Assembly: GCA_025350405.1 (NCBI GenBank)
Contig: JANXXX010000056.1
Span: 2,103 to 66,102, forward strand
Direction of reading: 5' to 3'
DNA: 64,000 nt
DNA from: Gallionella sp.
Lineage (GTDB): Bacteria > Pseudomonadota > Gammaproteobacteria > Burkholderiales > Gallionellaceae
In this document: positions 1-64,000 of the stretch, in pieces
Position numbering within the stretch: position 1 is the first letter of the stretch
Layout: each line of letters begins with the position of its first letter
The notes under the pieces: generated by a model
Database searches by the model: none
What the model was told of the DNA's origin: nothing
The model's input: the letters and a program-made list of their open reading frames with translations, nothing else
Position numbers and translations under genes: made by a program

Positions 1-758
1 AAGGCGGAGGCGATCCATCCCGACTGCCTGTTTTTGTGCTGGGCATGCCTCGTTCCGGCACAACGCTGGTCGAACAGATCATTGCCAGCCATCCTGATGC
101 GCATGGAGCGGGGGAGCTGCCTGACCTGATGGAAATTGCGCAGCGCGATGTTGCCGGGACGGGGGCGCTCTTCCCGGATAACATTCCTGCACTGGATCAG
201 TCGGGCCTTTCCATATGGGCCGCAGACTATGTTGCAGGGCTACAACGATGTGCACCGGATGCAAAGCGCATCACCGACAAGATGCCGGCCAATTTTCTTG
301 CCATTGGTCTGATACACATGATGCTGCCCAATGCGAAGATCATCCACGTCAATCGTAATCCGGTGGATACCTGCCTTTCCTGTTTTATGCAGTTGTTCAG
401 TAATGGGCAGGAGTATTCCTACGACTTATCGGAATTGGGGCGGTATTATGTCGATTACGCACGGCTTATGGCGCATTGGCGCAGAGTGTTGCCGGCCGGG
501 GCTTTTCTGGATGTGCAGTATGAAGATATCGTCGCTGACCAAGCAGCTCAGGCGCGACGCATGATCGACTTCTGCGGTCTGGATTGGAACGACGCCTGCA
601 TTGATTTTCACGAGAGTAAACGTTCAATCCATACCGCCAGCGTGACGCAAGTTCGTCAGCCGATTTACAATTCTTCGGTAGAACGCTGGCGGCCTTATGC
701 AAAATTTCTCGGCCCGTTACTGGATGCGCTAGGCGATTTGGCGCCGAAGTGGAGTTAA
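1..758 (+). CDS. sulfotransferase-family protein, 5' end lies outside the window
   Basis: Frame 3 is open from the window edge (GGGDPSRLPVFVLGMPRSGTTLVEQ...). It has a PAPS-loop-like GMPRSGTT motif and ends at TAA 756-758. Confidence 0.8.
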   Translation, partial: GGGDPSRLPVFVLGMPRSGTTLVEQIIASHPDAHGAGELPDLMEIAQRDVAGTGALFPDNIPALDQSGLSIWAADYVAGLQRCAPDAKRITDKMPANFLAIGLIHMMLPNAKIIHVNRNPVDTCLSCFMQLFSNGQEYSYDLSELGRYYVDYARLMAHWRRVLPAGAFLDVQYEDIVADQAAQARRMIDFCGLDWNDACIDFHESKRSIHTASVTQVRQPIYNSSVERWRPYAKFLGPLLDALGDLAPKWS

Positions 759-994
759 AAAAAGCTCCATTAGTGTCGGAGTTGCGATTATTTTTCCGAT
801 CAACTTAAGTCATCTTTTTATTCGGTTTTCCCGCCTTCCTGCCCTTCCCACCTTCATTTTCTCTAAACACCAAAGCTGCGCATAATAAACAGCTTTAGCT
901 TGATGGCGTAATCTATTCTTTTTTAAGCATATTTACTTTTCATTAGCTTCCCGCGCTAACTCATTGTCCTGTAAAGATAAATCTCATTTTTAAC

Positions 995-1056
995 TTGACC
1001 AAGCGGTATTTTTTAAATATAGTGGGATCTAGTGGTAAAAAGTGGGTAAAAGTGGG
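995..1056 (+). promoter_or_regulatory. dcw promoter with four phased MraZ-type operator boxes
   Basis: TTGACC (995-1000), 17 nt, TATAGT (1018-1023). AGTGGG/AGTGGT/AGTGGG/AGTGGG start at 1021, 1031, 1041 and 1051, exactly 10 bp apart and directly upstream of mraZ. Confidence 0.7.
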
Positions 1057-1065
1057 GGTTAAGGG

Positions 1066-1512
1066 ATGTTTCAGGGGGCGGCACAACTCAATCTGGATAG
1101 CAAGGGCAGACTCGCAATACCGGCGCGGTATCGCGACATGCTGCTCGCGCATTGCGCGGGTAGTCTGGTGCTAACCGCCGATGCCGATGGTTGTTTGCTG
1201 GTCTATCCGCAACCGGACTGGCAACCGATACGCGAAAAGCTGCTCAAGCTTTCTGCACTCAATCCCAAAATTCGAGCTCTGCAACGTCGCCTGATCGGGT
1301 ATGCCGAGGATGTGGTGATGGATGGTGCCGGGCGCGTGCTGATCTCGCCGACGTTGCGCGGCTACGCCGTGTTGGACAAGCACGTGATGCTGGTCGGACA
1401 GGGCAATAAATTCGAGCTGTGGGATGAGGCGAAGTGGCAGTCACAGCAGCAGGCTGGTTTGTCATTCATGGATGGAGAGCTGCCTCCAGAGCTTGAAGGT
1501 TTTTCTTTGTGA
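1066..1512 (+). CDS. mraZ: transcriptional regulator MraZ
   Basis: 148 aa with two DSKGRLxIP/AGRVLISP SpoVT-AbrB-like halves. It is the first gene of the dcw cluster. Confidence 0.95.
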   Translation: MFQGAAQLNLDSKGRLAIPARYRDMLLAHCAGSLVLTADADGCLLVYPQPDWQPIREKLLKLSALNPKIRALQRRLIGYAEDVVMDGAGRVLISPTLRGYAVLDKHVMLVGQGNKFELWDEAKWQSQQQAGLSFMDGELPPELEGFSL

Positions 1513-1650
1513 AAACTTATGCAGAACGTAGCGAGCGAAGCTGAGGCAAGGGAAAGAATAGAGAGAAACCGGAAAGTGCGATTTGCACGTGAGGATTTTG
1601 AGCTATTTTTTAACGCGGCATCAGCGAGCGCAGTAGTTATGCAGAGGTTT
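1513..1650 (+). repeat. about 140-nt intergenic repeat, copy 1 (second, inverted copy at 20240-20390)
   Basis: Shares the blocks GAAAA..CGTAGCGAGC, ATTTTGAGC and CGAGCGCGCA.TAGTT with the reverse complement of 20240-20390. It fills the mraZ-rsmH spacer. Confidence 0.6.
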
Positions 1651-1652
1651 TT

Positions 1653-2588
1653 ATGAGTGAGGGCTTGGCCCACACCACAGTTCTGTTGCGCGAAGCAGTT
1701 GAAGCACTCGCAATCAAGCCGGATGGCACTTATGTGGACGGCACATTTGGACGCGGCGGGCACAGTGCGCAAATCCTGAAGCGGCTAGGCGCTGGCGGTA
1801 AGCTGATTGCAATGGACAAGGATCCAGCAGCGGTGGCAGTTGGTAAGGGATGGAGCGATGCGCGATTTTGCATGGTGCATCGCAGTTTCGCACAAATGGC
1901 GGAAGTGTTGCGCGAACAGAGTGTAGCGAGGGTGGACGGCATTCTACTTGATCTGGGTGTGTCATCACCGCAATTGGATGAGGCGGCGCGCGGTTTCAGT
2001 TTTCGCTTTGATGCGCCGCTGGATATGCGCATGGATGTCAGCAGCGGCATGACCGCAGCGCAGTGGCTGGCGACGGTGGATGAAAATTTATTGAGGGAGG
2101 TGATACGTGATTACGGCGAAGAACGGTTTGCTAAGCAGATTGCAAGAGCGATTGTTGCGGCGCGCACAATCGAACCCATACACACAACGCGGCAACTCGT
2201 CGAGCTGGTTAGTAAAGCGGTTCGTACCCGTGAGGCAGGGCAGAACCCGGCGACACGCACCTTTCAGGCTATACGGATTTATCTCAACCAGGAACTCGAA
2301 GAGCTTGCGCGGGTCTTGCCAGAGTGCGTGACGCATCTCAAGACTGGCGGGCGACTGGTGGTGATCAGCTTTCATTCGCTGGAAGACCGCATCGTGAAGC
2401 ATTTCATGCGTGAGATGGCGGAGGGGGATAAATTGCCGCGCAATGTGCCGATACGCGCCAGCGAAGTGCCGCAGGGAAAATTGAACTTGATCGGCAGAGC
2501 CGTGCACGTTAGCGGGGCAGAACTGCAAGCTAATCCTCGCGCACGCAGTGCAGTGATGCGCGTTGCAGAGCGCAGTGATGTCGCGTAA
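1653..2588 (+). CDS. rsmH: 16S rRNA (cytosine1402-N4)-methyltransferase RsmH
   Basis: 311 aa with [10 protein letters not shown]...[10 protein letters not shown] and LGVSSPQLD motifs, in the expected dcw position. Confidence 0.95.
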
Positions 2589-2610
2589 TAGTGGCTTGGG
2601 CTGAGTGCGC

Positions 2611-2958
2611 ATGAAGGGCGACATGGTGAGTATCCGCAAGCAAGTAATAGGCAAAATCGATGGAATCAGCCCAGCCTCTCAGGGCTTACTACTAGTGGCG
2701 GTGGTGTTGTGTGCGTTGAGCGTGGTCACCTCGCAGCACAAGGCGCGGAAGCTGTTCATGGAGCTGCAAAGAGAAAAAGAGCAGGCGCAGCAAATGGATG
2801 TGGAGTGGGGGCAGTTGAAACTAGAGCAAAGCACTTGGGCTACGCCGGCACGGGTAGAAGAAGTTGCTGTGAAAAAGTTGCAAATGCAGTTGCCCAAAAA
2901 CGGGCAGGTTCAATTTATATGGGTGAAGCCTAACGGCGGAACAAAGCTACGACAATGA
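2611..2958 (+). CDS. ftsL: cell division protein FtsL
   Basis: Small bitopic protein (TM segment LLLVAVVLCALSVV followed by a coiled coil) between rsmH and ftsI. The start is uncertain (GTG 2605, ATG 2611 or ATG 2623). Confidence 0.85.
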   Translation: MKGDMVSIRKQVIGKIDGISPASQGLLLVAVVLCALSVVTSQHKARKLFMELQREKEQAQQMDVEWGQLKLEQSTWATPARVEEVAVKKLQMQLPKNGQVQFIWVKPNGGTKLRQ

Positions 2959-4685
2959 ATTACGCGGCCAGCGCACATCCCGACATCACGGCGAAATTGC
3001 CAGGATGGCGCGCCACCGCACTATTCATAATAATGCTGGTTGGACTGGCCGGGCTGCTGGGGCGCGGGGTGTATTTGCAAGGAATACACAATGACTTTCT
3101 GCAGGAAAAAGGCAAAGCGCGTTATAGCCGCGTGATCGAGGTAAGTGCGCATCGCGGAGTGATTTCCGACCGCAACGGCGAGCCACTCGCAGTCAGCACC
3201 CCGGTCGAATCGGTGTGGGCTAGCCCTCCTGACGTGGAAGCCGACAGGCACCAAGTAAAAAAACTGGCACAAATTCTGGGTATGGACATAGAGGAAGTGA
3301 AGAGTCGTCTGTTTGATACTTCACGTGATTTTGTCTATCTCAAGCGACTGTTGCCCCCGGATCAGATTGAGAGGGTGGTGGGATTGAATCTTCCGGGAGT
3401 TTCATTGCAACGCGAATATCGTCGCTATTATCCAGCGGGTGAGGAGGCTGCGCAGACGCTGGGTTTTACCGGGCAAGATGATAACGGGCAAGAGGGGATG
3501 GAGCTGGCCTTGCAGGAACAGCTCGCTGGAAAGCCTGGCAGCCAGCGCGTCATCAAGGATAACCATGGCTATATTGTCGAAGATGCCGGTAGTCTCCTCG
3601 CGTCCAAGCCGGGCGGCGATGTCGTGCTTAGCCTGGACAGCAATTTGCAACATATCGCATATCGCGAACTGGAAAATGCTGTCAAGCAGCATCGAGCCAA
3701 GGCCGGTGCGGTAGTGGTTCTCGATGCGCGCAGCGGCGAAGTGTTGGCTCTCGCAAACTATCCTGGTTTCAACCCGAACAACCGCAATAATACCAACAGC
3801 AAAGGGATGCGCAACCGCGCGATTACCGATCTGTTTGAGCCCGGTTCGACACTGAAACCATTCACGGTGGCGATGGCGATCGAAACGAGAAAGGTGCGCT
3901 CAAATACCGTCATCAATACCGAGCATGGTGTGTTTACGGTGAGCAACAGAAAGATTCACGACGCGCATCCTCAGGCTATGTTGACCGTGGCACAAGTCAT
4001 CCAGCAATCCAGCAATGTGGGTGCCGCCAAAATAGCCTTGATGCTGAAATCCGAAACGATGTGGCAGGGCTTGGCGGATAGCGGATTCGGCGCGCAGACC
4101 GGCAGCAACTTCCCGGGCGAGGCGCCGGGTAAATTGCGCGATTCAAAAACCTGGCGGCCCATTGAGCAAGCCACCATGGCTTATGGGCATGGGATCTCGG
4201 TGAATCTGCTGCAACTGGCACGGGCTTATACCATTTTTGCCAACGATGGAGAATTGAAGCCGATATCACTGCTCAAGATGGATGTTCCGGCGACAGGGAA
4301 GAGAGTATTTTCCGAGCGCACCGCGCGTGAGATGCTTAACATGATGGAAATGGTAGTACTGCCAGGCGGCACCGCCCCGTTGGCGCAAGTGGCCGGTTAT
4401 CGTGTGGCGGGCAAGACGGGCACCGCGCATAAACTGGAGGATGGTCGTTATGTCGATCACTATGTCGCATCTTTTGTCGGAATCGCGCCGGCATCGAATC
4501 CGCGTCTGGTGGTGGCGGTGATGATAGATGATCCGGCGGGCACGCAGTATTACGGAGGAGAAGTTGCCGCGCCGGTGTTCAGCAAGGTAACGGGTGCGGC
4601 GTTGCATGCACTCAGTGTGCCGAATGATGCGCCGCTGGACAACGTTATCGCGCCGCCGGCTGATATCGTGAAGGAGGAAGTGTGA
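2955..4685 (+). CDS. ftsI: peptidoglycan D,D-transpeptidase FtsI (PBP3)
   Basis: 576 aa with STLKP, SSN and KTGT penicillin-binding motifs. The ATGA overlaps the ftsL stop. Confidence 0.95.
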   Translation: MNYAASAHPDITAKLPGWRATALFIIMLVGLAGLLGRGVYLQGIHNDFLQEKGKARYSRVIEVSAHRGVISDRNGEPLAVSTPVESVWASPPDVEADRHQVKKLAQILGMDIEEVKSRLFDTSRDFVYLKRLLPPDQIERVVGLNLPGVSLQREYRRYYPAGEEAAQTLGFTGQDDNGQEGMELALQEQLAGKPGSQRVIKDNHGYIVEDAGSLLASKPGGDVVLSLDSNLQHIAYRELENAVKQHRAKAGAVVVLDARSGEVLALANYPGFNPNNRNNTNSKGMRNRAITDLFEPGSTLKPFTVAMAIETRKVRSNTVINTEHGVFTVSNRKIHDAHPQAMLTVAQVIQQSSNVGAAKIALMLKSETMWQGLADSGFGAQTGSNFPGEAPGKLRDSKTWRPIEQATMAYGHGISVNLLQLARAYTIFANDGELKPISLLKMDVPATGKRVFSERTAREMLNMMEMVVLPGGTAPLAQVAGYRVAGKTGTAHKLEDGRYVDHYVASFVGIAPASNPRLVVAVMIDDPAGTQYYGGEVAAPVFSKVTGAALHALSVPNDAPLDNVIAPPADIVKEEV

Positions 4686-6193
4686 GTCCTGCCCTGCATC
4701 AGTGGGCTCTCGATCAATTGGCTACCTTAAAAGCGCCGGTCACACGCCTGATGACGGATAGCCGCTCAATTCGGAGCGGAGACACTTTTGTTGCCTATCC
4801 CGGTGAAAAATCTGATGGCCGGCAGTTCATCGCGTCAGCGATAGCACAAGGCGCAAATGCGGTGATCTGGGAGGCGCAACATTTTGTCTGGGACTATGCA
4901 TGGCAAGTGCCCAATCTCGCTGTAACCGATTTGCGCCACAGGGCCGGATGGCTGGCCGATGCGGTATATGACACACCATCGGAAAAATTGTGGATGGTGG
5001 GTATCACCGGAACCAATGGCAAGACTTCAACCTGTCATTGGATAGCACGGGCATTGAATGAGACGGGAAAGCGGTGCGCAGTGATTGGCACACTGGGAAA
5101 TGGTTTTGTCGACGCGTTGCAACCCAGCGCGAATACCACGCCAGATGCGATTAGCGTGCATGGCTTGTTGGCCGGATATGTGAGCGCAGGCGCGCAGGCA
5201 GTAGCGATGGAAGTCTCTTCGCACGCGCTGTCGCAGGGGCGGGTCAATGCGGTGCATTTCGATGTGGCGATGCTCACCAACTTGAGCCGCGATCATCTCG
5301 ATTATCACGGTGACATGCAACGTTACGCGGATGCCAAGCGCAAACTGTTCGATTGGCAGCAGCTTAAATATGTGGTGCTCAATCTCGACGATGCATATGG
5401 CGTCGAGCTGGCTGGGCAACTGCAAGATGAAGATGCGGAAGTCATTGGCTACGGCTTGAGCGATGCAGCGTTGCAACTCGCCGAGCGCTTGGGCTTGCGC
5501 ATGGTCTATGGCAATTTGCTGGAAATGACCGGGCAGGGATTGCGGCTGGCAGTACACTCCAGCTGGGGAGCGGCGGAGTTGAATAGCGCGTTGGTCGGGC
5601 GATTCAACGCCGCGAATCTTCTGGGTGCATTGGCGGTATTGCTGGTAAGCGGGATAGTCTTGAGCGATGCAGTGCGCTCGTTGAGCAAGGTGCAGCCGGT
5701 TGCCGGACGCATGCAACGTCTGGGTGGCGTGCAACAACCGACGGTAATCGTGGATTATGCACACACCCCGGACGCATTGGAAAAAGTACTGCAGGCATTG
5801 CGCGAAGTCAGCGAGGCAGCAGGCGGAAAGGTGTTGTGCGTATTCGGCTGTGGCGGAGATCGGGATCGGGGTAAGCGCGCCATGATGGGCCGGGTCGCGG
5901 AAAAGTTCTCCGATTTTTGCATTGTCACCTCCGATAACCCGCGCAGCGAAAATCCGCGCGACATCATCGCGGAAATTGTCGGCGGCATGAGTGAAGGCAA
6001 CCATGAAATCATAGTGGATCGCGCCGCCGCAATTAAGCGTGCCATCGGGCATGCGCGGCAAAGCGATACTGTCTTGATCGCAGGCAAGGGGCACGAGGAT
6101 TATCAAGAGATCAACGGCATCAAGCATCCGTTCAATGATGTACTGGTCGTGCAGCAGGCATTGCGGGACAGTCATCAGGAGGGGGGCGCATGA
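4682..6193 (+). CDS. murE: UDP-MurNAc-tripeptide synthetase MurE
   Basis: 503 aa Mur ligase with GITGTNGKTS P-loop. GTG start overlaps the ftsI stop. Confidence 0.95.
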   Translation: MSPALHQWALDQLATLKAPVTRLMTDSRSIRSGDTFVAYPGEKSDGRQFIASAIAQGANAVIWEAQHFVWDYAWQVPNLAVTDLRHRAGWLADAVYDTPSEKLWMVGITGTNGKTSTCHWIARALNETGKRCAVIGTLGNGFVDALQPSANTTPDAISVHGLLAGYVSAGAQAVAMEVSSHALSQGRVNAVHFDVAMLTNLSRDHLDYHGDMQRYADAKRKLFDWQQLKYVVLNLDDAYGVELAGQLQDEDAEVIGYGLSDAALQLAERLGLRMVYGNLLEMTGQGLRLAVHSSWGAAELNSALVGRFNAANLLGALAVLLVSGIVLSDAVRSLSKVQPVAGRMQRLGGVQQPTVIVDYAHTPDALEKVLQALREVSEAAGGKVLCVFGCGGDRDRGKRAMMGRVAEKFSDFCIVTSDNPRSENPRDIIAEIVGGMSEGNHEIIVDRAAAIKRAIGHARQSDTVLIAGKGHEDYQEINGIKHPFNDVLVVQQALRDSHQEGGA

Positions 6194-7587
6194 TGCTGTT
6201 GTCGCAAGCCGCGCAGGCCACTGATGGCAAACTGGTCGGAACCGATGTGCGTTTCCGTGCGGTATCCAGCGACAGCCGTAAAATTGCGCCAGGTGATTTG
6301 TTCGTAGCGTTGCGCGGTGAAAATTTCGACGGCTACAATTTTGTTGAAACTGCTGCGCAAGCGGGAGCGGTCGCGGCGCTGGTGAATGCTGACAGCTATG
6401 CGGAGCGGGGGCCAAGTGGCAAGAAGCTGAGTACAAGGTCTGCCCCGGGCATCCCGCTCCTGGTTGTAGACGATACACGCTTGGCGTTGGGGCGGTTGGC
6501 TGGGTGGTGGCGCAGGCAGTTCAACATTCCACTGGTGGCGATTACTGGCAGCAACGGCAAGACCACGGTAAAGGAAATGCTCGCCAGCATTCTGCGCGAG
6601 GCGGCAGGCAGTCCAGACGCAGTGCTGGCAACTCAGGGCAATTTAAACAACGACATCGGCATGCCGCTGACGTTGCTGCAACTGAATGCAAGGCACCGTT
6701 ATGCCGTGATAGAAATGGGCATGAATCATCCGGGTGAGATTGAATATCTGACACGTATCGCCAGACCAGATATTGCACTGATCAACAACGCCAGCGGCGC
6801 GCATCTGGAAGGGCTGGGTTCAGTGGAGGCGGTCGCGCAAGCCAAGGGTGAGATCTTCGCGGGTCTGAAGCATCATGGCACGGCGGTGATCAACGCTGAT
6901 GATGCACATGCCCCATTATGGCGCTCGCTGGTGGGTGTCAACCCCTTGATTGAATTTGGCCTGAATCCAGACGCAGATGTTTGTGGCACGTGGTTGCCGC
7001 AAGGCTATGGCTTGCGGCTCGATGTGACTGCGCCGCAAGGGATGTTTGCTGCGGATTTGCAGGTTCCCGGTGCGCACAATGCGCGCAATGCGCTGGCGGC
7101 AACAGCTGCAGCAATCGTGCTGAATATCTCCTTGGAAACCATAGTCGCAGGGCTGGAAAAATTCAGCGGTGTGGCCGGGCGCATGCAGCGCAAGGCTGCT
7201 TTGCATGGCGCCAACCTGATAGACGATACCTACAACGCCAATCCGGCTTCGATGCGTGCTGCAATCAGCGTACTTGCGCAGGCAACGGGCAAGCGTATTT
7301 TGGTATTGGGCGACATGGGCGAATTGGGCGGGGATGCCGCAGTCTTTCATGCCGAGATCGGTAGCGAAGCGCGCCGGGCCGGAATTGAAAAGCTATATGC
7401 GCTGGGCGATTTGAGTCGCTACGCGGTACGTGAATTTGGCAGTGGCGCGCAACACTTCGGGCGCATCGAAGATTTGCAGCAGGCACTGGAAAAGGAACTG
7501 GACGCGAACACCATGGTGCTGGTGAAGGGTTCGCGATTTATGAAAATGGAACGCGTAGTGCAATTTTGCACAGCGACAAGGGAATAA
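6190..7587 (+). CDS. murF: UDP-MurNAc-pentapeptide synthetase MurF
   Basis: 465 aa Mur ligase with [10 protein letters not shown]-loop. Confidence 0.95.
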
Positions 7588-7589
7588 CG

Positions 7590-8675
7590 ATGCTGCTCGC
7601 GCTCGCTCAATGGTTGGCTCAGGACGTAAGGTTTTTCAGCGTGTTCAATTACATCACGCTGCGTACCGTGCTGGCGGCGATGACGGCGTTGCTCATCTCG
7701 TTTATGGTCGGCCCGCTGATGATACGCAAATTGGCTGCATACAAGATCGGCCAATCGGTGCGCAGCGACGGGCCGCAGACACACTTGGTCAAGGCTGGTA
7801 CGCCGACCATGGGCGGTGCGCTGATCCTGACCTCAATCGCGATCACTACCTTGCTGTGGGGTGACTTGCACAACCATTATGTGTGGGTGGTGTTGCTGAC
7901 GACCTTGAGTTTCGGGGTGATCGGCTGGGTGGATGATTATCGCAAGGTGGTGCACCGTAACCCCAAGGGCCTGTCGGCCAGGACAAAGATGGGTTGGCAG
8001 TCCATCATCGCGCTGGTGGTTGGCATCTATTTGTGGAAAACCGCCAGCTTGCCGGCGAACACCGAACTCATCGTGCCCTTTCTGAAGTTCTTTGTGTTTC
8101 CGCTAGGGGCATTCCTGTTCATTGTGGTGACTTATCTGGTCATAGTCGGCACCAGCAACGCCGTGAATTTGACCGACGGACTGGATGGCCTGGCTATCAT
8201 GCCCACGGTGATGGTGAGTGGCGCGCTGGCGATATTCGCCTATGTGGCCGGTCATGCGGTGTTTTCAAAATATCTTGGTGTCCCTTATATCCCGGGTGCG
8301 GGTGAGTTGGCGGTGTTTTGCGGCGGTATCACCGGAGCCGGCTTGGCTTTCCTGTGGTTCAACGCATATCCCGCCGAAGTGTTCATGGGCGATGTGGGCG
8401 CACTCGCGCTCGGGGCCGCACTCGGCACGGTGGCTGTGATCGTGCGTCAGGAATTGGCGCTGTTCATCATGGGCGGTGTGTTCGTCGTCGAGGCGGTTTC
8501 GGTGATTATCCAGGTGGTCTCGTTCAAGCTCACTGGCAAACGCGTGTTCCGCATGGCTCCGTTACATCATCACTATGAATTGAAGGGCTGGAAAGAGACC
8601 CAAGTGGTAGTGCGCTTCTGGATCATCACGATGATGCTGGTTTTGCTGGGTCTGGCGACCCTTAAGTTGAGATGA
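7590..8675 (+). CDS. mraY: phospho-N-acetylmuramoyl-pentapeptide transferase MraY
   Basis: Polytopic membrane protein starting MLLALAQWL at ATG 7590, which is 3 nt after the murF stop. The upstream part of the track ORF (from 7566) overlaps murF. Confidence 0.93.
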
Positions 8676-10054
8676 AGCAACATAAAAACAAATCGGTGCT
8701 GGTGCTTGGCCTGGGCGAGACCGGGCTATCCATGGTGCGTTGGCTCAGCGCGCAGAGCGCACGACTGCGCGTCGCGGACAGTCGCAGCGCGCCACCGGGA
8801 TTGGCGCAAGCTGCCCAGTATGTTGCGCCGGATCAAATATTTTGCGGTAATTTTAACGATGCGTTGTTCGATGGCATCGAGCTGATCGCGATCAGTCCGG
8901 GTGTGCCGTTGCGCGATCCGGTTGTAGCGCGGGCCGTCGCACGTGGTATAGAAGTGGTGGGTGACATCGAGTTGTTCGCGCAATCGCTGCCCAAGGACAA
9001 TCGTCCGCACATCCTCGCGATCACCGGGGCTAACGGGAAAACTACCGTCACCAGCATGGTGGAGCATCTGTGCAAGGCGGCGGGAAAAGACGTCGTGGCG
9101 GCGGGAAATATTTCACCGGCAGTACTGAGTGTCGTGCTGGAGCGTGGCGTAAATCAACCGGAAGTTTGGGTGTTGGAGCTGTCCAGTTTTCAGCTCGAAA
9201 CCACGTCCAGTCTTAACGCCGATGCCGCAACCGTGCTGAATATCAGCGAAGACCATCTCGATCGCTATGCCGACATGGCCGAATACAGCGCAGCCAAGGC
9301 GCGTATCTTTGCGGGCTGTGGGATACAGGTGCTGAATCGCGATGACGCGCGTTGCATGAGTATGGCGCGCGCAGGATGCAAAACCATCACGTTTGGTTTG
9401 AATATGCCCGACACTAAAAACGATTTTGGCATAGAGCGCGCTGACGGGGAAATCTGGTTGGTGCAAGGCACGCAACGTCTGATACAAGCCAGCGAGTTGC
9501 AAGTGGTCGGATTGCATAACGTGGCGAATGCTTTGGCCGCGTTGGCGTTGAGCAGTGCGATAAATTTTCCGATGCCGGTGTTGCTGGATGCGCTGCGCAG
9601 TTTCAAAGGATTGCCGCATCGCGTGGAGCGTGTGACAGAAATGGATGGAATCACTTATTACGATGATTCCAAGGGCACCAATGTCGGCGCGACCATTGTC
9701 GCGTTGCAGGGATTGGGGTGCAAGGCCGTGTTGATCGCCGGTGGTGAGGGCAAGGGGCAGGATTTTGCACCGCTCAATCCGGTAGTGGCGCAGCATGCGC
9801 GTGCGGTGGTGTTGATCGGACGTGATGCACCGCTGATCGCTGCTGCATTGGAGGGCTGCGGTGTGCAAGTGGTGCATGCCGAAAATATGGGCAATGCCGT
9901 GCAACAGGCGTCACAACTGGCGCAAAACGGCGATGCCGTGTTGTTGTCTCCGGCCTGCGCCAGTTTCGACATGTTCCGTAACTATGAACATCGCGCCGAG
10001 GTGTTCGTGCAAGCGGTGCATGAGTTGGAGAAGGAGGGCGCATGGCATCATTAG
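8672..10054 (+). CDS. murD: UDP-MurNAc-L-Ala--D-Glu ligase MurD
   Basis: 460 aa with VLGLGETG N-terminus and [10 protein letters not shown]-loop. Confidence 0.95.
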
Positions 10055-11262
10055 CCTACGCAAAGATTTCCCCGACGGGTGCACGGGAGTTTCATCCCCG
10101 CCCTGTCGCTGTCAAGACGCGTACTCCGCCGCCGCAGGCGCAATTCGACGAGTTGTTGGCCTGGGTGTTAATTGGATTGCTTGCGCTCGGTTTGGTGATG
10201 GTGTATTCCGCTTCGATCGCCACCGCTGAAGCCAATAAATTTACCAGCTATCAAGCCGCATACTATCTGGCCCGGCATGGAGTGTTCATCGCAGTGGGTC
10301 TGTTAGCCGGATTGATTGCCTTTCAGGTGTCGTTGCAAACGTGGCAGGCGTATGCGCCCTATCTATTTTTGATCGGGGCAGCTTTGTTGGTACTGGTGCT
10401 GATTCCGCACGTCGGTCGCGAAGTGAACGGCAGCCGCCGCTGGCTATCGCTGTTCGTTATCAACTTGCAACCTTCCGAATTGATGAAGCTGTTTGCCGTT
10501 TTGTACGCCGCCGATTACACCGCCCGCAAGAGCAAGGTTGGCCACCTGTTCAGGAAAGCTTTCGTGCCGATGCTGGTAGTGATGGTGCTGGTCGGCGGCT
10601 TATTGCTGCAAGAGCCGGACATGGGCGCGTTCGTAGTGATTTTGTCTATCGCCTTCTGCACCCTGTGGCTGGGCGGCTTCAATCTCAAAGTGTTCGTCGC
10701 GTTGTTGTTGGCGTTGCCGCTGGCGTTCGCCGCGCTGATACTTTCCTCTCCTTACCGGATGCAACGCGTCATCGGCTTTATGGATCCGTGGTCTGACCCG
10801 TATGGCAAGGGTTATCAACTGAGCCACGCGCTGATCGCCTTCGGCCGCGGCGAATGGCTGGGTGTAGGGCTCGGCGGCAGTGTGGAGAAATTGTTCTACT
10901 TGCCGGAAGCGCACACTGACTTCCTGATGGCGGTGATTGCCGAAGAGCTCGGCTTGCTCGGCGTGGCTGCGGTGATCGGACTGTTCGCTCTGCTGGTGGT
11001 GCGCTCGCTCCAGATTGGCCGGCATGCCGCATTTCTCGAGCGCAACTTTTCCGCGCTGGTCGCACAGGGTATCGGGGTGTGGATAGGCGCGCAGGCGGTG
11101 ATCAACATCGGCGTGAACATGGGCGTGTTGCCAACCAAGGGATTGACCCTGCCGTTCCTGAGTTTCGGCGGCAGCGGCATCGTGGTGAATTGCGTCGCGG
11201 CAGCGGTGCTGTTGAGAGTCGACTACGAGAATAGACGCATCGCGCGGGGACTTCCGGTATGA
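10042..11262 (+). CDS. ftsW: SEDS peptidoglycan glycosyltransferase FtsW
   Basis: 406 aa, about 10 TM segments, with the PEAHTDF SEDS motif. The exact start is uncertain. Confidence 0.92.
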
Positions 11263-12350
11263 GCCGCTCAATACTGATCATGGCAGGCGGAACCGGCGGG
11301 CATATCTTCCCTGCACTTGCCGTGGCTGACATCTTACGTTCGCAGGGCTGGCGGGTAACCTGGCTGGGCGCACCTAACAGCATGGAAGCGGACCTGATTC
11401 CCCGGCATGGATACGAAATGGCATGGGTACGCTTTTCCGGGGTGCGCGGTAAAGGCTTGCTGCGTTGGTTGCGGTTGCCGTTCGATCTGCTGGTCGCATT
11501 GTGGCAGAGCGCGGCTGCGATATTGCGCCATCGCCCTGACGTGGTGCTGGGGATGGGGGGCTACATCACATTTCCCGGCGGGATGATGGCGGCATTGCTG
11601 CGCCGTCCTTTGGTGATCCATGAACAAAACTCCATCGCCGGATTAAGCAACAAGGTGCTGGCGCGCATCGCGCAAAAAGTGCTGAGTGGATTTCCCGATG
11701 TGATGCCGCACGCGAAATGGTGCGGCAATCCGGTGCGCCGCGATATTGCAGCCTTGCCTGATCCACAGCAACGCTATGCCGCACGTAGCGGCAAACTGAA
11801 TGTGCTGGTAGTGGGCGGCAGTCTGGGTGCAAAGGCGATCAACGAAGCATTGCCGAAAGCGCTCGCATTGCTGAGCCAGGATGTGCGCCCCAACGTGCTG
11901 CATCAAACCGGCAAACAACATTTCGCCGCAGTGCAGCAGTCATATCAGCAGGCTGGCGTGCAGGCCGACATCAAGCCGTTCATGGACGAAATGGCCAAAC
12001 ACTATGGCAATGCCGACTTGGTGATTTGCCGCGCCGGTGCATTGACAGTTGCGGAGCTTGCCGCTGCGGGTGTGGCGAGCATCCTGATCCCATTTCCTTT
12101 TGCGGTGGACGATCACCAGACCCGCAACGCACAGTTTCTGAGCAAGCACGGCGCGGCGGTGTTGTTGCCACAAAGCGAATTGAGTGCGGAAAAGCTGGCG
12201 CAGTTACTCAACGATTTTGCGGACGGTGGCCACAAGGATGCAAAGAGCGGCCGCGAAAAATTGTTGGCGATGGCGCAGAAGGCGCGCGGATTGGCGAAGG
12301 CGGATGCGGCGTTCGCCGTGGCAAGAGTGTGTCAGGAGTTGGCGGCATGA
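11259..12350 (+). CDS. murG: undecaprenyl-PP-MurNAc-pentapeptide GlcNAc transferase MurG
   Basis: 363 aa with the [14 protein letters not shown] motif. Confidence 0.95.
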
Positions 12351-13798
12351 AGCACAAAGTCAAACACCTGCATTTCGTAGGCATCGGTGGCTCCGGCATG
12401 AGCGGAATTGCCGAGGTGTTGCTCAACCTGGGTTTCCAGGTGAGCGGCTCTGACCTGAGTGTAAACGCGGCGACGAAACGGCTTAAAAAACTTGGGGCGA
12501 CGGTGTATCTCGGTCACGCAGAGGAGCATTTAGCCAAGGCGGACGCCGTGGTGGTGTCGACGGCGGTGAGCAATGACAATCCCGAAGTGCTGGCAGCGCG
12601 CACACGCGGTATTCCGGTGGTGCCGCGCGCGATGATGCTGACCGAGTTGATGCGTTTGCGTCAGGGGATCGCAGTGGCAGGTACGCACGGCAAGACCACC
12701 ACCACCTCGCTGACCTCCAGTGTGCTGGCCAAAGGCGGGTTCGATCCGACTTTCGTGATCGGCGGAAAACTGAACAGCAGCGGCAGCAACGCCAAGCTGG
12801 GTACCGGCGAATTCATCGTGGTCGAGGCCGACGAGTCGGACGCTTCGTTCCTGTACCTGCAACCGATACTCGCGGTGATCACCAATATAGATGCCGACCA
12901 CATGGAAACCTACGGCCACGATTTTGAAAAACTCAAACAGGCGTTCGTGGATTTCGTCGAACACTTGCCGTTTTACGGCAGGGCGATGCTGTGCGTGGAC
13001 GATGCCAATGTGCGTGAGATTCTGCCGCGCATCAGCAAGCCGGTGACGACTTACGGTTTCAGCGAAGGCGCACAGATCCGCGCCGTGAATGTGCAGCATC
13101 AGGGCGGTCAGATGCGCTTTACCGCGCAATGCCGCCAGAACGGAACGCCGAAGGATCTGGACATCACGCTCAATCTGGCGGGCATGCACAACGTGTTGAA
13201 CTCGCTCGCCGCGATTGCCATCGCATTGGAAGTCGGCGTGGCGGATAGCGCGATCATCGAGGCGCTCGCGGAATTCCAGGGTGTCGGCAGGCGCTTCCAT
13301 CGTTACGGTGAAGTAGCGTTGCCGGATGGCGGCAGCTTCACGCTGATCGACGACTACGGGCACCATCCGGCGGAAATGGTGGCCACGCTGGAGGCGGTGC
13401 GCGGCGCGTTTCCGGGCAAGCGGCTGGTGCTGGCGTTTCAGCCGCATCGCTACACACGCACCCGCGATTTGTTCGAGGATTTTGTGAAAGTGCTGTGCAG
13501 CGTGGACGCGCTGGTGCTGGCGGAAGTTTATGCGGCAGGTGAGCAACCCATCGTTGCGGCAGACGGACGCGCTCTGATGCATGCCTTGCGCGTGGCCGGA
13601 CAGAGCCAGGCAGTGTTTGTCGAGGATATCGAGCTGATGCCGCAAGCGATCATGCAAATGGCGCGCGACGGCGATGTGGTCATCACGATGGGCGCGGGCT
13701 CGATCGGCACTACACCGAATAAATTGCTGGGTAAAAACGACGCCGATGCGACCGGGAAAATGCCGGCCATGCAGGCGCAACGTCCGGGTGAGCCATGA
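12347..13798 (+). CDS. murC: UDP-MurNAc--L-Ala ligase MurC
   Basis: [24 protein letters not shown] begins at ATG 12347, with ATGA overlapping the murG stop. The track ORF from 12026 is an out-of-context extension through murG. Confidence 0.95.
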
Positions 13799-14730
13799 AC
13801 ATGACCGAACTACAACATTTTAGCGATTCGGCATTGCGTGGCACCCAATTGCGAGGGACCGCGAGCCACGACGTGCCGATGCGCAAATACACCAGCTGGC
13901 GTGCAGGCGGCACGGCTGACCGGATGTATCAGCCCGCCGATATGGAAGATTTGCTGGCGTTCTTGCGCAGCGTGCCTGATGGAGAACCGCTGTATGCAGT
14001 GGGCCTGGGCAGCAATCTGCTGGTGCGCGACGGTGGATTGCGCGGCACGGTGTTGATGTTGCACGGCACATTAAGCGGGTTGCATCTCGAGCTGGATGGC
14101 AGCGTCTATGCCGAAGCCGGTGTGCCGGGTGCGAAGTTGGCGCGTTTTGCCGCCACACATAATTTGTGCGGCGCAGAATTTTTCGTCGGCATCCCCGGCA
14201 CGCTGGGCGGCATGCTGGCGATGAACGCGGGCTGCTATGGCAGCGAGACATGGGAGAGAGTGCTGCGCGTGCAGACCGTGAATAGAAAAGGCGAAGTGCA
14301 TGTGCGCACGACAGCCGATTATGAGATCGGCTATCGCCATGTGGCATTGCGCGAGGCGAACGAGGAATGGTTCGGTGCAGCATGGCTGCAATTCACAAAA
14401 AGAGATGGCGAGGCCGCGCGGCAGGAAATCAAGGCGCTGTTGAACAAGCGCATCGCCACACAGCCGTTGAATCTGCCCAATGCCGGTTCGGTGTTTCGCA
14501 ATCCACCGGGCGATCATGCGGCGCGGCTGATTCAGGAATGCGGGCTGAAAGGCAAGCAGATAGGCGGCGCGCAGGTGTCGGAGAAGCATGCCAACTTTAT
14601 TGTGAATACCGGCGCTGCCACGGCGGCGGATATCGAGAATCTGATCAACGAAGTGCAGGAGGTGGTGCGGCAAAAGACCGGCATCAAGCTGCACCCGGAA
14701 GTACGAATTATTGGGAAAAAACTTGTTTAG
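13795..14730 (+). CDS. murB: UDP-N-acetylenolpyruvoylglucosamine reductase MurB
   Basis: 311 aa with FAD-binding-type RAGGTA and GLGSNLL motifs. Confidence 0.93.
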
Positions 14731-14793
14731 ACACATAACCAGCGACTTGGCTGAAGTTTGTTGGCGGCCTAGTCGAATGGCTAGTGGTTGCAT

Positions 14794-14853
14794 CAGAGAA
14801 CACAGAGATCACAGAGTGTACGGAGGTTTTCTCTGTGGGCTCTGTGATTTCTG
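14794..14853. repeat. palindromic CACAGAGNN-repeat element, copy A
   Basis: Left arm CAGAGAACACAGAGATCACAGAG, a 14-nt loop, and right arm CTCTGTGGGCTCTGTGATTTCTG. Same family as 26553-26633. It sits inside the dcw operon between murB and ddl. Confidence 0.8.
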
Positions 14854-14883
14854 CGGCGGGTTTAATTTTTTGAGACAGAGGAT

Positions 14884-15795
14884 ATGAAGAATTTCGGCAA
14901 AGTCGCGGTGTTGTTTGGCGGTAAATCCGCCGAGCGCGAGGTGTCGCTGAAAAGCGGTGCGGCGGTATTGGCGGCGTTGCTGCGCAGCGGTGTGGAAGCA
15001 CATCCATTCGATCCTGCCGTGCAGAATTTGCAGGCGCTGGCTGACGATGGTTTCGACCGCGCCTTCATTGCTCTGCATGGACGTTACGGCGAAGACGGCA
15101 CGGTGCAGGGTGCGCTGGAATTGTTGGGGATACCGTATACCGGCAGTGGCGTGATGGCGTCCGCACTCGGCATGGACAAGTGGCGCACCAAGCTGGTGTG
15201 GCAGGCGGCCGGGTTACCGATACCTGACTATGCGCTGCTCGATGAGCACAGCGATTGGAATATGGTTGCGCAAAAACTGGGTATGCCGTTGTTTGTAAAA
15301 CCGGCCAACGAAGGCTCCAGTGTCGGCATCACTAAAGTGAAAGTATCCGGCGAATTGCCCGCCGCATACCGCGCAGCCGTCAAGTACGACAAGCTGGTGC
15401 TGGCGGAAAGTTACATCGGTGGCGGGGAATATACCGTGGCGATCTTGGGCGAGCAGGCGTTGCCGGTGATCAAGATCGAACCGGCCAATGAGTTCTATGA
15501 CTACGAGGCGAAATACTTGCGCAACGACACCCGCTATCTGTGCCCGAGCGATCTGAGCGACGAACAGGAAGTCGAGATGAAGCATCTGGCCAAACAAGCG
15601 TTTGCGCTGATCGGCGGGCAGGGTTGGGGGCGTGTGGATTTTTTGAAAGACAACGCGGGCAAGCCGTATCTGCTCGAAGTGAATACCTCGCCGGGCATGA
15701 CCGATCACAGCCTGGTGCCGATGGCGGCACGTCAGGCGGGAATGAGTTTCGAACAATTGGTGCTGAACGTGCTGGAGTTGGCACATGTGGGATAA
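14884..15795 (+). CDS. ddl: D-alanine--D-alanine ligase
   Basis: 303 aa ATP-grasp protein ([25 protein letters not shown]). Confidence 0.95.
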
Positions 15796-16507
15796 CGCGC
15801 CACTGCTGCGAAGTATCGCTAACGCGCTGTTCGTGTTCAGTGTGTGCACGGTGCTGTACGGCGCGGCCTATTACGTGACACATCTGCCGGGATGGTTTCC
15901 ATTGCAGAGCGTGCACTTGAGCGCCGCCCCGCAGCGGGTTGAAGCAGTGAAGGTATTGCAGGTTGTGCGCAACGAAGTGCAGGGCAATTTTTTTACCGTG
16001 GATATCGAACGCGTGAGGAAATCATTGGAGAAACTGCCCTGGGTGCGCAACGTCAGCATACATCGCGAATTTCCGCACGGTTTGGCGGTAAGCCTGGAAG
16101 AGCATCAGGTGCTGGCACGCTGGAACGATGGCGCATTGGTGAATCGGCAGGGCGAAGTTTTCTGGGCTGTGAACGGACAAGCGTTGCCGGGCTTTATCGG
16201 ACAAGACGGAACAGCGGCTGAAGTCACACAGCAGTACGTGCAATTCAGCCAGCAACTTGCCGCGCTGGATTTGCAGGTATCCCAGATTTCCATGTCGCCG
16301 CGCCATGCCTGGCAACTGCGTTTGAGCAACGGCATGGTGCTGGAACTGGGGCGCGAGGAGATGCAGCTACGCTTGGCGAGATTCGTGGATGTATATCCCT
16401 ACAGCCTGGCGGCGATGCAAGATAAGGTGAAATATGTGGACTTGCGCTACCGCAATGGATTTGCGGTGGGCGGGCTGGTTCAAAGCGGGTTGGCTAAACG
16501 AGGTTGA
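15785..16507 (+). CDS. ftsQ: cell division protein FtsQ
   Basis: 240 aa, one TM segment followed by a POTRA-like region, located between ddl and ftsA. Confidence 0.9.
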
Positions 16508-16529
16508 ACGCGGCAGTGGAGAACAAGTG

Positions 16530-17765
16530 ATGAGCAGAACCAAGGAAACCAAGAACCTGATAGTCGGATTGGACATCGGCACGTCCAAGATCGTGGTCAT
16601 CGTCAGTGAAGTCAAGGCGGACGGCATGCTGGAAGTGATCGGCATGGGCATGCACCAATCTTCGGGGATGAAAAAGGGCATGGTGGTCAACATCGAAGCC
16701 ACCGTGGGCGCGATTCAGCGTGCGCTGGAGGAAGCCGAGTTGATGGCCGATTGCAAGATCACCGCGGTCTATACCGGCATCGCCGGCAGCCATATCCGCA
16801 GCATTAATTCGCGCGGCATGGTGAAGATCAAGGAGAAAGAAGTCGTTGCCGCCGACATCGAGCGCGTGATCGAGACGGCCAGTTCGATCAGCCTGCCCGG
16901 CGACCAGCAGATCTTGCACATCCTCGAACAGGAATTCAGCATCGATGGACAGGACGGCATCAAAAAGCCGCTGGGCATGAGCGGGATGCGTCTGGATGTC
17001 GAGGTGCACATCATCAGCGGTGCGGTATCTGCGGTGCAGAACATCATGAAGTGCATCCATCGCTGCGGTCTGGAAGTCAACGAATTGATCCTGCAGCCGC
17101 TGGCATCGAGCAAGGCCGTGCTTGCCGACGATGAGAAGGAGCTGGGCGTGTGCCTGGTGGACATCGGTGGTGGCACCACCGACATCGCGGTGTTTACCGG
17201 TGGCGCGATCCGCCATACTGCGGTGATACCGATCGCCGGCGACCAGATCACCAATGACATCGCGATGGCGTTGCGCACCCCGACCCAGGATGCCGAAGAC
17301 ATCAAGATCCAGCATGGCTGCGCGCTGCGCCAACTGGCCGACGGCGGCGTGATCGAAGTGCCAGGCGTGGGCGAGCGCGGGCCGCGCACGCTGTCCAGCC
17401 AAACCCTGGCGGAAGTGATCGAACCGCGCGTCGAGGAATTGTATTCGCTGGTGCAGCAGGAGCTGCGCCGCAGCGGCTTCGAGGAGTTGCTGTCATCGGG
17501 CATCGTGATCACCGGCGGCAGCAGCGCCATGCAAGGCATGGTCGAACTGGGTGAGGAGATATTCCATCTGCCGGTGCGCTTGGGTATTCCGAAATATATC
17601 GGCGGCTTATCCGATGTGGTGAAGACTCCGCGCATGGCGACCGGCGTGGGGCTGCTGTTGTATGGGCTGGAACATCATCAACGCAATATTGAAAGGCGTA
17701 TGGAATCGAATTCATTGGGCGACGTGCTGGGAAGGATGAAGACTTGGTTGCAGGGAAATTTTTAG
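16530..17765 (+). CDS. ftsA: cell division protein FtsA
   Basis: Actin-like ATPase starting MSRTKETKNLIVGLDIGTSK at ATG 16530. The track ORF from 16434 overlaps ftsQ. Confidence 0.95.
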   Translation: MSRTKETKNLIVGLDIGTSKIVVIVSEVKADGMLEVIGMGMHQSSGMKKGMVVNIEATVGAIQRALEEAELMADCKITAVYTGIAGSHIRSINSRGMVKIKEKEVVAADIERVIETASSISLPGDQQILHILEQEFSIDGQDGIKKPLGMSGMRLDVEVHIISGAVSAVQNIMKCIHRCGLEVNELILQPLASSKAVLADDEKELGVCLVDIGGGTTDIAVFTGGAIRHTAVIPIAGDQITNDIAMALRTPTQDAEDIKIQHGCALRQLADGGVIEVPGVGERGPRTLSSQTLAEVIEPRVEELYSLVQQELRRSGFEELLSSGIVITGGSSAMQGMVELGEEIFHLPVRLGIPKYIGGLSDVVKTPRMATGVGLLLYGLEHHQRNIERRMESNSLGDVLGRMKTWLQGNF

Positions 17766-17828
17766 CGGTTTTTATTGGTTCAGGTACGACAGGGTTGATT
17801 TTTTTGTAATTACTTTAAGGAGATGACG

Positions 17829-18995
17829 ATGTTTGAAATCATGGAAACACAAACTCAGGATGCAGTGATCAAGGTAATCGGTGTGGGCGGCTGCGGCGGT
17901 AACGCCGTGGACCATATGATCGAGCAAGGCGTGCAGGGAGTCGAATTCATTGTCATCAACACCGACGCGCAAGCACTCAAGCGCAGCAAGGCGCGCACCC
18001 AGTTGCAGATCGGTGTGAACATCACCAAAGGCTTGGGTGCGGGTGCCAAACCTGCGGTAGGCCAGGCGGCGGCAGAAGAAGACCGGAGTCGCATCAAGGA
18101 GATGCTGACTGGGGCACACATGGTGTTTATCACTGCCGGTATGGGTGGGGGCACCGGAACGGGTGCAGCACCCGTCGTCGCGCAAATCGCCAAGGAGATG
18201 GACATCCTGACCGTGGCGGTAGTGACCAAGCCGTTCGCTTATGAGGGCAACCGGATGCGTTTTGCCAAAGACGGTATCGAGGTACTGGCAAAATATGTCG
18301 ATTCGCTGATCATCGTGCCGAATTCCAAGTTGATGGAAGTGCTGGGCAAGGACGTCACCGTGCCGGAAGCGTTCAAGGCAGCCAACGGCGTGCTGCAGGG
18401 TGCGGTAGCGGGTATTGCCGAGGTCATCAATGTGCCCGGCTTGATCAACGTGGACTTCGCCGACGTGCGTACCGTGATGTCGGAGAACGGCATGGCGATG
18501 ATGGGTTCGGCAATAGCATCAGGGCAGGATCGGGCGCGGGTCGCGGCTGAGCGCGCGATAGCCAGCCCGCTGCTGGAAGATGTGGATATGTCCGGTGCAC
18601 GTGGCGTGCTGGTGAACATCACTTCGAGCAACAGCCTGAAGCTCAAGGAAATCGACGACGTGATGGAGTGCGTCCAGTTTGCCGCCGAAGAAGCAACCGT
18701 GATCGTCGGCTCGGTGTTCGACGAAACGATGGGTGACGAAATGCGCGTAACGGTCGTGGCCACGGGCCTGGGCGCACCACAGGCGCGCAAGCAAGCCAAG
18801 CCGGAAATCATCTATAACAATCAGGATTACCAGCGCACCGGTACGAACGATGAGCCGATGGCCAACGTGAATTACGGCGAGCTGGAAACACCAACCATCA
18901 TGAGGAGCGGGCGCAGGGCTGCGGTGGATGCGATGGAAAAATCCGGCGTCGACACTTACGACATCCCGTCCTTCCTGCGTAAACAGGCGGACTGA
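17829..18995 (+). CDS. ftsZ: cell division GTPase FtsZ
   Basis: Carries the GGGTGTGA tubulin signature. AAGGAG (17817-17822) is correctly spaced for ATG 17829 and directly abuts ATG 17823. Confidence 0.95.
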   Translation: MFEIMETQTQDAVIKVIGVGGCGGNAVDHMIEQGVQGVEFIVINTDAQALKRSKARTQLQIGVNITKGLGAGAKPAVGQAAAEEDRSRIKEMLTGAHMVFITAGMGGGTGTGAAPVVAQIAKEMDILTVAVVTKPFAYEGNRMRFAKDGIEVLAKYVDSLIIVPNSKLMEVLGKDVTVPEAFKAANGVLQGAVAGIAEVINVPGLINVDFADVRTVMSENGMAMMGSAIASGQDRARVAAERAIASPLLEDVDMSGARGVLVNITSSNSLKLKEIDDVMECVQFAAEEATVIVGSVFDETMGDEMRVTVVATGLGAPQARKQAKPEIIYNNQDYQRTGTNDEPMANVNYGELETPTIMRSGRRAAVDAMEKSGVDTYDIPSFLRKQAD

Positions 18996-19093
18996 AAATC
19001 GAAAATTTGCAAGGATAAGGAAAATCCGGCCTTGCAGCCGGGAAAGCAAGCTGTGGTAATATTAAACATATGATTCCGGTAAGCAAAGCGGTG

Positions 19094-20005
19094 ATGGTCA
19101 AGCAGCGCACCTTGAAAAATTCCGTCAGTGTGACGGGAGTCGGCTTGCACAGCGGCGAAAAAGTCACGCTCGGTTTACGTCCGGCACCGGTCAATACCGG
19201 CGTCGTGTTTCGCCGCGTGGATGTCAAGCCGGTTGAGGAAATTTGTGCGCGCGCCGATCGGGTGCATGACACACGCTTGTCAACCTGCATGGAACAAGGC
19301 GGTGTGCGTGTCGCCACCATCGAGCATCTGATGTCGGCATTGGCCGGATTGGGCGTGGACAACATCTATGTCGATCTGGACAGCGCGGAAGTGCCGATTA
19401 TGGATGGCAGCGCGGGCACGTTCGTGTTCCTGTTGCAATCGGCGGGTATCGTTGAGCAGTCAGCCGCAAAAAAATTCATACGCATCAAAAAGACCGTGGA
19501 GGTCAAGCAAGGCGATAAGTGGGTGCGCTTTGAGCCTCACTCTGGTTACAAATTAACGTTCACGATCAATTTCGCTCACCCGGTGTTTGCCAATGCCAAG
19601 CAACACGTCACGGTCGATCTGGGCGAGGAGTCCTATGTGCGCGACATCAGCAGGGCGCGCACCTTTGGTTTTATGCAGGATGTCGAGAACATGCGCGCGC
19701 AAGGTTTGGCATTGGGCGGCAGCCTGGACAACGCCATCGTGATGGATGATTACCGTGTGCTGAATGCGGACGGATTGCGTTTCGAGGACGAGTTCGTCAA
19801 GCACAAAGTGCTTGATGCGATTGGCGACCTCTACCTGCTGGGGCATCCGCTGATCGGCGCATTTTCCGGCCACAAATCCGGCCATGCCTTGAATAACGCC
19901 CTGTTGCGCGAGTTGCTTGCCGATGAAGACGCTTGGGAATTCGTCACGTTCAATAGCGTGGAAGAGGCGCCGGCATTTCTCCGGCTGCAATTGCAGGCGG
20001 CTTGA
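19094..20005 (+). CDS. lpxC: UDP-3-O-acyl-GlcNAc deacetylase LpxC
   Basis: [21 protein letters not shown] matches the canonical LpxC N-terminus. The track start at 19070 adds 8 residues. Confidence 0.93.
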
Positions 20006-20029
20006 TCCGGGTATGAACACGGCGGGTTT

Positions 20030-20230
20030 GTGCTGATCCTGCGTTTGTTTATCATGCTGGTGGGATTGCTGCTGGTGTTAAGCGGCGGGATGTATATTTT
20101 TACGCGTAACCGCCGCTATCTCGAATTTGCACGGCAAACGCTGCGTTTCACTGTGCTGTCGCTGTTGGTGTTCGCGCTGCTGTTTTTGCTGGAGCGCTAT
20201 GTGTTGGTCGGCTGGCTGGCAATTCTTTAA
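20030..20230 (+). CDS. small two-TM membrane protein, unknown function
   Basis: 66 aa with two hydrophobic helices. GTG start 25 nt after lpxC. No recognisable family. Confidence 0.45.
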   Translation: MLILRLFIMLVGLLLVLSGGMYIFTRNRRYLEFARQTLRFTVLSLLVFALLFLLERYVLVGWLAIL

Positions 20231-20239
20231 GCCGGGTGT

Positions 20240-20390
20240 TGAAAAACTATTGCGCGCTCGACATCACTGCGTTGCCAAAGGCTCAAAATGCGGGGTTGCG
20301 TAGCGCTAAGCTGTGTGTAAACTCCGCTTTTCGCGCTTTCGCGCCTTGTTATGTTTTTTGCTCGCTACGATTTTCAATACCCTGTTAGGG
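20240..20390 (-). repeat. about 140-nt intergenic repeat, copy 2 (inverted relative to 1513-1650)
   Basis: The reverse complement shares GAAAATCGTAGCGAGC, ATTTTGAGCC and GTCGAGCGCGCAATAGTTTTTCAAC blocks with 1513-1650. Confidence 0.6.
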
Positions 20391-20395
20391 GTTGC

Positions 20396-20827
20396 CTAGC
20401 TTTTTGTCCGAACCATTTTTTCCAGTGCAAGCCGGAGCGGTGAGTTGTCATTCAGGCTAAGGCTGAGTTTATCCAGTGCGCTTTGTGCCGTTTTGCTCAG
20501 TTTGTGGGGGGGCGGTTTAGGTTGCAGGCGATCGAAGGAAACTTGCACCTTGACGCGAATTCCGCTAACCTCACAGCCCCTGTCCTGCATCATTACGGCC
20601 AGCTCGGGTGCAAGTTGGCGTAATTTCGCGGCAACAGTGGCATTGGCAACGGCGATGCTGAGCGTGCCGAGTTGCAAGCCTAATACCTGCACTTGACTGG
20701 ATTGCGCAAGATGGGGCGGCGCGACGCTGATAAAATGACGCTGCAAGGCCGACAAAGCTTGGGCTTTGGCCAGCAAGGGACTTAGCTCCTGATTGCCATT
20801 GAGCAATGTTTTCAGATGTTGAGCCAC
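20396..20827 (-). CDS. DUF721 (DciA-like) protein
   Basis: 143 aa. The pattern HFISVAPPHL...LGTLSIAVANATVAAKLRQLAPEL is typical of DUF721, and the position between lpxC and secA is the usual betaproteobacterial one. Confidence 0.7.
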   Translation of the reverse strand: MAQHLKTLLNGNQELSPLLAKAQALSALQRHFISVAPPHLAQSSQVQVLGLQLGTLSIAVANATVAAKLRQLAPELAVMMQDRGCEVSGIRVKVQVSFDRLQPKPPPHKLSKTAQSALDKLSLSLNDNSPLRLALEKMVRTKS

Positions 20828-20858
20828 AGATTCTCGATTACTTTAGGAAGGAGGAGGC

Positions 20859-21779
20859 ATGAATATTATTCTAGTTTCCAACCGCTTGGCAAAAACTCGC
20901 ACTTATACGCTGAGTGGCTGGCAAATGGCATTTTTGCTGCTGTTGCTGTCCGGCCTGATGCTGGGTGCGGCTTTAACCCTGCAATATGCACTGGTGCGTT
21001 TTGCTCCAGAAGGCTTGAGCGATGAGATACGCGCCTTGTTATCCGAAGTGCAGAACGATGAACAGCAAAAGCAGAAGTTCTACCTGCATAGCAGTCTCGA
21101 TGCCATGGCGGTAAGGGTCGGGCAGATGCAGGCGCAAGTACAGCGCCTGGATGCGCTGGGAGCGCGCCTGGCCAAGCTGACTGGAATGAAACCGGAAGAG
21201 TTTCAGTTTTCCCAACCGCCCGCACAGGGGGGGCCGCTGGTGATATTCCCTGAGCAAAAGATGTCGGAAAATGGCTTGGTTCAGCAATTGGAAAGATTGA
21301 GCCATGTGGTCAATGATCGCAGCGATAAGTTGCTGGCCCTGGAAACCATGCTGTTGCAGAACCAGTTGAGCCGCAAATTGCTGCCGTCCATACCGCCCGT
21401 CAACAAGGGGTTTTATTCCTCGAATTTTGGTTGGCGTATAGATCCCTTCACTGGCGCAAATGCGATGCACGAAGGGGTGGATTTTGTGGCAGATGTCGGA
21501 ACGCCGATTTATGCTTCGGCCGGCGGAGTGGTTGCCTATGCAAGCATGCATCCCCAGTATGGTAATATGGTAGAGATTGATCACGGCAAGGACATTGTCA
21601 CCCGTTACGGGCATGCTTCAAAATTGTTCGTAAAGGTCGGTCAGGTGGTGCGGCGCGGGGAAAAGATCGCCGAGGTGGGCAGCACCGGACGTTCTACCGG
21701 CAACCATTTGCACTTCGAAGTTCGTTACAAGGGTAGTGCTCAGAATCCCGTGCGCTTTTTAGAAAAAGCCGCCAGTTAA
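20859..21779 (+). CDS. M23 family metallopeptidase
   Basis: 306 aa with an N-terminal TM segment, a coiled coil, and HEGVDF...GNHLHFEV LytM-type zinc motifs. Confidence 0.9.
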   Translation: MNIILVSNRLAKTRTYTLSGWQMAFLLLLLSGLMLGAALTLQYALVRFAPEGLSDEIRALLSEVQNDEQQKQKFYLHSSLDAMAVRVGQMQAQVQRLDALGARLAKLTGMKPEEFQFSQPPAQGGPLVIFPEQKMSENGLVQQLERLSHVVNDRSDKLLALETMLLQNQLSRKLLPSIPPVNKGFYSSNFGWRIDPFTGANAMHEGVDFVADVGTPIYASAGGVVAYASMHPQYGNMVEIDHGKDIVTRYGHASKLFVKVGQVVRRGEKIAEVGSTGRSTGNHLHFEVRYKGSAQNPVRFLEKAAS

Positions 21780-21794
21780 CAGAGATGGTTTATT

Positions 21795-21835
21795 GGTGAG
21801 GGTGGGGTGCAGGTAGCCTCACCCTTTGTTATTTG
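21795..21835 (+). terminator. putative intrinsic terminator after the M23 peptidase gene
   Basis: GGTGAGG..CCTCACC stem followed by CTTTGTTATTTG. Confidence 0.45.
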
Positions 21836-22014
21836 TAGGGGACCCCTAAAAATCCGGATTTCATCCCAACTGCCGAGTTGCGGAAAAAATTTCTTGCTGC
21901 ATATCATTCATACGCAGCGCTGCGAAATTTTCCCGCGCCTTGGGTTTTGGCGAACCCCGAATATTTAGAGTCCCCTGTAGTCGAACAATTTATTATTTTG
22001 TGGTTTGGTAAAAT

Positions 22015-24759
22015 ATGATTTCCAGTGTGCTGAAAAGTATCTTCGGTAGCCGTAATGATCGCTTGCTCAAGCAATATCGCGCTACTGCCCAAACCATCAA
22101 TAAGCTGGAAGCCGAAATCGCCAAGTTAAGCGATGAGGCATTACGCCAGAAAACCGATAGCTTCAAGCAGCGTTTTGCGCAGGGTGAATCACTCGATGTG
22201 CTGTTGCCGGAAGCGTTTGCCGTGGTGCGTGAGGCGAGTACCCGCGCGTTGGGGATGCGTCACTACGACGAACAGCTGATCGGCGGGATGGTGTTGCATT
22301 ATGGCAAGATTGCCGAAATGCGCACCGGCGAAGGCAAAACCCTGATGGCCACGCTGCCGGTTTATCTGAATGCGATCTCCGCCAAGGGCGTGCATGTTGT
22401 GACGGTGAACGATTATCTGGCTGCCCGCGATGCCGAGTGGATGGGCAAGCTGTATCGCTTCCTGGGATTGTCGGTGGGCGTGATCCTGTCGCAAATGCCG
22501 TCAAGTGACAAACAGGCTGCTTATGCCGCCGACGTTACCTACGGCACCAACAATGAATTCGGCTTCGATTACCTGCGCGATAATATGGCCACGCAGGCCA
22601 GCGAGCGCTATCAACGCAGCCTCAACTTTGCCATCGTGGACGAGGTGGACTCGATCCTGATCGACGAGGCGCGCACCCCGCTGATCATTTCCGGCCAAGC
22701 CGAAGATAACGTGGATGTTTATGTGCGCATCAATCAACTGGTGCCGCAGCTGGTGCGCCAGGCGACAGTGGATCAGCCCAAGGAAGGTGAGCCTGAACCA
22801 CCGGGCGACTTCAGCGTGGATGAGAAGAATAATCAGATACTGCTGAGCGAGTCCGGTCACGAACACGCCGAAAACATCCTCACCCAGGCCGGACTGCTGC
22901 CGGTGGGCGGCAGTTTGTATGATCCCGCCAACATCACCCTGATCCATCATCTGTATGCCGCATTGCGCGCGCACAACCTGTATCACCGCGATCAGCAATA
23001 TGTGGTGCAGGATGGCGAAGTGGTGATCGTGGATGAATTCACCGGCCGGCTGATGGCCGGGCGGCGCTGGTCGGATGGATTGCATCAGGCGGTGGAAGCA
23101 AAAGAAGGCGTGAGCATCCAGAAGGAGAATCAGACGCTGGCCTCGATCACCTTCCAGAATTATTTCCGCATGTACAACAAGCTGGCCGGGATGACCGGCA
23201 CGGCGGATACCGAGGCCTATGAGTTCCAGCAGATCTACAATCTGGAAACCGTGATCATCCCGCCGCATCGTCCGACCATCCGCAAGGACATGATGGACAA
23301 GGTGTATCTCACCACGAAAGAAAAATACAACGCCGTAATCGTAGACATCAAGGATTGCTTCGAGCGCGGGCAACCGGTGCTGGTGGGCACGACTTCGATC
23401 GAGAATTCCGAGTTGTTATCCAAATATCTGGAACGCGACAAGTTGCCGCACCAGGTGTTGAATGCCAAACAACATGCGCGCGAAGCGGAAATCATCGCGC
23501 AGGCCGGGCGGCCGAAGATGGTGACCATTGCCACCAATATGGCGGGTCGCGGCACGGACATTGTACTGGGTGGCAACGTCGAAAAGCAGATCGATCTGGT
23601 CAATGCAGATGTCAGCCTGTCGGCAGCTGCCAAAGAGCAACGCATCGCCCAGTTAAGAACCGAGTGGCAGCAACTGCACCAGCAGGTTCTGGACAGCGGC
23701 GGGTTGCATATCATCGGTACCGAGCGTCACGAATCGCGCCGCGTGGACAACCAGTTGCGCGGCCGTTCCGGCCGTCAGGGCGACCCGGGCTCGAGCCGCT
23801 TCTATCTCTCGCTGCAAGACCCGCTGTTGCGCATTTTCGCCTCGGACCGGATCACGGCGATCATGAATAAATTCAAGCTGCCGGAAGGCGAGGCGATCGA
23901 ACATAGCTGGGTGACGCGCGCGATCGAGAATGCGCAGCGCAAGGTGGAGGCGCGCAACTTCGACATGCGCAAACAGATTCTTGAGTATGACGATGTCGCC
24001 AACGATCAACGCAAGGTGATCTATCAGCAACGCAGCGAGTTGCTGGAAAGCGCGGATATCACAGAAACCATTCAGGCGATGCGCGAAGACGTGCTGGAAA
24101 ATACCATCAGCCAGTACATCCCGCCGCACTCCATGGAAGAACAATGGGATGTGCCCGCGCTGGAAAAATACCTGGCCGCCGAGTTGCGTCTGGACTTGCC
24201 GCTGGTGCAATGGCTGGAAGAGGATAAGCAGTTGAATGAAGCTGGGCTGCGTACGCGCATCAAGGACCATGCCCAGCAGCAATACCAGGCGAAGGTCGAT
24301 GCGGTGGGCGCGGAAGTCGTGCACCATTATGAACGTGCGCTGATGTTGCAAAGTCTGGACGTGCATTGGCGCGAGCACCTGGCAGCATTGGATCATCTCC
24401 GCCAAGGCATCCATTTGCGCGGCTATGCGCAAAAGAATCCGAAGCAGGAATACAAGCGCGAGGCCTTCGAGCTGTTTGCCGCGATGCTCGAAGCGATCAA
24501 ACTCGAGGTGACGCAAGTCCTGATGACCGTGCAAGTGCGCAGTGAAGAGGATGTCGAGGCGGTGGAAGCGGCTCCCGCGCCGGGAAATGTCCAGTATCAC
24601 CATGCGGATTACGATGAGGCATTGGCCTCAAGCGGGGATCCGTCAACCGATGAAGAGCATATGCCGTTCGTGCGTGATGAACAGAAGGTGGGACGAAACG
24701 ACCCGTGCCCGTGCGGGTCGGGCAAGAAATACAAGCAGTGCCATGGCAGGTTGAGTTAA
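22015..24759 (+). CDS. secA: preprotein translocase ATPase SecA
   Basis: 914 aa with the MRTGEGKTL Walker [20 protein letters not shown], and a C-terminal zinc finger [14 protein letters not shown]. Confidence 0.97.
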
Positions 24760-24777
24760 CACGCGAAGGAGAATGGA

Positions 24778-25263
24778 ATGTCATTAGTGATGGATACGTT
24801 ACGCATTTCAACGATTACCGAAGAGTTGAGTGATGCAGAAGTGGACGTTATCAAAGGACTATTCGAGGTTCAGGACTACAAATCCGGCCAAATCATCGTC
24901 CAGCCGGGAGACAAGCAAACTGATAACTTGTACATCTTGGCGCATGGCGATATCGAAGTGAAAATCAAAAGCAGCGGCGAAGAATCCATCATTCATGTGC
25001 TTAAACCCGGCGACTTGGCCGGCATCATCACCTTCGTCGGCGGTGCAGCCTCAGACATAAGCGCGACGCTTTACGCGGTCGGCAAAACCAAGGTGTTGTG
25101 CCTGAAAAGAGCCGACTTCGAAAAATTGATCAACTCCCATCCGATGATCGTCTACAAGGTGATGCGCGGCGTGGTGCGCAACGTGCATGGCATCGTGCGG
25201 CGCGTGAACAGCCAATCCGAAGAGCTGAGCAATTACATCTACCGTACCCACGGCCGTTATTAA
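24778..25263 (+). CDS. small cyclic-nucleotide-binding-domain protein with a conserved NYIYxxxGRY C-terminus
   Basis: 161 aa with a cNMP-binding beta-roll pattern (GQIIVQPGDKQTDNLYILAHGDIEV...LKPGDLAGIITF). GAAGGAG RBS. Sits 19 nt after secA and 10 nt before argJ. Confidence 0.8.
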   Translation: MSLVMDTLRISTITEELSDAEVDVIKGLFEVQDYKSGQIIVQPGDKQTDNLYILAHGDIEVKIKSSGEESIIHVLKPGDLAGIITFVGGAASDISATLYAVGKTKVLCLKRADFEKLINSHPMIVYKVMRGVVRNVHGIVRRVNSQSEELSNYIYRTHGRY

Positions 25264-25273
25264 AAGCTAACCC

Positions 25274-26518
25274 ATGCCAGTCAATCTGACCCCGCCCGTC
25301 GCGGAGCTACTGTTGCCCGTTGCGGGCGTTTCTTTGGGCATCGCCGAAGCGAATATCAAAAAGCCCAACCGCAAAGACCTGCTGGTGATCCAATTGTGCG
25401 AAGGCGCGCGGGTCGCCGGTGTGTTCACCAAGAACCGATTCTGCGCCGCGCCGGTGATCGTCGCGCGCGAGCACCTTGCCCAAGCAGCGGTTATAGGCTC
25501 GGGCGGCATACGCGCACTCGTGGTCAACACCGGCAATGCCAATGCCGGTACCGGCGAACAGGGGATGCAGGACGCGCGCACCACCGGCACGGCGCTGGCC
25601 GGCTTGCTGGGTTGCAAAGCCAATCAGATATTGCCGTTTTCCACCGGCGTGATCATGGAGCCTTTGCCTGTCGCGAAAATAGCCGCAGGCTTGCCCGGTG
25701 CGGTAGCGAACATGCGTGCGGATAACTGGTTCGATGCCGCGCAAGCGATCATGACCACCGACATCGTCGCCAAGGCGATCTCCAAACAAGTGACGATAGA
25801 TGGCGCGACCATCACCATCACCGGCATCGCCAAAGGCTCTGGCATGATCCACCCGAACATGGCGACCATGCTGGGCTACATCGCCACCGATGTGGCGATC
25901 GCGCAACCGCTGCTGCAAGCGATGGTCAGCGAGGCCGCCAACCGTTCGTTCAACTGCATCACCGTGGACGGCGACACCTCCACCAACGACGCGCTGATGC
26001 TGATCGCCACCGGAAAATCTGCTTTGCCCGAAGTGAAAGACGGCGACAGCAAATCCGCCAAGGCATTGCAAGCCGCCATCAGCGAAGTCGCGATCTATCT
26101 GGCGCAAGCCATCGTGCGCGACGGCGAAGGCGCGACCAAATTCATCACCGTGCAAATCGAAAGCGGCAAGAGCGAAGCCGAGTGCAAACAGATCGGCTAT
26201 GCCATCGCGCATTCGCCGCTGGTCAAGACCGCGTTCTTCGCCTCCGATCCCAACCTGGGACGTATCCTTGCCGCAATCGGCTACGCGGGTATAGACGACC
26301 TGGATGTGGCCGCACTCAAGCTGTATCTGGATGATGTATTGGTGGCAGAGAATGGAGGACGCGCAACGAGTTACCGTGAAGAAGACGGCCAGCGCGTGAT
26401 GCAGCAAAGCGACATCACGATACGCGTGGTGCTGAATCGCGGTGCGGCGAAGGCTATGTTGTGGACGTGCGACTTCTCATACGATTACGTGAAAATTAAT
26501 GCAAGCTACAGAAGTTGA
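25274..26518 (+). CDS. argJ: bifunctional glutamate N-acetyltransferase / amino-acid acetyltransferase ArgJ
   Basis: 414 aa with the autoprocessing region [14 protein letters not shown] and the DGDTSTND motif. Confidence 0.95.
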
Positions 26519-26552
26519 TTGTAGTCAGATTCTTTTTCAAAAAAACAAATTA

Positions 26553-26633
26553 AGCCACAGAGAACACAGAGCACACAGAGAAACCTGGTGTGAGCGCTGT
26601 TGTTTTTCTCTGTGGTCTCTGTGATCTCTGTGG
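26553..26633. repeat. palindromic CACAGAGNN-repeat element, copy B
   Basis: Left arm GCCACAGAGAACACAGAGCACACAGAGAAA is three tandem 9-mers. After a 21-nt loop comes the inverted arm TTTCTCTGTGGTCTCTGTGATCTCTGTGGC. Confidence 0.85.
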
Positions 26634-26650
26634 CTGAAAGGTTTTGACCT

Positions 26651-27529
26651 ATGGACAAACTCGACCGCTTTCTTGACCGCGCCGAACGCTTGATGGAAAA
26701 GCTGGAGCGCACCCTGCCCAAGTTTGCCACAGGCGGTGCGCCGGATTGGGATGCCGCCCATGCGTTCCGCTGGGAGCAGGGCAGGCTGGTTCCCGTGGCG
26801 CATCCGCATCGCATCGGCCTGACCGATCTGCTCGGCATCGATAAACAGAAGCAGCTCATCGCGCAAAACACCAAACAGTTCGTGCAAGGCCGCACGGCCA
26901 ACAACGTGCTGCTCACTGGCTCGCGCGGCACCGGCAAGTCCTCGCTGGTCAAGGCATTGCTCAACGAATACTCAAAAGATGGACTGCGCCTGATCGAAGT
27001 CGGCAAGCTGGCGTTGGCTGACTTGCCGCACATCATTGCATTGGTCGCCGGGCGGCCCGAACGCTTCATTCTGTATTGCGACGATCTCTCGTTCAACGCC
27101 GAAGAGCCGGGCTACCAGGCGCTCAAGGCCGCGCTCGACGGCTCGCTGGTGGCCTTCTCCGACAACCTGCTGATCTACGCCACCTCCAACCGCCGCCACC
27201 TGATGCCGGAAGCTATGCAGGATAATCTTGCGACGAAATACGTCGGCGATGAGATACATCCGGGGGAAAGCGTGGAGGAAAAAATCTCGCTGTCGGAGCG
27301 ATTCGGATTGTGGGTGTCGTTTTATCCGTTCACGCAGGATGAATATCTCGCGATTGTTTCGCACTGGTTACTGCATTTTGGAATGTCTGGGGAGTTGGAT
27401 GAGGTTGCAAGGCAGGCGGCGTTGCAATGGAGTATTCAGCGGGGGTCACGCAGCGGGCGTGTTGGGTGGCAGTTTGCTAGGGATTGGGCAGGACGATCAC
27501 CTCCTCGCCCGCTTGCGGGAGAGGATTGA
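26651..27529 (+). CDS. DUF815-type AAA ATPase
   Basis: 292 aa with Walker A LLTGSRGTGKSS and Walker B ILYCDDLSF. Confidence 0.8.
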   Translation: MDKLDRFLDRAERLMEKLERTLPKFATGGAPDWDAAHAFRWEQGRLVPVAHPHRIGLTDLLGIDKQKQLIAQNTKQFVQGRTANNVLLTGSRGTGKSSLVKALLNEYSKDGLRLIEVGKLALADLPHIIALVAGRPERFILYCDDLSFNAEEPGYQALKAALDGSLVAFSDNLLIYATSNRRHLMPEAMQDNLATKYVGDEIHPGESVEEKISLSERFGLWVSFYPFTQDEYLAIVSHWLLHFGMSGELDEVARQAALQWSIQRGSRSGRVGWQFARDWAGRSPPRPLAGED

Positions 27530-27544
27530 GGAGAGGGTGTTGTA

Positions 27545-27811
27545 AAAAAGAATTGTTCGGTGCTGAACAAACACCGCCGGGAGTAGCCCGGCAGCTAGTC
27601 ACTTTTCTTGTCTTGCCAAGAAAAGTAACCAAAAGAAATCGCCCCCGGTTTGCCGCCCCTGCGGGGTTCCCTCGATCAGCCGCAAGTGAGCGGGGCTGCG
27701 CAACTCGACCTGGCGGGGCGCACACCCCGCGCCCCACTGCGGGACTCGAACAGTGCTCGCCTAAACCTCCGCTCACTTGCGGCTGATCGAGGCGGCGCAC
27801 AGGGGAAAGGG
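27545..27811 (-). repeat. structured mosaic repeat, left copy (inverted relative to 28570-28808)
   Basis: Shares terminal blocks with the right copy: CAGGGGAAAGGG at 27800-27811 and CCAAAAGAAATCGCCCCCGGTTTGCCGCCCCTGC at 27629-27662. It contains a perfect 24-bp stem (27669-27693 pairing with 27769-27792) and the hairpin ACTTTTCTTG..CAAGAAAAGT. Confidence 0.75.
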
Positions 27812-27863
27812 CAGTACTCAAAGCTCGCCGATCAAATTGAATACGGTGATGATTAACGCAGAG

Positions 27864-28409
27864 TTAGGCAGCACCTGACAGGCTCGCAAAGGGTTGCTTG
27901 CGAACTCGAACTCCGATGGACGCGAGATAGGTGCGCCAGTAGCTCACCACACCATTCGTGAATGCATAGAGTTCGTGCCGCGACCCGTCGGAGAGCGTGA
28001 CCCAAGTCTCGGACCTTTGGACTTGCACGGCTTTGTGCTCTCCAGCCGCATTGACGTAGATATCCACAAACGAAGACTTCTGCGTCCGAACAGTGCGAGT
28101 GCTAGGCGATCGTGCCTTCCCTGTGATGAGGTCGCGCAGTTCGAAATGCTTGGCTGAGTTCGCGATATCGAAGGTCGCGACCAAGAGCGGGTTCTTCCAC
28201 CAGACTTGCTCCTGTGGCTTTCGCTGCGGCTTTGTCATGTGTCTGGAGTACTCGTGGCAGTAGTCGCGCATGGAGGATGCGGTTACGCAGAAGTTGTAGA
28301 AGTGGTCAGACTTCTGCAGCGGAGTCTTTGCATGGAACGCACGGTAGGCCTCCCGTTCCAGCTTGCATAGCAGAGCAGCAGGTGAGTCAAGGCGGGGAGC
28401 AAGCGCCAT
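27864..28409 (-). CDS. orphan hypothetical protein (181 aa)
   Basis: Clean ORF between core genes with no family I recognise. It is framed by the perfect 12-bp inverted repeat GTTAGGCAGCAC (27863-27874 and 28412-28423). Confidence 0.55.
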   Translation of the reverse strand: MALAPRLDSPAALLCKLEREAYRAFHAKTPLQKSDHFYNFCVTASSMRDYCHEYSRHMTKPQRKPQEQVWWKNPLLVATFDIANSAKHFELRDLITGKARSPSTRTVRTQKSSFVDIYVNAAGEHKAVQVQRSETWVTLSDGSRHELYAFTNGVVSYWRTYLASIGVRVRKQPFASLSGAA

Positions 28410-28569
28410 CTGTGCTGCCTAACGTAAAATAGACGGCAAAAGCGCTGTATAAGTTGGCGCACTTTGCCGGATAATCTGAGGCAGCATCTGTTACATCCTT
28501 GATTTCAAAAGTTGCGCGGCATGCTAACACGGCAGGCCGTTCCATGAAAGGCGACATTGGTGGGAGCCA

Positions 28570-28808
28570 CCCTTTCCCCTGAGAGCCGCCGAGTGGTGGA
28601 GACAGGTCAGGGGCTGTCCGACGAATATGTCAGAGCACGTGACTGCAAAGCAGGTCGTGCGAGTTTATGAGGAGGCCTGAACTGCCGAGCACACGAGGGC
28701 ACCCACGCAGGGGGCGGCAAACCGGGGCGGATTTTCTTTGACTACTTTCTTTGGCCGTACAAAGAAAGTAGTCGGCGTGCGGGGCCGCACCCCGCGGTTT
28801 TGTTTTAA
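28570..28808 (+). repeat. structured mosaic repeat, right copy
   Basis: CCCTTTCCCCTG (28570-28581) and GCAGGGGGCGGCAAACCGGGGCGGATTTTCTTTG (28707-28740). These are followed by the hairpin GACTACTTTCTTTG..CAAAGAAAGTAGTC and by GCGGGG..CCCCGC plus a T-tract. Confidence 0.75.
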
Positions 28809-28817
28809 TGGAATTAG

Positions 28818-29762
28818 ATGAACACACAAAATGAAAAAATTATAGAAGTCGCTGCAGCTGTGCTGCAAAACCCCGATGGTACTTTCCTGCTAGCCCAAAG
28901 ACCCAAAGATAAAATCTGGGCCGGCTACTGGGAATTCCCTGGCGGCAAGATCGAACCCGGCGAAACACCCTACCATGCGCTGGTGCGCGAGCTACGCGAG
29001 GAACTGGGCATCACCGTCACCAAAGCATACCCATGGGTAACGCGCGTGTACACCTATCCTCACGCGACGGTGCGACTGAATTTTTTCCGTGTGACAGCGT
29101 GGAGCGGCGAGTTGCATCCGCACGAAGGGCAGCAGCTTGCCTGGCAGCGCGTACCGGATATTGCCGTCGCGCCGGTGTTGCCCGCCAACGCGCCCATCCT
29201 GCGCGCGCTGTCATTGCCAACTCTGTATGCGATCAGCAATGTGCAAGAGCTGGGTGAAGATGAATTCATGCATCGGCTGGAGGCCGCTTTGTATAAGGGT
29301 TTGCGGCTGGTGCAGTTGCGCGAGAAGGATTATTCGCGTGCGGCGTTGCGTGCACTGGCGCAGAAGATGTTGCCGTTGCTGCGGCAGCATGATGCGCGTT
29401 TGATCATCAATGCCGATATCGAGTTATGTAAAGAGATCGGCGCGGACGGCGTGCAGCTCACCGGAGCGCAGCTTGCAGATTTGCGCGAACGTCCCGATGT
29501 GGATTGGTGCGCGGCCTCTTGTCACAGTGCGGAGGAGTTGCGCCGCGCTGAAGTACTGGGTTGTGATTTCGCTTTGCTGAGTCCGGTGCTGGCTACGCAG
29601 TCGCATCCGGGTGCGCCGCATCTGGGTTGGGAAAACTTTGCGGCGATCGCGGCAGGCTCAGCGATTCCTGTTTATGCGTTGGGTGGGCTACAGCTTGGCG
29701 ACATGGAAACTGCCTGGCAGCATGGCGCACACGGTATCTCCTTGCTGCGTCAGGCGTGGTGA
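28818..29762 (+). CDS. Nudix hydrolase (MutT-like) fused to a ThiE-like domain
   Basis: 314 aa with Nudix box [24 protein letters not shown], followed by a thiamine-phosphate-synthase-like C-terminal half. Confidence 0.85.
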
Positions 29763-29941
29763 TCGGAATCGGGTAAGTCTTGTTCGCGTTGTTCGACGCG
29801 ATAGTCTTCGTTCGCCCATTTGCCCAGGTCGATCAGCTTGCAGCGTTCGCTGCAAAATGGGCGAAAGCGGTTGCTGATGTCCCATTGATGTTCCTTGCCG
29901 CATTGCGGGCAGGTCACGACTGACGCTTGTTTTTGTTGCAT
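29750..29941 (-). CDS. yacG: DNA gyrase inhibitor YacG
   Basis: 63 aa zinc finger (CPQCGKE...[14 protein letters not shown]). Confidence 0.9.
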
Positions 29942-29951
29942 AAGGTTCTCT

Positions 29952-30713
29952 TCATGTTGAGATGCTGCAGAAGGTCAGCTCAAACGGCACATCCTGTTCA
30001 AACAGGATGGATTTCGCCGCATAGTTGGCGGCGATGAAGCGGATGTTGATCGCGTATTTATTGGCGCCCACTTCGGGTATGCACGCCAGTCCCCTGCCCA
30101 CGCGGACACGCAACATTTGCGCGACGCGCCCACCTTGCATTTGCTGGAAAGTGCCTTGATGCGCAGTGAATTTAAAGACCTTGCCGTTCTCACGCAGCAG
30201 GCGCAAGACAATCTTCAAGCCGGTATGCAGTGGCAACAGCGGAGCCAGCCATGAGCGCAGGCTTTCGCGCCTTAAGCGCACATCCTGTTCTTGCCAGTAG
30301 TGATAGGAAGGCAGGTCAAACTCACAGGTGCCGCCCGGCATCACAGCGCGTTGCTTGATGCCCATCAGCCATTCATTCTCGCGCAGGTGCTGGCCGATTT
30401 TTCCGGTCATGGCAAGCAAGAGCACAGCGGCCTGTTCAATCTCGGTCAGGATCGCTTCCAGTGCCTGTTCGGAAATCGCCGGATTGTTGTGCAAGCTGGC
30501 TAACACGCGTTTCTGGCGTTCCAGTTCCTGCAACAAATCGGATTTCAAATCGGCGCGGCTGATGACTTCAAGAATTTCAAACAGTGTGATCAGTGCCGCA
30601 TGGTGATCCATGCTGTGATCATGTTCGGTGAAATGCGTGATGCGCGCGAACAAATCCTCGAGGCGCAACAGGGTGCGCACTTTTTCATTAAGAGGAAACT
30701 CGTAGCTGATCAC
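29952..30713 (-). CDS. zapD: cell division protein ZapD
   Basis: 253 aa with N-terminus [22 protein letters not shown] typical of ZapD, in the coaE-zapD-yacG order. Confidence 0.88.
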
Positions 30714-30782
30714 GCGGTTATTGTCCGAAGTACTGTTGAAGAAAAATTAGTTGCGAACGATATATTGAATGTCACGGTATCG

Positions 30783-31388
30783 TCAATTGTTGTTTTGCGT
30801 TGCCGAGTAGCGCCTATGCAGAACGGTTACTTGTTCTACCAGGTCATCCTGGCCGCCGTTATGTATCACATCGTCAGCCAGGCGTAAGAATTCGGCTCGC
30901 GGAGCTTGTTGGGTGATGATGTTGCGCACTTCCGCTTCGCTCATTCGACTGCGTCCGGTGACACGTGCAAGCTGGGTGGGTTCGTCGCAATCCACGACCA
31001 GCACACGCTGGGCCAGTTGCAGGAACGCGGGGCTTTCCGGCAGTAGCGGCACGACGATGATGATGTAGGGTTTGGTGTGCAATTGCAACAATTGCGCCTT
31101 GGCCTGCTCGAGTATCAGGGGATGCAGGATCAGTTCCAGCCTTTGCTTGGCAACTGCATCCGAAAAAATCAGCCTGCGCATTCTGGCGCGATCCAGGGCG
31201 CTGTCATCGGTAATGTATTCCTTGCCGAAGGCTGTCCGGATAGCGGCGATGGCCTCGCCGCCACGCTGCGTCAGGCGGTGGGCGATCTCATCCGTGTCGA
31301 TGATGCCCGCGCCATGTTCCGCGAACAGTTTGGCTACCGTGCTCTTGCCGCTGCCTATCCCCCCGGTGAGTCCGACCACGAAACTCAT
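30783..31388 (-). CDS. coaE: dephospho-CoA kinase
   Basis: 201 aa starting MSFVVGLTGGIGSGKST at ATG 31388, with a 4-nt overlap on the pilD stop. The upstream part of the track ORF (to 31766) lies inside pilD. Confidence 0.92.
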   Translation of the reverse strand: MSFVVGLTGGIGSGKSTVAKLFAEHGAGIIDTDEIAHRLTQRGGEAIAAIRTAFGKEYITDDSALDRARMRRLIFSDAVAKQRLELILHPLILEQAKAQLLQLHTKPYIIIVVPLLPESPAFLQLAQRVLVVDCDEPTQLARVTGRSRMSEAEVRNIITQQAPRAEFLRLADDVIHNGGQDDLVEQVTVLHRRYSATQNNN

Positions 31389-32284
31389 GGCATGGCAAAA
31401 AGTTGTAAATAACCTTGCGTCAGCGTTGGCCCCCAGAATAACGCAATCACCCCGCCGCCTGCCAGATAGGGGCCGAAGGGGATCGGGATGTGACGGCCAT
31501 GCTTGAGTGCGACGATCAGCGTGATGCCGACCACGGCACCGACCAGCGAGGAAAGCAGAATGATCAGCGGCAACATCTGCCAGCCCAACCATGCACCCAG
31601 CGCCGCAAGCAGTTTGAAATCGCCGTAGCCCATTCCCTCTTTGCCGGTGATGAGCTTGAACAGCCAGTACACGCACCATAGTGCGAGATAACCGATAACA
31701 GCGCCTAGTACTGCATCCTGTAAATTGGTAAACACGCCGAACAGGTTGAATAACAAGCCCGCCCAAAGCAATGGCAGGGTGATGTCGTCCGGCAGCAATT
31801 GCGTGTCGAAATCAATAGCCGTGAGCGCCAGCAATGCCCAGATCAGCAGCAGTGCGCCGGCGGCAGCCGGCCCGAAACCGAAGTGTGCTGCCGCATAAGC
31901 GCTCAGGATGCCGCTGATTGCCTCGATGATCGGGTATCGTGGCGAGATAGCTGCGCCGCAGCCTTTGCATTTGCCGCGCAGCAGCAGGTAGCTGAGGACG
32001 GGGATGTTTTCCCATGCGCTGATCGCGTGATTGCAGTGCGGGCAGGCGGAGCGCGGAACGATGAGATTGTACGGCGCTGGTAGGGCGGGTTCGCCTTCGG
32101 GATGTGTGGATGTCTGCGATGGTTCCCCGTGCAGCTCAGCGCATTGTTGCCGCCAGGCGCGTTCCATCATTTTCGGCAAACGATGGATCACCACATTTAA
32201 AAAGCTGCCGACCATCAGTCCGAGAATCAGGCACGCACTAACAAATGCGGCGGGAACCGTTTGCAGTAACTCCAGAAAACTCAT
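31385..32284 (-). CDS. pilD: prepilin peptidase / N-methyltransferase PilD (A24 family)
   Basis: 299 aa polytopic protein with CPHC...CKGC cysteine motifs and GMGYGDFKL. Confidence 0.93.
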   Translation of the reverse strand: MSFLELLQTVPAAFVSACLILGLMVGSFLNVVIHRLPKMMERAWRQQCAELHGEPSQTSTHPEGEPALPAPYNLIVPRSACPHCNHAISAWENIPVLSYLLLRGKCKGCGAAISPRYPIIEAISGILSAYAAAHFGFGPAAAGALLLIWALLALTAIDFDTQLLPDDITLPLLWAGLLFNLFGVFTNLQDAVLGAVIGYLALWCVYWLFKLITGKEGMGYGDFKLLAALGAWLGWQMLPLIILLSSLVGAVVGITLIVALKHGRHIPIPFGPYLAGGGVIALFWGPTLTQGYLQLFAMP

Positions 32285-32387
32285 CGTGCCGCAACAATGA
32301 CCGGGGATTGAGGACTGCGGGTTAAGGACTGCGGGGTGGAATTCATACCTTGCGCCTTGCGCCTACTACCTCTTGCCGGATTTCTCA

Positions 32388-33632
32388 TTAAATGACTTCG
32401 CCCATCTTGAATATCGGCAGATACATTGCGATCACCATGCCGCCGATCAGCGTACCGAGCACCACCATGATGACCGGTTCCATCAGGCTGGATATGGCTG
32501 CCACCGCATCATCTACTTCGGCTTCATAGAAGTCGGCCACTTTACTGAGCATGGAGTCCAGCGAGCCAGCTTCTTCACCGATGGCACACATTTGCAATAC
32601 CATGCTCGGGAATAGCTCGGTGTTCTGCATGGCAACGGTCAAACCGCTGCCGGTGCTGACTTCGCGTTGAATGGCTTTGGTGGCATTGTAATACACCACA
32701 TTGCCCGCCGCTCCGGCAACCGAATCGAGCGAGTCGACCAAAGGCACGCCGGCTGCAAACATCGTGGCAAGTGTGCGGGTCCAGCGGGCGATCGTGGCTT
32801 TACGGATCAATTCTCCGAAAATGGGTAGTTTCAGCGTCAGCTTGTCCATAGCGTCCTGCAATTTTTTATTGCGCTTCCAGTAATAGAAAAAGGCGTAGAG
32901 GCCGCCGCCTATCCCGCCAAAAATCAGGTACCAATAGGTTACGAAGGCATCGGAAATGGCCATCAGAACCAGGGTTGGAGCCGGCAACTTTGCGCCAAAG
33001 CCTTCGAACAGCTCTTTGAACGCCGGGACCACAAAAATCATGATCACGGCAGTGATGAGAAATGCGACCACGATGATGGACAGCGGGTAGACCAGGGCTG
33101 ATTTGATTTTGCTCTTGAGAGCTTGGGTTTTTTCCATGTAGGCCGCCAGGCGTTCCAGCAGGGAGTCCAGAATACCGGCCGCCTCGCCCGCGCCAATCAG
33201 GTTGCAATACAACGCGTCGAAATACAGCGGAAATTTCAGAAATGCCTGCTGCAAGCTGCTTCCGGTTTCCACATCGGTTTTGATATCCATCAGCAGTCTT
33301 GCCACGGAAGGATTGCTATGCCCTTTGCCCACGATGTCGAAAGCCTGCAACAAAGGTACGCCCGATTTCATCATGACCGCCAGTTGGCGGGTGAATAGTG
33401 TGATGTCTTTGGCGGTGATGGACTTGCCGCTTTGCTTTGCTTTTTTAATTTTTGTGACATTGATTCCCTGGCGGCGCAGATTTGCAAACACGTTGGCTTC
33501 GCTGGGAGCGCGTATCTCACCTTTTATTGGCTTGCCGGATTTGTCCTTTCCTTCCCAAGAATAAGTAAATTCTTTTAGTTTGATTTTCTGTTCTTTGGGT
33601 TTGTTTTTTTGAACTTTTGCCGCGACAGCCAT
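32388..33632 (-). CDS. pilC: type IV pilus platform protein PilC (GspF family)
   Basis: 414 aa with a duplicated GspF-type domain and three TM segments. Confidence 0.92.
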   Translation of the reverse strand: MAVAAKVQKNKPKEQKIKLKEFTYSWEGKDKSGKPIKGEIRAPSEANVFANLRRQGINVTKIKKAKQSGKSITAKDITLFTRQLAVMMKSGVPLLQAFDIVGKGHSNPSVARLLMDIKTDVETGSSLQQAFLKFPLYFDALYCNLIGAGEAAGILDSLLERLAAYMEKTQALKSKIKSALVYPLSIIVVAFLITAVIMIFVVPAFKELFEGFGAKLPAPTLVLMAISDAFVTYWYLIFGGIGGGLYAFFYYWKRNKKLQDAMDKLTLKLPIFGELIRKATIARWTRTLATMFAAGVPLVDSLDSVAGAAGNVVYYNATKAIQREVSTGSGLTVAMQNTELFPSMVLQMCAIGEEAGSLDSMLSKVADFYEAEVDDAVAAISSLMEPVIMVVLGTLIGGMVIAMYLPIFKMGEVI

Positions 33633-33708
33633 CGTATCTCCCTTGGTTTTCTGTCAAATCCTACCGGGCATCATGCCGAGCTTTATGCCTATTGTAAAGG
33701 CATGTTTT

Positions 33709-34989
33709 CTAGTGCCGATTATCGGGCACGGCCGGAAAAATGCGCGCCACCTTTACAATGCGATCCTGCGTCTGGATAATCTCTATCGGATAACCTGCGA
33801 TTTTCAGGCTGGTACCAGTTTCCGGAATGTCTTCGAGATGTTCGAGGATCAGGCCATTCAGTGTTTTCGCGCTATCCAGCGGCAGATGCAAACCCAGTTT
33901 ACGATTCAATTCACGCAAGCTGCTGCTGCCTTCCAGCAGGAAGCTGCCATCTTCCTGGCGCATAAATTTTCCAGTTTGCGAGGGCGATTGCGTGGTGAAT
34001 TCCCCGACGATTTCTTCAAGGATGTTTTCCAGCGTTACCAAGCCAAGCAGTTCCCCGTATTCATCCACCACCAATCCAAGCCGTGAGTGGCGCTCCTGAA
34101 ACTGCTGCAGTTGCTTGAGCAACGTGGTGTCGGAGGGAATGAAATAAGGCTCGTTGAGTATTTCGCGCAGTCGGGTCAAATCCAGCGCGGATTCTTGCAG
34201 CAGGGCAGGCACCCGTTTGATATGCAAGATGCCAATGATATTGCTGGGTGTGTCGGCATAAACCGGCAGCAGCGTGTGGTGGCAGGTGATGATCTGCTGG
34301 CGCAATTCGTTTGCTTCGGTGTTGATATCCAGGGCTTCGATCTGGTTGCGCGGGATCATCACGTCGTTCACGGTGATGCGTTCGAGATCAACCAGGTTGA
34401 GCAACATCTTTTGATGCTTGCGCGGCAGGAAATGCTCTGAATCCAAAACCAGTCCGCGCAACTCTTCCAATGTCACCTTTTGTTTGCTTTGATCGGTTTC
34501 TATCCTGATGCGTAACAACCATAGAACACCTTTCACGATGGCGGTGGCAATCGAGACCACCGGATGAAACAAGGTGATCAGCGGGGTGAGCAGGTAGCTG
34601 GCCGGCAAAGCGACGCGTTCCGGAAAACTGGCTGCGATGATCTTGGGCATGATTTCGCTGAACACCAGCAGGATGAAGGTAATAGTCAGCGTGCCGGCCA
34701 GTATGGCCCAATCGTTTTGCCCGAACAGGCGCAGGATGATGATATTGGTTACTGCGGCGGCAGCGACGTTGAGCAGGGTGTTGCCGAGCAGGATGGAGCC
34801 GAGCAGTTTGTCTACCTTGCCGAGCAGGCGGTTGACCAGCTTGGCGCTGTGGCTACCTTTGCGAACCAGGCTATTCAGGCGATAGCGGTTGATCGCCATC
34901 ATGCTGGTTTCCGAGCCGGAAAAGAACGCGCTGCAAACCAGCAACAACAGCAAGATGGCAAACAGCGAGACTAAAGAGATGTCGTCCAA
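33709..34989 (-). CDS. HlyC/CorC-family transporter (DUF21-CBS-CorC)
   Basis: 426 aa with an FFSGSETSMM DUF21 N-terminus, a CBS pair and a CorC_HlyC C-terminus. Confidence 0.88.
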   Translation of the reverse strand: MDDISLVSLFAILLLLLVCSAFFSGSETSMMAINRYRLNSLVRKGSHSAKLVNRLLGKVDKLLGSILLGNTLLNVAAAAVTNIIILRLFGQNDWAILAGTLTITFILLVFSEIMPKIIAASFPERVALPASYLLTPLITLFHPVVSIATAIVKGVLWLLRIRIETDQSKQKVTLEELRGLVLDSEHFLPRKHQKMLLNLVDLERITVNDVMIPRNQIEALDINTEANELRQQIITCHHTLLPVYADTPSNIIGILHIKRVPALLQESALDLTRLREILNEPYFIPSDTTLLKQLQQFQERHSRLGLVVDEYGELLGLVTLENILEEIVGEFTTQSPSQTGKFMRQEDGSFLLEGSSSLRELNRKLGLHLPLDSAKTLNGLILEHLEDIPETGTSLKIAGYPIEIIQTQDRIVKVARIFPAVPDNRH

Positions 34990-35061
34990 AGTGGTAGCCT
35001 GGTTATTTGTGATGGCGGGTCATTTCGACGAAGGGAATAGTGGGCGAGAGGTACGCGGGTG

Positions 35062-35847
35062 TCAAGCAGCGCGTCGGTAGCTCAAAACCATCAGCAGCAC
35101 ACCGGCAATCACCATCGGCAAGCTGAGCCACTGCCCCATGCTGATGCCAAAAGTCATCAGGCCGAAAATGCCATCGTCCGGATTGCGCGTGAATTCGCCG
35201 ATAAAGCGGAAACTGCCATAGCCGATCAGAAATAAACCGGAAATTGCCCCGACTGGACGCGGCTTGCGTGCATACAGCCAGAGCAGCGTGAACAGCAGCA
35301 CACCCTCCAGCGCGAATTCATAAAGTTGTGAGGGGTGGCGAGGCAGGTTATCCACTTTTGGAAAGACCATCGCCCAAGGAACATCAGTGGGACGCCCCCA
35401 CAGTTCGCCGTTGATGAAATTGCCGATGCGGCCAAACGCCAGGCCGGGTGGCACCAGCGGAGCGATGAAGTCCATCAGTTGCAGCCAGCGTAATTTCTGT
35501 TGTCGGGCGAATACTGCTATCGCCACCAGCACACCGAGAAAGCCGCCATGGAACGACATGCCGCCTTCCCATACGGCCAGGATCTTGAGAGGATGAGAGA
35601 AATAGTAACCGGGATTGTAAAACAGCACCTCGCCCAATCGCCCGCCCAGAATCACTCCGAGGACGCCATAGAACAGCAAGTCGTCGAGCAGCTTGGCATT
35701 GATCTGCGGATTATTTAATGTGGCAATGCGTTTGCGCCCCAGCCACAGGAAAGTCATGAAGCCGGCGAGGTACATCAGCCCATACCAATGAATGGCAAGC
35801 GGGCCGACTTGCAGGGCAACAGGATCGAATTGCGGATGAACTAACAT
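35062..35847 (-). CDS. lgt: prolipoprotein diacylglyceryl transferase
   Basis: 261 aa with [12 protein letters not shown] and [16 protein letters not shown] motifs. Confidence 0.95.
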
Positions 35848-35986
35848 GAATGAATCGGGTAAAATCGAAAAACAGATTATACGGACATCTCTAATATCCG
35901 TCGCGGGCAGTCAGTAATGTTGTAAAAACATTTGCAGTTATAACCGCTCTCGCGCCCACATTATTAAATAAGCAGAAAGAGAAAAC

Positions 35987-36898
35987 ATGATCACAGTACA
36001 ACAATTGAATAAGCAATTCGGCATCAACGGACAACTTGAATTTCGTGAAGATGCCAGCGGCTTGATCGTCGCAGAAATCAGCAACAAACAGGCAAGCGCA
36101 TCGCTGTGTTTGCAGGGGGCGCATCTAATGACCTGGAAGCCAAGGAGTCAGGCTGTGCCTGTGATATGGCTGTCGCGCGATGCCAAGCTGGCAGCGGGCA
36201 AGTCGATACGCGGCGGTGCGCCGGTGTGCTGGCCGTGGTTCGGCGCACACGCATCTGAATCCAGCTTCCCGGGACACGGTTATGCGCGCACTGTGCCTTG
36301 GCAAGTGGTGGAATCGGGCACTGAGCCGGGTGGTGCGACACGCTTGACTTTGCGCCTGGTGGCAAGCGACAAAACGCGCGCGCAATGGCCGCATGCCTGC
36401 ACGCTGGATCTGACCGTGATTGCCGGCGAAACGCTGCGCATGGAATTGACCACCGAAAATACTGGCGCGTCCGATTTCACGATTGGTGAGGCGTTGCACA
36501 CGTATTTCCAGATCGGCGACATCGGTGCGGTGCGCGTGAAAGGTTTGGAAGGTTGCGAGTATTGGGATAAGGTCGGCGGCTCTTCGCTCAAAAAACAGGA
36601 AGGTGCAATCAGTTTTTCGGGCGAGACAGATCGCGTATACATCAACACCGTAGCCGAGTGCGTGATTGAGGATGATAAGCTTAAGCGCCGTATTCATGTT
36701 GCCAAGTCCGGCAGTCTTTCCACCGTGGTGTGGACGCCATGGACGGAAAAGGCCAGCAAGATGGGCGATATGGGCCAGCCGGACGGCTGGCGCGAAATGG
36801 TGTGTGTGGAATCGGTGAATGCGAGCGAAAATGTGGTGAAGGTCGCGGCGGGAACCCGGCACACCCTGATCGTCGAATATCGAGCTGAGCCGATTTAA
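35987..36898 (+). CDS. D-hexose-6-phosphate mutarotase (aldose 1-epimerase family)
   Basis: 303 aa with an IRGGAPVCWPWFG motif and a YeaD-like pattern. Confidence 0.85.
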   Translation: MITVQQLNKQFGINGQLEFREDASGLIVAEISNKQASASLCLQGAHLMTWKPRSQAVPVIWLSRDAKLAAGKSIRGGAPVCWPWFGAHASESSFPGHGYARTVPWQVVESGTEPGGATRLTLRLVASDKTRAQWPHACTLDLTVIAGETLRMELTTENTGASDFTIGEALHTYFQIGDIGAVRVKGLEGCEYWDKVGGSSLKKQEGAISFSGETDRVYINTVAECVIEDDKLKRRIHVAKSGSLSTVVWTPWTEKASKMGDMGQPDGWREMVCVESVNASENVVKVAAGTRHTLIVEYRAEPI

Positions 36899-37200
36899 CG
36901 GATTTATTCGGTAGCTTCATGAATCGGTTATGCGGAAAAGGGATTGGCTTAGCTAGGATTGGACGATAAGACATGAGCTCTAGCGGGCGCACCTCAGCAT
37001 GAGTTTAACTGCCTAAGAGTTTAGGGTTTTATCGAATTTGCGATGCCCGTTAATTGAGGGTTGTCAACTTTAGTTGCGAGAATAGCGTTATTGACTTGCC
37101 AGAAAAGTTTGTTGGCAAAAGGAGCCGAGTTGTTTAGAATTGGCAGCGGAGGAGTATCCTTCGCATCGTTTCAGACATTTCAATTAAAAACGGAGAGAAC

Positions 37201-37575
37201 ATGAAGTCTATTATCGTAAGCATGATCGCAGCAGCAGGTTTGATGGTTGCAGGTAGCGTAATGGCAGAAGACATGCCAGAGCTGGCAAAGAAAAGCGGTT
37301 GCACAGCTTGCCACGCAATTGACAAGAAAGTAGTTGGGCCAGCTTGGGCTGATGTGGGCAAGGCATACAACAGCAACGGCGCAACGACTACCGGCAAAAA
37401 AGTTGCTGACATTCTGAAAGAGCACAATGCAGCAAATGCAGACGCATGGTTGCGAGAAAAAGTTGCCAAGGGCGGCACCGGCAACTGGGGTACTGCAGCT
37501 ATGATCCCAAATGCACCTAAGGTTTCCGAAGCTGACATCAAGACATTGGTTGAGTTTGTTTTGAGCCATAAGTAA
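37201..37575 (+). CDS. periplasmic class I cytochrome c
   Basis: 124 aa with a signal peptide, the haem site CTACH, and a distal Met in TAAMIPN. Confidence 0.88.
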   Translation: MKSIIVSMIAAAGLMVAGSVMAEDMPELAKKSGCTACHAIDKKVVGPAWADVGKAYNSNGATTTGKKVADILKEHNAANADAWLREKVAKGGTGNWGTAAMIPNAPKVSEADIKTLVEFVLSHK

Positions 37576-37591
37576 TTTGGTAGCAGTACTC

Positions 37592-37619
37592 AAAAAAGCC
37601 GGCACAAGCCGGCTTTTTT
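37592..37619 (+). terminator. intrinsic terminator
   Basis: AGCCGGC-ACAA-GCCGGCT followed by TTTTT. Confidence 0.85.
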
Positions 37620-37984
37620 GTTGTCTATGACCAGTAGTCCGCCTCCGAGATAATAAACATTGCTTGAGTCCGGCGACAATTAAAGGTTTAATAGACTGTC
37701 AACTTTAGTTCGGATGGCGGCGTTATATGATTTATAGTTAGAGATACTGGGTGCTAGTGAGAAGTTGGTTGGCACAAAATTAACCGGCCTGTGTGAGTTG
37801 CAAGCTTTAGCCCCTTAATCATTGCTGCGTGCCTGTTGCGAAAGCGCGTGCCGCTTGTGGCTAGCAGTCGTTCAGTTTTCATCAGTGGAATGGCTATGCA
37901 AAGCAGGTGGGGTTGTTTAGAATCGCCTGCGGAAGCAAATCCTCACAATGTTTTAGAGGTTTTAATCATAGAACGGAGAGACTT

Positions 37985-38341
37985 ATGAAATCTATCATCG
38001 GTAGCATGGTTGTATTAGCAGGATTGATGATTGCCGGTAGCGCAATGGCAGAAGAAATGCCAGCGCTGGCCAAGAAGTTCAACTGCATCGCTTGCCATGC
38101 CATTGACCGGAAGGTGGTTGGGCCAGCGTTTAAAGACATTGCTAATAAGTACAAAGGTGTTTCCAAGTTCACATACAATGGCAAGGAATATCCCTTAGTC
38201 GAAGGTCTGGTAACGAAGGTATCCAAGGGTGGTTCGGGTAGCTGGGGTACTATGCCTATGCCGCCGAATGATGCAACAGGTGCCAAACAGGCGGAAATCA
38301 CCGAGCTGGTTAAGTTTGTACTAGGTTTGGCTACCAAGTGA
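37985..38341 (+). CDS. periplasmic class I cytochrome c, tandem paralogue
   Basis: 118 aa from ATG 37985 (MKSIIGSMVVLAGLMIAGSAMA) with haem site CIACH. The GGAGAG RBS context is the same as for the first copy. Confidence 0.88.
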   Translation: MKSIIGSMVVLAGLMIAGSAMAEEMPALAKKFNCIACHAIDRKVVGPAFKDIANKYKGVSKFTYNGKEYPLVEGLVTKVSKGGSGSWGTMPMPPNDATGAKQAEITELVKFVLGLATK

Positions 38342-38362
38342 GTTTTAGCATCATGCAGAAAT

Positions 38363-38386
38363 AAGCCGACGCAAGTCGGCTTTTTC
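38363..38386 (+). terminator. intrinsic terminator
   Basis: AGCCGAC-GCAA-GTCGGCT followed by TTTT. Confidence 0.85.
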
Positions 38387-38455
38387 TTGGCTGTTAAATT
38401 GACAAGCAGAGCGCCTGCTCCGCATAATCCAAGCCTATTCATCAGGGGATTCACC

Positions 38456-39634
38456 ATGCCATTAGTTTCTGTTCGTTCGTTATTGTTTGTCACCATTGCT
38501 ATGCTGCTGCTGGGGTGCGAAAAATCAACCACTACCGGTTCTAATATGTCTGGTGAGTTGATTGTGCGCATCGGCGCATCGGCGCCGCTGACCGGCCCGC
38601 AGGCGCACTTGGGCAAGGACAACGAGAACGGCACACGCATGGCGATAGACGATGCCAACGCCAAGGGCATTGTGATCGGCGGGCGCAAGGTGCATTTCGA
38701 GTTGATCAGCGAGGACGATCAGGCTGATCCCAAGACTGCGACCATCGTTGCGCAGAAGCTGGTGGACAACAAAGTCAGCGGCGTGATAGGTCACATGAAT
38801 TCCGGCACCAGCATTCCCGCGTCGAAAATATACAGCGATAACGGCATCGTGCAGATATCGCCTTCCGCTACCGCGGTGAATTACACCGCACAGGGTTTCA
38901 AGACCACTTTCCGCGTAATGGCGAATGATGCGCAGCAAGGCCGTGTGCTGGGCGAATATGCTGCGAAAAATCTGGCGGCGAAGTACATCGCAGTGATAGA
39001 CGACCGCACTGCTTACGGACAGGGTCTGGCGGATGAATTCATCAAGGCCGCAAAAGCCAATGGCGCGCAGATCGTTGCGCACGAGTACACCAATGACAAG
39101 GCCATGGACTTTACTGCGGTGCTGACCGTGGTTAAAGGCAAGAAGCCGGATCTGTTGTTCTACGGCGGGATGGTTCCGCAAGCCGGACCGATGGCGAAGC
39201 AACTCAAGGCGCTCGCGCTGAATTTGAAATTCATGACCGGTGACGGCGGCTTTACACCGGAATTCATCAATCTGGCAGGTGACGCGGCGGAGGGGGCTTA
39301 TGCCTCGCTGCCCGGTGTTACGCTGGACAAGATGCCTGGCGGAAAGGCATTCTCTGATCGATTCGTTGCCAAGTATGGGCCTATCCAGTTATACGCACCC
39401 TACTGCTACGATGCGGTAAATGTGATGATTGCTGCGATGCAGAAAACCGGTTCTGCGGATCCAGGAAAATATCTTCCCGCGCTTGCCAATATCTCCTACG
39501 ATGGGGTTACGGCGAAGATACAGTTCGACGAAAAGGGCGATCTGAAAGGCGGCGCCATCACCGTGTATCAGGTGCTAAACGGCAAATGGCAGCCTCTGGA
39601 AACGCTAGGGGTGATTGCTCCGGCGGCTCATTGA
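38456..39634 (+). CDS. branched-chain amino acid-type ABC substrate-binding lipoprotein
   Basis: Starts MPLVSVRSLLFVTIAMLLLGC (lipobox LLGC) at ATG 38456. LivK/LivJ-like type I periplasmic binding fold pattern. Confidence 0.88.
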   Translation: MPLVSVRSLLFVTIAMLLLGCEKSTTTGSNMSGELIVRIGASAPLTGPQAHLGKDNENGTRMAIDDANAKGIVIGGRKVHFELISEDDQADPKTATIVAQKLVDNKVSGVIGHMNSGTSIPASKIYSDNGIVQISPSATAVNYTAQGFKTTFRVMANDAQQGRVLGEYAAKNLAAKYIAVIDDRTAYGQGLADEFIKAAKANGAQIVAHEYTNDKAMDFTAVLTVVKGKKPDLLFYGGMVPQAGPMAKQLKALALNLKFMTGDGGFTPEFINLAGDAAEGAYASLPGVTLDKMPGGKAFSDRFVAKYGPIQLYAPYCYDAVNVMIAAMQKTGSADPGKYLPALANISYDGVTAKIQFDEKGDLKGGAITVYQVLNGKWQPLETLGVIAPAAH

Positions 39635-39693
39635 TGCACATCTGATGCAATGACTTGAACGACACCTCAGCGTGTCGTTTTTGTTTACCCAAC

Positions 39694-40617
39694 ATGGAAA
39701 TCTTTCTACAACAAATCATCAACGGCCTCGTGCAGGGCAGCGTCTACGCCTTGGTCGCGCTGGGCTACACCATGGTGTATGGCATCCTCGGCCTGATCAA
39801 CTTCGCGCATGGCGAAGTGGTGATGATAGGCGCGATGCTGGCGTTGTCTGCGTTGACCTCATTGCTAGGTATGGGCGCCCCCCCGGCATTGGCATTGCTG
39901 CTTAGCATCGGATTGGCGATGCTGGGTTGCATGGTGCTGGGATACAGCATCGAGCGCATCGCTTATCGCCCGTTGCGCCATGCGCCGCGCCTCGCGCCGC
40001 TGATCACCGCGATCGGCGTGTCCATCGTGTTGCAGAATCTGGCGATGATGATCTGGGGGCGCGAGTATCATTCTTTCCCGCAGATGATCGCCAATCATTC
40101 GCATACTTTCGGTGGTGCGATCATCAACGATATCCAGATCATTGTTTTCGTTCTGGCACTGGCGATCATGGCCGGGCTGATGGTCGTTGTGCACCGTACC
40201 CGCCTGGGGCGCGCGATGCGCGCGGTGGCCGAGAACCAGCATGCCGCGCAACTGATGGGCGTGGACATCAACCGCGTGATCTCGATCACCTTCATGCTGG
40301 GCTCGGCACTTGCCGCCGTGGCGGGGATGATGATCAGCGCCAGCTATGGCCTTGCCCATTATTACATGGGCTTTCTGCTCGGCCTGAAAGCCTTCACCGC
40401 TGCGGTGTTGGGCGGTATCGGCAACCTGCGCGGCGCGATGCTTGGCGGTTTGCTGCTCGGCTTGATTGAAAGTCTGGGTGCGGGTTACATCGGCGATTTT
40501 ACCGGCGGGTTCTTTGGCAGCAACTATCAGGATGTGTTCGCCTTCTTCGTGCTGATTATTGTTCTTGTATTCAGGCCGTCCGGCCTGCTTGGCGAACGTT
40601 TGGCAGAGCGAGCATGA
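39694..40617 (+). CDS. livH: branched-chain amino acid ABC permease LivH
   Basis: MEIFLQQIINGLVQGSVYALVALGYTMVYG is the canonical LivH N-terminus. Confidence 0.92.
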   Translation: MEIFLQQIINGLVQGSVYALVALGYTMVYGILGLINFAHGEVVMIGAMLALSALTSLLGMGAPPALALLLSIGLAMLGCMVLGYSIERIAYRPLRHAPRLAPLITAIGVSIVLQNLAMMIWGREYHSFPQMIANHSHTFGGAIINDIQIIVFVLALAIMAGLMVVVHRTRLGRAMRAVAENQHAAQLMGVDINRVISITFMLGSALAAVAGMMISASYGLAHYYMGFLLGLKAFTAAVLGGIGNLRGAMLGGLLLGLIESLGAGYIGDFTGGFFGSNYQDVFAFFVLIIVLVFRPSGLLGERLAERA

Positions 40618-41741
40618 AACATACAACCATTTTTTCCAAAATGAAATTCAAGCCAAACCCACGATCGCTGCTCATTGCACTCACCATCGCACTGCTGCTC
40701 CTGCCATTCATCACTGACGCCTTGCTCGGGCGCGGCTGGGTGCGCATCGTCGATTTTGCGATGCTCTACATCATGCTGGCGCTCGGGTTGAACATCGTGG
40801 TCGGTTATGCAGGTCTGCTTGATCTGGGCTACATCGCATTCTTCGCGGTGGGCGCATATTGCTATGCGCTGACCGGTTCGCCGCATCTGGCGCTCGCGTT
40901 TCCGGTGGCGTTTCCCGATGGCGTGCACCTGTCGTTCTGGATCGTGCTGCCGCTGGCTGCCTTGCTGGCGGGTGGTTTTGGCGTATTGCTCGGCGCTCCG
41001 ACTTTGCGCTTGCGCGGCGATTATCTGGCGATCGTCACGCTGGGCTTCGGCGAAATTATCCGCATCTTTCTAAACAACCTCAATGCGCCCATCAATCTCA
41101 CCAACGGTCCGCAAGGCATCAGCCGCATCGATGCGGTCAATGTGGCTGGCGCGCCGTTGAGTGCCACGCAAAATATTCTTGGAATATCTTTCCCGTCGGT
41201 GCATTTGTATTATTATTTATTTCTCGCGTTCACCGCGCTGGTGATATTCGTATCGCAGAGGTTGGAGAAATCGCGCATCGGGCGTGCCTGGATGGCGATA
41301 CGCGAGGACGAGATCGCCGCCTCCGCGATGGGCATCAACACGCGCGATTTAAAATTGCTTGCCTTTGCGATGGGTGCGATGTTCGGCGGCGCATCCGGTG
41401 CGCTGTTTGCAGGATTTCAGGGCTTTGTCAGTCCGGAAAGTTTCAGCCTGATGGAATCCATCATGGTGCTGTGCATGGTGGTGCTGGGAGGCATGGGCAA
41501 CATCGCGGGTGTGATCCTCGGGGGCATTCTGCTAGCCGTGTTGCCGGAAGTGCTGCGCCACAGCGTTGTGCCGATGCAGCAGGCCCTATTCGGCAAGATA
41601 ATCGTCGACCCGGAAAGCCTGCGCATGCTGCTGTTTGGCGGTGCTCTAATCGTGATGATGTTGTATCGACCGGCAGGATTGCTGCCGTCGCGCGTGCGGC
41701 GCCGCGAGCTGGGTAGTGATGAAGTTGCGGAGAAGGCATGA
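40614..41741 (+). CDS. livM: branched-chain amino acid ABC permease LivM
   Basis: 375 aa polytopic protein with the GYAGLLDLGYIAFFAVGAY motif. Confidence 0.9.
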   Translation: MKHTTIFSKMKFKPNPRSLLIALTIALLLLPFITDALLGRGWVRIVDFAMLYIMLALGLNIVVGYAGLLDLGYIAFFAVGAYCYALTGSPHLALAFPVAFPDGVHLSFWIVLPLAALLAGGFGVLLGAPTLRLRGDYLAIVTLGFGEIIRIFLNNLNAPINLTNGPQGISRIDAVNVAGAPLSATQNILGISFPSVHLYYYLFLAFTALVIFVSQRLEKSRIGRAWMAIREDEIAASAMGINTRDLKLLAFAMGAMFGGASGALFAGFQGFVSPESFSLMESIMVLCMVVLGGMGNIAGVILGGILLAVLPEVLRHSVVPMQQALFGKIIVDPESLRMLLFGGALIVMMLYRPAGLLPSRVRRRELGSDEVAEKA

Positions 41742-42514
41742 CCCATACGCCATCATTATTGCAACTTTCTTCTGTCAGCAAACAGTTCGGCGGATTGAGC
41801 GCATTGAGCGATGTTTCGCTGCACATCCGGCGCGGCGAGATCTACGGCTTGATCGGCCCGAACGGTGCGGGCAAGACCACGCTGTTCAACGTCATCACCG
41901 GCCTGTATCAGCCGAGCGCGGGAGAATTCCAGTTCAATGGTACGCATTATCAAACAGCCAAACCGCATGTGCTGGCGCAAGCCGGTATCGCGCGCACCTT
42001 CCAGAACATCCGCCTGTTCGCCAATCTCACCGCGCTGGAAAACGTGATGATAGGCCGCCATGTGCGCACTCGCGCGGGCGTGTTCGGCGCGTTGCTGCGC
42101 AATCGAGCAACGCGCGACGAAGAACACGCCATCGCCGAACGCGCGCGCAAATTGCTGCATTACGTAGGCATCAGCAAACCCGCGCAGACGCTCGCCAAGC
42201 ACCTGTCCTATGGAGAACAACGGCGGCTGGAGATTGCCCGCGCCTTGGCGACCGATCCGCAACTGCTCGCACTCGATGAGCCTGCCGCAGGCATGAATGC
42301 GACCGAAACCGCCAGCCTGAAAAAACTGTTGAAAACCATACGCGATGGCGGCATCACCGTGCTGCTGATCGAACACGACGTGAAACTCATCATGGGACTG
42401 TGCGACCGTGTCGCGGTGCTGGACTATGGCAAGAAGATCGCCGAAGACGTGCCTGAGGGTGTGCGTAAAGATCCCGCCGTGATCGCCGCTTATCTCGGAG
42501 GCGGCGATGACTAA
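41738..42514 (+). CDS. livG: ABC ATPase LivG
   Basis: Walker A GPNGAGKTT, signature LSYGEQRRLEIA and the LivG-type C-terminus. Confidence 0.93.
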   Translation: MTHTPSLLQLSSVSKQFGGLSALSDVSLHIRRGEIYGLIGPNGAGKTTLFNVITGLYQPSAGEFQFNGTHYQTAKPHVLAQAGIARTFQNIRLFANLTALENVMIGRHVRTRAGVFGALLRNRATRDEEHAIAERARKLLHYVGISKPAQTLAKHLSYGEQRRLEIARALATDPQLLALDEPAAGMNATETASLKKLLKTIRDGGITVLLIEHDVKLIMGLCDRVAVLDYGKKIAEDVPEGVRKDPAVIAAYLGGGDD

Positions 42515-43223
42515 GCCATTGCTCGAAATCCGCAACCTGCAAGCTGCCTACGGTGGCATCCAGGCCGTTAAAGGAATCGACCTGTACATTGCTCCCGGCG
42601 AACTGGTTGCGTTGCTCGGCAGCAACGGCGCGGGCAAGACCACCACGCTGAAAACGCTGGCTGGCCTACTCCATCCGGCCAGCGGGCAAATCCAATACGA
42701 CGGCAAGAGTTTGCACAACATTGCGGCACATCAGCGCGTGGCTATGGGCATGGCACTTGTGCCAGAAGGACGCGGCGTATTCGCGCGCCTTACCGTGCAA
42801 GAGAATCTGCAAATGGGCGCTTATAGCCGAGACGATAAAAAAGAAATCGCAACAGACCTGGCGCGCATGTATGAACTTTTTCCGCGCCTCGCCGAACGCC
42901 GTGACCAGTTGGCCGGAACGCTCTCCGGCGGCGAGCAGCAGATGGTCGCGATGGCGCGCGCACTGATGAGCCGTCCGCGCCTGCTGATGCTGGATGAGCC
43001 CAGCATGGGACTCGCCCCGCTGATGGTGCAAAAGATCTTCGAGACCATCCGCGACATCGCCGCACTGGGCATGAGCATCCTGCTGGTCGAACAAAACGCC
43101 AGACTCGCGCTGCAAGTCGCCCAGCGCGGTTATGTGATGGAGAGCGGCGCGATCACCTTGTCGGGCGAGGCTGGCGAACTGCTGGGCAGCGATGCCGTTC
43201 AGCAAGCGTATTTGGGAAGTTGA
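42507..43223 (+). CDS. livF: ABC ATPase LivF
   Basis: Walker A GSNGAGKTT, signature LSGGEQQMVAMA. Confidence 0.93.
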   Translation: MTKPLLEIRNLQAAYGGIQAVKGIDLYIAPGELVALLGSNGAGKTTTLKTLAGLLHPASGQIQYDGKSLHNIAAHQRVAMGMALVPEGRGVFARLTVQENLQMGAYSRDDKKEIATDLARMYELFPRLAERRDQLAGTLSGGEQQMVAMARALMSRPRLLMLDEPSMGLAPLMVQKIFETIRDIAALGMSILLVEQNARLALQVAQRGYVMESGAITLSGEAGELLGSDAVQQAYLGS

Positions 43224-43439
43224 CCGGCAAGCATTCCTAGCTTGTATTTATGCGTTTTTTTTCAATTGTTACGGCAAGGCCTTTTTTCTCAGTGTAAAGT
43301 TGCCATTTAGCGCACATTTTTTTTACCGTTCGTCGGTTGCGTGTAATCGAAATGACGGATTGCTGCGTTAATGGCGGCGTGGTAAGTTTACTTTACGCGA
43401 CCAGCCACCTGAATGTTACTAACCCAAAGGAGTTTTACT

Positions 43440-43766
43440 ATGACCAAGATGCCCTATATCGTAACAGCATTATTGTTTGCTTCCATTTCCGTTGCCCAAG
43501 CTGCAGATACTGCCAAACAGCCAGTAGCCCAAGGTGCAGCCAGTGTCGACAAGAGCCTGAGCGACCATCCTAACCAAGGGCTGAAAACCGCATCTGAGCA
43601 TCTGAAAGAAAACGAGACGAAGATCGCGGAAAAACGCGCCGAAGCCGGAGAGAAGCGCGAGAACGCCAAGCACAAAAAGGACAAAGAAGAAAAACATGAA
43701 CACATGGCTAAGCACGAGCATGAGAAAATGGAGCACCATGAAAAAATGGAACGTTCAGGCAAGTAA
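43440..43766 (+). CDS. secreted His/Lys/Glu-rich protein
   Basis: AAAGGAG RBS and signal peptide MTKMPYIVTALLFASISVAQA. The C-terminal tract is KHKKDKEEKHEHMAKHEHEKMEHHEKME. Confidence 0.7.
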   Translation: MTKMPYIVTALLFASISVAQAADTAKQPVAQGAASVDKSLSDHPNQGLKTASEHLKENETKIAEKRAEAGEKRENAKHKKDKEEKHEHMAKHEHEKMEHHEKMERSGK

Positions 43767-43827
43767 TTGCTACTTTACGTTCAACTCCGGCGGCTTGTCC
43801 GCCGGTTTTTATTGAGAAAGCTTCACA

Positions 43828-44580
43828 ATGAAAAAATTACTCATCAAGTTGGTCATGCTTACCAACTTGACTCCGGCACTTGCTGAAGGCCAAGTCAGCT
43901 TGAGCACAGGATTCGATTTCAGCTCGGGTAAATACGGCGGTACAGCATCAACCGACATCTTGTACATTCCCGTCACTGGCAAATATGAAACCGACAATTT
44001 GACTCTGAAGCTCACCGTCCCATACATCAGAATCACTGGTCCTGGCGGCGTTGTTCAGGGAGTTGGTCCTATCGTCCAGACTATGGGTCCAGCAAAGACA
44101 GTCGATTCCGGTTTGGGTGATATCGTCGCTTGGGCTGGCTACAATGTTTACTCCGGAGGCACCCGCGCATTTGATGTGGTCGGCAAGATCAAGTTTGGGA
44201 CGGCAGATGCCAACAAAGGATTGGGAACCGGCCTGAATAGTTATTCGGCGCAACTCGATGGCTACGATACTTTCGGCAAGACCACGTTTTTTGTGACGGC
44301 AGGCTACAGGATTTATGAGACGTCCACGGCTATTATTTTGAACAACGTTCCCTACGGCACGCTAGGTGCTAGCCATAAATTGGGCAACGCAAGCAGTGCG
44401 GGAGTGATGCTGGATGTGGCACAAAGCCCTAGTGCCACCAGTTCAGGCCAGCGGGAGGTGACGGGCTTTATCTCGCACAAGGTTTCATCAAGCTTTAAAG
44501 TGCAGGCGAATGTCATGAAAGGATTTTCCAGCGGCAGCCCCGATTTTGGCTACGGTGCCATGATTACCAGTTACTTCTGA
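43828..44580 (+). CDS. outer-membrane beta-barrel channel (MetA-pathway / transporter-like family)
   Basis: 250 aa with a signal peptide, alternating beta-strand pattern, the LKLTVPYIRITGPGG motif and a terminal aromatic (SYF). Confidence 0.7.
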   Translation: MKKLLIKLVMLTNLTPALAEGQVSLSTGFDFSSGKYGGTASTDILYIPVTGKYETDNLTLKLTVPYIRITGPGGVVQGVGPIVQTMGPAKTVDSGLGDIVAWAGYNVYSGGTRAFDVVGKIKFGTADANKGLGTGLNSYSAQLDGYDTFGKTTFFVTAGYRIYETSTAIILNNVPYGTLGASHKLGNASSAGVMLDVAQSPSATSSGQREVTGFISHKVSSSFKVQANVMKGFSSGSPDFGYGAMITSYF

Positions 44581-44588
44581 GTCAGGAT

Positions 44589-47219
44589 TTAAACCGGCTT
44601 CTGAATCCAGAACTGGTACATGCCGAAAAATGTGTCAGGGTTTTCATTCTCAAAGATCTGCCACTGGCTAAGGTTGGTGGCGGCGCGATCATCCGGGAAA
44701 CGCAGTCTATAGGCATGCAGGACATCGTCTTCGATTTCAAATCCCAGAAACGCCAGATTATTTTTCTTGAGAAATGCTTCGATGTCCGTCAGCGTCATAC
44801 GATGTTCCTGAACGTGAATCAGTAAATCACGGCAATTGCTGATGCTGAAAAAATCGGAGGATTTTAATGTGGTGCCGAAATTGGCAGTCTTGTCCAAAGC
44901 GATCAAATCTTCGCGGCAGCGCCGGATTTCATTGGCCGTCTCGGTATAGCCACGCTGGGTAATAAGATTCCTTACCCGAACGATGTTGCGCCGTGCCACC
45001 TCGCTATAAAAACCGAGTTTCATAAACCCGCCGGGATGCAGCAATGACAACAGCACTTGCCACCCAGCCCATGGGTCAGCAAGGTGGTGCAGCACTCCGA
45101 CAGATTCAATCACATCGAAGCTGCGACCCAGTGAACCCAGCTTGAGGATGTCGGCCTGCGCGTATTCAATCGAAGTCAAACCCAGTTCGTGTGTCTTGCG
45201 CTTGGCGTAACCAAGACTACTGATGCTCAGGTCGATGGCCAGTATCCGCGCCCCTGGAAATCGCTGTGCCGTACCGATTGAATGCTGGCCTGTGCCGCAA
45301 CCGGCAATCAACATGTCAATAGCGTTGCCCGTATCGTGGCGTTTGATAGAAACCAGAGGAAACTTCTGGCGCAAATAACCGGTGATGTTTTTTGCTTTTC
45401 CGGCGGGCTCCATCCTTGTCCAGCGCGGGTAAGGATTTTCTTCATATTGATTCTGAACCAGCAGAGATACCTTGTCTTCGATGTCAGTCAAATGAGAAAT
45501 ACTAGCGCGCAATTGCAGTTCTTCTGCTGGCTCGCGAACCTGTAGTGTCAGCAAGGCTGTGATTGCATTTGGCCATTGGGCATCCAATAATCGGGCGGCA
45601 AGCGGGAGCTCATAGAGCGGGAAATAGGCCGCTACTGCAACTAGACTAAGGGGTGGTACCGGAGTCTTGGCTTCCAGCGCTGCGATCAGAGCATCCCGCA
45701 AAACACTGGCTTGCTGGATTTCATCATCACCGTGAGAAAATACATATTCATTGATGAAACACTGGCGTGCCAAGGCGCTGTAAAAACTTAATGTCGTGTC
45801 CATCCCACCATTGGAAGCTGGGGTTTTGGCAGCGGCATCAAGCATGGCATGCCGCGCCATAGTCAAAAAACGTTCCATCTCAATGTCGCAGATGGGAGCA
45901 GAATCGAGCAGGGCAGACAGCAATGAGTTTGCTGCGAGGGTCGTGATGCTGTTTGACCCGAACAAATCCTGTGCAGACAGCCGCACAGGCCAGGCATCGA
46001 CTGCGCGCGAAACGCATTTGCCGATGTCAAGATTGAGCTTGGCGAGGCCGATGCAAATCAGGGCCAGTTCGCTTGGCCGACCCCAAGGCTCGGTCAAGGC
46101 GCGAACCATCAGCGCACGAATCTCGTTGTCATCATTTGTGAAACGCAGGCGTTTGACGCAGGCGACAAAAATGCTTTTTGCTTCTGCCGTTTCTTTGATC
46201 TGCAGCGAATGCTTGATCGTGTTCAAGGCCATCGATGCCTTGCCTTGCGTATTAAAGAGCAACGCGAGATTGTTCAGCGCACCGGTGAAGTCCGGCTTGA
46301 TCTGCAAGGCACGTTTGAAAAGGGTTTCAGCCTCATCCAATTTGCCCAACTCTTGCAGGGTGGAGCCCAGGTTGTTCAGTGCTTCGGCATAATCCGGCTT
46401 GATTTGCAACGCCCGTCGGTAATTGGCTTCGGCCTCGTCCAGTTTGCCCAACTCTTGCAGGGTAGAGCCCAGGTTGCTCAGCGCCTCGGCGTAATCCGGC
46501 CTGATTTGTAGCGCCCGCTTATAACTGGCCTCAGCCTCGTCCATTCGAGCCAACTCACTAAGGGTGATGCCCAGGTTGTAGTGCGCCTCAGCGTAATCTG
46601 GCTTGATCTGTAGAGCCCGTCGATAACGGGCTTCCGTCTCCGCTAATCGCCCCATGTCTTTGAGGGTGTTGCCGAGGTTGTTGTGTGTTTCGGCGAAATC
46701 CGGAGCAATTTGTAACGCCCGCTGATAACTGGCTTCTGCCTCATTCAGGCGACCCATATCGTGAAGAGTGATGCCCAAGTTGCAATGTGCCTCCGCGATA
46801 TTAGGCTCGATTTGCAACACCCGCCGGTAACTTGATTCGGCTTCATCCAAGCGACCCATTGCATGGAGGGCATTGCCCAGATTGTAATGCACCTCGATAA
46901 AATCCGGTGCTATCTGTATCGCTCTTCGGCAGCTAGTCACGGCTTCGTCCAGTTGGCCCAAATCCTGAAAGATGGCGCCCAGATTGCTATGCGCCTCGGC
47001 ATCATGCGGCAACAGCGCGGCCGCCTTTTGCATGGGCAACAGCGCGTCTTCGCTGCGTCCCATGTTCTTGAGCGCAACACCCAACGCCTTCCAGCCAACT
47101 CCATAAGAAGGAAAGCGCACCGTCATCGCTTGAGCGAAGGTTGCTGCTTCTGTGTAGCGGCCCTCTGTAAACAGAGTGGCCAGTGTATTCATCTCTTGAG
47201 GGTTGGGGTTTTGCGGCAC
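44589..47219 (-). CDS. TPR-repeat protein with C-terminal class I SAM methyltransferase domain
   Basis: 876 aa with about ten 34-aa TPR units (A..Y.RALQI.PD.AEA..NLG) and methyltransferase motif I LIAGCGTGQH. Confidence 0.85.
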   Translation of the reverse strand: MPQNPNPQEMNTLATLFTEGRYTEAATFAQAMTVRFPSYGVGWKALGVALKNMGRSEDALLPMQKAAALLPHDAEAHSNLGAIFQDLGQLDEAVTSCRRAIQIAPDFIEVHYNLGNALHAMGRLDEAESSYRRVLQIEPNIAEAHCNLGITLHDMGRLNEAEASYQRALQIAPDFAETHNNLGNTLKDMGRLAETEARYRRALQIKPDYAEAHYNLGITLSELARMDEAEASYKRALQIRPDYAEALSNLGSTLQELGKLDEAEANYRRALQIKPDYAEALNNLGSTLQELGKLDEAETLFKRALQIKPDFTGALNNLALLFNTQGKASMALNTIKHSLQIKETAEAKSIFVACVKRLRFTNDDNEIRALMVRALTEPWGRPSELALICIGLAKLNLDIGKCVSRAVDAWPVRLSAQDLFGSNSITTLAANSLLSALLDSAPICDIEMERFLTMARHAMLDAAAKTPASNGGMDTTLSFYSALARQCFINEYVFSHGDDEIQQASVLRDALIAALEAKTPVPPLSLVAVAAYFPLYELPLAARLLDAQWPNAITALLTLQVREPAEELQLRASISHLTDIEDKVSLLVQNQYEENPYPRWTRMEPAGKAKNITGYLRQKFPLVSIKRHDTGNAIDMLIAGCGTGQHSIGTAQRFPGARILAIDLSISSLGYAKRKTHELGLTSIEYAQADILKLGSLGRSFDVIESVGVLHHLADPWAGWQVLLSLLHPGGFMKLGFYSEVARRNIVRVRNLITQRGYTETANEIRRCREDLIALDKTANFGTTLKSSDFFSISNCRDLLIHVQEHRMTLTDIEAFLKKNNLAFLGFEIEDDVLHAYRLRFPDDRAATNLSQWQIFENENPDTFFGMYQFWIQKPV

Positions 47220-47484
47220 AGTCGGAGAAGTAATAGTTGGTTATTTATGGGGCCGATCAATTGCGACCTAGCCGGGCCAGTCATGGTTAATTCAACGATG
47301 AATGGCATATTCTATTACAGGGTGGTGAAGCAAGACAAAATATAATACTTTGGCATGTCGCATTGCAGTGGTGGGGTAACTGTCGCTACTGTTGCTTGAA
47401 AATGTCTGGGAATATTGATGAAGTCTAAGCTTTAGCCGCAGAGTGGATTGCCACTTTGCTATGCATGCTCCTTTTGAAGAAACG

Positions 47485-47517
47485 GGGGCATTTATAAACG
47501 CTATTAATGTCCCCGCA
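47485..47517 (-). terminator. putative terminator of the Slam-like operon
   Basis: On the minus strand, CGGGGACAT..ATGCCCCCG forms a 9-bp stem followed by TTTCTTC. Confidence 0.4.
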
Positions 47518-47551
47518 CAACAATAATTGGAGCAGAAGCCGCCACCTCCGA

Positions 47552-48847
47552 TTATTTGAAATCCCGATGCAACGTCAGCGAAAAATCGGTTTGGTCATAT
47601 TGATTAACGATGATATTGGATTGATTTTGTATCAGACTGATTTGCGGACGCAGAATCCAGTTGGGCGCGTAACGATATGTTAATCCGATTGCGAGATCAG
47701 CTTGATGGTCATCTCGCATAACTAAAAAGGCACCGTTGATCCGGTCATATTTGCCCCGCTGCACGCCGCCAGAAGCAAACAAATCCAGTTTTTCTCCTAA
47801 TGATACTTGCCCGGACAGACGCACACCTTGAATGCTTTTGCTGCCATCGGTGCGCAGATTGGTATCGTGTTCATTGCCGCCAAAGAAGCTGCCGAAAACA
47901 GTAGAACGTCCATCGGCAAAAATATGCATCCAGCCCAATCCGGAAATCGTCTGATTGAAATTGTTGGATACCAACGTCGGGTCGGGATAGCGGTAGAGAA
48001 TATACTGGCCGAACCATACCGCCTGATTGGCCACATTAAAGGTATGCTTCCATGCTAAATTAACGCCGTTGGAATTACGGTTTACAACCCCACCCAAGTC
48101 AAATCGTCCGGCTAGCAAGCCACCCTGAATCTGTTCTGCGTTTCTGTCGAAACTCGCGCCAACCCGGCTATCCAGTGAGATGTAATCAAAATGATTGTAT
48201 TTTACATTGTTGCGGCTGTGCATATCCACGCCGGCATACAAAGACCAATCCGTGGAAATTGGATGAATAGCCTCACCACCTACAGCCAGCGCCAAATAAT
48301 TGTCGGCTGTTTTAACGTTTGCTGGGTTCAAGGTGAATTGAATATCCAGCAGAGCGGGCACGGTAATTTGGTTTTGTCCGGTGGCATTGTTGACATTGTT
48401 GTTATAACCGGCACCCGCCTCGAAATAAGCGCTTAACCGGGTCGTCGGTATATCGTCCGGGGTTTCGATTGCACTAAGGTACTGATTGATCGTGGCTAGT
48501 GCTGACGGCGGTGGATTCAATGCAAGTGCACGCGTGAATTCGGTACGGGCGTGTTCAAAATCGCCCAGAAGGTAATAGGCTCGTCCCAGGTCAAGCCGTG
48601 CCGCAGCGTGCAATGGGTTTACCGCCAATACGCGCTCCAGGATCAAGCTCGCCTTGTCCGCCTGGCCACTGTTCAGTGCCGCCACTCCCAAGAGATAGTC
48701 GAATTTCGTGTTGCCCGCTTGTTCAAACTCGTAGGGTTCAAGCAGGGCATAAGCCTCTGCCGGTTTGCCTTCCACAATCAACTTGTGAGCCAGCTCAAGG
48801 TCAGGGCTGTCGGCTCTGGCGTTGGAGGGAACAAATCCCAAGCTCAC
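47552..48847 (-). CDS. Slam/DUF560-like outer-membrane protein (periplasmic TPR plus beta-barrel), type XI secretion-like
   Basis: N-terminal TPR region (AEAYALLEP...LGRAYYLLGDFEHARTEF) followed by about 300 aa of alternating beta-strands. A signal-peptide-like sequence (IIKPAKHLFAFLLLVSLGFVPSNARA) is encoded in frame upstream of the GTG at 48847 but has no canonical start. Confidence 0.65.
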   Translation of the reverse strand: MSLGFVPSNARADSPDLELAHKLIVEGKPAEAYALLEPYEFEQAGNTKFDYLLGVAALNSGQADKASLILERVLAVNPLHAAARLDLGRAYYLLGDFEHARTEFTRALALNPPPSALATINQYLSAIETPDDIPTTRLSAYFEAGAGYNNNVNNATGQNQITVPALLDIQFTLNPANVKTADNYLALAVGGEAIHPISTDWSLYAGVDMHSRNNVKYNHFDYISLDSRVGASFDRNAEQIQGGLLAGRFDLGGVVNRNSNGVNLAWKHTFNVANQAVWFGQYILYRYPDPTLVSNNFNQTISGLGWMHIFADGRSTVFGSFFGGNEHDTNLRTDGSKSIQGVRLSGQVSLGEKLDLFASGGVQRGKYDRINGAFLVMRDDHQADLAIGLTYRYAPNWILRPQISLIQNQSNIIVNQYDQTDFSLTLHRDFK

Positions 48848-48914
48848 CAGTAGCAGGAAGGCAAAAAGGTGTTTTGCGGGTTTGATGATGTTATTTTTAT
48901 TTAATCAGGGACGT

Positions 48915-49020
48915 GATAATACCACTGCCCCAGCTACCGCCTATCCAGTTGTTGTGCTCATTATCGAGACAATACCGCTGCCCCGGCTACAGCCTGTCCG
49001 GTTGTCGTGCTCATTATGAA
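48915..49020. repeat. 53-bp tandem duplication spanning the 3' end of the FecR-domain gene
   Basis: 48915-48967 and 48968-49020 align with about 8 mismatches. The intact copy encodes IMSTTTGQAVAGAAVLSR-stop. The extra copy reads IMSTTTG-stop-AVAGAVVLSRP. Confidence 0.85.
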
Positions 49021-50751
49021 GGAAGAAATCAGCCCTTTACCATTCGGCCCAATCAGCATGCCCGCTGCGCTACCGCTTGCGCTTACTGTCGAGCCGCAAA
49101 CACAGGTACCGGCAAGCGGTATGCCATTCGCAAAAGTGGAAAGTGGTGCTGAACCACTAAAAATTCCATTCCAGCTTCGAGAATTGCCATCTGTCACACC
49201 GAGATTGTAGTTGGTCACAGTGGCCGTACCAAGATCGATAGTCACACTTAGACTTACGCCGCTGTTGCTGCGATTGATATTGCCTGATTCTGTTACTGAA
49301 GTAGAACCGACTATAGATGAAAATGTAGCGGAACCGCCTATGGCACTGATGGCCGCTGGCGAAGTGGCTCCTCCATTAACATAAGCAAACGGATGAAAAT
49401 CGACCGCGAGCGCATTTCCTGCGGCGTCGAAAGTGACTCCGCCCGCATAGATGCCCCATGACACGTCGACTGTATCCACATTCGCCGTCTTGTAATCGAT
49501 CAAGGTCGTTTGATGGTCAACGTAATTGAAGCCAGTGGCATCATTGGAGTAGGCGCTAGGCTCATAATGTTCCACGAGCAGCTTTTCTCCGGCGTTCCCA
49601 ACCTTGGCGCTCCCGACACTCCGCAAACCCAAGTGGGCACCAACGACCGCACTTCCCGACACAGCCGGTGATGCATCCGTCTCCAAAGTGCTAAGATCCA
49701 CTGAGCTATTGTCTATGAGGTCAGTCTGGGTAAGTTTGTTTTGATCTGTCTTCCCTGCGGAGGTAGAAGATTCACTTGTTGTTTTCGAATCCACCACCGC
49801 ATTTCCTGGCCCAGCAGGCAAGGCGATTGTCTCCAACGAGCTGCTATCCCCGCTGCTGTTAGCCAAGTGCTCGGTCTTGTCGGGATTGCGCGGTATCGAG
49901 TCTGACCTGGAATCACTCGAGCCGGTCACCCCTTCCTTGTCATGGAGGAGTTTGTTCGCGTCGCCGTGGTTGCCTTTGAGTTCTTTTGAATTGGCTTTTG
50001 GATCGCCAAATATCGGCAATATTTTATCCATGATAATTGGGCTAGTACCGCTGAGCGCCGCGAAGCCGGTTTGATTCGGCTTGATCAGCAACTTATCCTG
50101 CCCGCTTTGCAGTATGGTTGCACCGGAAATTACGTGGTTATAGGTTCCCGGCTCGACCACGGACGTCTGTCCTGGTGGAGCTATGGCTACAAATACGGTT
50201 TCATGGTCTGTACCGCGTATTCCGACCGTGGCATTGGGCGTGCGGATGCTGTAATTTTCCTTGTGCAGATGACCGATATTGCCAGTGACGGCACGGAATC
50301 CGCCGGCTAACAGTGTTAAAGCGATATGTTCGTTCCCGTCCTGTTTGCCGTTGTAAGCGAAAGATTCGATTACTAGCTGGCTTTCCGGGCGTAGCACAAT
50401 CGTTCCGCCATCTTCCATGCGTAACTGCAACGTTGCACCTTTGCCGGATTTCAGCGTATCGCCGACCTGCACGGCCCCACCTTTAGTGAGCGACCGGACC
50501 TGTCCCAGATTTTGCGCTTGGACTTGGCCGATGATAAACAGCACCTTACCGGCAAGCGTTGGCATGGCGGAATCGTCGTTCGGACGCAAGCCAGTGCCAC
50601 CGATGCCACCGTGCATGGCCGGTGTTCCGGTTCCGCCGATGCCGCCCTCTTTTAAGGAGTCACTAGCGGCGAGCGCATTTCCGGCGATAAGCCCGCCCAG
50701 AAATAACGCCGCGATTATTAACAGTCTATTTCTCAAGAGTGTCATCGCCAT
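48961..50751 (-). CDS. secreted FecR-domain protein with Ser/Thr-rich linker and TbpB-like C-terminal beta-barrel (candidate Slam cargo)
   Basis: - Signal peptide MTLLRNRLLIIAALFLGGLIAGNALA.
- GIGGTG repeats.
- FecR-like segment VGDTLKSGKGATLQLRMEDGGTIVLRPESQLVI...IRTPNATVGIRGTDH.
- C-terminus with the G.A.F...VSLSVTIDLGTATV...GMLIGPNGKGLISSF....GQAVAGAAVLSR pattern.
- The start is ambiguous (50763, 50751 or 50745). Confidence 0.7.
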   Translation of the reverse strand: MAMTLLRNRLLIIAALFLGGLIAGNALAASDSLKEGGIGGTGTPAMHGGIGGTGLRPNDDSAMPTLAGKVLFIIGQVQAQNLGQVRSLTKGGAVQVGDTLKSGKGATLQLRMEDGGTIVLRPESQLVIESFAYNGKQDGNEHIALTLLAGGFRAVTGNIGHLHKENYSIRTPNATVGIRGTDHETVFVAIAPPGQTSVVEPGTYNHVISGATILQSGQDKLLIKPNQTGFAALSGTSPIIMDKILPIFGDPKANSKELKGNHGDANKLLHDKEGVTGSSDSRSDSIPRNPDKTEHLANSSGDSSSLETIALPAGPGNAVVDSKTTSESSTSAGKTDQNKLTQTDLIDNSSVDLSTLETDASPAVSGSAVVGAHLGLRSVGSAKVGNAGEKLLVEHYEPSAYSNDATGFNYVDHQTTLIDYKTANVDTVDVSWGIYAGGVTFDAAGNALAVDFHPFAYVNGGATSPAAISAIGGSATFSSIVGSTSVTESGNINRSNSGVSLSVTIDLGTATVTNYNLGVTDGNSRSWNGIFSGSAPLSTFANGIPLAGTCVCGSTVSASGSAAGMLIGPNGKGLISSFIMSTTTGQAVAGAAVLSR

Positions 50752-51577
50752 GATCCACCTCACTGAAATTGTAAATGCCGAAATTTGTCCGGTAGACAGC
50801 TTCGGATTTTCCTGCGTCCTGTTTTTGCAACTCTATCGCGCGACGGTTCACCGTGTGCAACGCGCGCATTCCGGCTGTTTTGGCAACGCGTTCATACTCC
50901 TTGACCGACTCTGCTGTGAGATTGTCGTAATACACGCATCGTTCAAGGAGGGGCGGTGTAACACCGACTAGATTATGTACTGTGGCGGCAAGGTGGTCGT
51001 GGATATTTTGCCCAAAATAAAACGTTTTTTCCTCAAGCCCTTGAGGGGAGACAAAGGCGTCGGCAGTTAGATGCACATTGTCCTGTTCGTCCAGCGTAGC
51101 GATTCCCTGCCGTAACCATTCGTCCAGTACAACGCGAGCGCGAAAATCCTTGCTTACCGAACGCACCAGCGCTTCAAAAGAATGATCGCCGCCTTTGCTG
51201 GCTAATCGCGGCAACGGCAGCGGTACGCCATGTTCATCGAGATATTCAGCCCGTCCGCTCCACATCGCCAGTAACTGCGCACTCATGGAAGCCTGCAGGG
51301 AGAGGCTGCTTACAGCCAGTGATTCATTGCGCAAACGCTTGACGTCGCGTCTGTGCACACCGGTCAGCAGGCTGATGCGGCTGTCGGTTTGAGCCTTGTT
51401 ATCAAGCCTGAACTCTTCTTCTGCAATCTGGATGTAAGTTGATTTAACCAAATCGCAAAATGTCTGGAATCGGATACCGTGGGAGAGTAATAAACGAATC
51501 AGCGGCCGTAAAACCCGCCGCAGTGCAGCCACGAGTGGTGTGGGCAATTCACCGGTAACTTTCTCAAGGTTATTCAT
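50726..51577 (-). CDS. cytoplasmic HTH-containing protein, candidate regulator (possibly DUF6502-like)
   Basis: 283 aa with no TM segment and the helix-turn-helix-like segment TDSRISLLTGVHRRDVKRLRN. It overlaps the start of the downstream FecR-domain gene. Confidence 0.6.
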   Translation of the reverse strand: MNNLEKVTGELPTPLVAALRRVLRPLIRLLLSHGIRFQTFCDLVKSTYIQIAEEEFRLDNKAQTDSRISLLTGVHRRDVKRLRNESLAVSSLSLQASMSAQLLAMWSGRAEYLDEHGVPLPLPRLASKGGDHSFEALVRSVSKDFRARVVLDEWLRQGIATLDEQDNVHLTADAFVSPQGLEEKTFYFGQNIHDHLAATVHNLVGVTPPLLERCVYYDNLTAESVKEYERVAKTAGMRALHTVNRRAIELQKQDAGKSEAVYRTNFGIYNFSEVDHGDDTLEK

Positions 51578-51630
51578 ATATGCAATTCCCTAACAAAATA
51601 TCATTAAAGATACCTTACCACAAAAAACAC

Positions 51631-51692
51631 TTGACGTGTGTAAATATTACACGTAATATGCATCAACTGTGTGTTATTTGCACACGTATAAT
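51631..51692 (+). promoter_or_regulatory. tandem promoter/operator modules in the divergent intergenic region
   Basis: TTGACG (51631-36), 17 nt, TAATAT (51654-59), with the palindrome GTGTAA-ATA-TTACAC (51638-52) in the spacer. A second module has GTGTG-N7-CACAC (51669-85) directly before TATAAT (51687-92). Confidence 0.6.
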
Positions 51693-51723
51693 GTGATTGG
51701 CTGACCTATCAAAGGAGGACAAC

Positions 51724-51879
51724 ATGAAAGATTTATGCATCGCTACGGTTTTTATATTAAGTGCGATATTCGCTGTTACGGCAATAAGTTCAGCTGCTAG
51801 CGCATTCGCTAATGCCCCGGTTGTTTCTAAAACAGGGCCGCAAAATTCTGTTGCAAGCCGCCATACAAAATATATTTGA
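51724..51879 (+). CDS. Sec-signal prepeptide (51 aa, predicted 22-aa mature peptide)
   Basis: AGGAGG RBS 6-7 nt upstream. MKDLCIATVFILSAIFAVTAISSAASAFA followed by NAPVVSKTGPQNSVASRHTKYI. Confidence 0.6.
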   Translation: MKDLCIATVFILSAIFAVTAISSAASAFANAPVVSKTGPQNSVASRHTKYI

Positions 51880-51898
51880 GAAATGAAAGGAGAATGAA

Positions 51899-52093
51899 AT
51901 GTCCTTAATGATTGATACGCTGAACTCAACACCGACTGCCGAAGAGTCGAGTAATTCAGACAAGCTGAAAGTGCAAAAAAGCATCGGGGAATCAACTAGC
52001 AAAATACTTAAACCGAACGGTTTGACTGAGATATCAATTTTTGATTATGCGGAACTCAGGAATTATATCTACGGCGTCAACGGACGGTACTAA
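51899..52093 (+). CDS. 64-aa minimised paralogue of the cNMP-binding protein at 24778-25263
   Basis: AAGGAG RBS. It shares the N-terminus (MSLMIDTL), a middle segment (ILKPNGLTEISIF) and the C-terminus (ELRNYIYGVNGRY) with the 161-aa protein. Confidence 0.7.
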   Translation: MSLMIDTLNSTPTAEESSNSDKLKVQKSIGESTSKILKPNGLTEISIFDYAELRNYIYGVNGRY

Positions 52094-52150
52094 AAAATAC
52101 AATTAATAAGTGTAATCTATTAAAAAACATCACTTAGAAGGAGCAGCAAA

Positions 52151-52276
52151 ATGAACAACAAATGCAACGAAATATCTATTAACAACACAAAACAAAAAGA
52201 TGGCCAGTTTCATATTGCCCTTGCTTGGCTTGCTGCCTTGTCGGTGTCGGTAGCTGCGTGGACGTGTCTTTCTTGA
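52151..52276 (+). CDS. 41-aa single-TM microprotein (below the ORF-track cutoff)
   Basis: GAAGGAG RBS 8 nt upstream of ATG 52151. MNNKCNEISINNTKQKDGQFHIALAWLAALSVSVAAWTCLS, stop TGA at 52274-76. Confidence 0.5.
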   Translation: MNNKCNEISINNTKQKDGQFHIALAWLAALSVSVAAWTCLS

Positions 52277-52369
52277 TAGGTTTCCAGCAAAGTAAAGCTG
52301 CATGCAGCGGTGAAATACATATCCACGTCACACCAATATAAACTTTATTAACTTGAAGGAGATTTAAAA

Positions 52370-52819
52370 ATGAAAAATGTAAACAAAATGTTTTTTGTAG
52401 TTGCAAGTACCGGGATTTTATCGATCATGTCTTTTGCTGCAATTGCAGATTCGTCTGCTCATATCACTTTGGAAAAAATGATTCAAATAAATACTGAAAA
52501 ACAACTTGCAGCAGAAGGAAATAAATATGCTCAATTAGTTTTACTTGCGGGAAGCAGGAAAGATGAGCTGGTAACAAAAAAGAATGAAGCCGCTAGCGCG
52601 TATAAAAAATGGCGCGATTTAAAATTCGCCGCAGTATCTCACTATCCGAATTACAACGATTTTACGGATGTTAGAGCAGCTGCGAAAACATATTCGCAGG
52701 CTAATAAAGCTTTTGTCGATTTACAAAAGAATATCCTTGCACAAAAGGCGGCTCCGCTAGATCCGGTAGCGATAAATGCGCTTATTGTCACCTCACCGAC
52801 AGCAGTTGGAACGAAATAA
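52370..52819 (+). CDS. secreted helical protein, unknown function
   Basis: GAAGGAG RBS and signal peptide MKNVNKMFFVVASTGILSIMSFAAIA. Lys/Ala-rich helical sequence. Confidence 0.7.
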   Translation: MKNVNKMFFVVASTGILSIMSFAAIADSSAHITLEKMIQINTEKQLAAEGNKYAQLVLLAGSRKDELVTKKNEAASAYKKWRDLKFAAVSHYPNYNDFTDVRAAAKTYSQANKAFVDLQKNILAQKAAPLDPVAINALIVTSPTAVGTK

Positions 52820-52852
52820 TCGCCGAAATCAGGTAGCTAAATTCAAAATCAG

Positions 52853-52874
52853 AACGGGGGCTTCGGCTCCCGTT
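52853..52874. terminator. bidirectional hairpin terminator
   Basis: AACGGGGGC-TTCG-GCTCCCGTT. There is a T-run on the minus strand (CTGATTTTGAATTT) and a weaker TTTGT on the plus strand. Confidence 0.6.
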
Positions 52875-53020
52875 TGTACTACAGGGGCATTCATCAACAT
52901 TTCTAACAATCGTTGCAGCACGCCAGTTGGCAATGATTGTTTGAAAGTCGTGCGAAACGCGCTGCACTAGCGGGTTCAGTTCTATTGGCCGCACGCATTG
53001 CACTTGGTAGTCAGTGACTA

Positions 53021-54988
53021 TCACTCCCACCGTGCGGTCAGCATACGATCGCGCCTGTTCTCGGCAAGACGCAGCATGTACGCACAGTCTTCGCGATGTA
53101 TGGTAATGCCCCGGTCGCGCGTGACGTAGCCGATGATCTCATCCCCCGGTGCTGGCTTGCAGCATTTGCCGATACGCGTCATCAGGTTATTCACGCCGCC
53201 GACGGTGATGTCTGCTTTTGCGGTACGGTCAGTCGCGGGGCGGAATATCTTTTGCTTGGCGGTTTCTATTGGCTTGGTCGGCAGCTCTTCCTTAATCGCG
53301 ATGGCGATGCGCCGCATGGTGATCTCGTTGCGCCCGATGGCGGCAAGAAAATCGTCCGGTTTATTGAAGTGCAATCGCTGCGCGAGCTTTTCCTGATTGA
53401 TCGAGGTGATGCCGAGCCGGTGTAGTTCGCGATCCAGTTGCGCTCTGCCTTGTGCAATGTTTTCATCAAGGTTCTGGCTCTTGAACCAGGCACGCACTCT
53501 GGCGCGCGCACGCGCGCTTTGCAGGAGGCCGAGCGAGGGGTTGATCCAGTCGCGGCTTGGCCCGCCTTGTTTGGTGGTGAGGATTTCCACGCGTTGGCCG
53601 TTCTGCAATTTGTAACTGAGCGGCACGATGCTGCCATCTACCTTGGCGCCGCGCGTGCGGTGTCCCAGGTCGGTGTGCAGCGTGTAGGCGAAATCCACCG
53701 GGGTCGCGCCTTTAGGCAGGTCGATTACTTTGCCCTGTGGGGTGAGCACGTAAACCTGGTCATGGAACAATTCGTTTTTGAATTGCTCCTGCAAATCACC
53801 CTGATCAGCCAGATCTTCTTGCCACTGCAAAATCTGGCGCAGCCAGGCAATTTTTTCCTCGAACTCGGTGTCGGATTTTCCGCCTTCCTTGTAACGCCAA
53901 TGCGCGGCGACACCGAGCTCGGAATGCTGATGCATCTCGCGGGTGCGTATCTGCACCTCGAGCGCAAGGCCGCGCGGGCCGACCACGGCGGTGTGCAGCG
54001 AGCGGTAGTGGTTGCTCTTGGGGTGGGCGATGTAATCGTCGAATTCGCCGTCAATCGGCAGCCACAGTTCATGCACCAAGCCAAGCGCGGTGTAACAGGC
54101 CCCAATACCATCGACAAGGCTATCGTCGACGAGTATCCGCACTGCACGCACGTCGTAGAGCTCGTTGAAATCCAGCTGCTTGCGCTTCATCTTGTTGATG
54201 ATGCTGTAGATGTGTTTGGGGCGTCCGGTCACCTCGGCGGATATGCCGGCCTGGCCCAATGACTGTTTCAACTGCGCCAATACGTCGGCGATGTATTGCT
54301 CGCGATCAACCCTGCGCTCATCCAGCAGCTTCGCGACCTTCCTGTACAACTCCGGTTCCAGAAAGCGCACCGAGAGATCCTCCAGTTCCCATTTGAGTTG
54401 CCACACGCCGAGACGGTTGGCCAGCGGCGCAAAAATGCTACGGGTTTCCTGGGCGATCTGTTTCTGAAGTTCAGGGTCTGCGCCGGACAGGTTGCGCATG
54501 GTCTGGGTGCGTTCGGCGAGTTTGATCAGCACCACGCGGATGTCCTGCACCATCGCCAGCAACATCTTGCGCAGGCTTTCGATCTGCTGTGCGGCTTCGT
54601 TCTTGTCCTTTGCTCCGCGCACTTCGCTGAACAAACGTATTCGTTCCATGCGCGAAATACCTTCGACCAGCATCTTCACATTGGCGCCGAAATCCTGTCC
54701 GAGTTCTTCTTCCCAATTGTCCAGAAACGCGGGCACCGCATGCAGGATCGTGGCGGCGATGGTTTCATGATCCATGTGCATGCCGACCAGGATGGCAGCT
54801 GCGCCGAGCGCGTGTTGCAATAACGGGGTTCTGGTGAGTTCGACTTGTCCGGCGTAGAGCGGCTCAGCCAATGCGCAGGCCTTGCGTATCACCTCAGCTT
54901 CTGCGGGAGCAAAAGTTTGTGAAATGGCATCAAGCCAGGTTTGGATATTCTCGAATGATACAGATGATTTTTGATCGGTAGAAACCAT
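53021..54988 (-). CDS. relA: GTP pyrophosphokinase RelA (long RSH) lacking the C-terminal ACT/RRM domain
   Basis: 655 aa with a degenerate HD region (no HD dyad), synthetase domain, TGS (YVLTPQGKVIDLPKGATPVDFAY) and zinc-finger domain CCKPAPGDEIIGYVTRDRGITIHREDC. It stops at ...LTARWE. Confidence 0.88.
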   Translation of the reverse strand: MVSTDQKSSVSFENIQTWLDAISQTFAPAEAEVIRKACALAEPLYAGQVELTRTPLLQHALGAAAILVGMHMDHETIAATILHAVPAFLDNWEEELGQDFGANVKMLVEGISRMERIRLFSEVRGAKDKNEAAQQIESLRKMLLAMVQDIRVVLIKLAERTQTMRNLSGADPELQKQIAQETRSIFAPLANRLGVWQLKWELEDLSVRFLEPELYRKVAKLLDERRVDREQYIADVLAQLKQSLGQAGISAEVTGRPKHIYSIINKMKRKQLDFNELYDVRAVRILVDDSLVDGIGACYTALGLVHELWLPIDGEFDDYIAHPKSNHYRSLHTAVVGPRGLALEVQIRTREMHQHSELGVAAHWRYKEGGKSDTEFEEKIAWLRQILQWQEDLADQGDLQEQFKNELFHDQVYVLTPQGKVIDLPKGATPVDFAYTLHTDLGHRTRGAKVDGSIVPLSYKLQNGQRVEILTTKQGGPSRDWINPSLGLLQSARARARVRAWFKSQNLDENIAQGRAQLDRELHRLGITSINQEKLAQRLHFNKPDDFLAAIGRNEITMRRIAIAIKEELPTKPIETAKQKIFRPATDRTAKADITVGGVNNLMTRIGKCCKPAPGDEIIGYVTRDRGITIHREDCAYMLRLAENRRDRMLTARWE

Positions 54989-55051
54989 GGGACATTATTG
55001 CACTGATGCACGAGGCACATAAAGCTGTCAATCGAGCACCGTTTTTCAGCG

Positions 55052-55900
55052 CTAGTTTAAGTTGCGCAGCAAAAATTCGATTAACCTGTTGCGCACCGCT
55101 TCGCTGGCCAGCGACTGGGTATGCCCCGCACCAGGGATTATCCATAATTCCTTCGGTTCTCCGGCCCGTTCGAATAGTTGCCGGGAGTGGTGAGCGGGAA
55201 CCACCATATCCTGATCGCCGTGTATCAGCAGCAGCGGCAGGGGACTCAGTGCAGCGATCGAGGCTGCGGGGGAATAGTCATTGTCTATCGTTAACCAGGG
55301 GAGCCACTGGAACGGCCAGGTTATAAAAGAGGCGGCAAGTTTTTCGTTGGCGACTTGGCGGTAATCATAAAATGCGCTGTCGATGACAACAGCGCGGATG
55401 TTGGCCCGGTATGCGTTGTGCGCAGCGTAATGTATGGCGAGCGCACCGCCGAGGCTCTGTCCGAAAATGATGATCCGGTTGGGATCAACGTCCTGATGCG
55501 CGAGCAAGCTGCGCATGGCTGCGTCGATGTCGAGCTGCATTCCCGCCAGCGACGGCGTTCCTTCAGATGCGCCATAACCGCGGTAATCGGGAGCGAGCAC
55601 GTTGAAACCTTCGGCGGGCAGCCATGCGATGCTGCGGAAATGGGTGCTGATGTTTTCGGCGTTGCCGTGCAGGAACAGCACCGTTGCTTTTGCCTTGCTG
55701 CCATCCTTACTTTGGGCCGGAAGGAACCACGCATTAAGTGCTGTGCCATCTGCTGCCTGGAAATTTTCAATCCGGTATTCGATGCCATGTTTATCCGGCG
55801 TGTCGATCAGGAAGCTGTGGGGATGAAAAAACAACTTGGTGCAGCCCGAGAGCAACAGGGGGAACAGCACGGCGAGCAAAAGGAATCTTGATGTGCGCAT
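55052..55900 (-). CDS. alpha/beta hydrolase lipoprotein
   Basis: Lipobox LLLSGC, nucleophile elbow GQSLGG, and the HGDQD...GAGH pattern. Confidence 0.85.
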   Translation of the reverse strand: MRTSRFLLLAVLFPLLLSGCTKLFFHPHSFLIDTPDKHGIEYRIENFQAADGTALNAWFLPAQSKDGSKAKATVLFLHGNAENISTHFRSIAWLPAEGFNVLAPDYRGYGASEGTPSLAGMQLDIDAAMRSLLAHQDVDPNRIIIFGQSLGGALAIHYAAHNAYRANIRAVVIDSAFYDYRQVANEKLAASFITWPFQWLPWLTIDNDYSPAASIAALSPLPLLLIHGDQDMVVPAHHSRQLFERAGEPKELWIIPGAGHTQSLASEAVRNRLIEFLLRNLN

Positions 55901-55908
55901 AATCAGAA

Positions 55909-57822
55909 TCAGAAGTAGAGCAACACCGATACCAAGCCACTGTTGTAAGTGTGTTGCAATTCACGGTTGCGCGCGATATCAACGCGCAGCGCAACGTCAC
56001 GACCCAGCGAGATGCGCTGCTCCAGGCCTAATGTCTGCGTAGTGTCGAGCTGCCCCAGAAAGTATCTCATACTACGCACATAACCCTGTAGTCGCCAACG
56101 CGGGTTAATGTCGTATAGTCCGCCTGCACTCGCTCCCGCGCCCAAGGTGTAGCCATTTGCCAAGCTACTGTTGATTCGTGTACTGCCATCGAACAAAGCA
56201 TACCAGAGTGCCGTGTTGCTTTCGTTTGACCAGGAACCGCCCGCGCCGCCATCCAGTGCCATCGCCAACGGTTCGTCGCCATTGGCTGCTCGTACACGCT
56301 GCCATCCCGCCACTATCCTCCATGACATGGATTGAAAGAAATCATCGCGCGGGGTCAGCGACAGGATGTTGACGGGAGTGAATTGTTCAACTCGGGTCGC
56401 GCTGAAGTCGTAATGACGCAGCCTGATGCTGAAGAATTCGATTTGCGCACCGCGCGCATATCCGTCATCGCTATCCATGATGTCGTGGTAGGTGGCGCGA
56501 GTGCCCAGTTCCTGGAAATTCTGCCCGTCCTTGCGTCCGGCGCCGAATGTGAGACGCGACGAACCGTGCCCTTGATCTGGATGGACTATGGGCATCGGAA
56601 CATCCGGCACTTTACCCACTACGGCTATATGACTTCGTGCAGTAAGTAACTCTCGCGCAAGTTCGGCAGGTTCGGCCACGTCACTTTTGCCGATTGCGCG
56701 CCGATAGTTCACGTAGTCATGGCTGGCCTCAAGCACTGAGGCGGCACGTTCAGCGGGTAGCGCTCGCAGAGCCGGATTGTCTGCAGCGATGTGTAGCACA
56801 CTCAAATCCTTCACCAGTTTGCGCTCTGGTTCTTGCAACTCCTTTAAGCGGTGTCTTACCAAAGTGGCGCTAGATGGGCGATAGACGACTCCCTTAACGA
56901 TATCCGGTTGTCTGGTTATTGCACGTACCGAGTCTGAGGGGATAGCCCACCAGCGGAACTGGCTGGTGAGATCCAGCTCGGGGCGGGCGACCTGCAGCAG
57001 GCCCAGCAAATGGTATGCGCAGTTCTCATCGAAGAAAAAATATTGGTAGTAGGCAGACCCAAGCTCCCAGGCATGCCGCAAAACGCGATCCACTTCTTCC
57101 GGGCTAAGATTCATTTGAAATTCCCAAATGTCACGGTTCTCAAAGTCGCTATACTCGCGCACCTTGAGGTAGTAGGGCATGATGGAAAACGCACCGGGAT
57201 ATCCGCCGAACAAGCCGTTTACCGCGAAGGCGAGGCCGTTGGTTTCGTCGGTGTTCGCCGCGAAGGTAATCGCGTAAGCGAGCAGCCGGGTATGTTCATT
57301 CTGATCCTTGGCATCTACCCTGACCAGAGGATGACCGTACATCGAGGACGGGCTGTTGAGGTATGCCGACGCAAAGATCAGTGTCAATCCGCTCGGATCA
57401 AGCGAGGCATGCCACTGCAGGTAGCGCTTGCATGCCCGGCGCGGCAGCCGTTGCGGATCGAATGCCAGTTGCTCGTTCAACCAGGTGTAACGTGCCACGA
57501 ACAGGCACTGCGGATTTTGTTGGGTGTTGCTTTCTTCAATGTCCGAGTAAAAGCTTGCGAGCGTGGCTTCGAGTTCCGATTGAGGATTGTTTTTTCCATC
57601 CGGTGCATTGTAAAACTGTGGGCTATCGACCAGGCCGTGCACACCCGAAGATATAAGGTTAGGCACATAATGCATCAGCTTCAGCCATTCCGGACGCTCT
57701 GCGATCTGGAGTTTTTTGGCGTTCGCAATCAGCTCCGCGAGATATGTGTCGTCTACCGCGCCGAACGCGGAATTCTGCGATATGAATAGTATCGCAAATA
57801 GGGTCGGCCATATCGAGCGCAT
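55909..57822 (-). CDS. DUF4105-domain protein with C-terminal beta-barrel-like region
   Basis: 637 aa with a signal peptide and a DUF4105-like N-terminal half (PEWLKLMHY...FVARYTWL...YGHPLVRVD). The C-terminal roughly 200 aa show alternating strands ending in LLYF. Confidence 0.7.
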   Translation of the reverse strand: MRSIWPTLFAILFISQNSAFGAVDDTYLAELIANAKKLQIAERPEWLKLMHYVPNLISSGVHGLVDSPQFYNAPDGKNNPQSELEATLASFYSDIEESNTQQNPQCLFVARYTWLNEQLAFDPQRLPRRACKRYLQWHASLDPSGLTLIFASAYLNSPSSMYGHPLVRVDAKDQNEHTRLLAYAITFAANTDETNGLAFAVNGLFGGYPGAFSIMPYYLKVREYSDFENRDIWEFQMNLSPEEVDRVLRHAWELGSAYYQYFFFDENCAYHLLGLLQVARPELDLTSQFRWWAIPSDSVRAITRQPDIVKGVVYRPSSATLVRHRLKELQEPERKLVKDLSVLHIAADNPALRALPAERAASVLEASHDYVNYRRAIGKSDVAEPAELARELLTARSHIAVVGKVPDVPMPIVHPDQGHGSSRLTFGAGRKDGQNFQELGTRATYHDIMDSDDGYARGAQIEFFSIRLRHYDFSATRVEQFTPVNILSLTPRDDFFQSMSWRIVAGWQRVRAANGDEPLAMALDGGAGGSWSNESNTALWYALFDGSTRINSSLANGYTLGAGASAGGLYDINPRWRLQGYVRSMRYFLGQLDTTQTLGLEQRISLGRDVALRVDIARNRELQHTYNSGLVSVLLYF

Positions 57823-57842
57823 CTGTTAGATATTTTAGGTAA

Positions 57843-57872
57843 GAAAAAACCCAGTGGTATTACCACTGGGTG
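57843..57872 (-). terminator. intrinsic terminator after the DUF3015 gene
   Basis: On the minus strand, ACCCAGTGGTAATACCACTGGGT followed by TTTTTT. Confidence 0.8.
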
Positions 57873-57906
57873 CCGATGAGAATTAACTCAGCGACCTGCG
57901 TTGCTG

Positions 57907-58398
57907 TTACAGCGCGGCCTGATAATGAGAGAGTGTCGCGTCCGTAGCCAGCACTTCGCGTAACGATAAGATGACTTGCTCAGTCGCAACGCTATCGGTC
58001 GTGAAGATGCGTGCCACGTTGTCCTTGGTCAGGCGGTTGAATGCAGCTTGGTCCTGCGTTTCGACACCCAGCAAGTGTGAGAGTGAAGCCAGGGTTTCGC
58101 CGCTACCAACTGACATATCGCGCGCCAATTGATCCTTGTTGCCGTCGATGAACATCGCAGTCTTCATATTTGAATGTACAACGCCATCCTGTGAGCAACC
58201 CAGGGTGCCGGTGGTAATACCAAAGGTCTGATTACCTAAGCTGCCGTTAGTGGTGACAGCCAGTATCTGCGGAACAACACCTGACTGGCCCTTGAATATC
58301 AGTGAGCCCACGCCGCAGCCCCCGACGTTATCGTTCGCAGCTAACGCTGCTGTAGGTAATGCTGCAACTAAAGACAGTGCTGCCATAAGCTTTTTCAT
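57907..58398 (-). CDS. DUF3015-like periplasmic protein
   Basis: Starts MKKLMAALSLVAALPTAALA at 58398. Cys-containing GGCGVGS...GTLGCSQDG pattern. Confidence 0.7.
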   Translation of the reverse strand: MKKLMAALSLVAALPTAALAANDNVGGCGVGSLIFKGQSGVVPQILAVTTNGSLGNQTFGITTGTLGCSQDGVVHSNMKTAMFIDGNKDQLARDMSVGSGETLASLSHLLGVETQDQAAFNRLTKDNVARIFTTDSVATEQVILSLREVLATDATLSHYQAAL

Positions 58399-58630
58399 GT
58401 GAACCTCCCGCAAAGTTGATAAAGAAAATCGCTTTATTAACGTTCAATAAATCATTTGGACGTTGAATAGTTTATACAGGTTTATTTCAAGCATTGTCAA
58501 TGCGCTGCTTTGATTTTGTGGTTTTTTTGATACGACATGTTTTGATACGCGAATCAGGCGAGTACTTTCAGCTATGGTTTGGTCGCCAATGTAATCAGCA
58601 GAGCGGCGAACAGTAGTTTGAATAAATAAT

Positions 58631-59878
58631 TTACCAGCGATACAGTCCGGATTCGGTAGCGTCATTAAGGATCTCCGCGATGCGGTGGTGTCCTTCGCTC
58701 ATGGCAACATCCCTAGGTGTTTTGCCCTGCGCGTTTGTTATGTGGAATTTCACGCCGTTATGTACCAATATTTGCATCACATCTGCCAAGCCTTTTTCTG
58801 CAGCAACGAACACAGGAATAATCCCATCCTGGTCAAAGTTAATCTCTGTGTTGGATTTCAGCAGCCGGTGCAGATTAACCAGATCACCTTTGGATATCGC
58901 GGTCAGTATGGCCTTGCGCGATTCTGCGGTATCAATCTTGTGAGATTCGAAGCCAGATGGCAGCAGCTTGAATAGATAACTCACCAGCGATAGAGTAACG
59001 ATCAGCCCCAACACGATCAGCATCTCAAATGGGCTGAGGTCCAGGATTGCAGCGATCGCATCCTGCAGATTGGCGCCAATGGTGAGCACTTTGAACAACA
59101 TCTTGGTCGCCAATGCGATCAACAGCAAGGCGAACAGTTTGCGTAGAAACTCAACCTTCAAGTGGTTCGTAGCTTTTGCGCCTAGCGGTGCCATGATGAC
59201 GCTGGCAAGTGATACCCAGAATAAACCGGGCAGGTAGACAAAGCCGATGTTGGGGGCGGGCAAGGCGGGGTGGTTCATGCCGGTTACGATGTAACCTAAC
59301 GTGCCGCCGACTGCAATCGGAAAGCCAATGGCGGCGGAGGTGCCGATCGCGTGTCTGAGCGAAAAATTGCACCAAAGCAGGAAGGGGGTGATTATCATGC
59401 CGCCGCCGATGGATACCATGCTGCTCAGCGTGCCGGTAAATATGCCGGTAATGGTCATGCCGACCATACCGGGCGGTTGGCGCGAGGCGTGCGGACGCAC
59501 GTCGAGCAGGATTTGTACGGCGACGAAATAGACGAACAGCGCGAAGAATATTCCCAGCCCGTGTATCGGGATGGATGCAGCGAGCAACGCGCCTAAACCG
59601 GTGCCGAGCAGGATGCCGGGGGTGATGTTGCGCACCACGCGCCAGTTTACCGCGCCATGCTGATGATGCTTGCGCATGCTGGAGAGCGCAGTGAACAGGA
59701 TGATTGCCATCGAGGTGCCGAGGGCCATATGCATCGCATTGTCAGCGGGAAAGTGCTGCGCGTCGAACAGCAACAGCAAAACCGGCACGAGCATGACTCC
59801 GCCGCCAACACCGAGCAGTCCGGCCAAAAAACCCGAGATTGCACCGAGTATTAAATAACTGATGTACCAATCCATCAT
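58631..59878 (-). CDS. TSUP (TauE/SafE) family permease fused to an extra TM segment and C-terminal ankyrin repeats
   Basis: MMDWYISYLILGAISGFLAGLLGVGGG TSUP N-terminus. The C-terminus carries ankyrin-like units (IIPVFVAAEKGLADVMQILVHNGVKFHITNAQGKTPRDVAMSEGHHRIAEIL). The start overlaps the EVE-gene stop (ATGATG/TGA). Confidence 0.75.
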   Translation of the reverse strand: MMDWYISYLILGAISGFLAGLLGVGGGVMLVPVLLLLFDAQHFPADNAMHMALGTSMAIILFTALSSMRKHHQHGAVNWRVVRNITPGILLGTGLGALLAASIPIHGLGIFFALFVYFVAVQILLDVRPHASRQPPGMVGMTITGIFTGTLSSMVSIGGGMIITPFLLWCNFSLRHAIGTSAAIGFPIAVGGTLGYIVTGMNHPALPAPNIGFVYLPGLFWVSLASVIMAPLGAKATNHLKVEFLRKLFALLLIALATKMLFKVLTIGANLQDAIAAILDLSPFEMLIVLGLIVTLSLVSYLFKLLPSGFESHKIDTAESRKAILTAISKGDLVNLHRLLKSNTEINFDQDGIIPVFVAAEKGLADVMQILVHNGVKFHITNAQGKTPRDVAMSEGHHRIAEILNDATESGLYRW

Positions 59879-60339
59879 GTGTGCGCCAGATTCTTTGTGA
59901 TGAAGTTCCATTCCGCCGGATCGAGCGGCGTGATTGACAAGCGGTTGCCGCGCTGCAAGGTGCGCATATGTTCCAGCTCAGGGTGCTTGCGTAATTCGTC
60001 GATGGAGATAAGCGCAATCTTCTTGACCAGTTGTACATCCACATTAAACCAGCGCGGCTGTTCCTGTGTGGCCTTGGCGTCGAAGTATTTGCTGCTACGT
60101 TTGAACTGCGTGGCATCGGGATAGGCCGTGCTGCTGACTTTGGCGATGCCGGCGATGCCCGGCTCTTTGCAGTTGGAATGATAGAACAGTACACCGTCGC
60201 CGACCTTCATCTGGTCGCGCATGAAATTGCGCGCCTGATAGTTGCGCACCCCATACCATGCCACGGTCTGGTTGGGTAGCGCGGCGAGGTCGTCGATGCT
60301 GCAATCGGAAGGTTCAGATTTCATCAGCCAGTAGCGCAT
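59875..60339 (-). CDS. EVE (PUA-like) domain protein
   Basis: 154 aa, MRYWLMKSEPS...WYGVRNYQARNFMRD...GDGVLFYHSNC. Confidence 0.85.
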   Translation of the reverse strand: MRYWLMKSEPSDCSIDDLAALPNQTVAWYGVRNYQARNFMRDQMKVGDGVLFYHSNCKEPGIAGIAKVSSTAYPDATQFKRSSKYFDAKATQEQPRWFNVDVQLVKKIALISIDELRKHPELEHMRTLQRGNRLSITPLDPAEWNFITKNLAHT

Positions 60340-60352
60340 GGTTCACGTCCAC

Positions 60353-60390
60353 AAATAAAAAGTGCGACCTGAGGTCATCAAGGCCGCACT
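60353..60390 (-). terminator. intrinsic terminator after 6S RNA
   Basis: On the minus strand, AGTGCGGCCTTGATGACCTCAGGTCGCACT followed by TTTTTATTT. Confidence 0.75.
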
Positions 60391-60394
60391 GGAA

Positions 60395-60595
60395 TAAAGC
60401 CCCCCGCCTGTGCCGTTGACCCAATATCTTGAACCTTGGTTCAAGAGGGCCGCTTCCCAGTTACATCAGGTACATCCGCCATCCGGATAAATCCGGAGGG
60501 GACGCGCACAACAGTAACATCAAGGGTCGTGGCCTAAGCCTAAGCTTATGGGTTCAAAGAATTATGGGCCTGACGAACACCGCAGGGGACAAACC
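60395..60595 (-). ncRNA. ssrS: 6S RNA
   Basis: Lies immediately downstream of zapA, as in many proteobacteria. It contains the conserved CUCUUGAACCAAGGUUCAAGA motif. The 5' GUCCCCUGCGGUGUUCG can pair with the 3' CGGCACAGGCGGGGGGC as a closing stem. The ends are approximate. Confidence 0.8.
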
Positions 60596-60611
60596 GGTAA
60601 CACATTATTAT

Positions 60612-60923
60612 TTAGAACAGCGTATCTTGCTCGGCTAATGCCTGATCTATCGCTGTCTGCATGGCATTCATTCTACGCTTAAAGTCGGAGAGGTCAACGC
60701 CGCGACCTACTTTTGTGGTGAGCAGTTCGTGGGTGATATTGAGTGCGGCCATCAGCGCGATCCGCTCGACGCTGGCGATTTTCCCGGCATCGCGAATTTC
60801 GCGCATGCGCTTGTCCAGATAAGCGACGGCATCCAGCAACTCGCCGCGTTCGTCCTCGGGGCAGGCGATACGCAACTCGCGGTCGAGTATCTTGATTTCC
60901 AGCGTTTTTGTGGTGTTGCTCAT
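60612..60923 (-). CDS. zapA: cell division protein ZapA
   Basis: 103 aa, LEIKILDRELRIACPEDERGELLDAVAYLDKRMREI. Confidence 0.9.
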   Translation of the reverse strand: MSNTTKTLEIKILDRELRIACPEDERGELLDAVAYLDKRMREIRDAGKIASVERIALMAALNITHELLTTKVGRGVDLSDFKRRMNAMQTAIDQALAEQDTLF

Positions 60924-61120
60924 GATTGATCTTCGGGCAGAGTGACCAGCAGTTTTTCCAAGCGAGTTTTCGCAATATTCATCTTGTCGCTGTACTGGCG
61001 ATTGCTGCTGAGAGCGTGCGCTAACTCTTGGCGTAACTGGTGATTTTCCGCACGCAACTTGCCGCTAACCTGTATCAGTTGGGCGAGTTTGCTTTCCAGT
61101 GTGCTCAAATCATTTTCCAT
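60920..61120 (-). CDS. small coiled-coil protein (ZapB-like / TIGR02449-like)
   Basis: 66 aa from ATG 61120 (MENDLSTLESKLAQLIQVSGKLRAENHQLRQEL). The track start at 61156 is a TTG. It overlaps the zapA start. Confidence 0.7.
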   Translation of the reverse strand: MENDLSTLESKLAQLIQVSGKLRAENHQLRQELAHALSSNRQYSDKMNIAKTRLEKLLVTLPEDQS

Positions 61121-61227
61121 GCGCTGACTATAAATTGAAAAGTGCTGATAAGTCAAACGCTAAGACGGATTTATGCAAGCAGTTTGTAGGCTCTTGGCAA
61201 TTCTTGTTTCTTGAGATGCGCTAGGTT

Positions 61228-61425
61228 TGTGATAAAGTGCGCGCCGCTTTGAGGTGCTTGTCTGCATGCAGATGAATTAAACGGGAAGCAGGTGCGGGAA
61301 CCAAGTTCCCTATGCCTGAGCTGCCCCCGCAACGGTAAGCGAATGTGGATTTGCCAGTGTGCCACTGTGAGTAATCATGGGAAGGCGGCAAATCAAGACT
61401 TGCGAGCCCGGATACCGGCCCAAGA
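61228..61425 (+). promoter_or_regulatory. cobalamin riboswitch, copy 1 (leader of cobO)
   Basis: TTAAACGGGAAGCAGGTG, CTGCCCCCGCAACGGTAAGC, GCCACTG and GGGAAGGCGG core elements. Confidence 0.85.
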
Positions 61426-61568
61426 GCTAAGAACAGGAGATGTTGGGGGTGGCGCGTCGGAAAAATATCGAACGACAGCTTCGTTTGAATTCTCCCCCTC
61501 TTACCAAGCATTGCCTGATTTTGTGTTTCCTGCGTGAACGCAGGCTGCTCACACACTTAGGATAGGCA

Positions 61569-62174
61569 ATGAACAAGCCAGACCCCGACGAACAACATCG
61601 CATCCGCGCGCAACGCCACAAAGAAGTGGTCGACGCGAAAATCGCGCGCGCCACGGAAAATCGCGGTGTGGTACTGGTGAATACCGGCAACGGCAAAGGC
61701 AAGAGCAGCGCGGCATTTGGCATGATGGCGCGCGCCCTCGGCCATGGCATGCGTGTAGGCGTGGTGCAGTTCATCAAGGGCAGCTTTTCCACCGGCGAAG
61801 AAACTTTTTTTCGCCGCTTCCCGGAAGTCGAATATCACGTGATGGGCGACGGCTTTACCTGGGAAACGCAGGATAAGGAACGTGACATTGCCTCGGCACA
61901 AGCCGCGTGGCGCGTGGCATGCACCATGCTGAATAATCCCGATATCGCGCTGGTGGTGCTGGACGAAATCAATATTGCGCTGAAGCTGCACTATCTGGAA
62001 GTCGAACAAGTGCTGGAGGCATTGCGCAAACGCCCGGCCATGCAGCACGTAGTGCTGACCGGACGTGCCGCGCCCGATGCACTCATTGAATATGCCGACA
62101 CCGTCACCGAGATGCGCATGATCAAGCATGCCTTCGATGCTGGCATACAGGCTCAGAATGGCGTCGAGTTATGA
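61569..62174 (+). CDS. cobO: cob(I)yrinic acid a,c-diamide adenosyltransferase
   Basis: 201 aa with P-loop NTGNGKGKSSAAFG and the VVLDEIN motif. Confidence 0.9.
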   Translation: MNKPDPDEQHRIRAQRHKEVVDAKIARATENRGVVLVNTGNGKGKSSAAFGMMARALGHGMRVGVVQFIKGSFSTGEETFFRRFPEVEYHVMGDGFTWETQDKERDIASAQAAWRVACTMLNNPDIALVVLDEINIALKLHYLEVEQVLEALRKRPAMQHVVLTGRAAPDALIEYADTVTEMRMIKHAFDAGIQAQNGVEL

Positions 62175-62201
62175 ACGCTTCCTTAGTTAAGATGATTTTT
62201 C

Positions 62202-62405
62202 TGTGATAAAGTGCGCGCCGCTTTGAGGTGCTCGTCTGCTTGCAGATGAGTTAAACGGGAAGCAGGTGATGGAACATAAGTTCCTTATGCCTGAGCTGCC
62301 CCCGCAACGGTAAGCGAGTGTGGATTTGTCAGTGAGCCACTGTGAGTATTTATTCATGGGAAGGCGGCAAATCAAGACTTGTGAGCCCGGATACCGGCCC
62401 CAAAG
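62202..62405 (+). promoter_or_regulatory. cobalamin riboswitch, copy 2 (leader of btuB)
   Basis: Near-identical to copy 1 over about 200 nt, with the same core elements. Confidence 0.85.
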
Positions 62406-62549
62406 CAACGGTTGGGAGATGCTGCGGGTGGTCGCATCAGAATGCATATGAACTGTATCGCAGTTCGTATTCTGGTTTTTTCTGCTTACACACTCCTGAA
62501 TTTTTAACGTTCCAACGGGGACGCTTGGAACTTACTCAGGAAATAAATC

Positions 62550-64000
62550 ATGAAACGGAAATTAATCACTGTTGCACTATTCGGTGCAATCGCATTCCCT
62601 TTAGCTGCTCATGCCGAAACTCCGATGGAGTTGGTTATCGTGACACCCACGCGTATGCCGCAGTCACTGGATAAAGCCATTGCTGATACGACGGTGTTGA
62701 CAGAGCAGGATATTCGCAAATCTGGTGCGCCCGATGTGCCGACCTTACTGCGATCTATGGCAGGGGTTGAGGTAGTGCAAAGCGGCGGGCTGGGCAAAGT
62801 GAGCAGCACTTTTATGCGCGGCACTAACTCAAGCCATGTGCTGGTGTTGCTGGACGGCGTGCGCATCAATTCCGCTACCAGCGGAACGACTGCTCTCGAA
62901 CACATCATGCTGGACAGCATCGAACGTATCGAAGTGGTGCGCGGTAACGTCAGCAGCTTGTATGGTTCCGAAGCCATCGGCGGCGTGATCCAGTTTTTCA
63001 CCAAGCAGGGGCACGGCGCGCCAGCGTTCAACGCCAGCGCCGGTTTAGGCAGTCATGGTACGAAACGTCTGGCAGCCGGATTTTCGGGCGGTGTAGATGC
63101 AACTTCGTTTAGCGTGAATGTCGGCAAGGTAAAAACCGACGGCGTGTCGGCGATCAATACGCAAATCGCGCCTACAGCCAATCCAGATAATGACGGGTAT
63201 GACAATACCACTTTCAACGCGCAGGTGAAGCATACGATTAATGCCGAACATCAATTGTCAGCGTCGTTGTTCAGCACACGCGGTGATAGCCAGTATGACA
63301 ATCCATTTAACGCAGCAACGACCGATCTCAACAATACCAAAGCTTCAATCGAAAAATTGTCGTTATCTTCGGACGATCAATTGAACGCGATGTGGCACAG
63401 CAAGCTGAATTGGGCTCGCGGCACGGACGATAGCAAGGATTATTTGAACGGCGTGGAGAATGGCAATATCAAAACGGTGAGCAATCAACTTGCTTGGCAA
63501 AATGAATTGAAGATTACCGATACCCAGCGTATTAATTTGGCTGTGGAGCGTCTGGGTCAATCTGTTAGTTCTAGCACGCTGTTTACTCAGACTACGCGCA
63601 GCGTGAATAGTTTGCTTGGCGGCTATGTGGGCGAGTATGGCGCACAACAAGTGCAATTAAATTGGCGCCAGGATCGCTATTCGGATTTTGGCACGGCGAA
63701 TACCGGTTTGCTCGGTTATGGATTGGTATTCGCGGATAGCTGGCGCGCTACGGCAAGTGTCAGCAATGCGTTCAAGGCACCGACCTTTAACGATATGTAT
63801 GCTCCTGTAGCATGGGGTAGCAACCCGAATTTGCTGCCCGAGTATGCAAATAATCGTGAGGTGGGTTTGCATTATGCGTCGAGTGGGCAGCATGTCGATC
63901 TGGTTTATTTCGACAATCGAATTCATGATTTAATTAACTATCCCGCTCCGACATATACCGCACAAAATACCGATCGGGCACGTATTGATGGCACTGAGTT
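62550..64000 (+). CDS. btuB: TonB-dependent cobalamin receptor, 3' end lies outside the window
   Basis: Not in the ORF track because it runs off the window. ATG 62550, signal peptide MKRKLITVALFGAIAFPLAAHA, TonB-box-like ELVIVTPTR, and plug motifs RGTNSSHVLVLLDGVRIN and IERIEVVRGNVSSLYGSEAIGGVIQFFTK. It is preceded by a cobalamin riboswitch. Confidence 0.88.
   Translation, partial: MKRKLITVALFGAIAFPLAAHAETPMELVIVTPTRMPQSLDKAIADTTVLTEQDIRKSGAPDVPTLLRSMAGVEVVQSGGLGKVSSTFMRGTNSSHVLVLLDGVRINSATSGTTALEHIMLDSIERIEVVRGNVSSLYGSEAIGGVIQFFTKQGHGAPAFNASAGLGSHGTKRLAAGFSGGVDATSFSVNVGKVKTDGVSAINTQIAPTANPDNDGYDNTTFNAQVKHTINAEHQLSASLFSTRGDSQYDNPFNAATTDLNNTKASIEKLSLSSDDQLNAMWHSKLNWARGTDDSKDYLNGVENGNIKTVSNQLAWQNELKITDTQRINLAVERLGQSVSSSTLFTQTTRSVNSLLGGYVGEYGAQQVQLNWRQDRYSDFGTANTGLLGYGLVFADSWRATASVSNAFKAPTFNDMYAPVAWGSNPNLLPEYANNREVGLHYASSGQHVDLVYFDNRIHDLINYPAPTYTAQNTDRARIDGTE

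What the first reader, a model, noticed from the sequence alone, without database searches (positions are those of the whole stretch)
47552..52874. Type XI secretion (Slam/DUF560)-like locus with a FecR-domain cargo, an HTH regulator and a divergent operon of four small proteins
**Seen in the sequence.** One minus-strand operon encodes three proteins.
- An HTH-containing cytoplasmic protein (50726-51577).
- A secreted 600-aa protein (48961-50751). It has GIGGTG repeats, a FecR-like domain, a Ser/Thr-rich linker and a C-terminal region with a TbpB-handle-like strand pattern. The linker holds two copies of an S.LET.A.PA..G.AVV unit.
- A TPR plus beta-barrel outer-membrane protein (47552-48847).

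Divergently, four short genes each carry a strong GAAGGAG-type RBS: a Sec prepeptide, a 64-aa cytoplasmic protein, a 41-aa TM microprotein and a 149-aa secreted helical protein.

**Established knowledge.** Slam/DUF560 proteins export neighbouring cargo that carry a C-terminal 8-stranded barrel, such as TbpB, fHbp or hemophilin-type proteins.

**Inference.** A FecR sensor-type domain as the exported module, wired to an HTH regulator and a small-peptide operon, is not a combination I know to be described. It could be a surface signalling or peptide-sensing module. The whole block is AT-richer than its flanks and sits against a truncated relA.
Basis: partly seen in the sequence, partly recalled or inferred. 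Interest (0 to 1): 0.8.

Follow-up and report, generated by a model that had tools for sequence, protein, structure and literature searches.

The report
Secretion operon exporting a FecR-type protein
An uncultured iron-oxidiser-type bacterium carries a conserved three-gene operon: a DNA-binding regulator of a so-far uncharacterised family, a secreted FecR-type protein with a transferrin-binding-protein-like tail, and a Slam/type 11 secretion outer-membrane protein; this cargo type and regulator have not been described for that secretion system.

Summary
The minus-strand operon encodes three proteins.
- DUF6502 (112.7 bits).
- A 596-aa Sec protein: GIGGTG repeats, FecR domain, disordered linker, and a C-terminal handle plus 8-strand barrel. 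That C-terminal part matches TbpB, fHbp, hemophilin and NHBA by fold only.
- A TPR + 14-strand barrel OMP that passes Pfam SlipAM/DUF560.

The triad recurs in more than 10 MAGs at 44-90% identity. The C-terminal domain is rare: 137 clusters among 1.84 billion representatives. It is almost always fused to FecR (77 of 79) and sits beside DUF560-type OMPs. In a derived clade the domain and the OMP are lost together.

New findings:
- DUF6502 is always translationally coupled to an exported GxGGTG-repeat protein.
- DUF6502 is preceded by paired palindromic operators (CGTGTG-N7-CACACG) that change to CGTGGGAA..TTCCCACG in distant DUF6502 lineages. It is therefore most likely an autoregulator.
- The OMP appears to start at a conserved non-canonical ATC codon.
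- The four small divergent genes are conserved only in close relatives.

The biological function is unknown. I class this as a new variant of a known kind, with interest of about 0.6.

The parts
50726..51577 (-). DUF6502 protein (283 aa), cytoplasmic. It has an HTH-like segment (QTDSRISLLTGVHRRDVKRLR, residues ~63-83) and an invariant LDEWLRQG block. Proposed autoregulator of the operon.
   Evidence: Pfam PF20112 at 112.7 bits. It is the most conserved of the three genes. Its stop overlaps the cargo start by 26 nt.
48961..50751 (-). Cargo gene (596 aa): Sec signal peptide, 2x GIGGTG, FecR-type beta domain, disordered linker, TbpB-C-lobe-like C-terminal domain.
50590..50643 (-). Two GIGGTG repeats (residues 37-42 and 49-54), directly after the predicted signal-peptide cleavage site (ALA|AS).
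   Evidence: Alignment. The repeats occur in every protein downstream of DUF6502 in types A, B and C. They are absent from 72 of 79 other proteins carrying the C-terminal domain.
50008..50571 (-). FecR-type beta-sandwich domain (residues ~61-248).
   Evidence: Pfam FecR at 37.8 bits. AF2 pLDDT is about 90. Foldseek matches anti-sigma BDI_1681 (4m0n) and the PupR periplasmic domain (6ovk).
49705..50004 (-). Disordered Ser/Thr/Asp-rich linker (residues ~250-349). Its length varies between homologues, and it contains a partial duplicate of the start of the C-terminal domain.
   Evidence: pLDDT below 50. Length variation is seen.
48964..49698 (-). C-terminal domain (residues ~352-596): beta handle/pedestal plus 8-strand barrel, ending ...GMLIGPNGKGLISSFIMSTTTGQAVAGAAVLSR. 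Proposed T11SS targeting domain.
   Evidence: AF2 pLDDT is 88-97 with 8 terminal strands. Foldseek matches TbpB, fHbp, hemophilin and NHBA. There is no Pfam or PDB sequence hit. It is rare and FecR-linked.
47552..48889 (-). Outer-membrane protein of the DUF560/SlipAM (T11SS) type. The listed ORF starts at GTG 48847, but the signal peptide lies upstream of that. The probable start is ATC at 48889-48887 or 48886-48884.
48464..48799 (-). Periplasmic TPR region of the OMP (7 helices, residues 17-128 of the 431-aa ORF).
   Evidence: Pfam TPR_19, TPR_2 and TPR_16; AF2 helices.
47558..48439 (-). 14-stranded beta-barrel of the OMP (residues 137-430).
   Evidence: Fourteen long strands in the AF2 model, pLDDT above 90. 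The SlipAM match covers residues 144-430. Foldseek hits are BcsC, PelBC, FadL and OmpG.
51634..51654 (.). Operator-like palindrome 1 (ACGTGTGTAAATATTACACGT), proximal to DUF6502. It overlaps the -35-like TTGACG of the plus-strand promoter and is followed, on the minus strand, by GTCAAG.
51669..51687 (.). Operator-like palindrome 2 (GTGTGTTATTTGCACACGT), 33-35 bp from palindrome 1 and directly upstream of a TATAAT.
51612..51622 (-). Extended -10-like element (TGTGGTAAGGT on the minus strand) for the DUF6502 operon. Its position after palindrome 1 plus a T-run is conserved in related loci.
   Evidence: Inspection of aligned upstream regions. This is inferred, not tested.
51724..51879 (+). Small gene 1 (51 aa): hydrophobic N-terminus and a conserved C-terminal H.NSV..H.KYI.
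   Evidence: conserved in L007, L009, L011, L013.
51899..52093 (+). Small gene 2 (64 aa), no signal peptide.
   Evidence: L007, L001/L008, L012.
52151..52276 (+). Small gene 3 (41 aa), C-terminal transmembrane segment.
52370..52819 (+). Small gene 4 (149 aa): signal peptide, then a helical Lys/Ala-rich protein.
   Evidence: L007, L001/L008.

Best explanation
This is a type 11 (Slam/DUF560-class) outer-membrane secretion pair serving a cargo family that has not been described, placed under a dedicated DUF6502 transcription factor.

Proposed mechanism:
1. DUF6502 binds as a dimer to the two palindromes in the 146-bp divergent promoter region. It thereby controls its own operon and the divergent small genes. 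This step is inferred.
2. The cargo is made in step with DUF6502, because their stop and start overlap. It crosses the inner membrane by Sec, and its signal peptide is removed. It has no lipobox, so it is soluble like hemophilin.
3. The TPR + 14-strand barrel OMP recognises the cargo's C-terminal TbpB-C-lobe-like handle and barrel and passes the cargo across the outer membrane, C-terminus first. This is inferred by analogy with Slam1 and TbpB.
4. The FecR-type beta-sandwich, carried on a long flexible linker, is the working ('effector') module. FecR domains are protein-protein interaction modules in envelope signalling.
5. The OMP is probably made in small amounts from a weak ATC start codon.

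Shown here: the domain content, the folds, the conservation and the co-loss pattern. Inferred: DNA binding, export, and the biological role.
For: OMP:
- PF04575 scores above the gathering threshold over the full model, with TPR families alongside.
- The AF2 model has pLDDT 91.3, with 7 helices and 14 strands.

Cargo:
- FecR domain by Pfam.
- The C-terminal 240 aa are confidently modelled.
- The best PDB fold matches belong to four different known T11SS cargo families (TbpB/TbpB C-lobe, fHbp, hemophilin, NHBA). TbpB 3ve1 scores E = 1.8e-6.

Linkage between OMP and cargo:
- The triad is conserved at 44-90% identity in unrelated flanks.
- OMP homologues at 41-48% identity also sit next to FecR-N-terminal proteins with the same type of C-terminus, in the opposite gene order and without DUF6502.
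- The C-terminal domain occurs in only 137 representative clusters, nearly always at the extreme C-terminus. Of 79 full-length members, 77 carry FecR.
- Type B relatives lack both the C-terminal domain and the OMP. They form a derived clade in the FecR-domain tree.

Regulator:
- DUF6502 has an HTH-like motif that is invariant across the family.
- The paired palindrome GTGTG-N6-9-CACAC lies at -70 to -120 in most type A and B loci, against a background of 0.07 per kb.
- Distant DUF6502 lineages have CGTGGGAA-N-TTCCCACG in the same layout.

Translocation model: the C-terminus-first passage of unfolded cargo comes from PMC9090332.
Against: - No experiment exists, and every carrier found is an uncultured MAG.
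- The C-terminal domain has no sequence-level similarity to TbpBBD or Lipoprotein_C families, nor to any PDB chain. The TM-scores are modest, 0.2-0.45, partly because a two-domain model was the query.
- No Slam structure is in the PDB. The OMP's best fold hits are polysaccharide exporters and generic 14-strand barrels.
- The SlipAM score is only 9 bits above threshold.
- The OMP lacks a canonical start codon in this genome.
- DUF6502 DNA binding is inferred from motif co-variation only, and its fold was not modelled.
- In most Gallionellaceae the DUF6502-FecR pair works without any T11SS parts. The FecR module's partner may therefore be periplasmic, which fits full export poorly.
Confidence: 0.62

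Rival explanations
1. Threaded trans-outer-membrane tether. The C-terminal domain is exported and folds on the surface. The FecR domain folds in the periplasm and stays there, and the disordered linker runs through the OMP channel. The protein would then link a surface-exposed binding domain physically to a periplasmic FecR signalling module.
For: - Slam cargo must be unfolded and is engaged through its C-terminus (PMC9090332).
- Type B paralogues keep GxGGTG-FecR without the barrel domain or OMP, so the FecR module appears to act in the periplasm.
- Related cargos sit beside CHASE2 sensor cyclases, whose sensor domain is periplasmic.
- A Burkholderia operon couples an exported LysM-FecR protein to a CHASE2 kinase.
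- All homologues have a long disordered linker.
- There is weak similarity between residues 74-144 and the LapA/MpIBP retention module, which works in exactly this way.
Against: - No T11SS cargo is known to remain threaded; TbpB and hemophilin are exported completely.
- The similarity to the retention module is below threshold (25.9 bits against a cutoff of 50; E = 0.014).
- Nothing here shows that the FecR domain folds before translocation.
- Linker length varies 4-fold, which points to a spacer and not to a fitted trans-membrane segment.
Confidence: 0.15
2. There is no secretion. The OMP is a channel or scaffold, for instance for polysaccharide or a small solute. The FecR protein is a periplasmic accessory that docks onto the OMP's TPR domain through its beta-rich C-terminal domain.
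For: - The top Foldseek hits of the OMP are BcsC and PelBC, which are TPR + barrel polysaccharide exporters.
- One distant homologue lies among glycosyltransferase and polysaccharide-synthesis genes (L070).
- The SlipAM score is marginal.
- Pfam DUF560 is known to pick up PgaA-like proteins (PMC8406197).
Against: - The barrel has 14 strands, as predicted for Slams, not the 16 of PgaA or BcsC.
- The cargo's C-terminal domain matches four families of proven T11SS cargo by fold.
- The window locus contains no glycosyltransferase or synthase genes.
Confidence: 0.1
3. A FecIRA-like cell-surface signalling cascade. DUF6502 plays the part of the sigma factor, the FecR protein is its anti-factor, and the OMP is the transducer.
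For: - The gene order, regulator then FecR-domain protein then OM barrel, mirrors fecI-fecR-fecA.
- The regulator and the FecR gene overlap, as in many sigma/anti-sigma pairs.
Against: - The FecR protein has only about 9 residues before its hydrophobic segment. It has no cytoplasmic anti-sigma domain, and it has a canonical A-x-A cleavage site.
- DUF6502 has no Sigma70_r2 or Sigma70_r4 match.
- The OMP is not a TonB-dependent transducer.
Confidence: 0.04
4. The locus is decaying and non-functional in this genome. Signs are the missing OMP start codon, the duplicated 3' end of the cargo gene, and a position next to a broken relA.
For: - There is no ATG, GTG or TTG ahead of the OMP signal peptide.
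- A relic 53-nt duplicate lies after the cargo's stop codon.
- relA is truncated.
Against: - All three ORFs are intact and full-length. They are 70-93% identical to their nearest homologues, with no internal stops.
- The ATC ATC arrangement directly behind an in-frame stop recurs in four separate lineages, which argues for a conserved unusual start and against decay.
Confidence: 0.07

Closest known systems
Slam1/Slam2 with TbpB, LbpB, fHbp, HpuA (Neisseria; T11SS cluster 1)
   Same: - The OMP combines an N-terminal TPR region with a DUF560 barrel predicted to have 14 strands.
- The cargo is encoded next door.
- The cargo carries a C-terminal handle plus 8-strand barrel, and fold matches include TbpB and fHbp.
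- The cargo is exported by Sec first.
   Different: - The cargo here is not a lipoprotein.
- Its C-terminal domain has no sequence similarity to TbpBBD or Lipoprotein_C.
- The effector is a FecR-type domain, not a transferrin- or factor H-binding lobe.
- The host is a free-living uncultured betaproteobacterium.
- No TonB-dependent receptor is linked.
- The system is regulated by DUF6502, not by Fur or iron.
Hemophilin-type soluble T11SS cargo (HphA/Hpl/HrpC with HsmA/HrpB)
   Same: - The cargo is soluble, Sec-dependent and non-lipidated.
- It has an N-terminal functional domain and a C-terminal barrel, and hemophilin 7re4 is among the fold hits.
- OMP and cargo form a gene pair.
   Different: - There is no heme-binding clamp.
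- A linker of ~100 residues and GIGGTG repeats are present.
- The FecR domain points to protein-protein interaction and not to ligand scavenging.
T11SS cluster 3 (marine) with DUF1194 partners (Grossman et al. 2025, PMC12282271)
   Same: It is an environmental, non-host-associated DUF560 OMP whose co-occurring partner differs from the classical cargo.
   Different: Cluster 3 rarely co-occurs with a C-terminal barrel. Here the barrel-type domain is present and tracks the OMP.
FecI-FecR-FecA cell-surface signalling
   Same: - The FecR periplasmic-type beta domain is present (Pfam PF04773; fold matches to PupR and BDI_1681).
- The gene order is regulator, then FecR protein, then OM barrel.
   Different: - There is no ECF sigma factor.
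- There is no transmembrane or anti-sigma N-terminal domain.
- There is no TonB-dependent transducer.
Burkholderia 'BiofilmReg' operon: CreB-like response regulator, LysM-FecR exported protein (COG4254), CHASE2 histidine kinase, DUF4136 (PMC5192318)
   Same: - A DNA-binding regulator gene overlaps the start of a gene for an exported FecR-domain protein.
- Relatives of the window's cargo are LysM-FecR fusions or lie next to CHASE2 sensors.
   Different: - The regulator there is a two-component response regulator with a kinase. Here it is DUF6502 with no kinase.
- The Burkholderia operon has no T11SS OMP or barrel domain.
LapA/MpIBP N-terminal retention module (T1SS adhesins)
   Same: - There is weak sequence resemblance to the first ~70 residues of the FecR-type domain.
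- Both share the concept of a folded N-terminal plug followed by a long extended region.
   Different: - The score is below the family threshold.
- The secretion system is different (T1SS through a TolC-like channel).
- No LapG/LapD genes are present.

Membership tests
T11SS / Slam outer-membrane protein (DUF560, PF04575) | Match to Pfam SlipAM above the gathering score | tested here: met
   31.0 bits against a cutoff of 22; residues 144-430 cover model positions 7-288 of 288. Many homologues also carry PF04575.
T11SS / Slam outer-membrane protein (DUF560, PF04575) | N-terminal periplasmic TPR domain | tested here: met
   TPR_19, TPR_2, TPR_16 and TPR_9 are above their cutoffs. The AF2 model has seven helices at residues 17-128.
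T11SS / Slam outer-membrane protein (DUF560, PF04575) | 14-stranded beta-barrel (as opposed to the 16 strands of PgaA-like proteins) | tested here: met
   The AF2 model (pLDDT 91.3) has 14 long strands at residues 137-430. This is a prediction only, because no Slam structure is in the PDB for comparison.
T11SS / Slam outer-membrane protein (DUF560, PF04575) | Sec signal peptide on the OMP | tested here: inconclusive
   A good signal peptide is encoded in frame (KPAKHLFAFLLLVSLGFVPSNARA|D), but it lies upstream of the first ATG, GTG or TTG. It needs an ATC start, an arrangement conserved in four lineages.
T11SS / Slam outer-membrane protein (DUF560, PF04575) | OMP-dependent surface exposure or release of a neighbouring cargo | not testable with these tools
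   This requires co-expression and localisation experiments.
T11SS / Slam outer-membrane protein (DUF560, PF04575) | Placement in one of the ten published SSN clusters | not tested
T11SS cargo (TbpB / fHbp / hemophilin type) | Sec or lipoprotein signal peptide | tested here: met
   The N-terminus MAMTLLRNRLLIIAALFLGGLIAGNALA|AS is conserved across homologues. There is no lipobox. This was judged by inspection, as no SignalP run was possible.
T11SS cargo (TbpB / fHbp / hemophilin type) | C-terminal 8-stranded barrel preceded by a beta 'handle/pedestal' | tested here: met
   In the AF2 model, residues 360-460 form a sheet and residues 474-595 form 8 strands, with pLDDT 88-97. Foldseek matches TbpB 3ve1 (E = 1.8e-6), TbpB C-lobe 5kkx, fHbp, hemophilin 7re4 and NHBA 6cuj.
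T11SS cargo (TbpB / fHbp / hemophilin type) | Sequence membership in TbpBBD (PF01298), Lipoprotein_C or related Pfam families | tested here: not met
   The C-terminal 247 aa give no Pfam hit at E up to 10. The whole-protein profile search of PDB sequences, which also covers this domain, found no T11SS cargo chain.
T11SS cargo (TbpB / fHbp / hemophilin type) | Genetic linkage to a DUF560 OMP, with the two tracking each other in evolution | tested here: met
   They are adjacent in type A loci and in distant CHASE2-linked loci. They are lost together in type B.
FecR anti-sigma regulators (FecIRA cell-surface signalling) | FecR periplasmic domain (PF04773) | tested here: met
   37.8 bits against a cutoff of 24. 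Fold matches are 6ovk and 4m0n.
FecR anti-sigma regulators (FecIRA cell-surface signalling) | N-terminal cytoplasmic anti-sigma domain plus a single transmembrane helix | tested here: not met
   Only about 9 residues precede the hydrophobic segment, which ends in an A-x-A cleavage motif.
FecR anti-sigma regulators (FecIRA cell-surface signalling) | Partner ECF sigma factor and TonB-dependent transducer | tested here: not met
   The upstream gene is DUF6502 with no Sigma70_r2 or r4 match, and the downstream gene is a DUF560 OMP. The other neighbours scanned have no TonB-dependent receptor domain.
DUF6502 (PF20112) | Full-length match to the Pfam model | tested here: met
   112.7 bits; residues 15-276 cover model positions 4-266 of 268.
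DUF6502 (PF20112) | Sequence-specific DNA binding or autoregulation (proposed here; not part of the Pfam definition) | tested here: inconclusive
   The family has an invariant HTH-like motif. Paired palindromes lie upstream of DUF6502 in most loci, and their sequence changes with DUF6502 lineage. No binding assay was possible, and no structure was modelled.
LapA-type retention module (NF033682) | Score of at least 50 bits against the NCBIfam model | tested here: not met
   25.9 bits over residues 74-135. The PDB hit 5ix9 has E = 0.014 only.

The most novel reading that the evidence does not exclude
DUF560-type OMPs and their FecR-N/TbpB-like-C partners may form a previously unrecognised signalling route across the outer membrane. 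In this reading the C-terminal domain is displayed on the cell surface as a sensor or binding module. The disordered linker stays threaded through the OMP. The FecR domain reports in the periplasm to CHASE2 cyclases or kinases or, in the DUF6502-linked branch, to an as yet unseen partner that feeds back on the DUF6502 regulator. Type 11 'secretion' would then double as the assembly machine for a trans-envelope sensor.
Probability: 0.15. Interest if true: 0.85.

Novelty: new variant of a known kind. Interest (0 to 1): 0.6.

Why it matters
- **T11SS cargo range.** Only seven T11SS OMPs have verified cargo, and all come from host-associated cluster 1 (PMC12282271). This locus defines a compact family of environmental DUF560 OMPs. 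Their partner is recognisable by fold, but not by sequence, as barrel-type cargo, and its working domain is a FecR signalling module instead of a nutrient-binding lobe. The family therefore widens what T11SS is thought to export and gives a concrete test pair outside pathogens.
- **DUF6502.** The locus gives a testable function to DUF6502, which returned about 3,200 hits in the homologue search: an autoregulator with a defined operator. It also points to an unexplained universal link between DUF6502 and exported GxGGTG-repeat proteins.
- **FecR and CHASE2.** It connects exported FecR proteins with CHASE2 sensors, whose ligands are unknown.
- **Ecology.** The carriers are mainly uncultured Gallionellaceae-type iron oxidisers, whose envelope biology is poorly known.

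Tried and rejected
- **Exact-sequence contig look-up.** The 600-aa version of the cargo was not on record, because databases call the start 4 codons later.
- **Sequence searches of the C-terminal domain.** Pfam at E up to 10 on the C-terminal domain, and the whole-protein profile against PDB sequences, gave no relevant hit. Only the fold comparison was informative.
- **OMP against solved structures.** No Slam structure is available. The sequence profile hits only TPR proteins, and Foldseek gives generic barrels and BcsC/PelBC.
- **DUF6502 profile against PDB sequences.** Nothing meaningful was found.
- **A metal-sensing site in DUF6502.** The HDH and ERC motifs are conserved among close homologues. 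I rejected this idea because the Cys and the first His are not conserved family-wide.
- **FecIRA-type anti-sigma reading.** Rejected on domain content.
- **LapA retention-module membership.** The score is below threshold.
- **Small genes.** They have no family hits beyond a sub-threshold PtrA N-terminal match and a DUF4148 match. I found no evidence for a peptide-signalling role.
- **A DUF6502 operator upstream of the p250 gene in the window.** None was found.
- **Genomic-island hallmarks around 43.2-52.9 kb.** There is no tRNA and there are no flanking repeats.
- **A relA copy in related loci, to reconstruct the insertion.** None was found.

Full report
**1. Observation.**

- 50726-51577 (-): 283 aa.
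- 48961-50751 (-): 596 aa from the ATG, or 600 aa from an upstream GTG.
- 47552-48847 (-): 431 aa.
- Four short plus-strand genes, each behind an AGGAG-type ribosome-binding site.

Pfam confirms the three domain calls.
- DUF6502 scores 112.7 bits.
- FecR scores 37.8 bits, against a cutoff of 24.
- The third protein matches several TPR families. It also matches SlipAM/DUF560 at 31.0 bits (cutoff 22) over the whole model.

GC is 0.35-0.44 across the small genes and 0.47-0.54 across the triad, against 0.55-0.60 in the flanks.

relA (53021-54988) stops about 85-90 residues short of the RelA and SpoT models. An ACT-like remnant continues in another frame up to the edge of the AT-rich block. Its resemblance to the E. 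coli RelA ACT domain is from my memory of that sequence.

**2. The outer-membrane protein.**

A 68-sequence alignment gave an AlphaFold2 model with pLDDT 91.3. It has seven TPR-type helices at residues 17-128, followed by 14 long strands at residues 137-430. That is the architecture predicted for Slam/T11SS OMPs. The published network study used 14 against 16 strands to separate them from PgaA-like proteins (PMC8406197).

The PDB holds no Slam structure. Foldseek therefore returns TPR + barrel exporters (BcsC, PelBC) and 14-strand barrels (FadL, OmpG).

**3. The cargo.**

Forty-nine homologues align into five parts:
- a Sec signal peptide;
- 2-5 GIGGTG repeats;
- a conserved FecR-type domain;
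- a low-complexity linker of very variable length;
- a conserved C-terminal domain of ~240 residues.

The model shows two confident beta domains, at residues 66-241 and 360-596, separated by a disordered stretch at 250-349. The last eight strands (474-595) form the barrel.

The best Foldseek matches in the PDB are TbpB (E = 1.8e-6), the TbpB C-lobe, fHbp, hemophilin and the NHBA C-domain. All of these are proven or accepted Slam/T11SS cargos, as listed in PMC12282271. The N-domain matches the periplasmic domains of the FecR-type anti-sigma factors PupR and BDI_1681.

At sequence level the C-terminal domain matches no Pfam family and no PDB chain. Its membership of the cargo class therefore rests on fold and context, not on sequence.

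**4. Conservation and co-variation.**

The order DUF6502, then cargo, then OMP recurs at 44-55% cargo identity in three unrelated contexts.

A scan of GTDB representative genomes with a DUF6502 alignment gave 61 loci. All are MAGs. Most are Gallionella, Sideroxydans or other Gallionellaceae. The rest are Sulfuricella, Thiobacillaceae, Hydrogenophaga and some gamma- and alphaproteobacteria.

HMMs built from my own alignments sort these loci into three types.

| Type | Gene content | Where |
|---|---|---|
| A | Full triad: DUF6502, FecR cargo with C-terminal domain, DUF560 OMP | Window, L001-L015, L053 |
| B | DUF6502 plus a 325-390-aa signal peptide-GxGGTG-FecR protein; no C-terminal domain and no OMP | Most Gallionellaceae loci |
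| C | DUF6502 (38-50% identical) plus a lipoprotein with DUF5666 | Distant taxa |

OMP homologues at 41-48% identity are also followed by FecR-N-terminal proteins with the same kind of C-terminal ending. Those proteins are 531, 978 and 1274 aa long, plus one broken gene. Two of these loci have a CHASE2-guanylate cyclase directly upstream and no DUF6502.

An exhaustive profile search with the C-terminal domain alone found only 137 representative clusters among 1.84 billion. The domain is nearly always at the extreme C-terminus. Of 79 full-length members, 77 carry FecR and only 7 carry the GxGGTG repeats.

In a neighbour-joining tree of the FecR domains (no bootstrap), the repeat-bearing proteins form one clade nested among the repeat-less cargos. 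Type B is a derived subclade, and its basal member L043 still has a TPR OMP.

The C-terminal domain and the OMP are thus gained, kept and lost together. This is the strongest contextual argument that they work together.

**5. DUF6502 as regulator.**

DUF6502 is the most conserved gene of the three. Its stop overlaps the cargo start by 26 nt. Across 64 family members the invariant parts are an HTH-like segment (SR..L.G..R) and an LDEWLRQG block.

The 146-bp divergent intergenic region holds two imperfect palindromes 33-35 bp apart, at 51634-51654 and 51669-51687. They overlap promoter-like hexamers.

The same layout is present upstream of DUF6502 in every type A locus, including the 44%-identity Sulfuricella locus. 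The layout is a distal palindrome, then a proximal palindrome followed by GTCAAG, a T-run and TGTGnTAT.

The strict pattern GTGTG-N6-9-CACAC occurs at -70 to -120 in most type A and B loci, against a background of 0.07 per kb per strand. In the 64-kb window it occurs only here.

In type C loci the half-sites change to CGTGGGAA...TTCCCACG, while the number, spacing and GTCAAG tail are kept.

An operator that co-varies with the only constant neighbouring DNA-binding-type protein is good comparative evidence for autoregulation by DUF6502. It is not proof.

**6. What remains unexplained.**

GxGGTG repeats (1-7 copies) sit just behind the signal peptide or lipobox of the DUF6502-coupled protein in all three types. 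They are absent from the CHASE2-linked cargos. I cannot say why a cytoplasmic regulator is universally coupled to an exported repeat-bearing protein, or what either of them senses.

The FecR domain is a protein-interaction module in envelope signalling. Three observations point to a signalling role and away from a nutritional one:
- the CHASE2 linkage;
- the Burkholderia operon of a response regulator, a LysM-FecR protein and a CHASE2 kinase (PMC5192318);
- the T11SS-free type B pairs.

The Slam model holds that unfolded cargo is engaged through its C-terminus (PMC9090332). This leaves room for a threaded topology, which I rate at about 0.15.

**7. Small genes.**

All four small genes are conserved, but only in the nearest relatives. 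The 51-aa gene occurs in L007, L009, L011 and L013. The 64-, 41- and 149-aa genes occur in L007, L001/L008 and L012.

In other type A loci the divergent gene encodes a cytochrome c or a 569-aa protein. In type B it is a 250-aa secreted protein.

The small genes therefore share the operator-bearing promoter region but are an accessory, lineage-specific output. Nothing supports peptide sensing.

**8. Comparison and novelty.**

The locus works like a Slam/hemophilin-type T11SS pair, and the OMP meets the testable membership criteria. The cargo meets the structural and contextual criteria but not the sequence ones.

It is not a FecIRA system: there is no sigma factor, no anti-sigma domain and no TonB-dependent transducer.

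No paper in the library links DUF560 with FecR or mentions DUF6502. The T11SS cargo survey covers clusters 1 and 3 only, and it lists FecR merely as a co-occurring regulatory element alongside sigma-70 domains.

I class the locus as a new variant of a known kind. Interest is about 0.6. The case is solid and extends T11SS and DUF6502 biology, but the function is unknown and all carriers are uncultured.

Noticed in passing
window 48884-48907 (minus strand); also L001, L005, L009: The OMP's signal peptide is encoded upstream of the first ATG, GTG or TTG. Directly behind an in-frame stop (TGA at 48907-48905) lies a conserved ATC ATC (I-I-K/E-P). The same arrangement occurs in four separate lineages, while others have a normal ATG or a longer N-terminal extension with the same peptide. 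This suggests a conserved non-canonical AUC start codon, perhaps one that keeps OMP levels low.
   Followed up: partly
window 52880-54988 (minus strand): relA ends at 53021, about 85-90 residues short of full-length models, so the ACT/RRM region is missing. An ACT-like remnant continues in another reading frame and breaks off at the border of the AT-rich small-gene block. This looks like a frameshift plus a truncation by insertion, or possibly an assembly error.
   Followed up: partly
window 43828-44580 (+); L016-L043, L047, L054: A 250-aa secreted protein with no Pfam hit ends in ...ITSYF, like an outer-membrane barrel. Its homologues lie immediately divergent from DUF6502 in about 22 type B loci. 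It is therefore the usual divergent partner where the T11SS parts are missing. In the window it lies 6 kb from DUF6502, inside the same low-GC block, and has no recognisable operator.
   Followed up: partly
window 48912-49017: There is a tandem 53-nt duplication (85% identical) of the 3' end of the cargo gene. The upstream copy encodes the true C-terminus (...IMSTTTGQAVAGAAVLSR). The downstream copy is a relic containing a TAG, and it fills much of the 113-nt gap before the OMP gene.
   Followed up: no
L069 3683-5890 and L071 2918-5122: CHASE2-guanylate cyclase genes lie directly upstream of distant DUF560 OMP + FecR-cargo pairs. L071 also has FHA, PP2C, a phosphodiesterase and GAF proteins nearby. 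This suggests a link between this cargo family and cyclic-nucleotide signalling.
   Followed up: partly
L045-L067 (type C loci): In distant taxa the protein coupled to DUF6502 is a lipoprotein with GxGGTG repeats and DUF5666 in place of FecR. So the repeats, and not the FecR domain, are the constant partner feature of DUF6502.
   Followed up: partly
window 44589-47219 (minus strand): An 876-aa protein with about ten TPR repeats (34-aa, 102-nt tandem units at 46267-46980) and a C-terminal class I methyltransferase domain lies 330 nt downstream of the OMP on the same strand. Only a partial homologue is seen near one related locus (L013), so it is probably unrelated to the operon.
   Followed up: no
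window 43440-43766 (+): This is a 108-aa secreted protein, rich in Lys, Glu and His (HEHMAKHEHEKMEHHEKME). It is followed by a hairpin with a T-run and lies just upstream of the p250 gene. It may be a periplasmic metal-binding protein.
   Followed up: no
L007-L067 (genome-contig scan): All 61 DUF6502 loci recovered from GTDB species representatives are metagenome-assembled genomes; none is a cultured isolate. One MAG (CAIQPV01) carries both a type A locus (L010) and a type B locus (L042).
   Followed up: no
L069 7335-12492: The FecR-cargo gene next to the OMP is split. A 155-aa FecR fragment is followed by a frame change and then a 1283-aa ORF with the typical C-terminal ending. This is either a frameshifted pseudogene or an assembly error.
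   Followed up: no

Follow-up and report, generated by a model that had tools for sequence, protein, structure and literature searches.

The locus raises the question of what a 64-aa protein retains of a much larger sensor-type protein, and which retained part is at work. The window is the whole 64,000-nt stretch of Gallionella sp. DNA analysed here, and the 64-aa ORF lies on its plus strand at 51899..52093, stop codon included, with the translation MSLMIDTLNSTPTAEESSNSDKLKVQKSIGESTSKILKPNGLTEISIFDYAELRNYIYGVNGRY. The original prediction regarded the product as a minimised paralogue of the cNMP-binding protein encoded between secA and argJ. This 161-aa full-length paralogue, here called A-type, is encoded at 24778..25263 on the plus strand, is recognised by its secA-X-argJ synteny (secA upstream at 22015..24759, an ArgJ-sized ORF downstream at 25274..26518) and ends in the tail ELSNYIYRTHGRY.

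BLASTP between the two proteins gives matches at both termini only, with 9 of 21 residues identical at the N-terminus (E 8e-4) and 9 of 13 at the C-terminus (E 1e-4); alignment adds a middle match of HVLKPGDLAGIITF in the 64-aa protein to KILKPNGLTEISIF in the 161-aa protein, where 7 of 14 residues are identical. All the items quoted in the prediction are present in the sequence. A search with the short-form profile matched full-length cNMP-domain proteins at E-values from 7e-39 to 3e-27, and a graded series of intermediates joins the 64-aa form to the full-length proteins. Because of these intermediates and the profile value of 7e-39, the homology, as read from sequence, is beyond doubt. The Pfam family PF00027 (cNMP_binding) has a gathering score of 27.5 bits, which was taken as the threshold for membership; the A-type protein (E 2.7e-17, 63 bits) and the full-length protein P0125 (32.3 bits) are stand-alone proteins above it, in contrast to the 64-aa form, which, like the 102-aa P0003, gave no match to PF00027 even at E ≤ 10. 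By way of intermediates, a small ORF without a match in any domain search can still be assigned.

The roughly 100 residues that had been reported as absent amount to 97, lost in two blocks that correspond to residues 22-59 and 88-146 of the long copy. The N-side junction falls between D21 and K22 (51959..51964, plus strand), where the alignments show that 38 residues are gone, and its boundaries are the same in five other aligned 64-aa forms, two of which are those of loci L007 and L008. The C-side junction falls between D49 and Y50 (52043..52048, plus strand), and the 59 residues lost there comprise the phosphate-binding cassette, beta7-8 and helices B and C. Since the residues corresponding to beta1-3 are deleted as well as those from the phosphate-binding cassette through helix C, the eight-stranded beta-roll with its phosphate-binding cassette and helices B and C is not present in the 64-aa form according to both the alignment and AlphaFold (AF2). 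The AF2 model is disordered, with only a helix at residues 50-58 predicted (pLDDT 56, pTM 0.20).

The ORF is preceded by the Shine-Dalgarno sequence AAAGGAGA (51886..51893, plus strand), with 6 nt from GGAG to ATG. The likeness of this ribosome-binding site to that of the 161-aa gene, which had been noted before, is real but adds little, as it reflects mostly a canonical strong Shine-Dalgarno sequence: a similar one (AAGGAGA followed by 5-6 nt) is found in 18/18 A- and B-type copies examined. Identity of the sites as a sign of a recent DNA copy was rejected because a generic strong sequence is common to all members.

The claim of paralogy stands, but derivation from the secA-argJ gene itself does not. 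A second paralogous lineage, B-type, is distinct from the A-type and has full-length members of 153-172 aa, which, as in P0155 and P0125, bear the same GVNGRY-type tail as the 64-aa form. In the alignment, derived B-type characters unite the reduced forms with P0155 and P0125, and by these characters the 64-aa form is a descendant of the B-type lineage. The 21 non-redundant reduced forms have lengths of 64 (seven), 65, 77, 80 (two), 97, 98, 101, 102 (six) and 110 aa. The 64-aa forms occur in two species-representative genomes, the other copies coming from metagenome and read-archive assemblies, so that both the ORF and the similarity extend beyond this genome and beyond one strain. The 59-residue internal deletion, from the phosphate-binding cassette to helix C, is common to nearly all reduced forms, and its identical C-side boundaries across the B-type reduced forms point to a single ancestral event. 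The N-side deletions differ among the 64-aa clade, P0141 and P0127, with at least three separate origins. On this alignment evidence, the 64-aa form is shown to be the most reduced state of the B-type, in which the sensor domain was lost stepwise; the 59-residue deletion removed the ligand-binding cassette with helices B and C, and several independent N-side deletions came after it. Such an erosion of a domain from 161-172 through 102 and 80/77 to 64 aa is a rare evolutionary series in public data.

Repeated deletion can also be the mark of a decaying partial duplicate, that is, a pseudogene remnant without its own function. In the reduced forms, the body changes rapidly (43% identity, omega up to 0.55), and in the variant P0137 the N-terminus is fused to the 41-aa protein of the neighbouring gene and the tail is lost, both of which fit such decay. 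However, all 21 reduced forms keep an intact reading frame even where dS reaches saturation, at least six divergent lineages retain the 64-aa form, the Shine-Dalgarno sequence and promoter are conserved, and omega in the tail is near 0. The whole-gene dN/dS of the 64-aa ORF against other short copies is 0.19-0.36. Decay was rejected on dN/dS and the intact frames, and we give it almost no credence; by these substitution patterns, the ORF is shown to be a conserved, expressed-looking gene under purifying selection.

The constraint is concentrated at the C-terminal end. The tail ELRNYIYGVNGRY, residues 52-64 (52052..52090, plus strand), carries the family-defining motif E-L-x-N-Y-I-Y-x-x-x-G-R-Y-COOH, which ends about 220 of the 243 collected family members, and 8 of its 13 positions are near-invariant over those sequences. 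The tail logo shows it invariant or nearly so in the 21 reduced forms and in about 200 full-length relatives, which is the conservation among orthologues that had been looked for. Pairwise identity is 0.92 in the tail against 0.43 in the rest of the protein for the reduced forms, 0.79 against 0.60 for the full-length B-type and 0.87 against 0.79 for the A-type. The tail has a dN/dS of 0-0.07 at dS from about 0.2 up to saturation, against an omega of 0.2-0.55 in the middle. As previously reported, the tail codons differ between the 64-aa and 161-aa genes; at the fourfold-degenerate sites of Leu(-12) and Gly(-3), all four codons are in use. Conservation of this region at the DNA or RNA level was rejected, since synonymous sites vary freely and neither an Rfam match nor conserved structure was found, and the codon data argue against an overlapping element as the source of the constraint. 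The earlier view of the tail as a selected functional module is thus supported by the substitution data, which mark it as the most constrained part of the reduced protein, and it appears to be the working part of the 64-aa protein. Selective constraint has shifted from a folded sensor domain to a 13-residue linear peptide.

In the lineage of loci L002-L004, the stop codon after the tail is changed to TGG and nine extra residues follow, so that either a free C-terminal carboxylate is not strictly required or this copy is impaired. Comparison of the tail with known motifs gave no significant match, and the A-type tail had no match in the PDB. For the 64-aa tail, the sole PDB match was a weak likeness to a dockerin helix (E 0.16), which is made in part by the deletion junction and was treated as chance. 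Among the matches inspected from two tail-pattern scans, the relatives confirmed were members of the cNMP-like family only.

The full-length proteins show where this tail stands in an intact architecture. The collection contains about 200 full-length members with the tail, out of about 700 relatives found in Gallionellaceae and Nitrosomonadales, and sequence comparison shows the family to consist of Gallionellaceae-type stand-alone cNMP-like (CRP/FNR-type sensor) domain proteins, defined by their C-terminal peptide. The parent lineages fold like the sensor domains of CRP, GlxR, HcpR and MloK1, and the conserved tail stands where CRP/FNR regulators have the DNA-binding domain. This new motif suggests that a short linear motif is the real output of a conserved, unstudied family of stand-alone CRP/FNR-like sensors. 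In the AlphaFold model of the 161-aa A-type, confidence is high for the domain but lower for the tail, with a pLDDT of 54-64 in the helix at 148-156 and of less than 50 in the final four residues; these low values indicate that the tail is not confidently docked intramolecularly. Alignment of the A-type to a PKA regulatory subunit shows GIITF for GELAL and I-S-A-T for R-A-A-T in the phosphate-binding cassette. Since Ile replaces both the Glu and the Arg that contact the cNMP, canonical binding of cAMP or cGMP by the A-type is doubtful from its sequence; in the short form this cassette is absent.

A conserved C-terminal peptide of this kind could be a stability or degradation tag, with the short protein saturating a protease or adaptor or being itself a short-lived peptide. 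The position of the tail at a disordered C-terminal end in the AlphaFold models of the A-type and 64-aa proteins and its retention in both paralogue lineages fit such a tag. Known bacterial C-terminal degrons, however, are shorter and tolerant of substitution, in contrast to the near-invariance of the tail described above; the tail has no likeness to ssrA-like ends, and a tag leaves its retention despite the loss of the cargo domain unexplained. We regard this explanation as improbable. The tail also resembles cargo-loading peptides of encapsulins and encapsulation peptides of microcompartments, where a conserved short terminal helix sits on a flexible linker and the cargo varies, but, unlike in those systems, no shell protein occurs in any locus examined. 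The best NCBIfam match was a family 2B encapsulin, through its inserted cNMP domain only, at 43.8 bits against a 400-bit cut-off.

The 64-aa gene belongs to a conserved cassette of low GC content (35-42% against about 55%). Its promoter, TTGACG-17 nt-TAATAT at 51631..51659 (plus strand), was found by promoter scan, is almost identical in six loci and is of sigma-70 type with two palindromes: an inverted repeat GTGTAA-N3-TTACAC within the spacer (51638..51652, plus strand) and a second conserved inverted repeat GTGTG-N7-CACAC just 3' of the -10 hexamer (51669..51685, plus strand). A scan for terminator-like sites within the cassette found none. The first gene (51724..51879, plus strand; omega 0.3-0.5 over eight loci) encodes a 51-aa protein whose N-terminal segment is hydrophobic or signal-like and whose C-terminal part contains His and ends in H-x-K-[YF]-I; this gene also lies upstream of full-length B-type genes in loci L009, L013, L018 and L019. 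The third gene (52151..52276, plus strand; omega 0.2-0.6) encodes a 41-aa tail-anchored membrane protein with the motif DGxFHxAxAWLAALS. Its sequence aligns with the C-terminal half (E 1e-5) of a tail-anchored protein of 76 aa, whose gene sits after the full-length B-type gene in locus L010. The fourth (52370..52819, plus strand; omega 0.2-0.3) encodes a helical 149-aa protein with a signal peptide and without a family match. By their omega values, these other cassette genes likewise evolve as coding sequence.

These neighbouring genes bear on a cis-acting function, in which the invariant last 13-35 residues of the 64-aa protein would act within the exit tunnel of the ribosome, close to or at the stop codon, and would control expression of the 41-aa and 149-aa genes that follow. 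Peptides of the SecM, TnaC and SpeFL type typically have a variable body and, at the stop codon, an invariant C-terminal end; the 64-aa form resembles them in its invariant critical C-terminal residues and variable N-terminal part, and arrest would explain a dispensable body. Moreover, the 41-aa gene always follows the reduced forms at 50-61 nt, and the tail is tighter in the reduced forms than in the full-length B-type proteins. However, RNAalifold showed neither conserved RNA structure nor covariation in the spacer after the reduced forms (-0.11 kcal/mol), Rfam gave no match, and the downstream Shine-Dalgarno sequence lies in A/T-rich sequence without a stable hairpin. The locus differs from the SecM, TnaC and SpeFL systems in having neither an RNA switch nor a rut-like spacer, in its folded parent and in the retention of the tail where a downstream gene is missing. 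In loci L013 and L019, the full-length B-type genes keep the tail, but the gene after each is convergent, which leaves no target for regulation in cis. The A-type is a folded protein, 89% conserved, whose gene lies 10 nt from argJ here and 105 nt in Ferrigenium kumadai. The 64-aa protein has no N-terminal signal or transmembrane segment, unlike secretion-monitoring arrest peptides, and in the L002 lineage the reading frame continues past the stop-codon position after the tail. A cis-acting arrest or leader peptide is therefore unlikely.

The cassette also bears on the proposal that the protein is a RiPP-like or cofactor-like precursor, whose tail is a core peptide modified by an enzyme encoded elsewhere. 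The ORF is short, its conserved C-terminal core contains E-L-R-N-Y and a terminal Tyr, recalling the E-x3-Y of PqqA or the C-terminal Tyr of mycofactocin MftA, and small membrane or secreted proteins are encoded alongside. Against a precursor, no radical-SAM, YcaO, ATP-grasp, peptidase or transporter gene was called adjoining in 14 distinct loci, searches of Pfam, NCBIfam and PADLOC gave no match for the cassette proteins, and the tail also ends the folded 161-aa protein of a housekeeping-like operon. These findings go against the precursor role raised in the original prediction, which we consider very improbable.

The reading most likely to apply, although we put it at somewhat short of an even chance, is that the 64-aa protein is a trans-acting microprotein that presents the tail and acts as a competitor or constitutive mimic of the full-length sensors. 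From the predicted disorder and helix propensity, we infer that the tail may be an interaction element. In the full-length members it follows the C-helix, in the 'lid' region of cNMP-type domains, and is probably the output element; the output would consist of a short amphipathic helix and the G-R-Y end docking on a conserved putative partner, and exposure of the tail would be gated by the sensor domain. The reduced forms would be disordered carriers that present the tail without the gate, with their activity set by transcription from the operator-bearing promoter and not by a ligand. In trans, they could compete with the A-type for the target of the tail or mimic the activated sensor constitutively. 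The decoy or competitor role that had been suggested for the short protein is plausible, as it fits the modelled disordered body with one tail helix. Helix C, the usual dimerisation element of CRP-type proteins, is deleted, which excludes the classical microProtein mechanism through a dimer interface; competition would need the tail. As a natural minimal tail carrier, the 64-aa protein is a ready reagent to fish for the partner.

Plant and animal microProteins, such as LITTLE ZIPPER and Id, are small regulators that are truncated paralogues (PMC9638782). The 64-aa form is like them in that a small protein has arisen from a larger regulator by duplication and truncation with one element kept, and the related larger regulator, the A-type, is encoded in the same window, the one case where co-presence of the A-type and a reduced B-type form at genome level is known. 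MicroProteins are thought to act post-translationally on the pathway of their parent, and the same idea is proposed here. However, the classical ones retain a folded domain for dimerisation, by which the parent is sequestered in dead heterodimers, whereas the 64-aa form has lost the dimerisation helix, keeps a 13-residue linear tail on a poorly conserved body, is bacterial and has a putative interaction. Should it prove to be such a competitor or mimic, eukaryotic microProteins would have a clear counterpart in bacteria. Short fragments of essential Escherichia coli proteins that retain an interface can compete with the full-length proteins in vivo (PMC9245647, PMC11831152); those inhibitory fragments were engineered, whereas the 64-aa form is a natural gene that has been fixed and kept under selection.

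The cassette is usually divergent from a trio of co-oriented genes on the minus strand, which encode a DUF6502 protein (50726..51577), a 600-aa FecR-domain protein (48961..50763) and a 431-aa TPR/Slam-like outer-membrane protein (47552..48847); the trio also occurs in loci L008, L011 and L013, and no neighbour of the B-type genes is more constant than the divergently transcribed DUF6502 gene. A wider reading, which is possible but rather doubtful, would take the tail as an undescribed ligand-gated docking peptide, the output of CRP/FNR-type sensors without a DNA-binding domain in iron-oxidising Betaproteobacteria, and the 64-aa protein as a gate-less microProtein that antagonises or mimics them. 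As part of that same reading, the 64-aa protein would act, by way of the conserved two-operator promoter, in an envelope module that joins the DUF6502 protein as regulator and the FecR-like protein at the surface with a Slam-like translocator and small membrane or periplasmic proteins. A literature search returned nothing on DUF6502 or on cNMP-domain proteins of Gallionella, and the FecR-like C-terminus had no PDB sequence match as a Slam substrate barrel.

A defence system or mobile island, which the low GC content had suggested, was rejected: PADLOC gave no match, and the locus is syntenic across lineages and is thus not an obvious recent insertion. For the DUF6502 protein as a helix-turn-helix regulator, Pfam and the PDB gave no supporting match; by eye, its stretch SRISLLTGVHRRDVKRL resembles a helix-turn-helix, which is a lead only.

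The 64-aa ORF is located at 51899..52093 on the + strand, with exactly the sequence quoted in the original prediction, and the 161-aa cNMP-like ORF between secA and argJ (A-type) is located at 24778..25263 on the + strand, 18 nt 3' of a SecA-sized ORF and 10 nt 5' of an ArgJ-sized ORF. The A-type protein gives a Pfam cNMP_binding match at residues 32-121 (E 2.7e-17), and the 64-aa protein has no Pfam match. BLASTP aligned the two proteins at their termini only, where 9/13 residues are identical at the C-terminus (E 1e-4) and 9/21 at the N-terminus (E 8e-4). In the global alignment, the 64-aa protein covers residues 1-21, 60-87, and 147-161 of the long copy, with two gaps of 38 and 59 residues, which agrees with the earlier description of the ORF as the termini and a middle piece of the 161-aa protein. 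The secA-X-argJ position of the A-type gene is kept in the isolate Ferrigenium kumadai, where lpxC, a DciA-domain gene, and an M23 peptidase lie upstream of secA; in the window, a row of co-directional + strand ORFs occupies 1..24759, the last of which is the SecA-sized ORF.

The search of the 64-aa ORF against 5.8 billion proteins gave three relatives of 102-111 aa, which contain the entire N-terminal domain half up to LKPxxLxGISTFD, followed directly by the identical tail, AELRNYIYGVNGRY. A profile of the short ORF relatives gave 31 matches among 1.84 billion cluster representatives, including full-length proteins of 153-172 aa that end in the short-type tail (P0125, with ...QLRNYIYGVNGRY, P0126, P0128, and P0134), additional reduced forms of 101, 80, 77, 65, and 64 aa, and more distant full-length relatives without any tail (P0142, P0143, P0147, P0151, and P0154). 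The last profile search added further full-length proteins of the second paralogous lineage (B-type, 167 aa) together with 97-102-aa reduced forms. In scans of species-representative genomes and JGI metagenomes, we found two 64-aa copies in MAGs (one from a Gallionella sp., the other from an uncultured betaproteobacterium), another pair of 64-aa copies, and two B-type copies of 161 aa. The non-redundant set comprises 21 reduced forms (64 aa, seven copies; 65; 77; 80, two; 97; 98; 101; 102, six; 110), among which P0132 (110 aa) and P0135 (80 aa) are A-like, with their internal deletions located elsewhere in the protein; each comes from one metagenome protein, and they may be assembly artefacts. 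The short-form carriers encountered so far are uncultured. The homologue search beyond this genome thus showed that the 64-aa ORF is not a one-genome oddity and that intermediates are present. In the representative search, P0137 (74 aa) joins the first 55 residues of a B-type protein to the membrane segment at the C-terminus of the 41-aa protein encoded next to the 64-aa ORF and lacks the tail, which reflects either a deletion across both genes or an assembly artefact.

In the multiple alignment, the reduced forms and the full-length B-type proteins have derived characters in common that the A-type does not have, namely NS at positions 9-10, KVKVQSSVGEST, GISTFD, and the R...G-V-N-G-R-Y version of the tail. 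These characters point to the B-type lineage as the direct ancestor of the 64-aa protein, so that the proposed minimised paralogue stands, but its direct derivation from the secA-argJ gene does not. The C-side deletion corresponds exactly to NGAAS...SMNFQ of an ancestor resembling the homologue P0155, and its boundaries are identical across every B-type reduced form, which indicates a single event. On the N-side, 38 residues are missing after position 21 in the 64-aa clade, a different block is missing in P0141 (80 aa) compared with the closely related P0130 (101 aa), and yet another in P0127 (77 aa), which indicates that further shrinking occurred at least three times. The sensor domain was dismantled repeatedly.

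The tail is the C-terminal motif E-L-x-N-Y-I-Y-x-x-x-G-R-Y-COOH, the positions of which are counted back from the terminal Tyr (-1). Comparison of four short-copy lineages showed no amino-acid change in the 14 tail codons and synonymous differences in eight of them. The dN/dS ratio (omega), determined using the Nei-Gojobori method, was 0-0.07 for the tail, where dS ranged from 0.23 to saturation, 0.2-0.55 for the middle, and 0.19-0.50 for the whole gene. In the 16 loci with DNA, all four codons are in use at both Leu(-12) and Gly(-3), and this free synonymous variation indicates that the constraint acts on the peptide and not on the DNA or RNA. The selection data contradict a pseudogene; the 64-aa ORF is a genuine gene in which selection acts on the peptide tail, as the original prediction had argued from the differing tail codons. 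Its other suggestion, a RiPP-like precursor, was not borne out, since no maturase gene is called beside the ORF at any of the 14 distinct loci covered.

The pairwise identity of the tail and of the rest is 0.92 and 0.43 in the reduced forms, 0.79 and 0.60 in the full-length B-type, and 0.87 and 0.79 in the A-type; loss of the domain is accompanied by relaxation of the body and tightening of the tail. Glu(-13) and Arg(-2) are invariant in the reduced forms and variable in the full-length B-type. The motif ends 220 of the 243 collected sequences; over the whole set, almost no variation occurs at L(-12), N(-10), Y(-9), I(-8), Y(-7), G(-3), R(-2), and Y(-1). A degron is a possible but unlikely alternative and would account poorly for such near-invariance at 8/13 positions. 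Position -11 is lineage-specific, Ser in the A-type and Arg in the B-type, as are positions -6 to -4, R-T-H and G-V-N, respectively. In one lineage (L002:1011-1346, also L003 and L004; an identical sequence assembled from three separate samples), TGG replaces the stop after the tail and adds WKFDLINAI.

The AlphaFold2 model of the A-type protein has a confident cNMP-type fold (pLDDT 79, pTM 0.76), which resembles the sensor domains of the CRP/FNR family and the MloK1 and PKA domains. Past helix C (122-144), a low-confidence helix at 148-156 (pLDDT 54-64) is followed by a disordered end. Alignment to a PKA regulatory subunit, as we read it, places Ile of the A-type protein (region of A-type residues 78-97) at both the Glu and the Arg of the cassette that hold the cyclic nucleotide, which makes canonical binding of cAMP or cGMP doubtful; in the A-type model, the cassette loop (84-91) has a pLDDT below 50. 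As regards the ligand, the annotation of a cAMP-binding protein is probably incorrect. The 64-aa form, modelled with a 15-sequence alignment, shows predicted disorder (pLDDT 56, pTM 0.20) everywhere except in a helix at 50-58, YAELRNYIY, and the model suggests a flexible carrier, one amphipathic helix with L53, Y56, and I57 on one face, and the G-R-Y end.

In cNMP-type domains such as those of PKA, Epac, and CRP, helix C is followed by a mobile lid or hinge region. We infer that, in the present family, this region bears the tail instead of a DNA-binding domain, and because of this location the tail is proposed to be a domain-gated output peptide. The tail would be the output docking peptide of the family, the exposure of which is gated by the domain; the reduced B-type proteins would display it constitutively, and control would shift to a conserved operator-bearing promoter. 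Tentatively, and with a likelihood slightly short of even, the reduced protein would either vie with the A-type for a shared target or mimic an "on" sensor.

By descent, the 64-aa ORF belongs to the cNMP/CRP-FNR sensor superfamily, but it lacks the structure and the profile match that define it. In functional terms, it comes closest to the microProtein concept of eukaryotes (PMC9638782) or to inhibitory fragments engineered from E. coli proteins (PMC9245647, PMC11831152); what the 64-aa protein keeps is a linear tail, not a dimerisation domain. No paper on the tail-bearing family or the tail motif was found in the literature. The evolutionary series of domain reduction and the new tail motif are solid and unusual. 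Overall, the original observation holds and extends beyond this genome, and its interpretation is supported in part.

The 64-aa ORF lies inside a 1.3-kb low-GC island (35-42% vs ~55%) with four + strand genes, encoding a 51-aa protein that is hydrophobic or signal-like at its N-terminus (51724..51879), the 64-aa protein, a 41-aa tail-anchored membrane protein (52151..52276), and a 149-aa signal-peptide protein. This cassette recurs at every reduced-form locus long enough to reveal it, and the 51-aa, 41-aa, and 149-aa genes evolve as coding sequence (omega 0.2-0.6); no NCBIfam or PADLOC model matches the cassette proteins. The intergenic region between the cassette and a divergent DUF6502 gene is almost identical in six loci (window 51620..51692, L007, L008, L011, L013, and L019), with an A-tract, TTGACG, 17 nt, and TAATAT; GTGTAA-N3-TTACAC lies inside the spacer and a second palindrome, GTGTG-N5-7-CACAC, ~10 nt downstream near the transcription start. 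From their sequence, the two palindromes look like a two-operator site for a regulator; their arms resemble CRP/FNR-type half-sites. A strong SD precedes each of the 18 A- and B-type genes examined, and no terminator-like site was found inside the cassette.

A cis-acting arrest or leader peptide would fit the invariant end and the dispensable body, but it is contradicted by several results: the 50-61-nt spacer has neither conserved RNA structure nor an Rfam match, the tail is kept in front of a convergent gene in L013 and L019, and the A-type is folded and highly conserved, with a variable distance to argJ.

The 51-aa gene lies 5' of reduced and full-length B-type genes alike (L009, L013, L018, and L019), and in L005, L006, and L011 it reaches or overlaps the start of the B-type gene, an arrangement suggestive of translational coupling; the short C-terminal part of its product is His-rich in most copies (GHHNS...HHAKFI). 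The 41-aa protein corresponds to the C-terminal half of a tail-anchored coiled-coil protein of 75-88 aa (E 1e-5), so that the neighbour of the shrunken gene is itself a shortened relative; the larger protein is encoded 3' of the full-length B-type gene in L010 (L010:8592-8822) and also in L008 (L008:8898-9125).

Upstream of the cassette, a divergent trio encodes the DUF6502 protein, a FecR-domain protein, and a TPR/Slam-like outer-membrane protein. The trio adjoins 64-aa forms in L008 and L011 and also a full-length 153-aa B-type gene in L013, and DUF6502 additionally flanks L002, L007, and L019; no paper on DUF6502 was found in the literature. The FecR-domain and TPR/Slam-like genes are always adjacent (window 47552..50763, - strand; L008:3912-7018; L011:2812-5804; L013:1046-4042). 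The FecR-domain protein (542-600 aa) has repeated GIGGTG near the N-terminus and no PDB sequence match, and its Gly/Ala-rich C-terminal end presumably resembles Slam-dependent surface proteins. Other full-length B-type genes neighbour a histidine kinase and a response regulator in L010 and a GNAT gene in L014. In L009 (L009:945-4382), the full-length B-type gene is followed by a multihaem cytochrome (~13 CxxCH motifs, 347-359 aa) and a 713-aa outer-membrane-type protein, which may form a porin-cytochrome module of an iron oxidiser.
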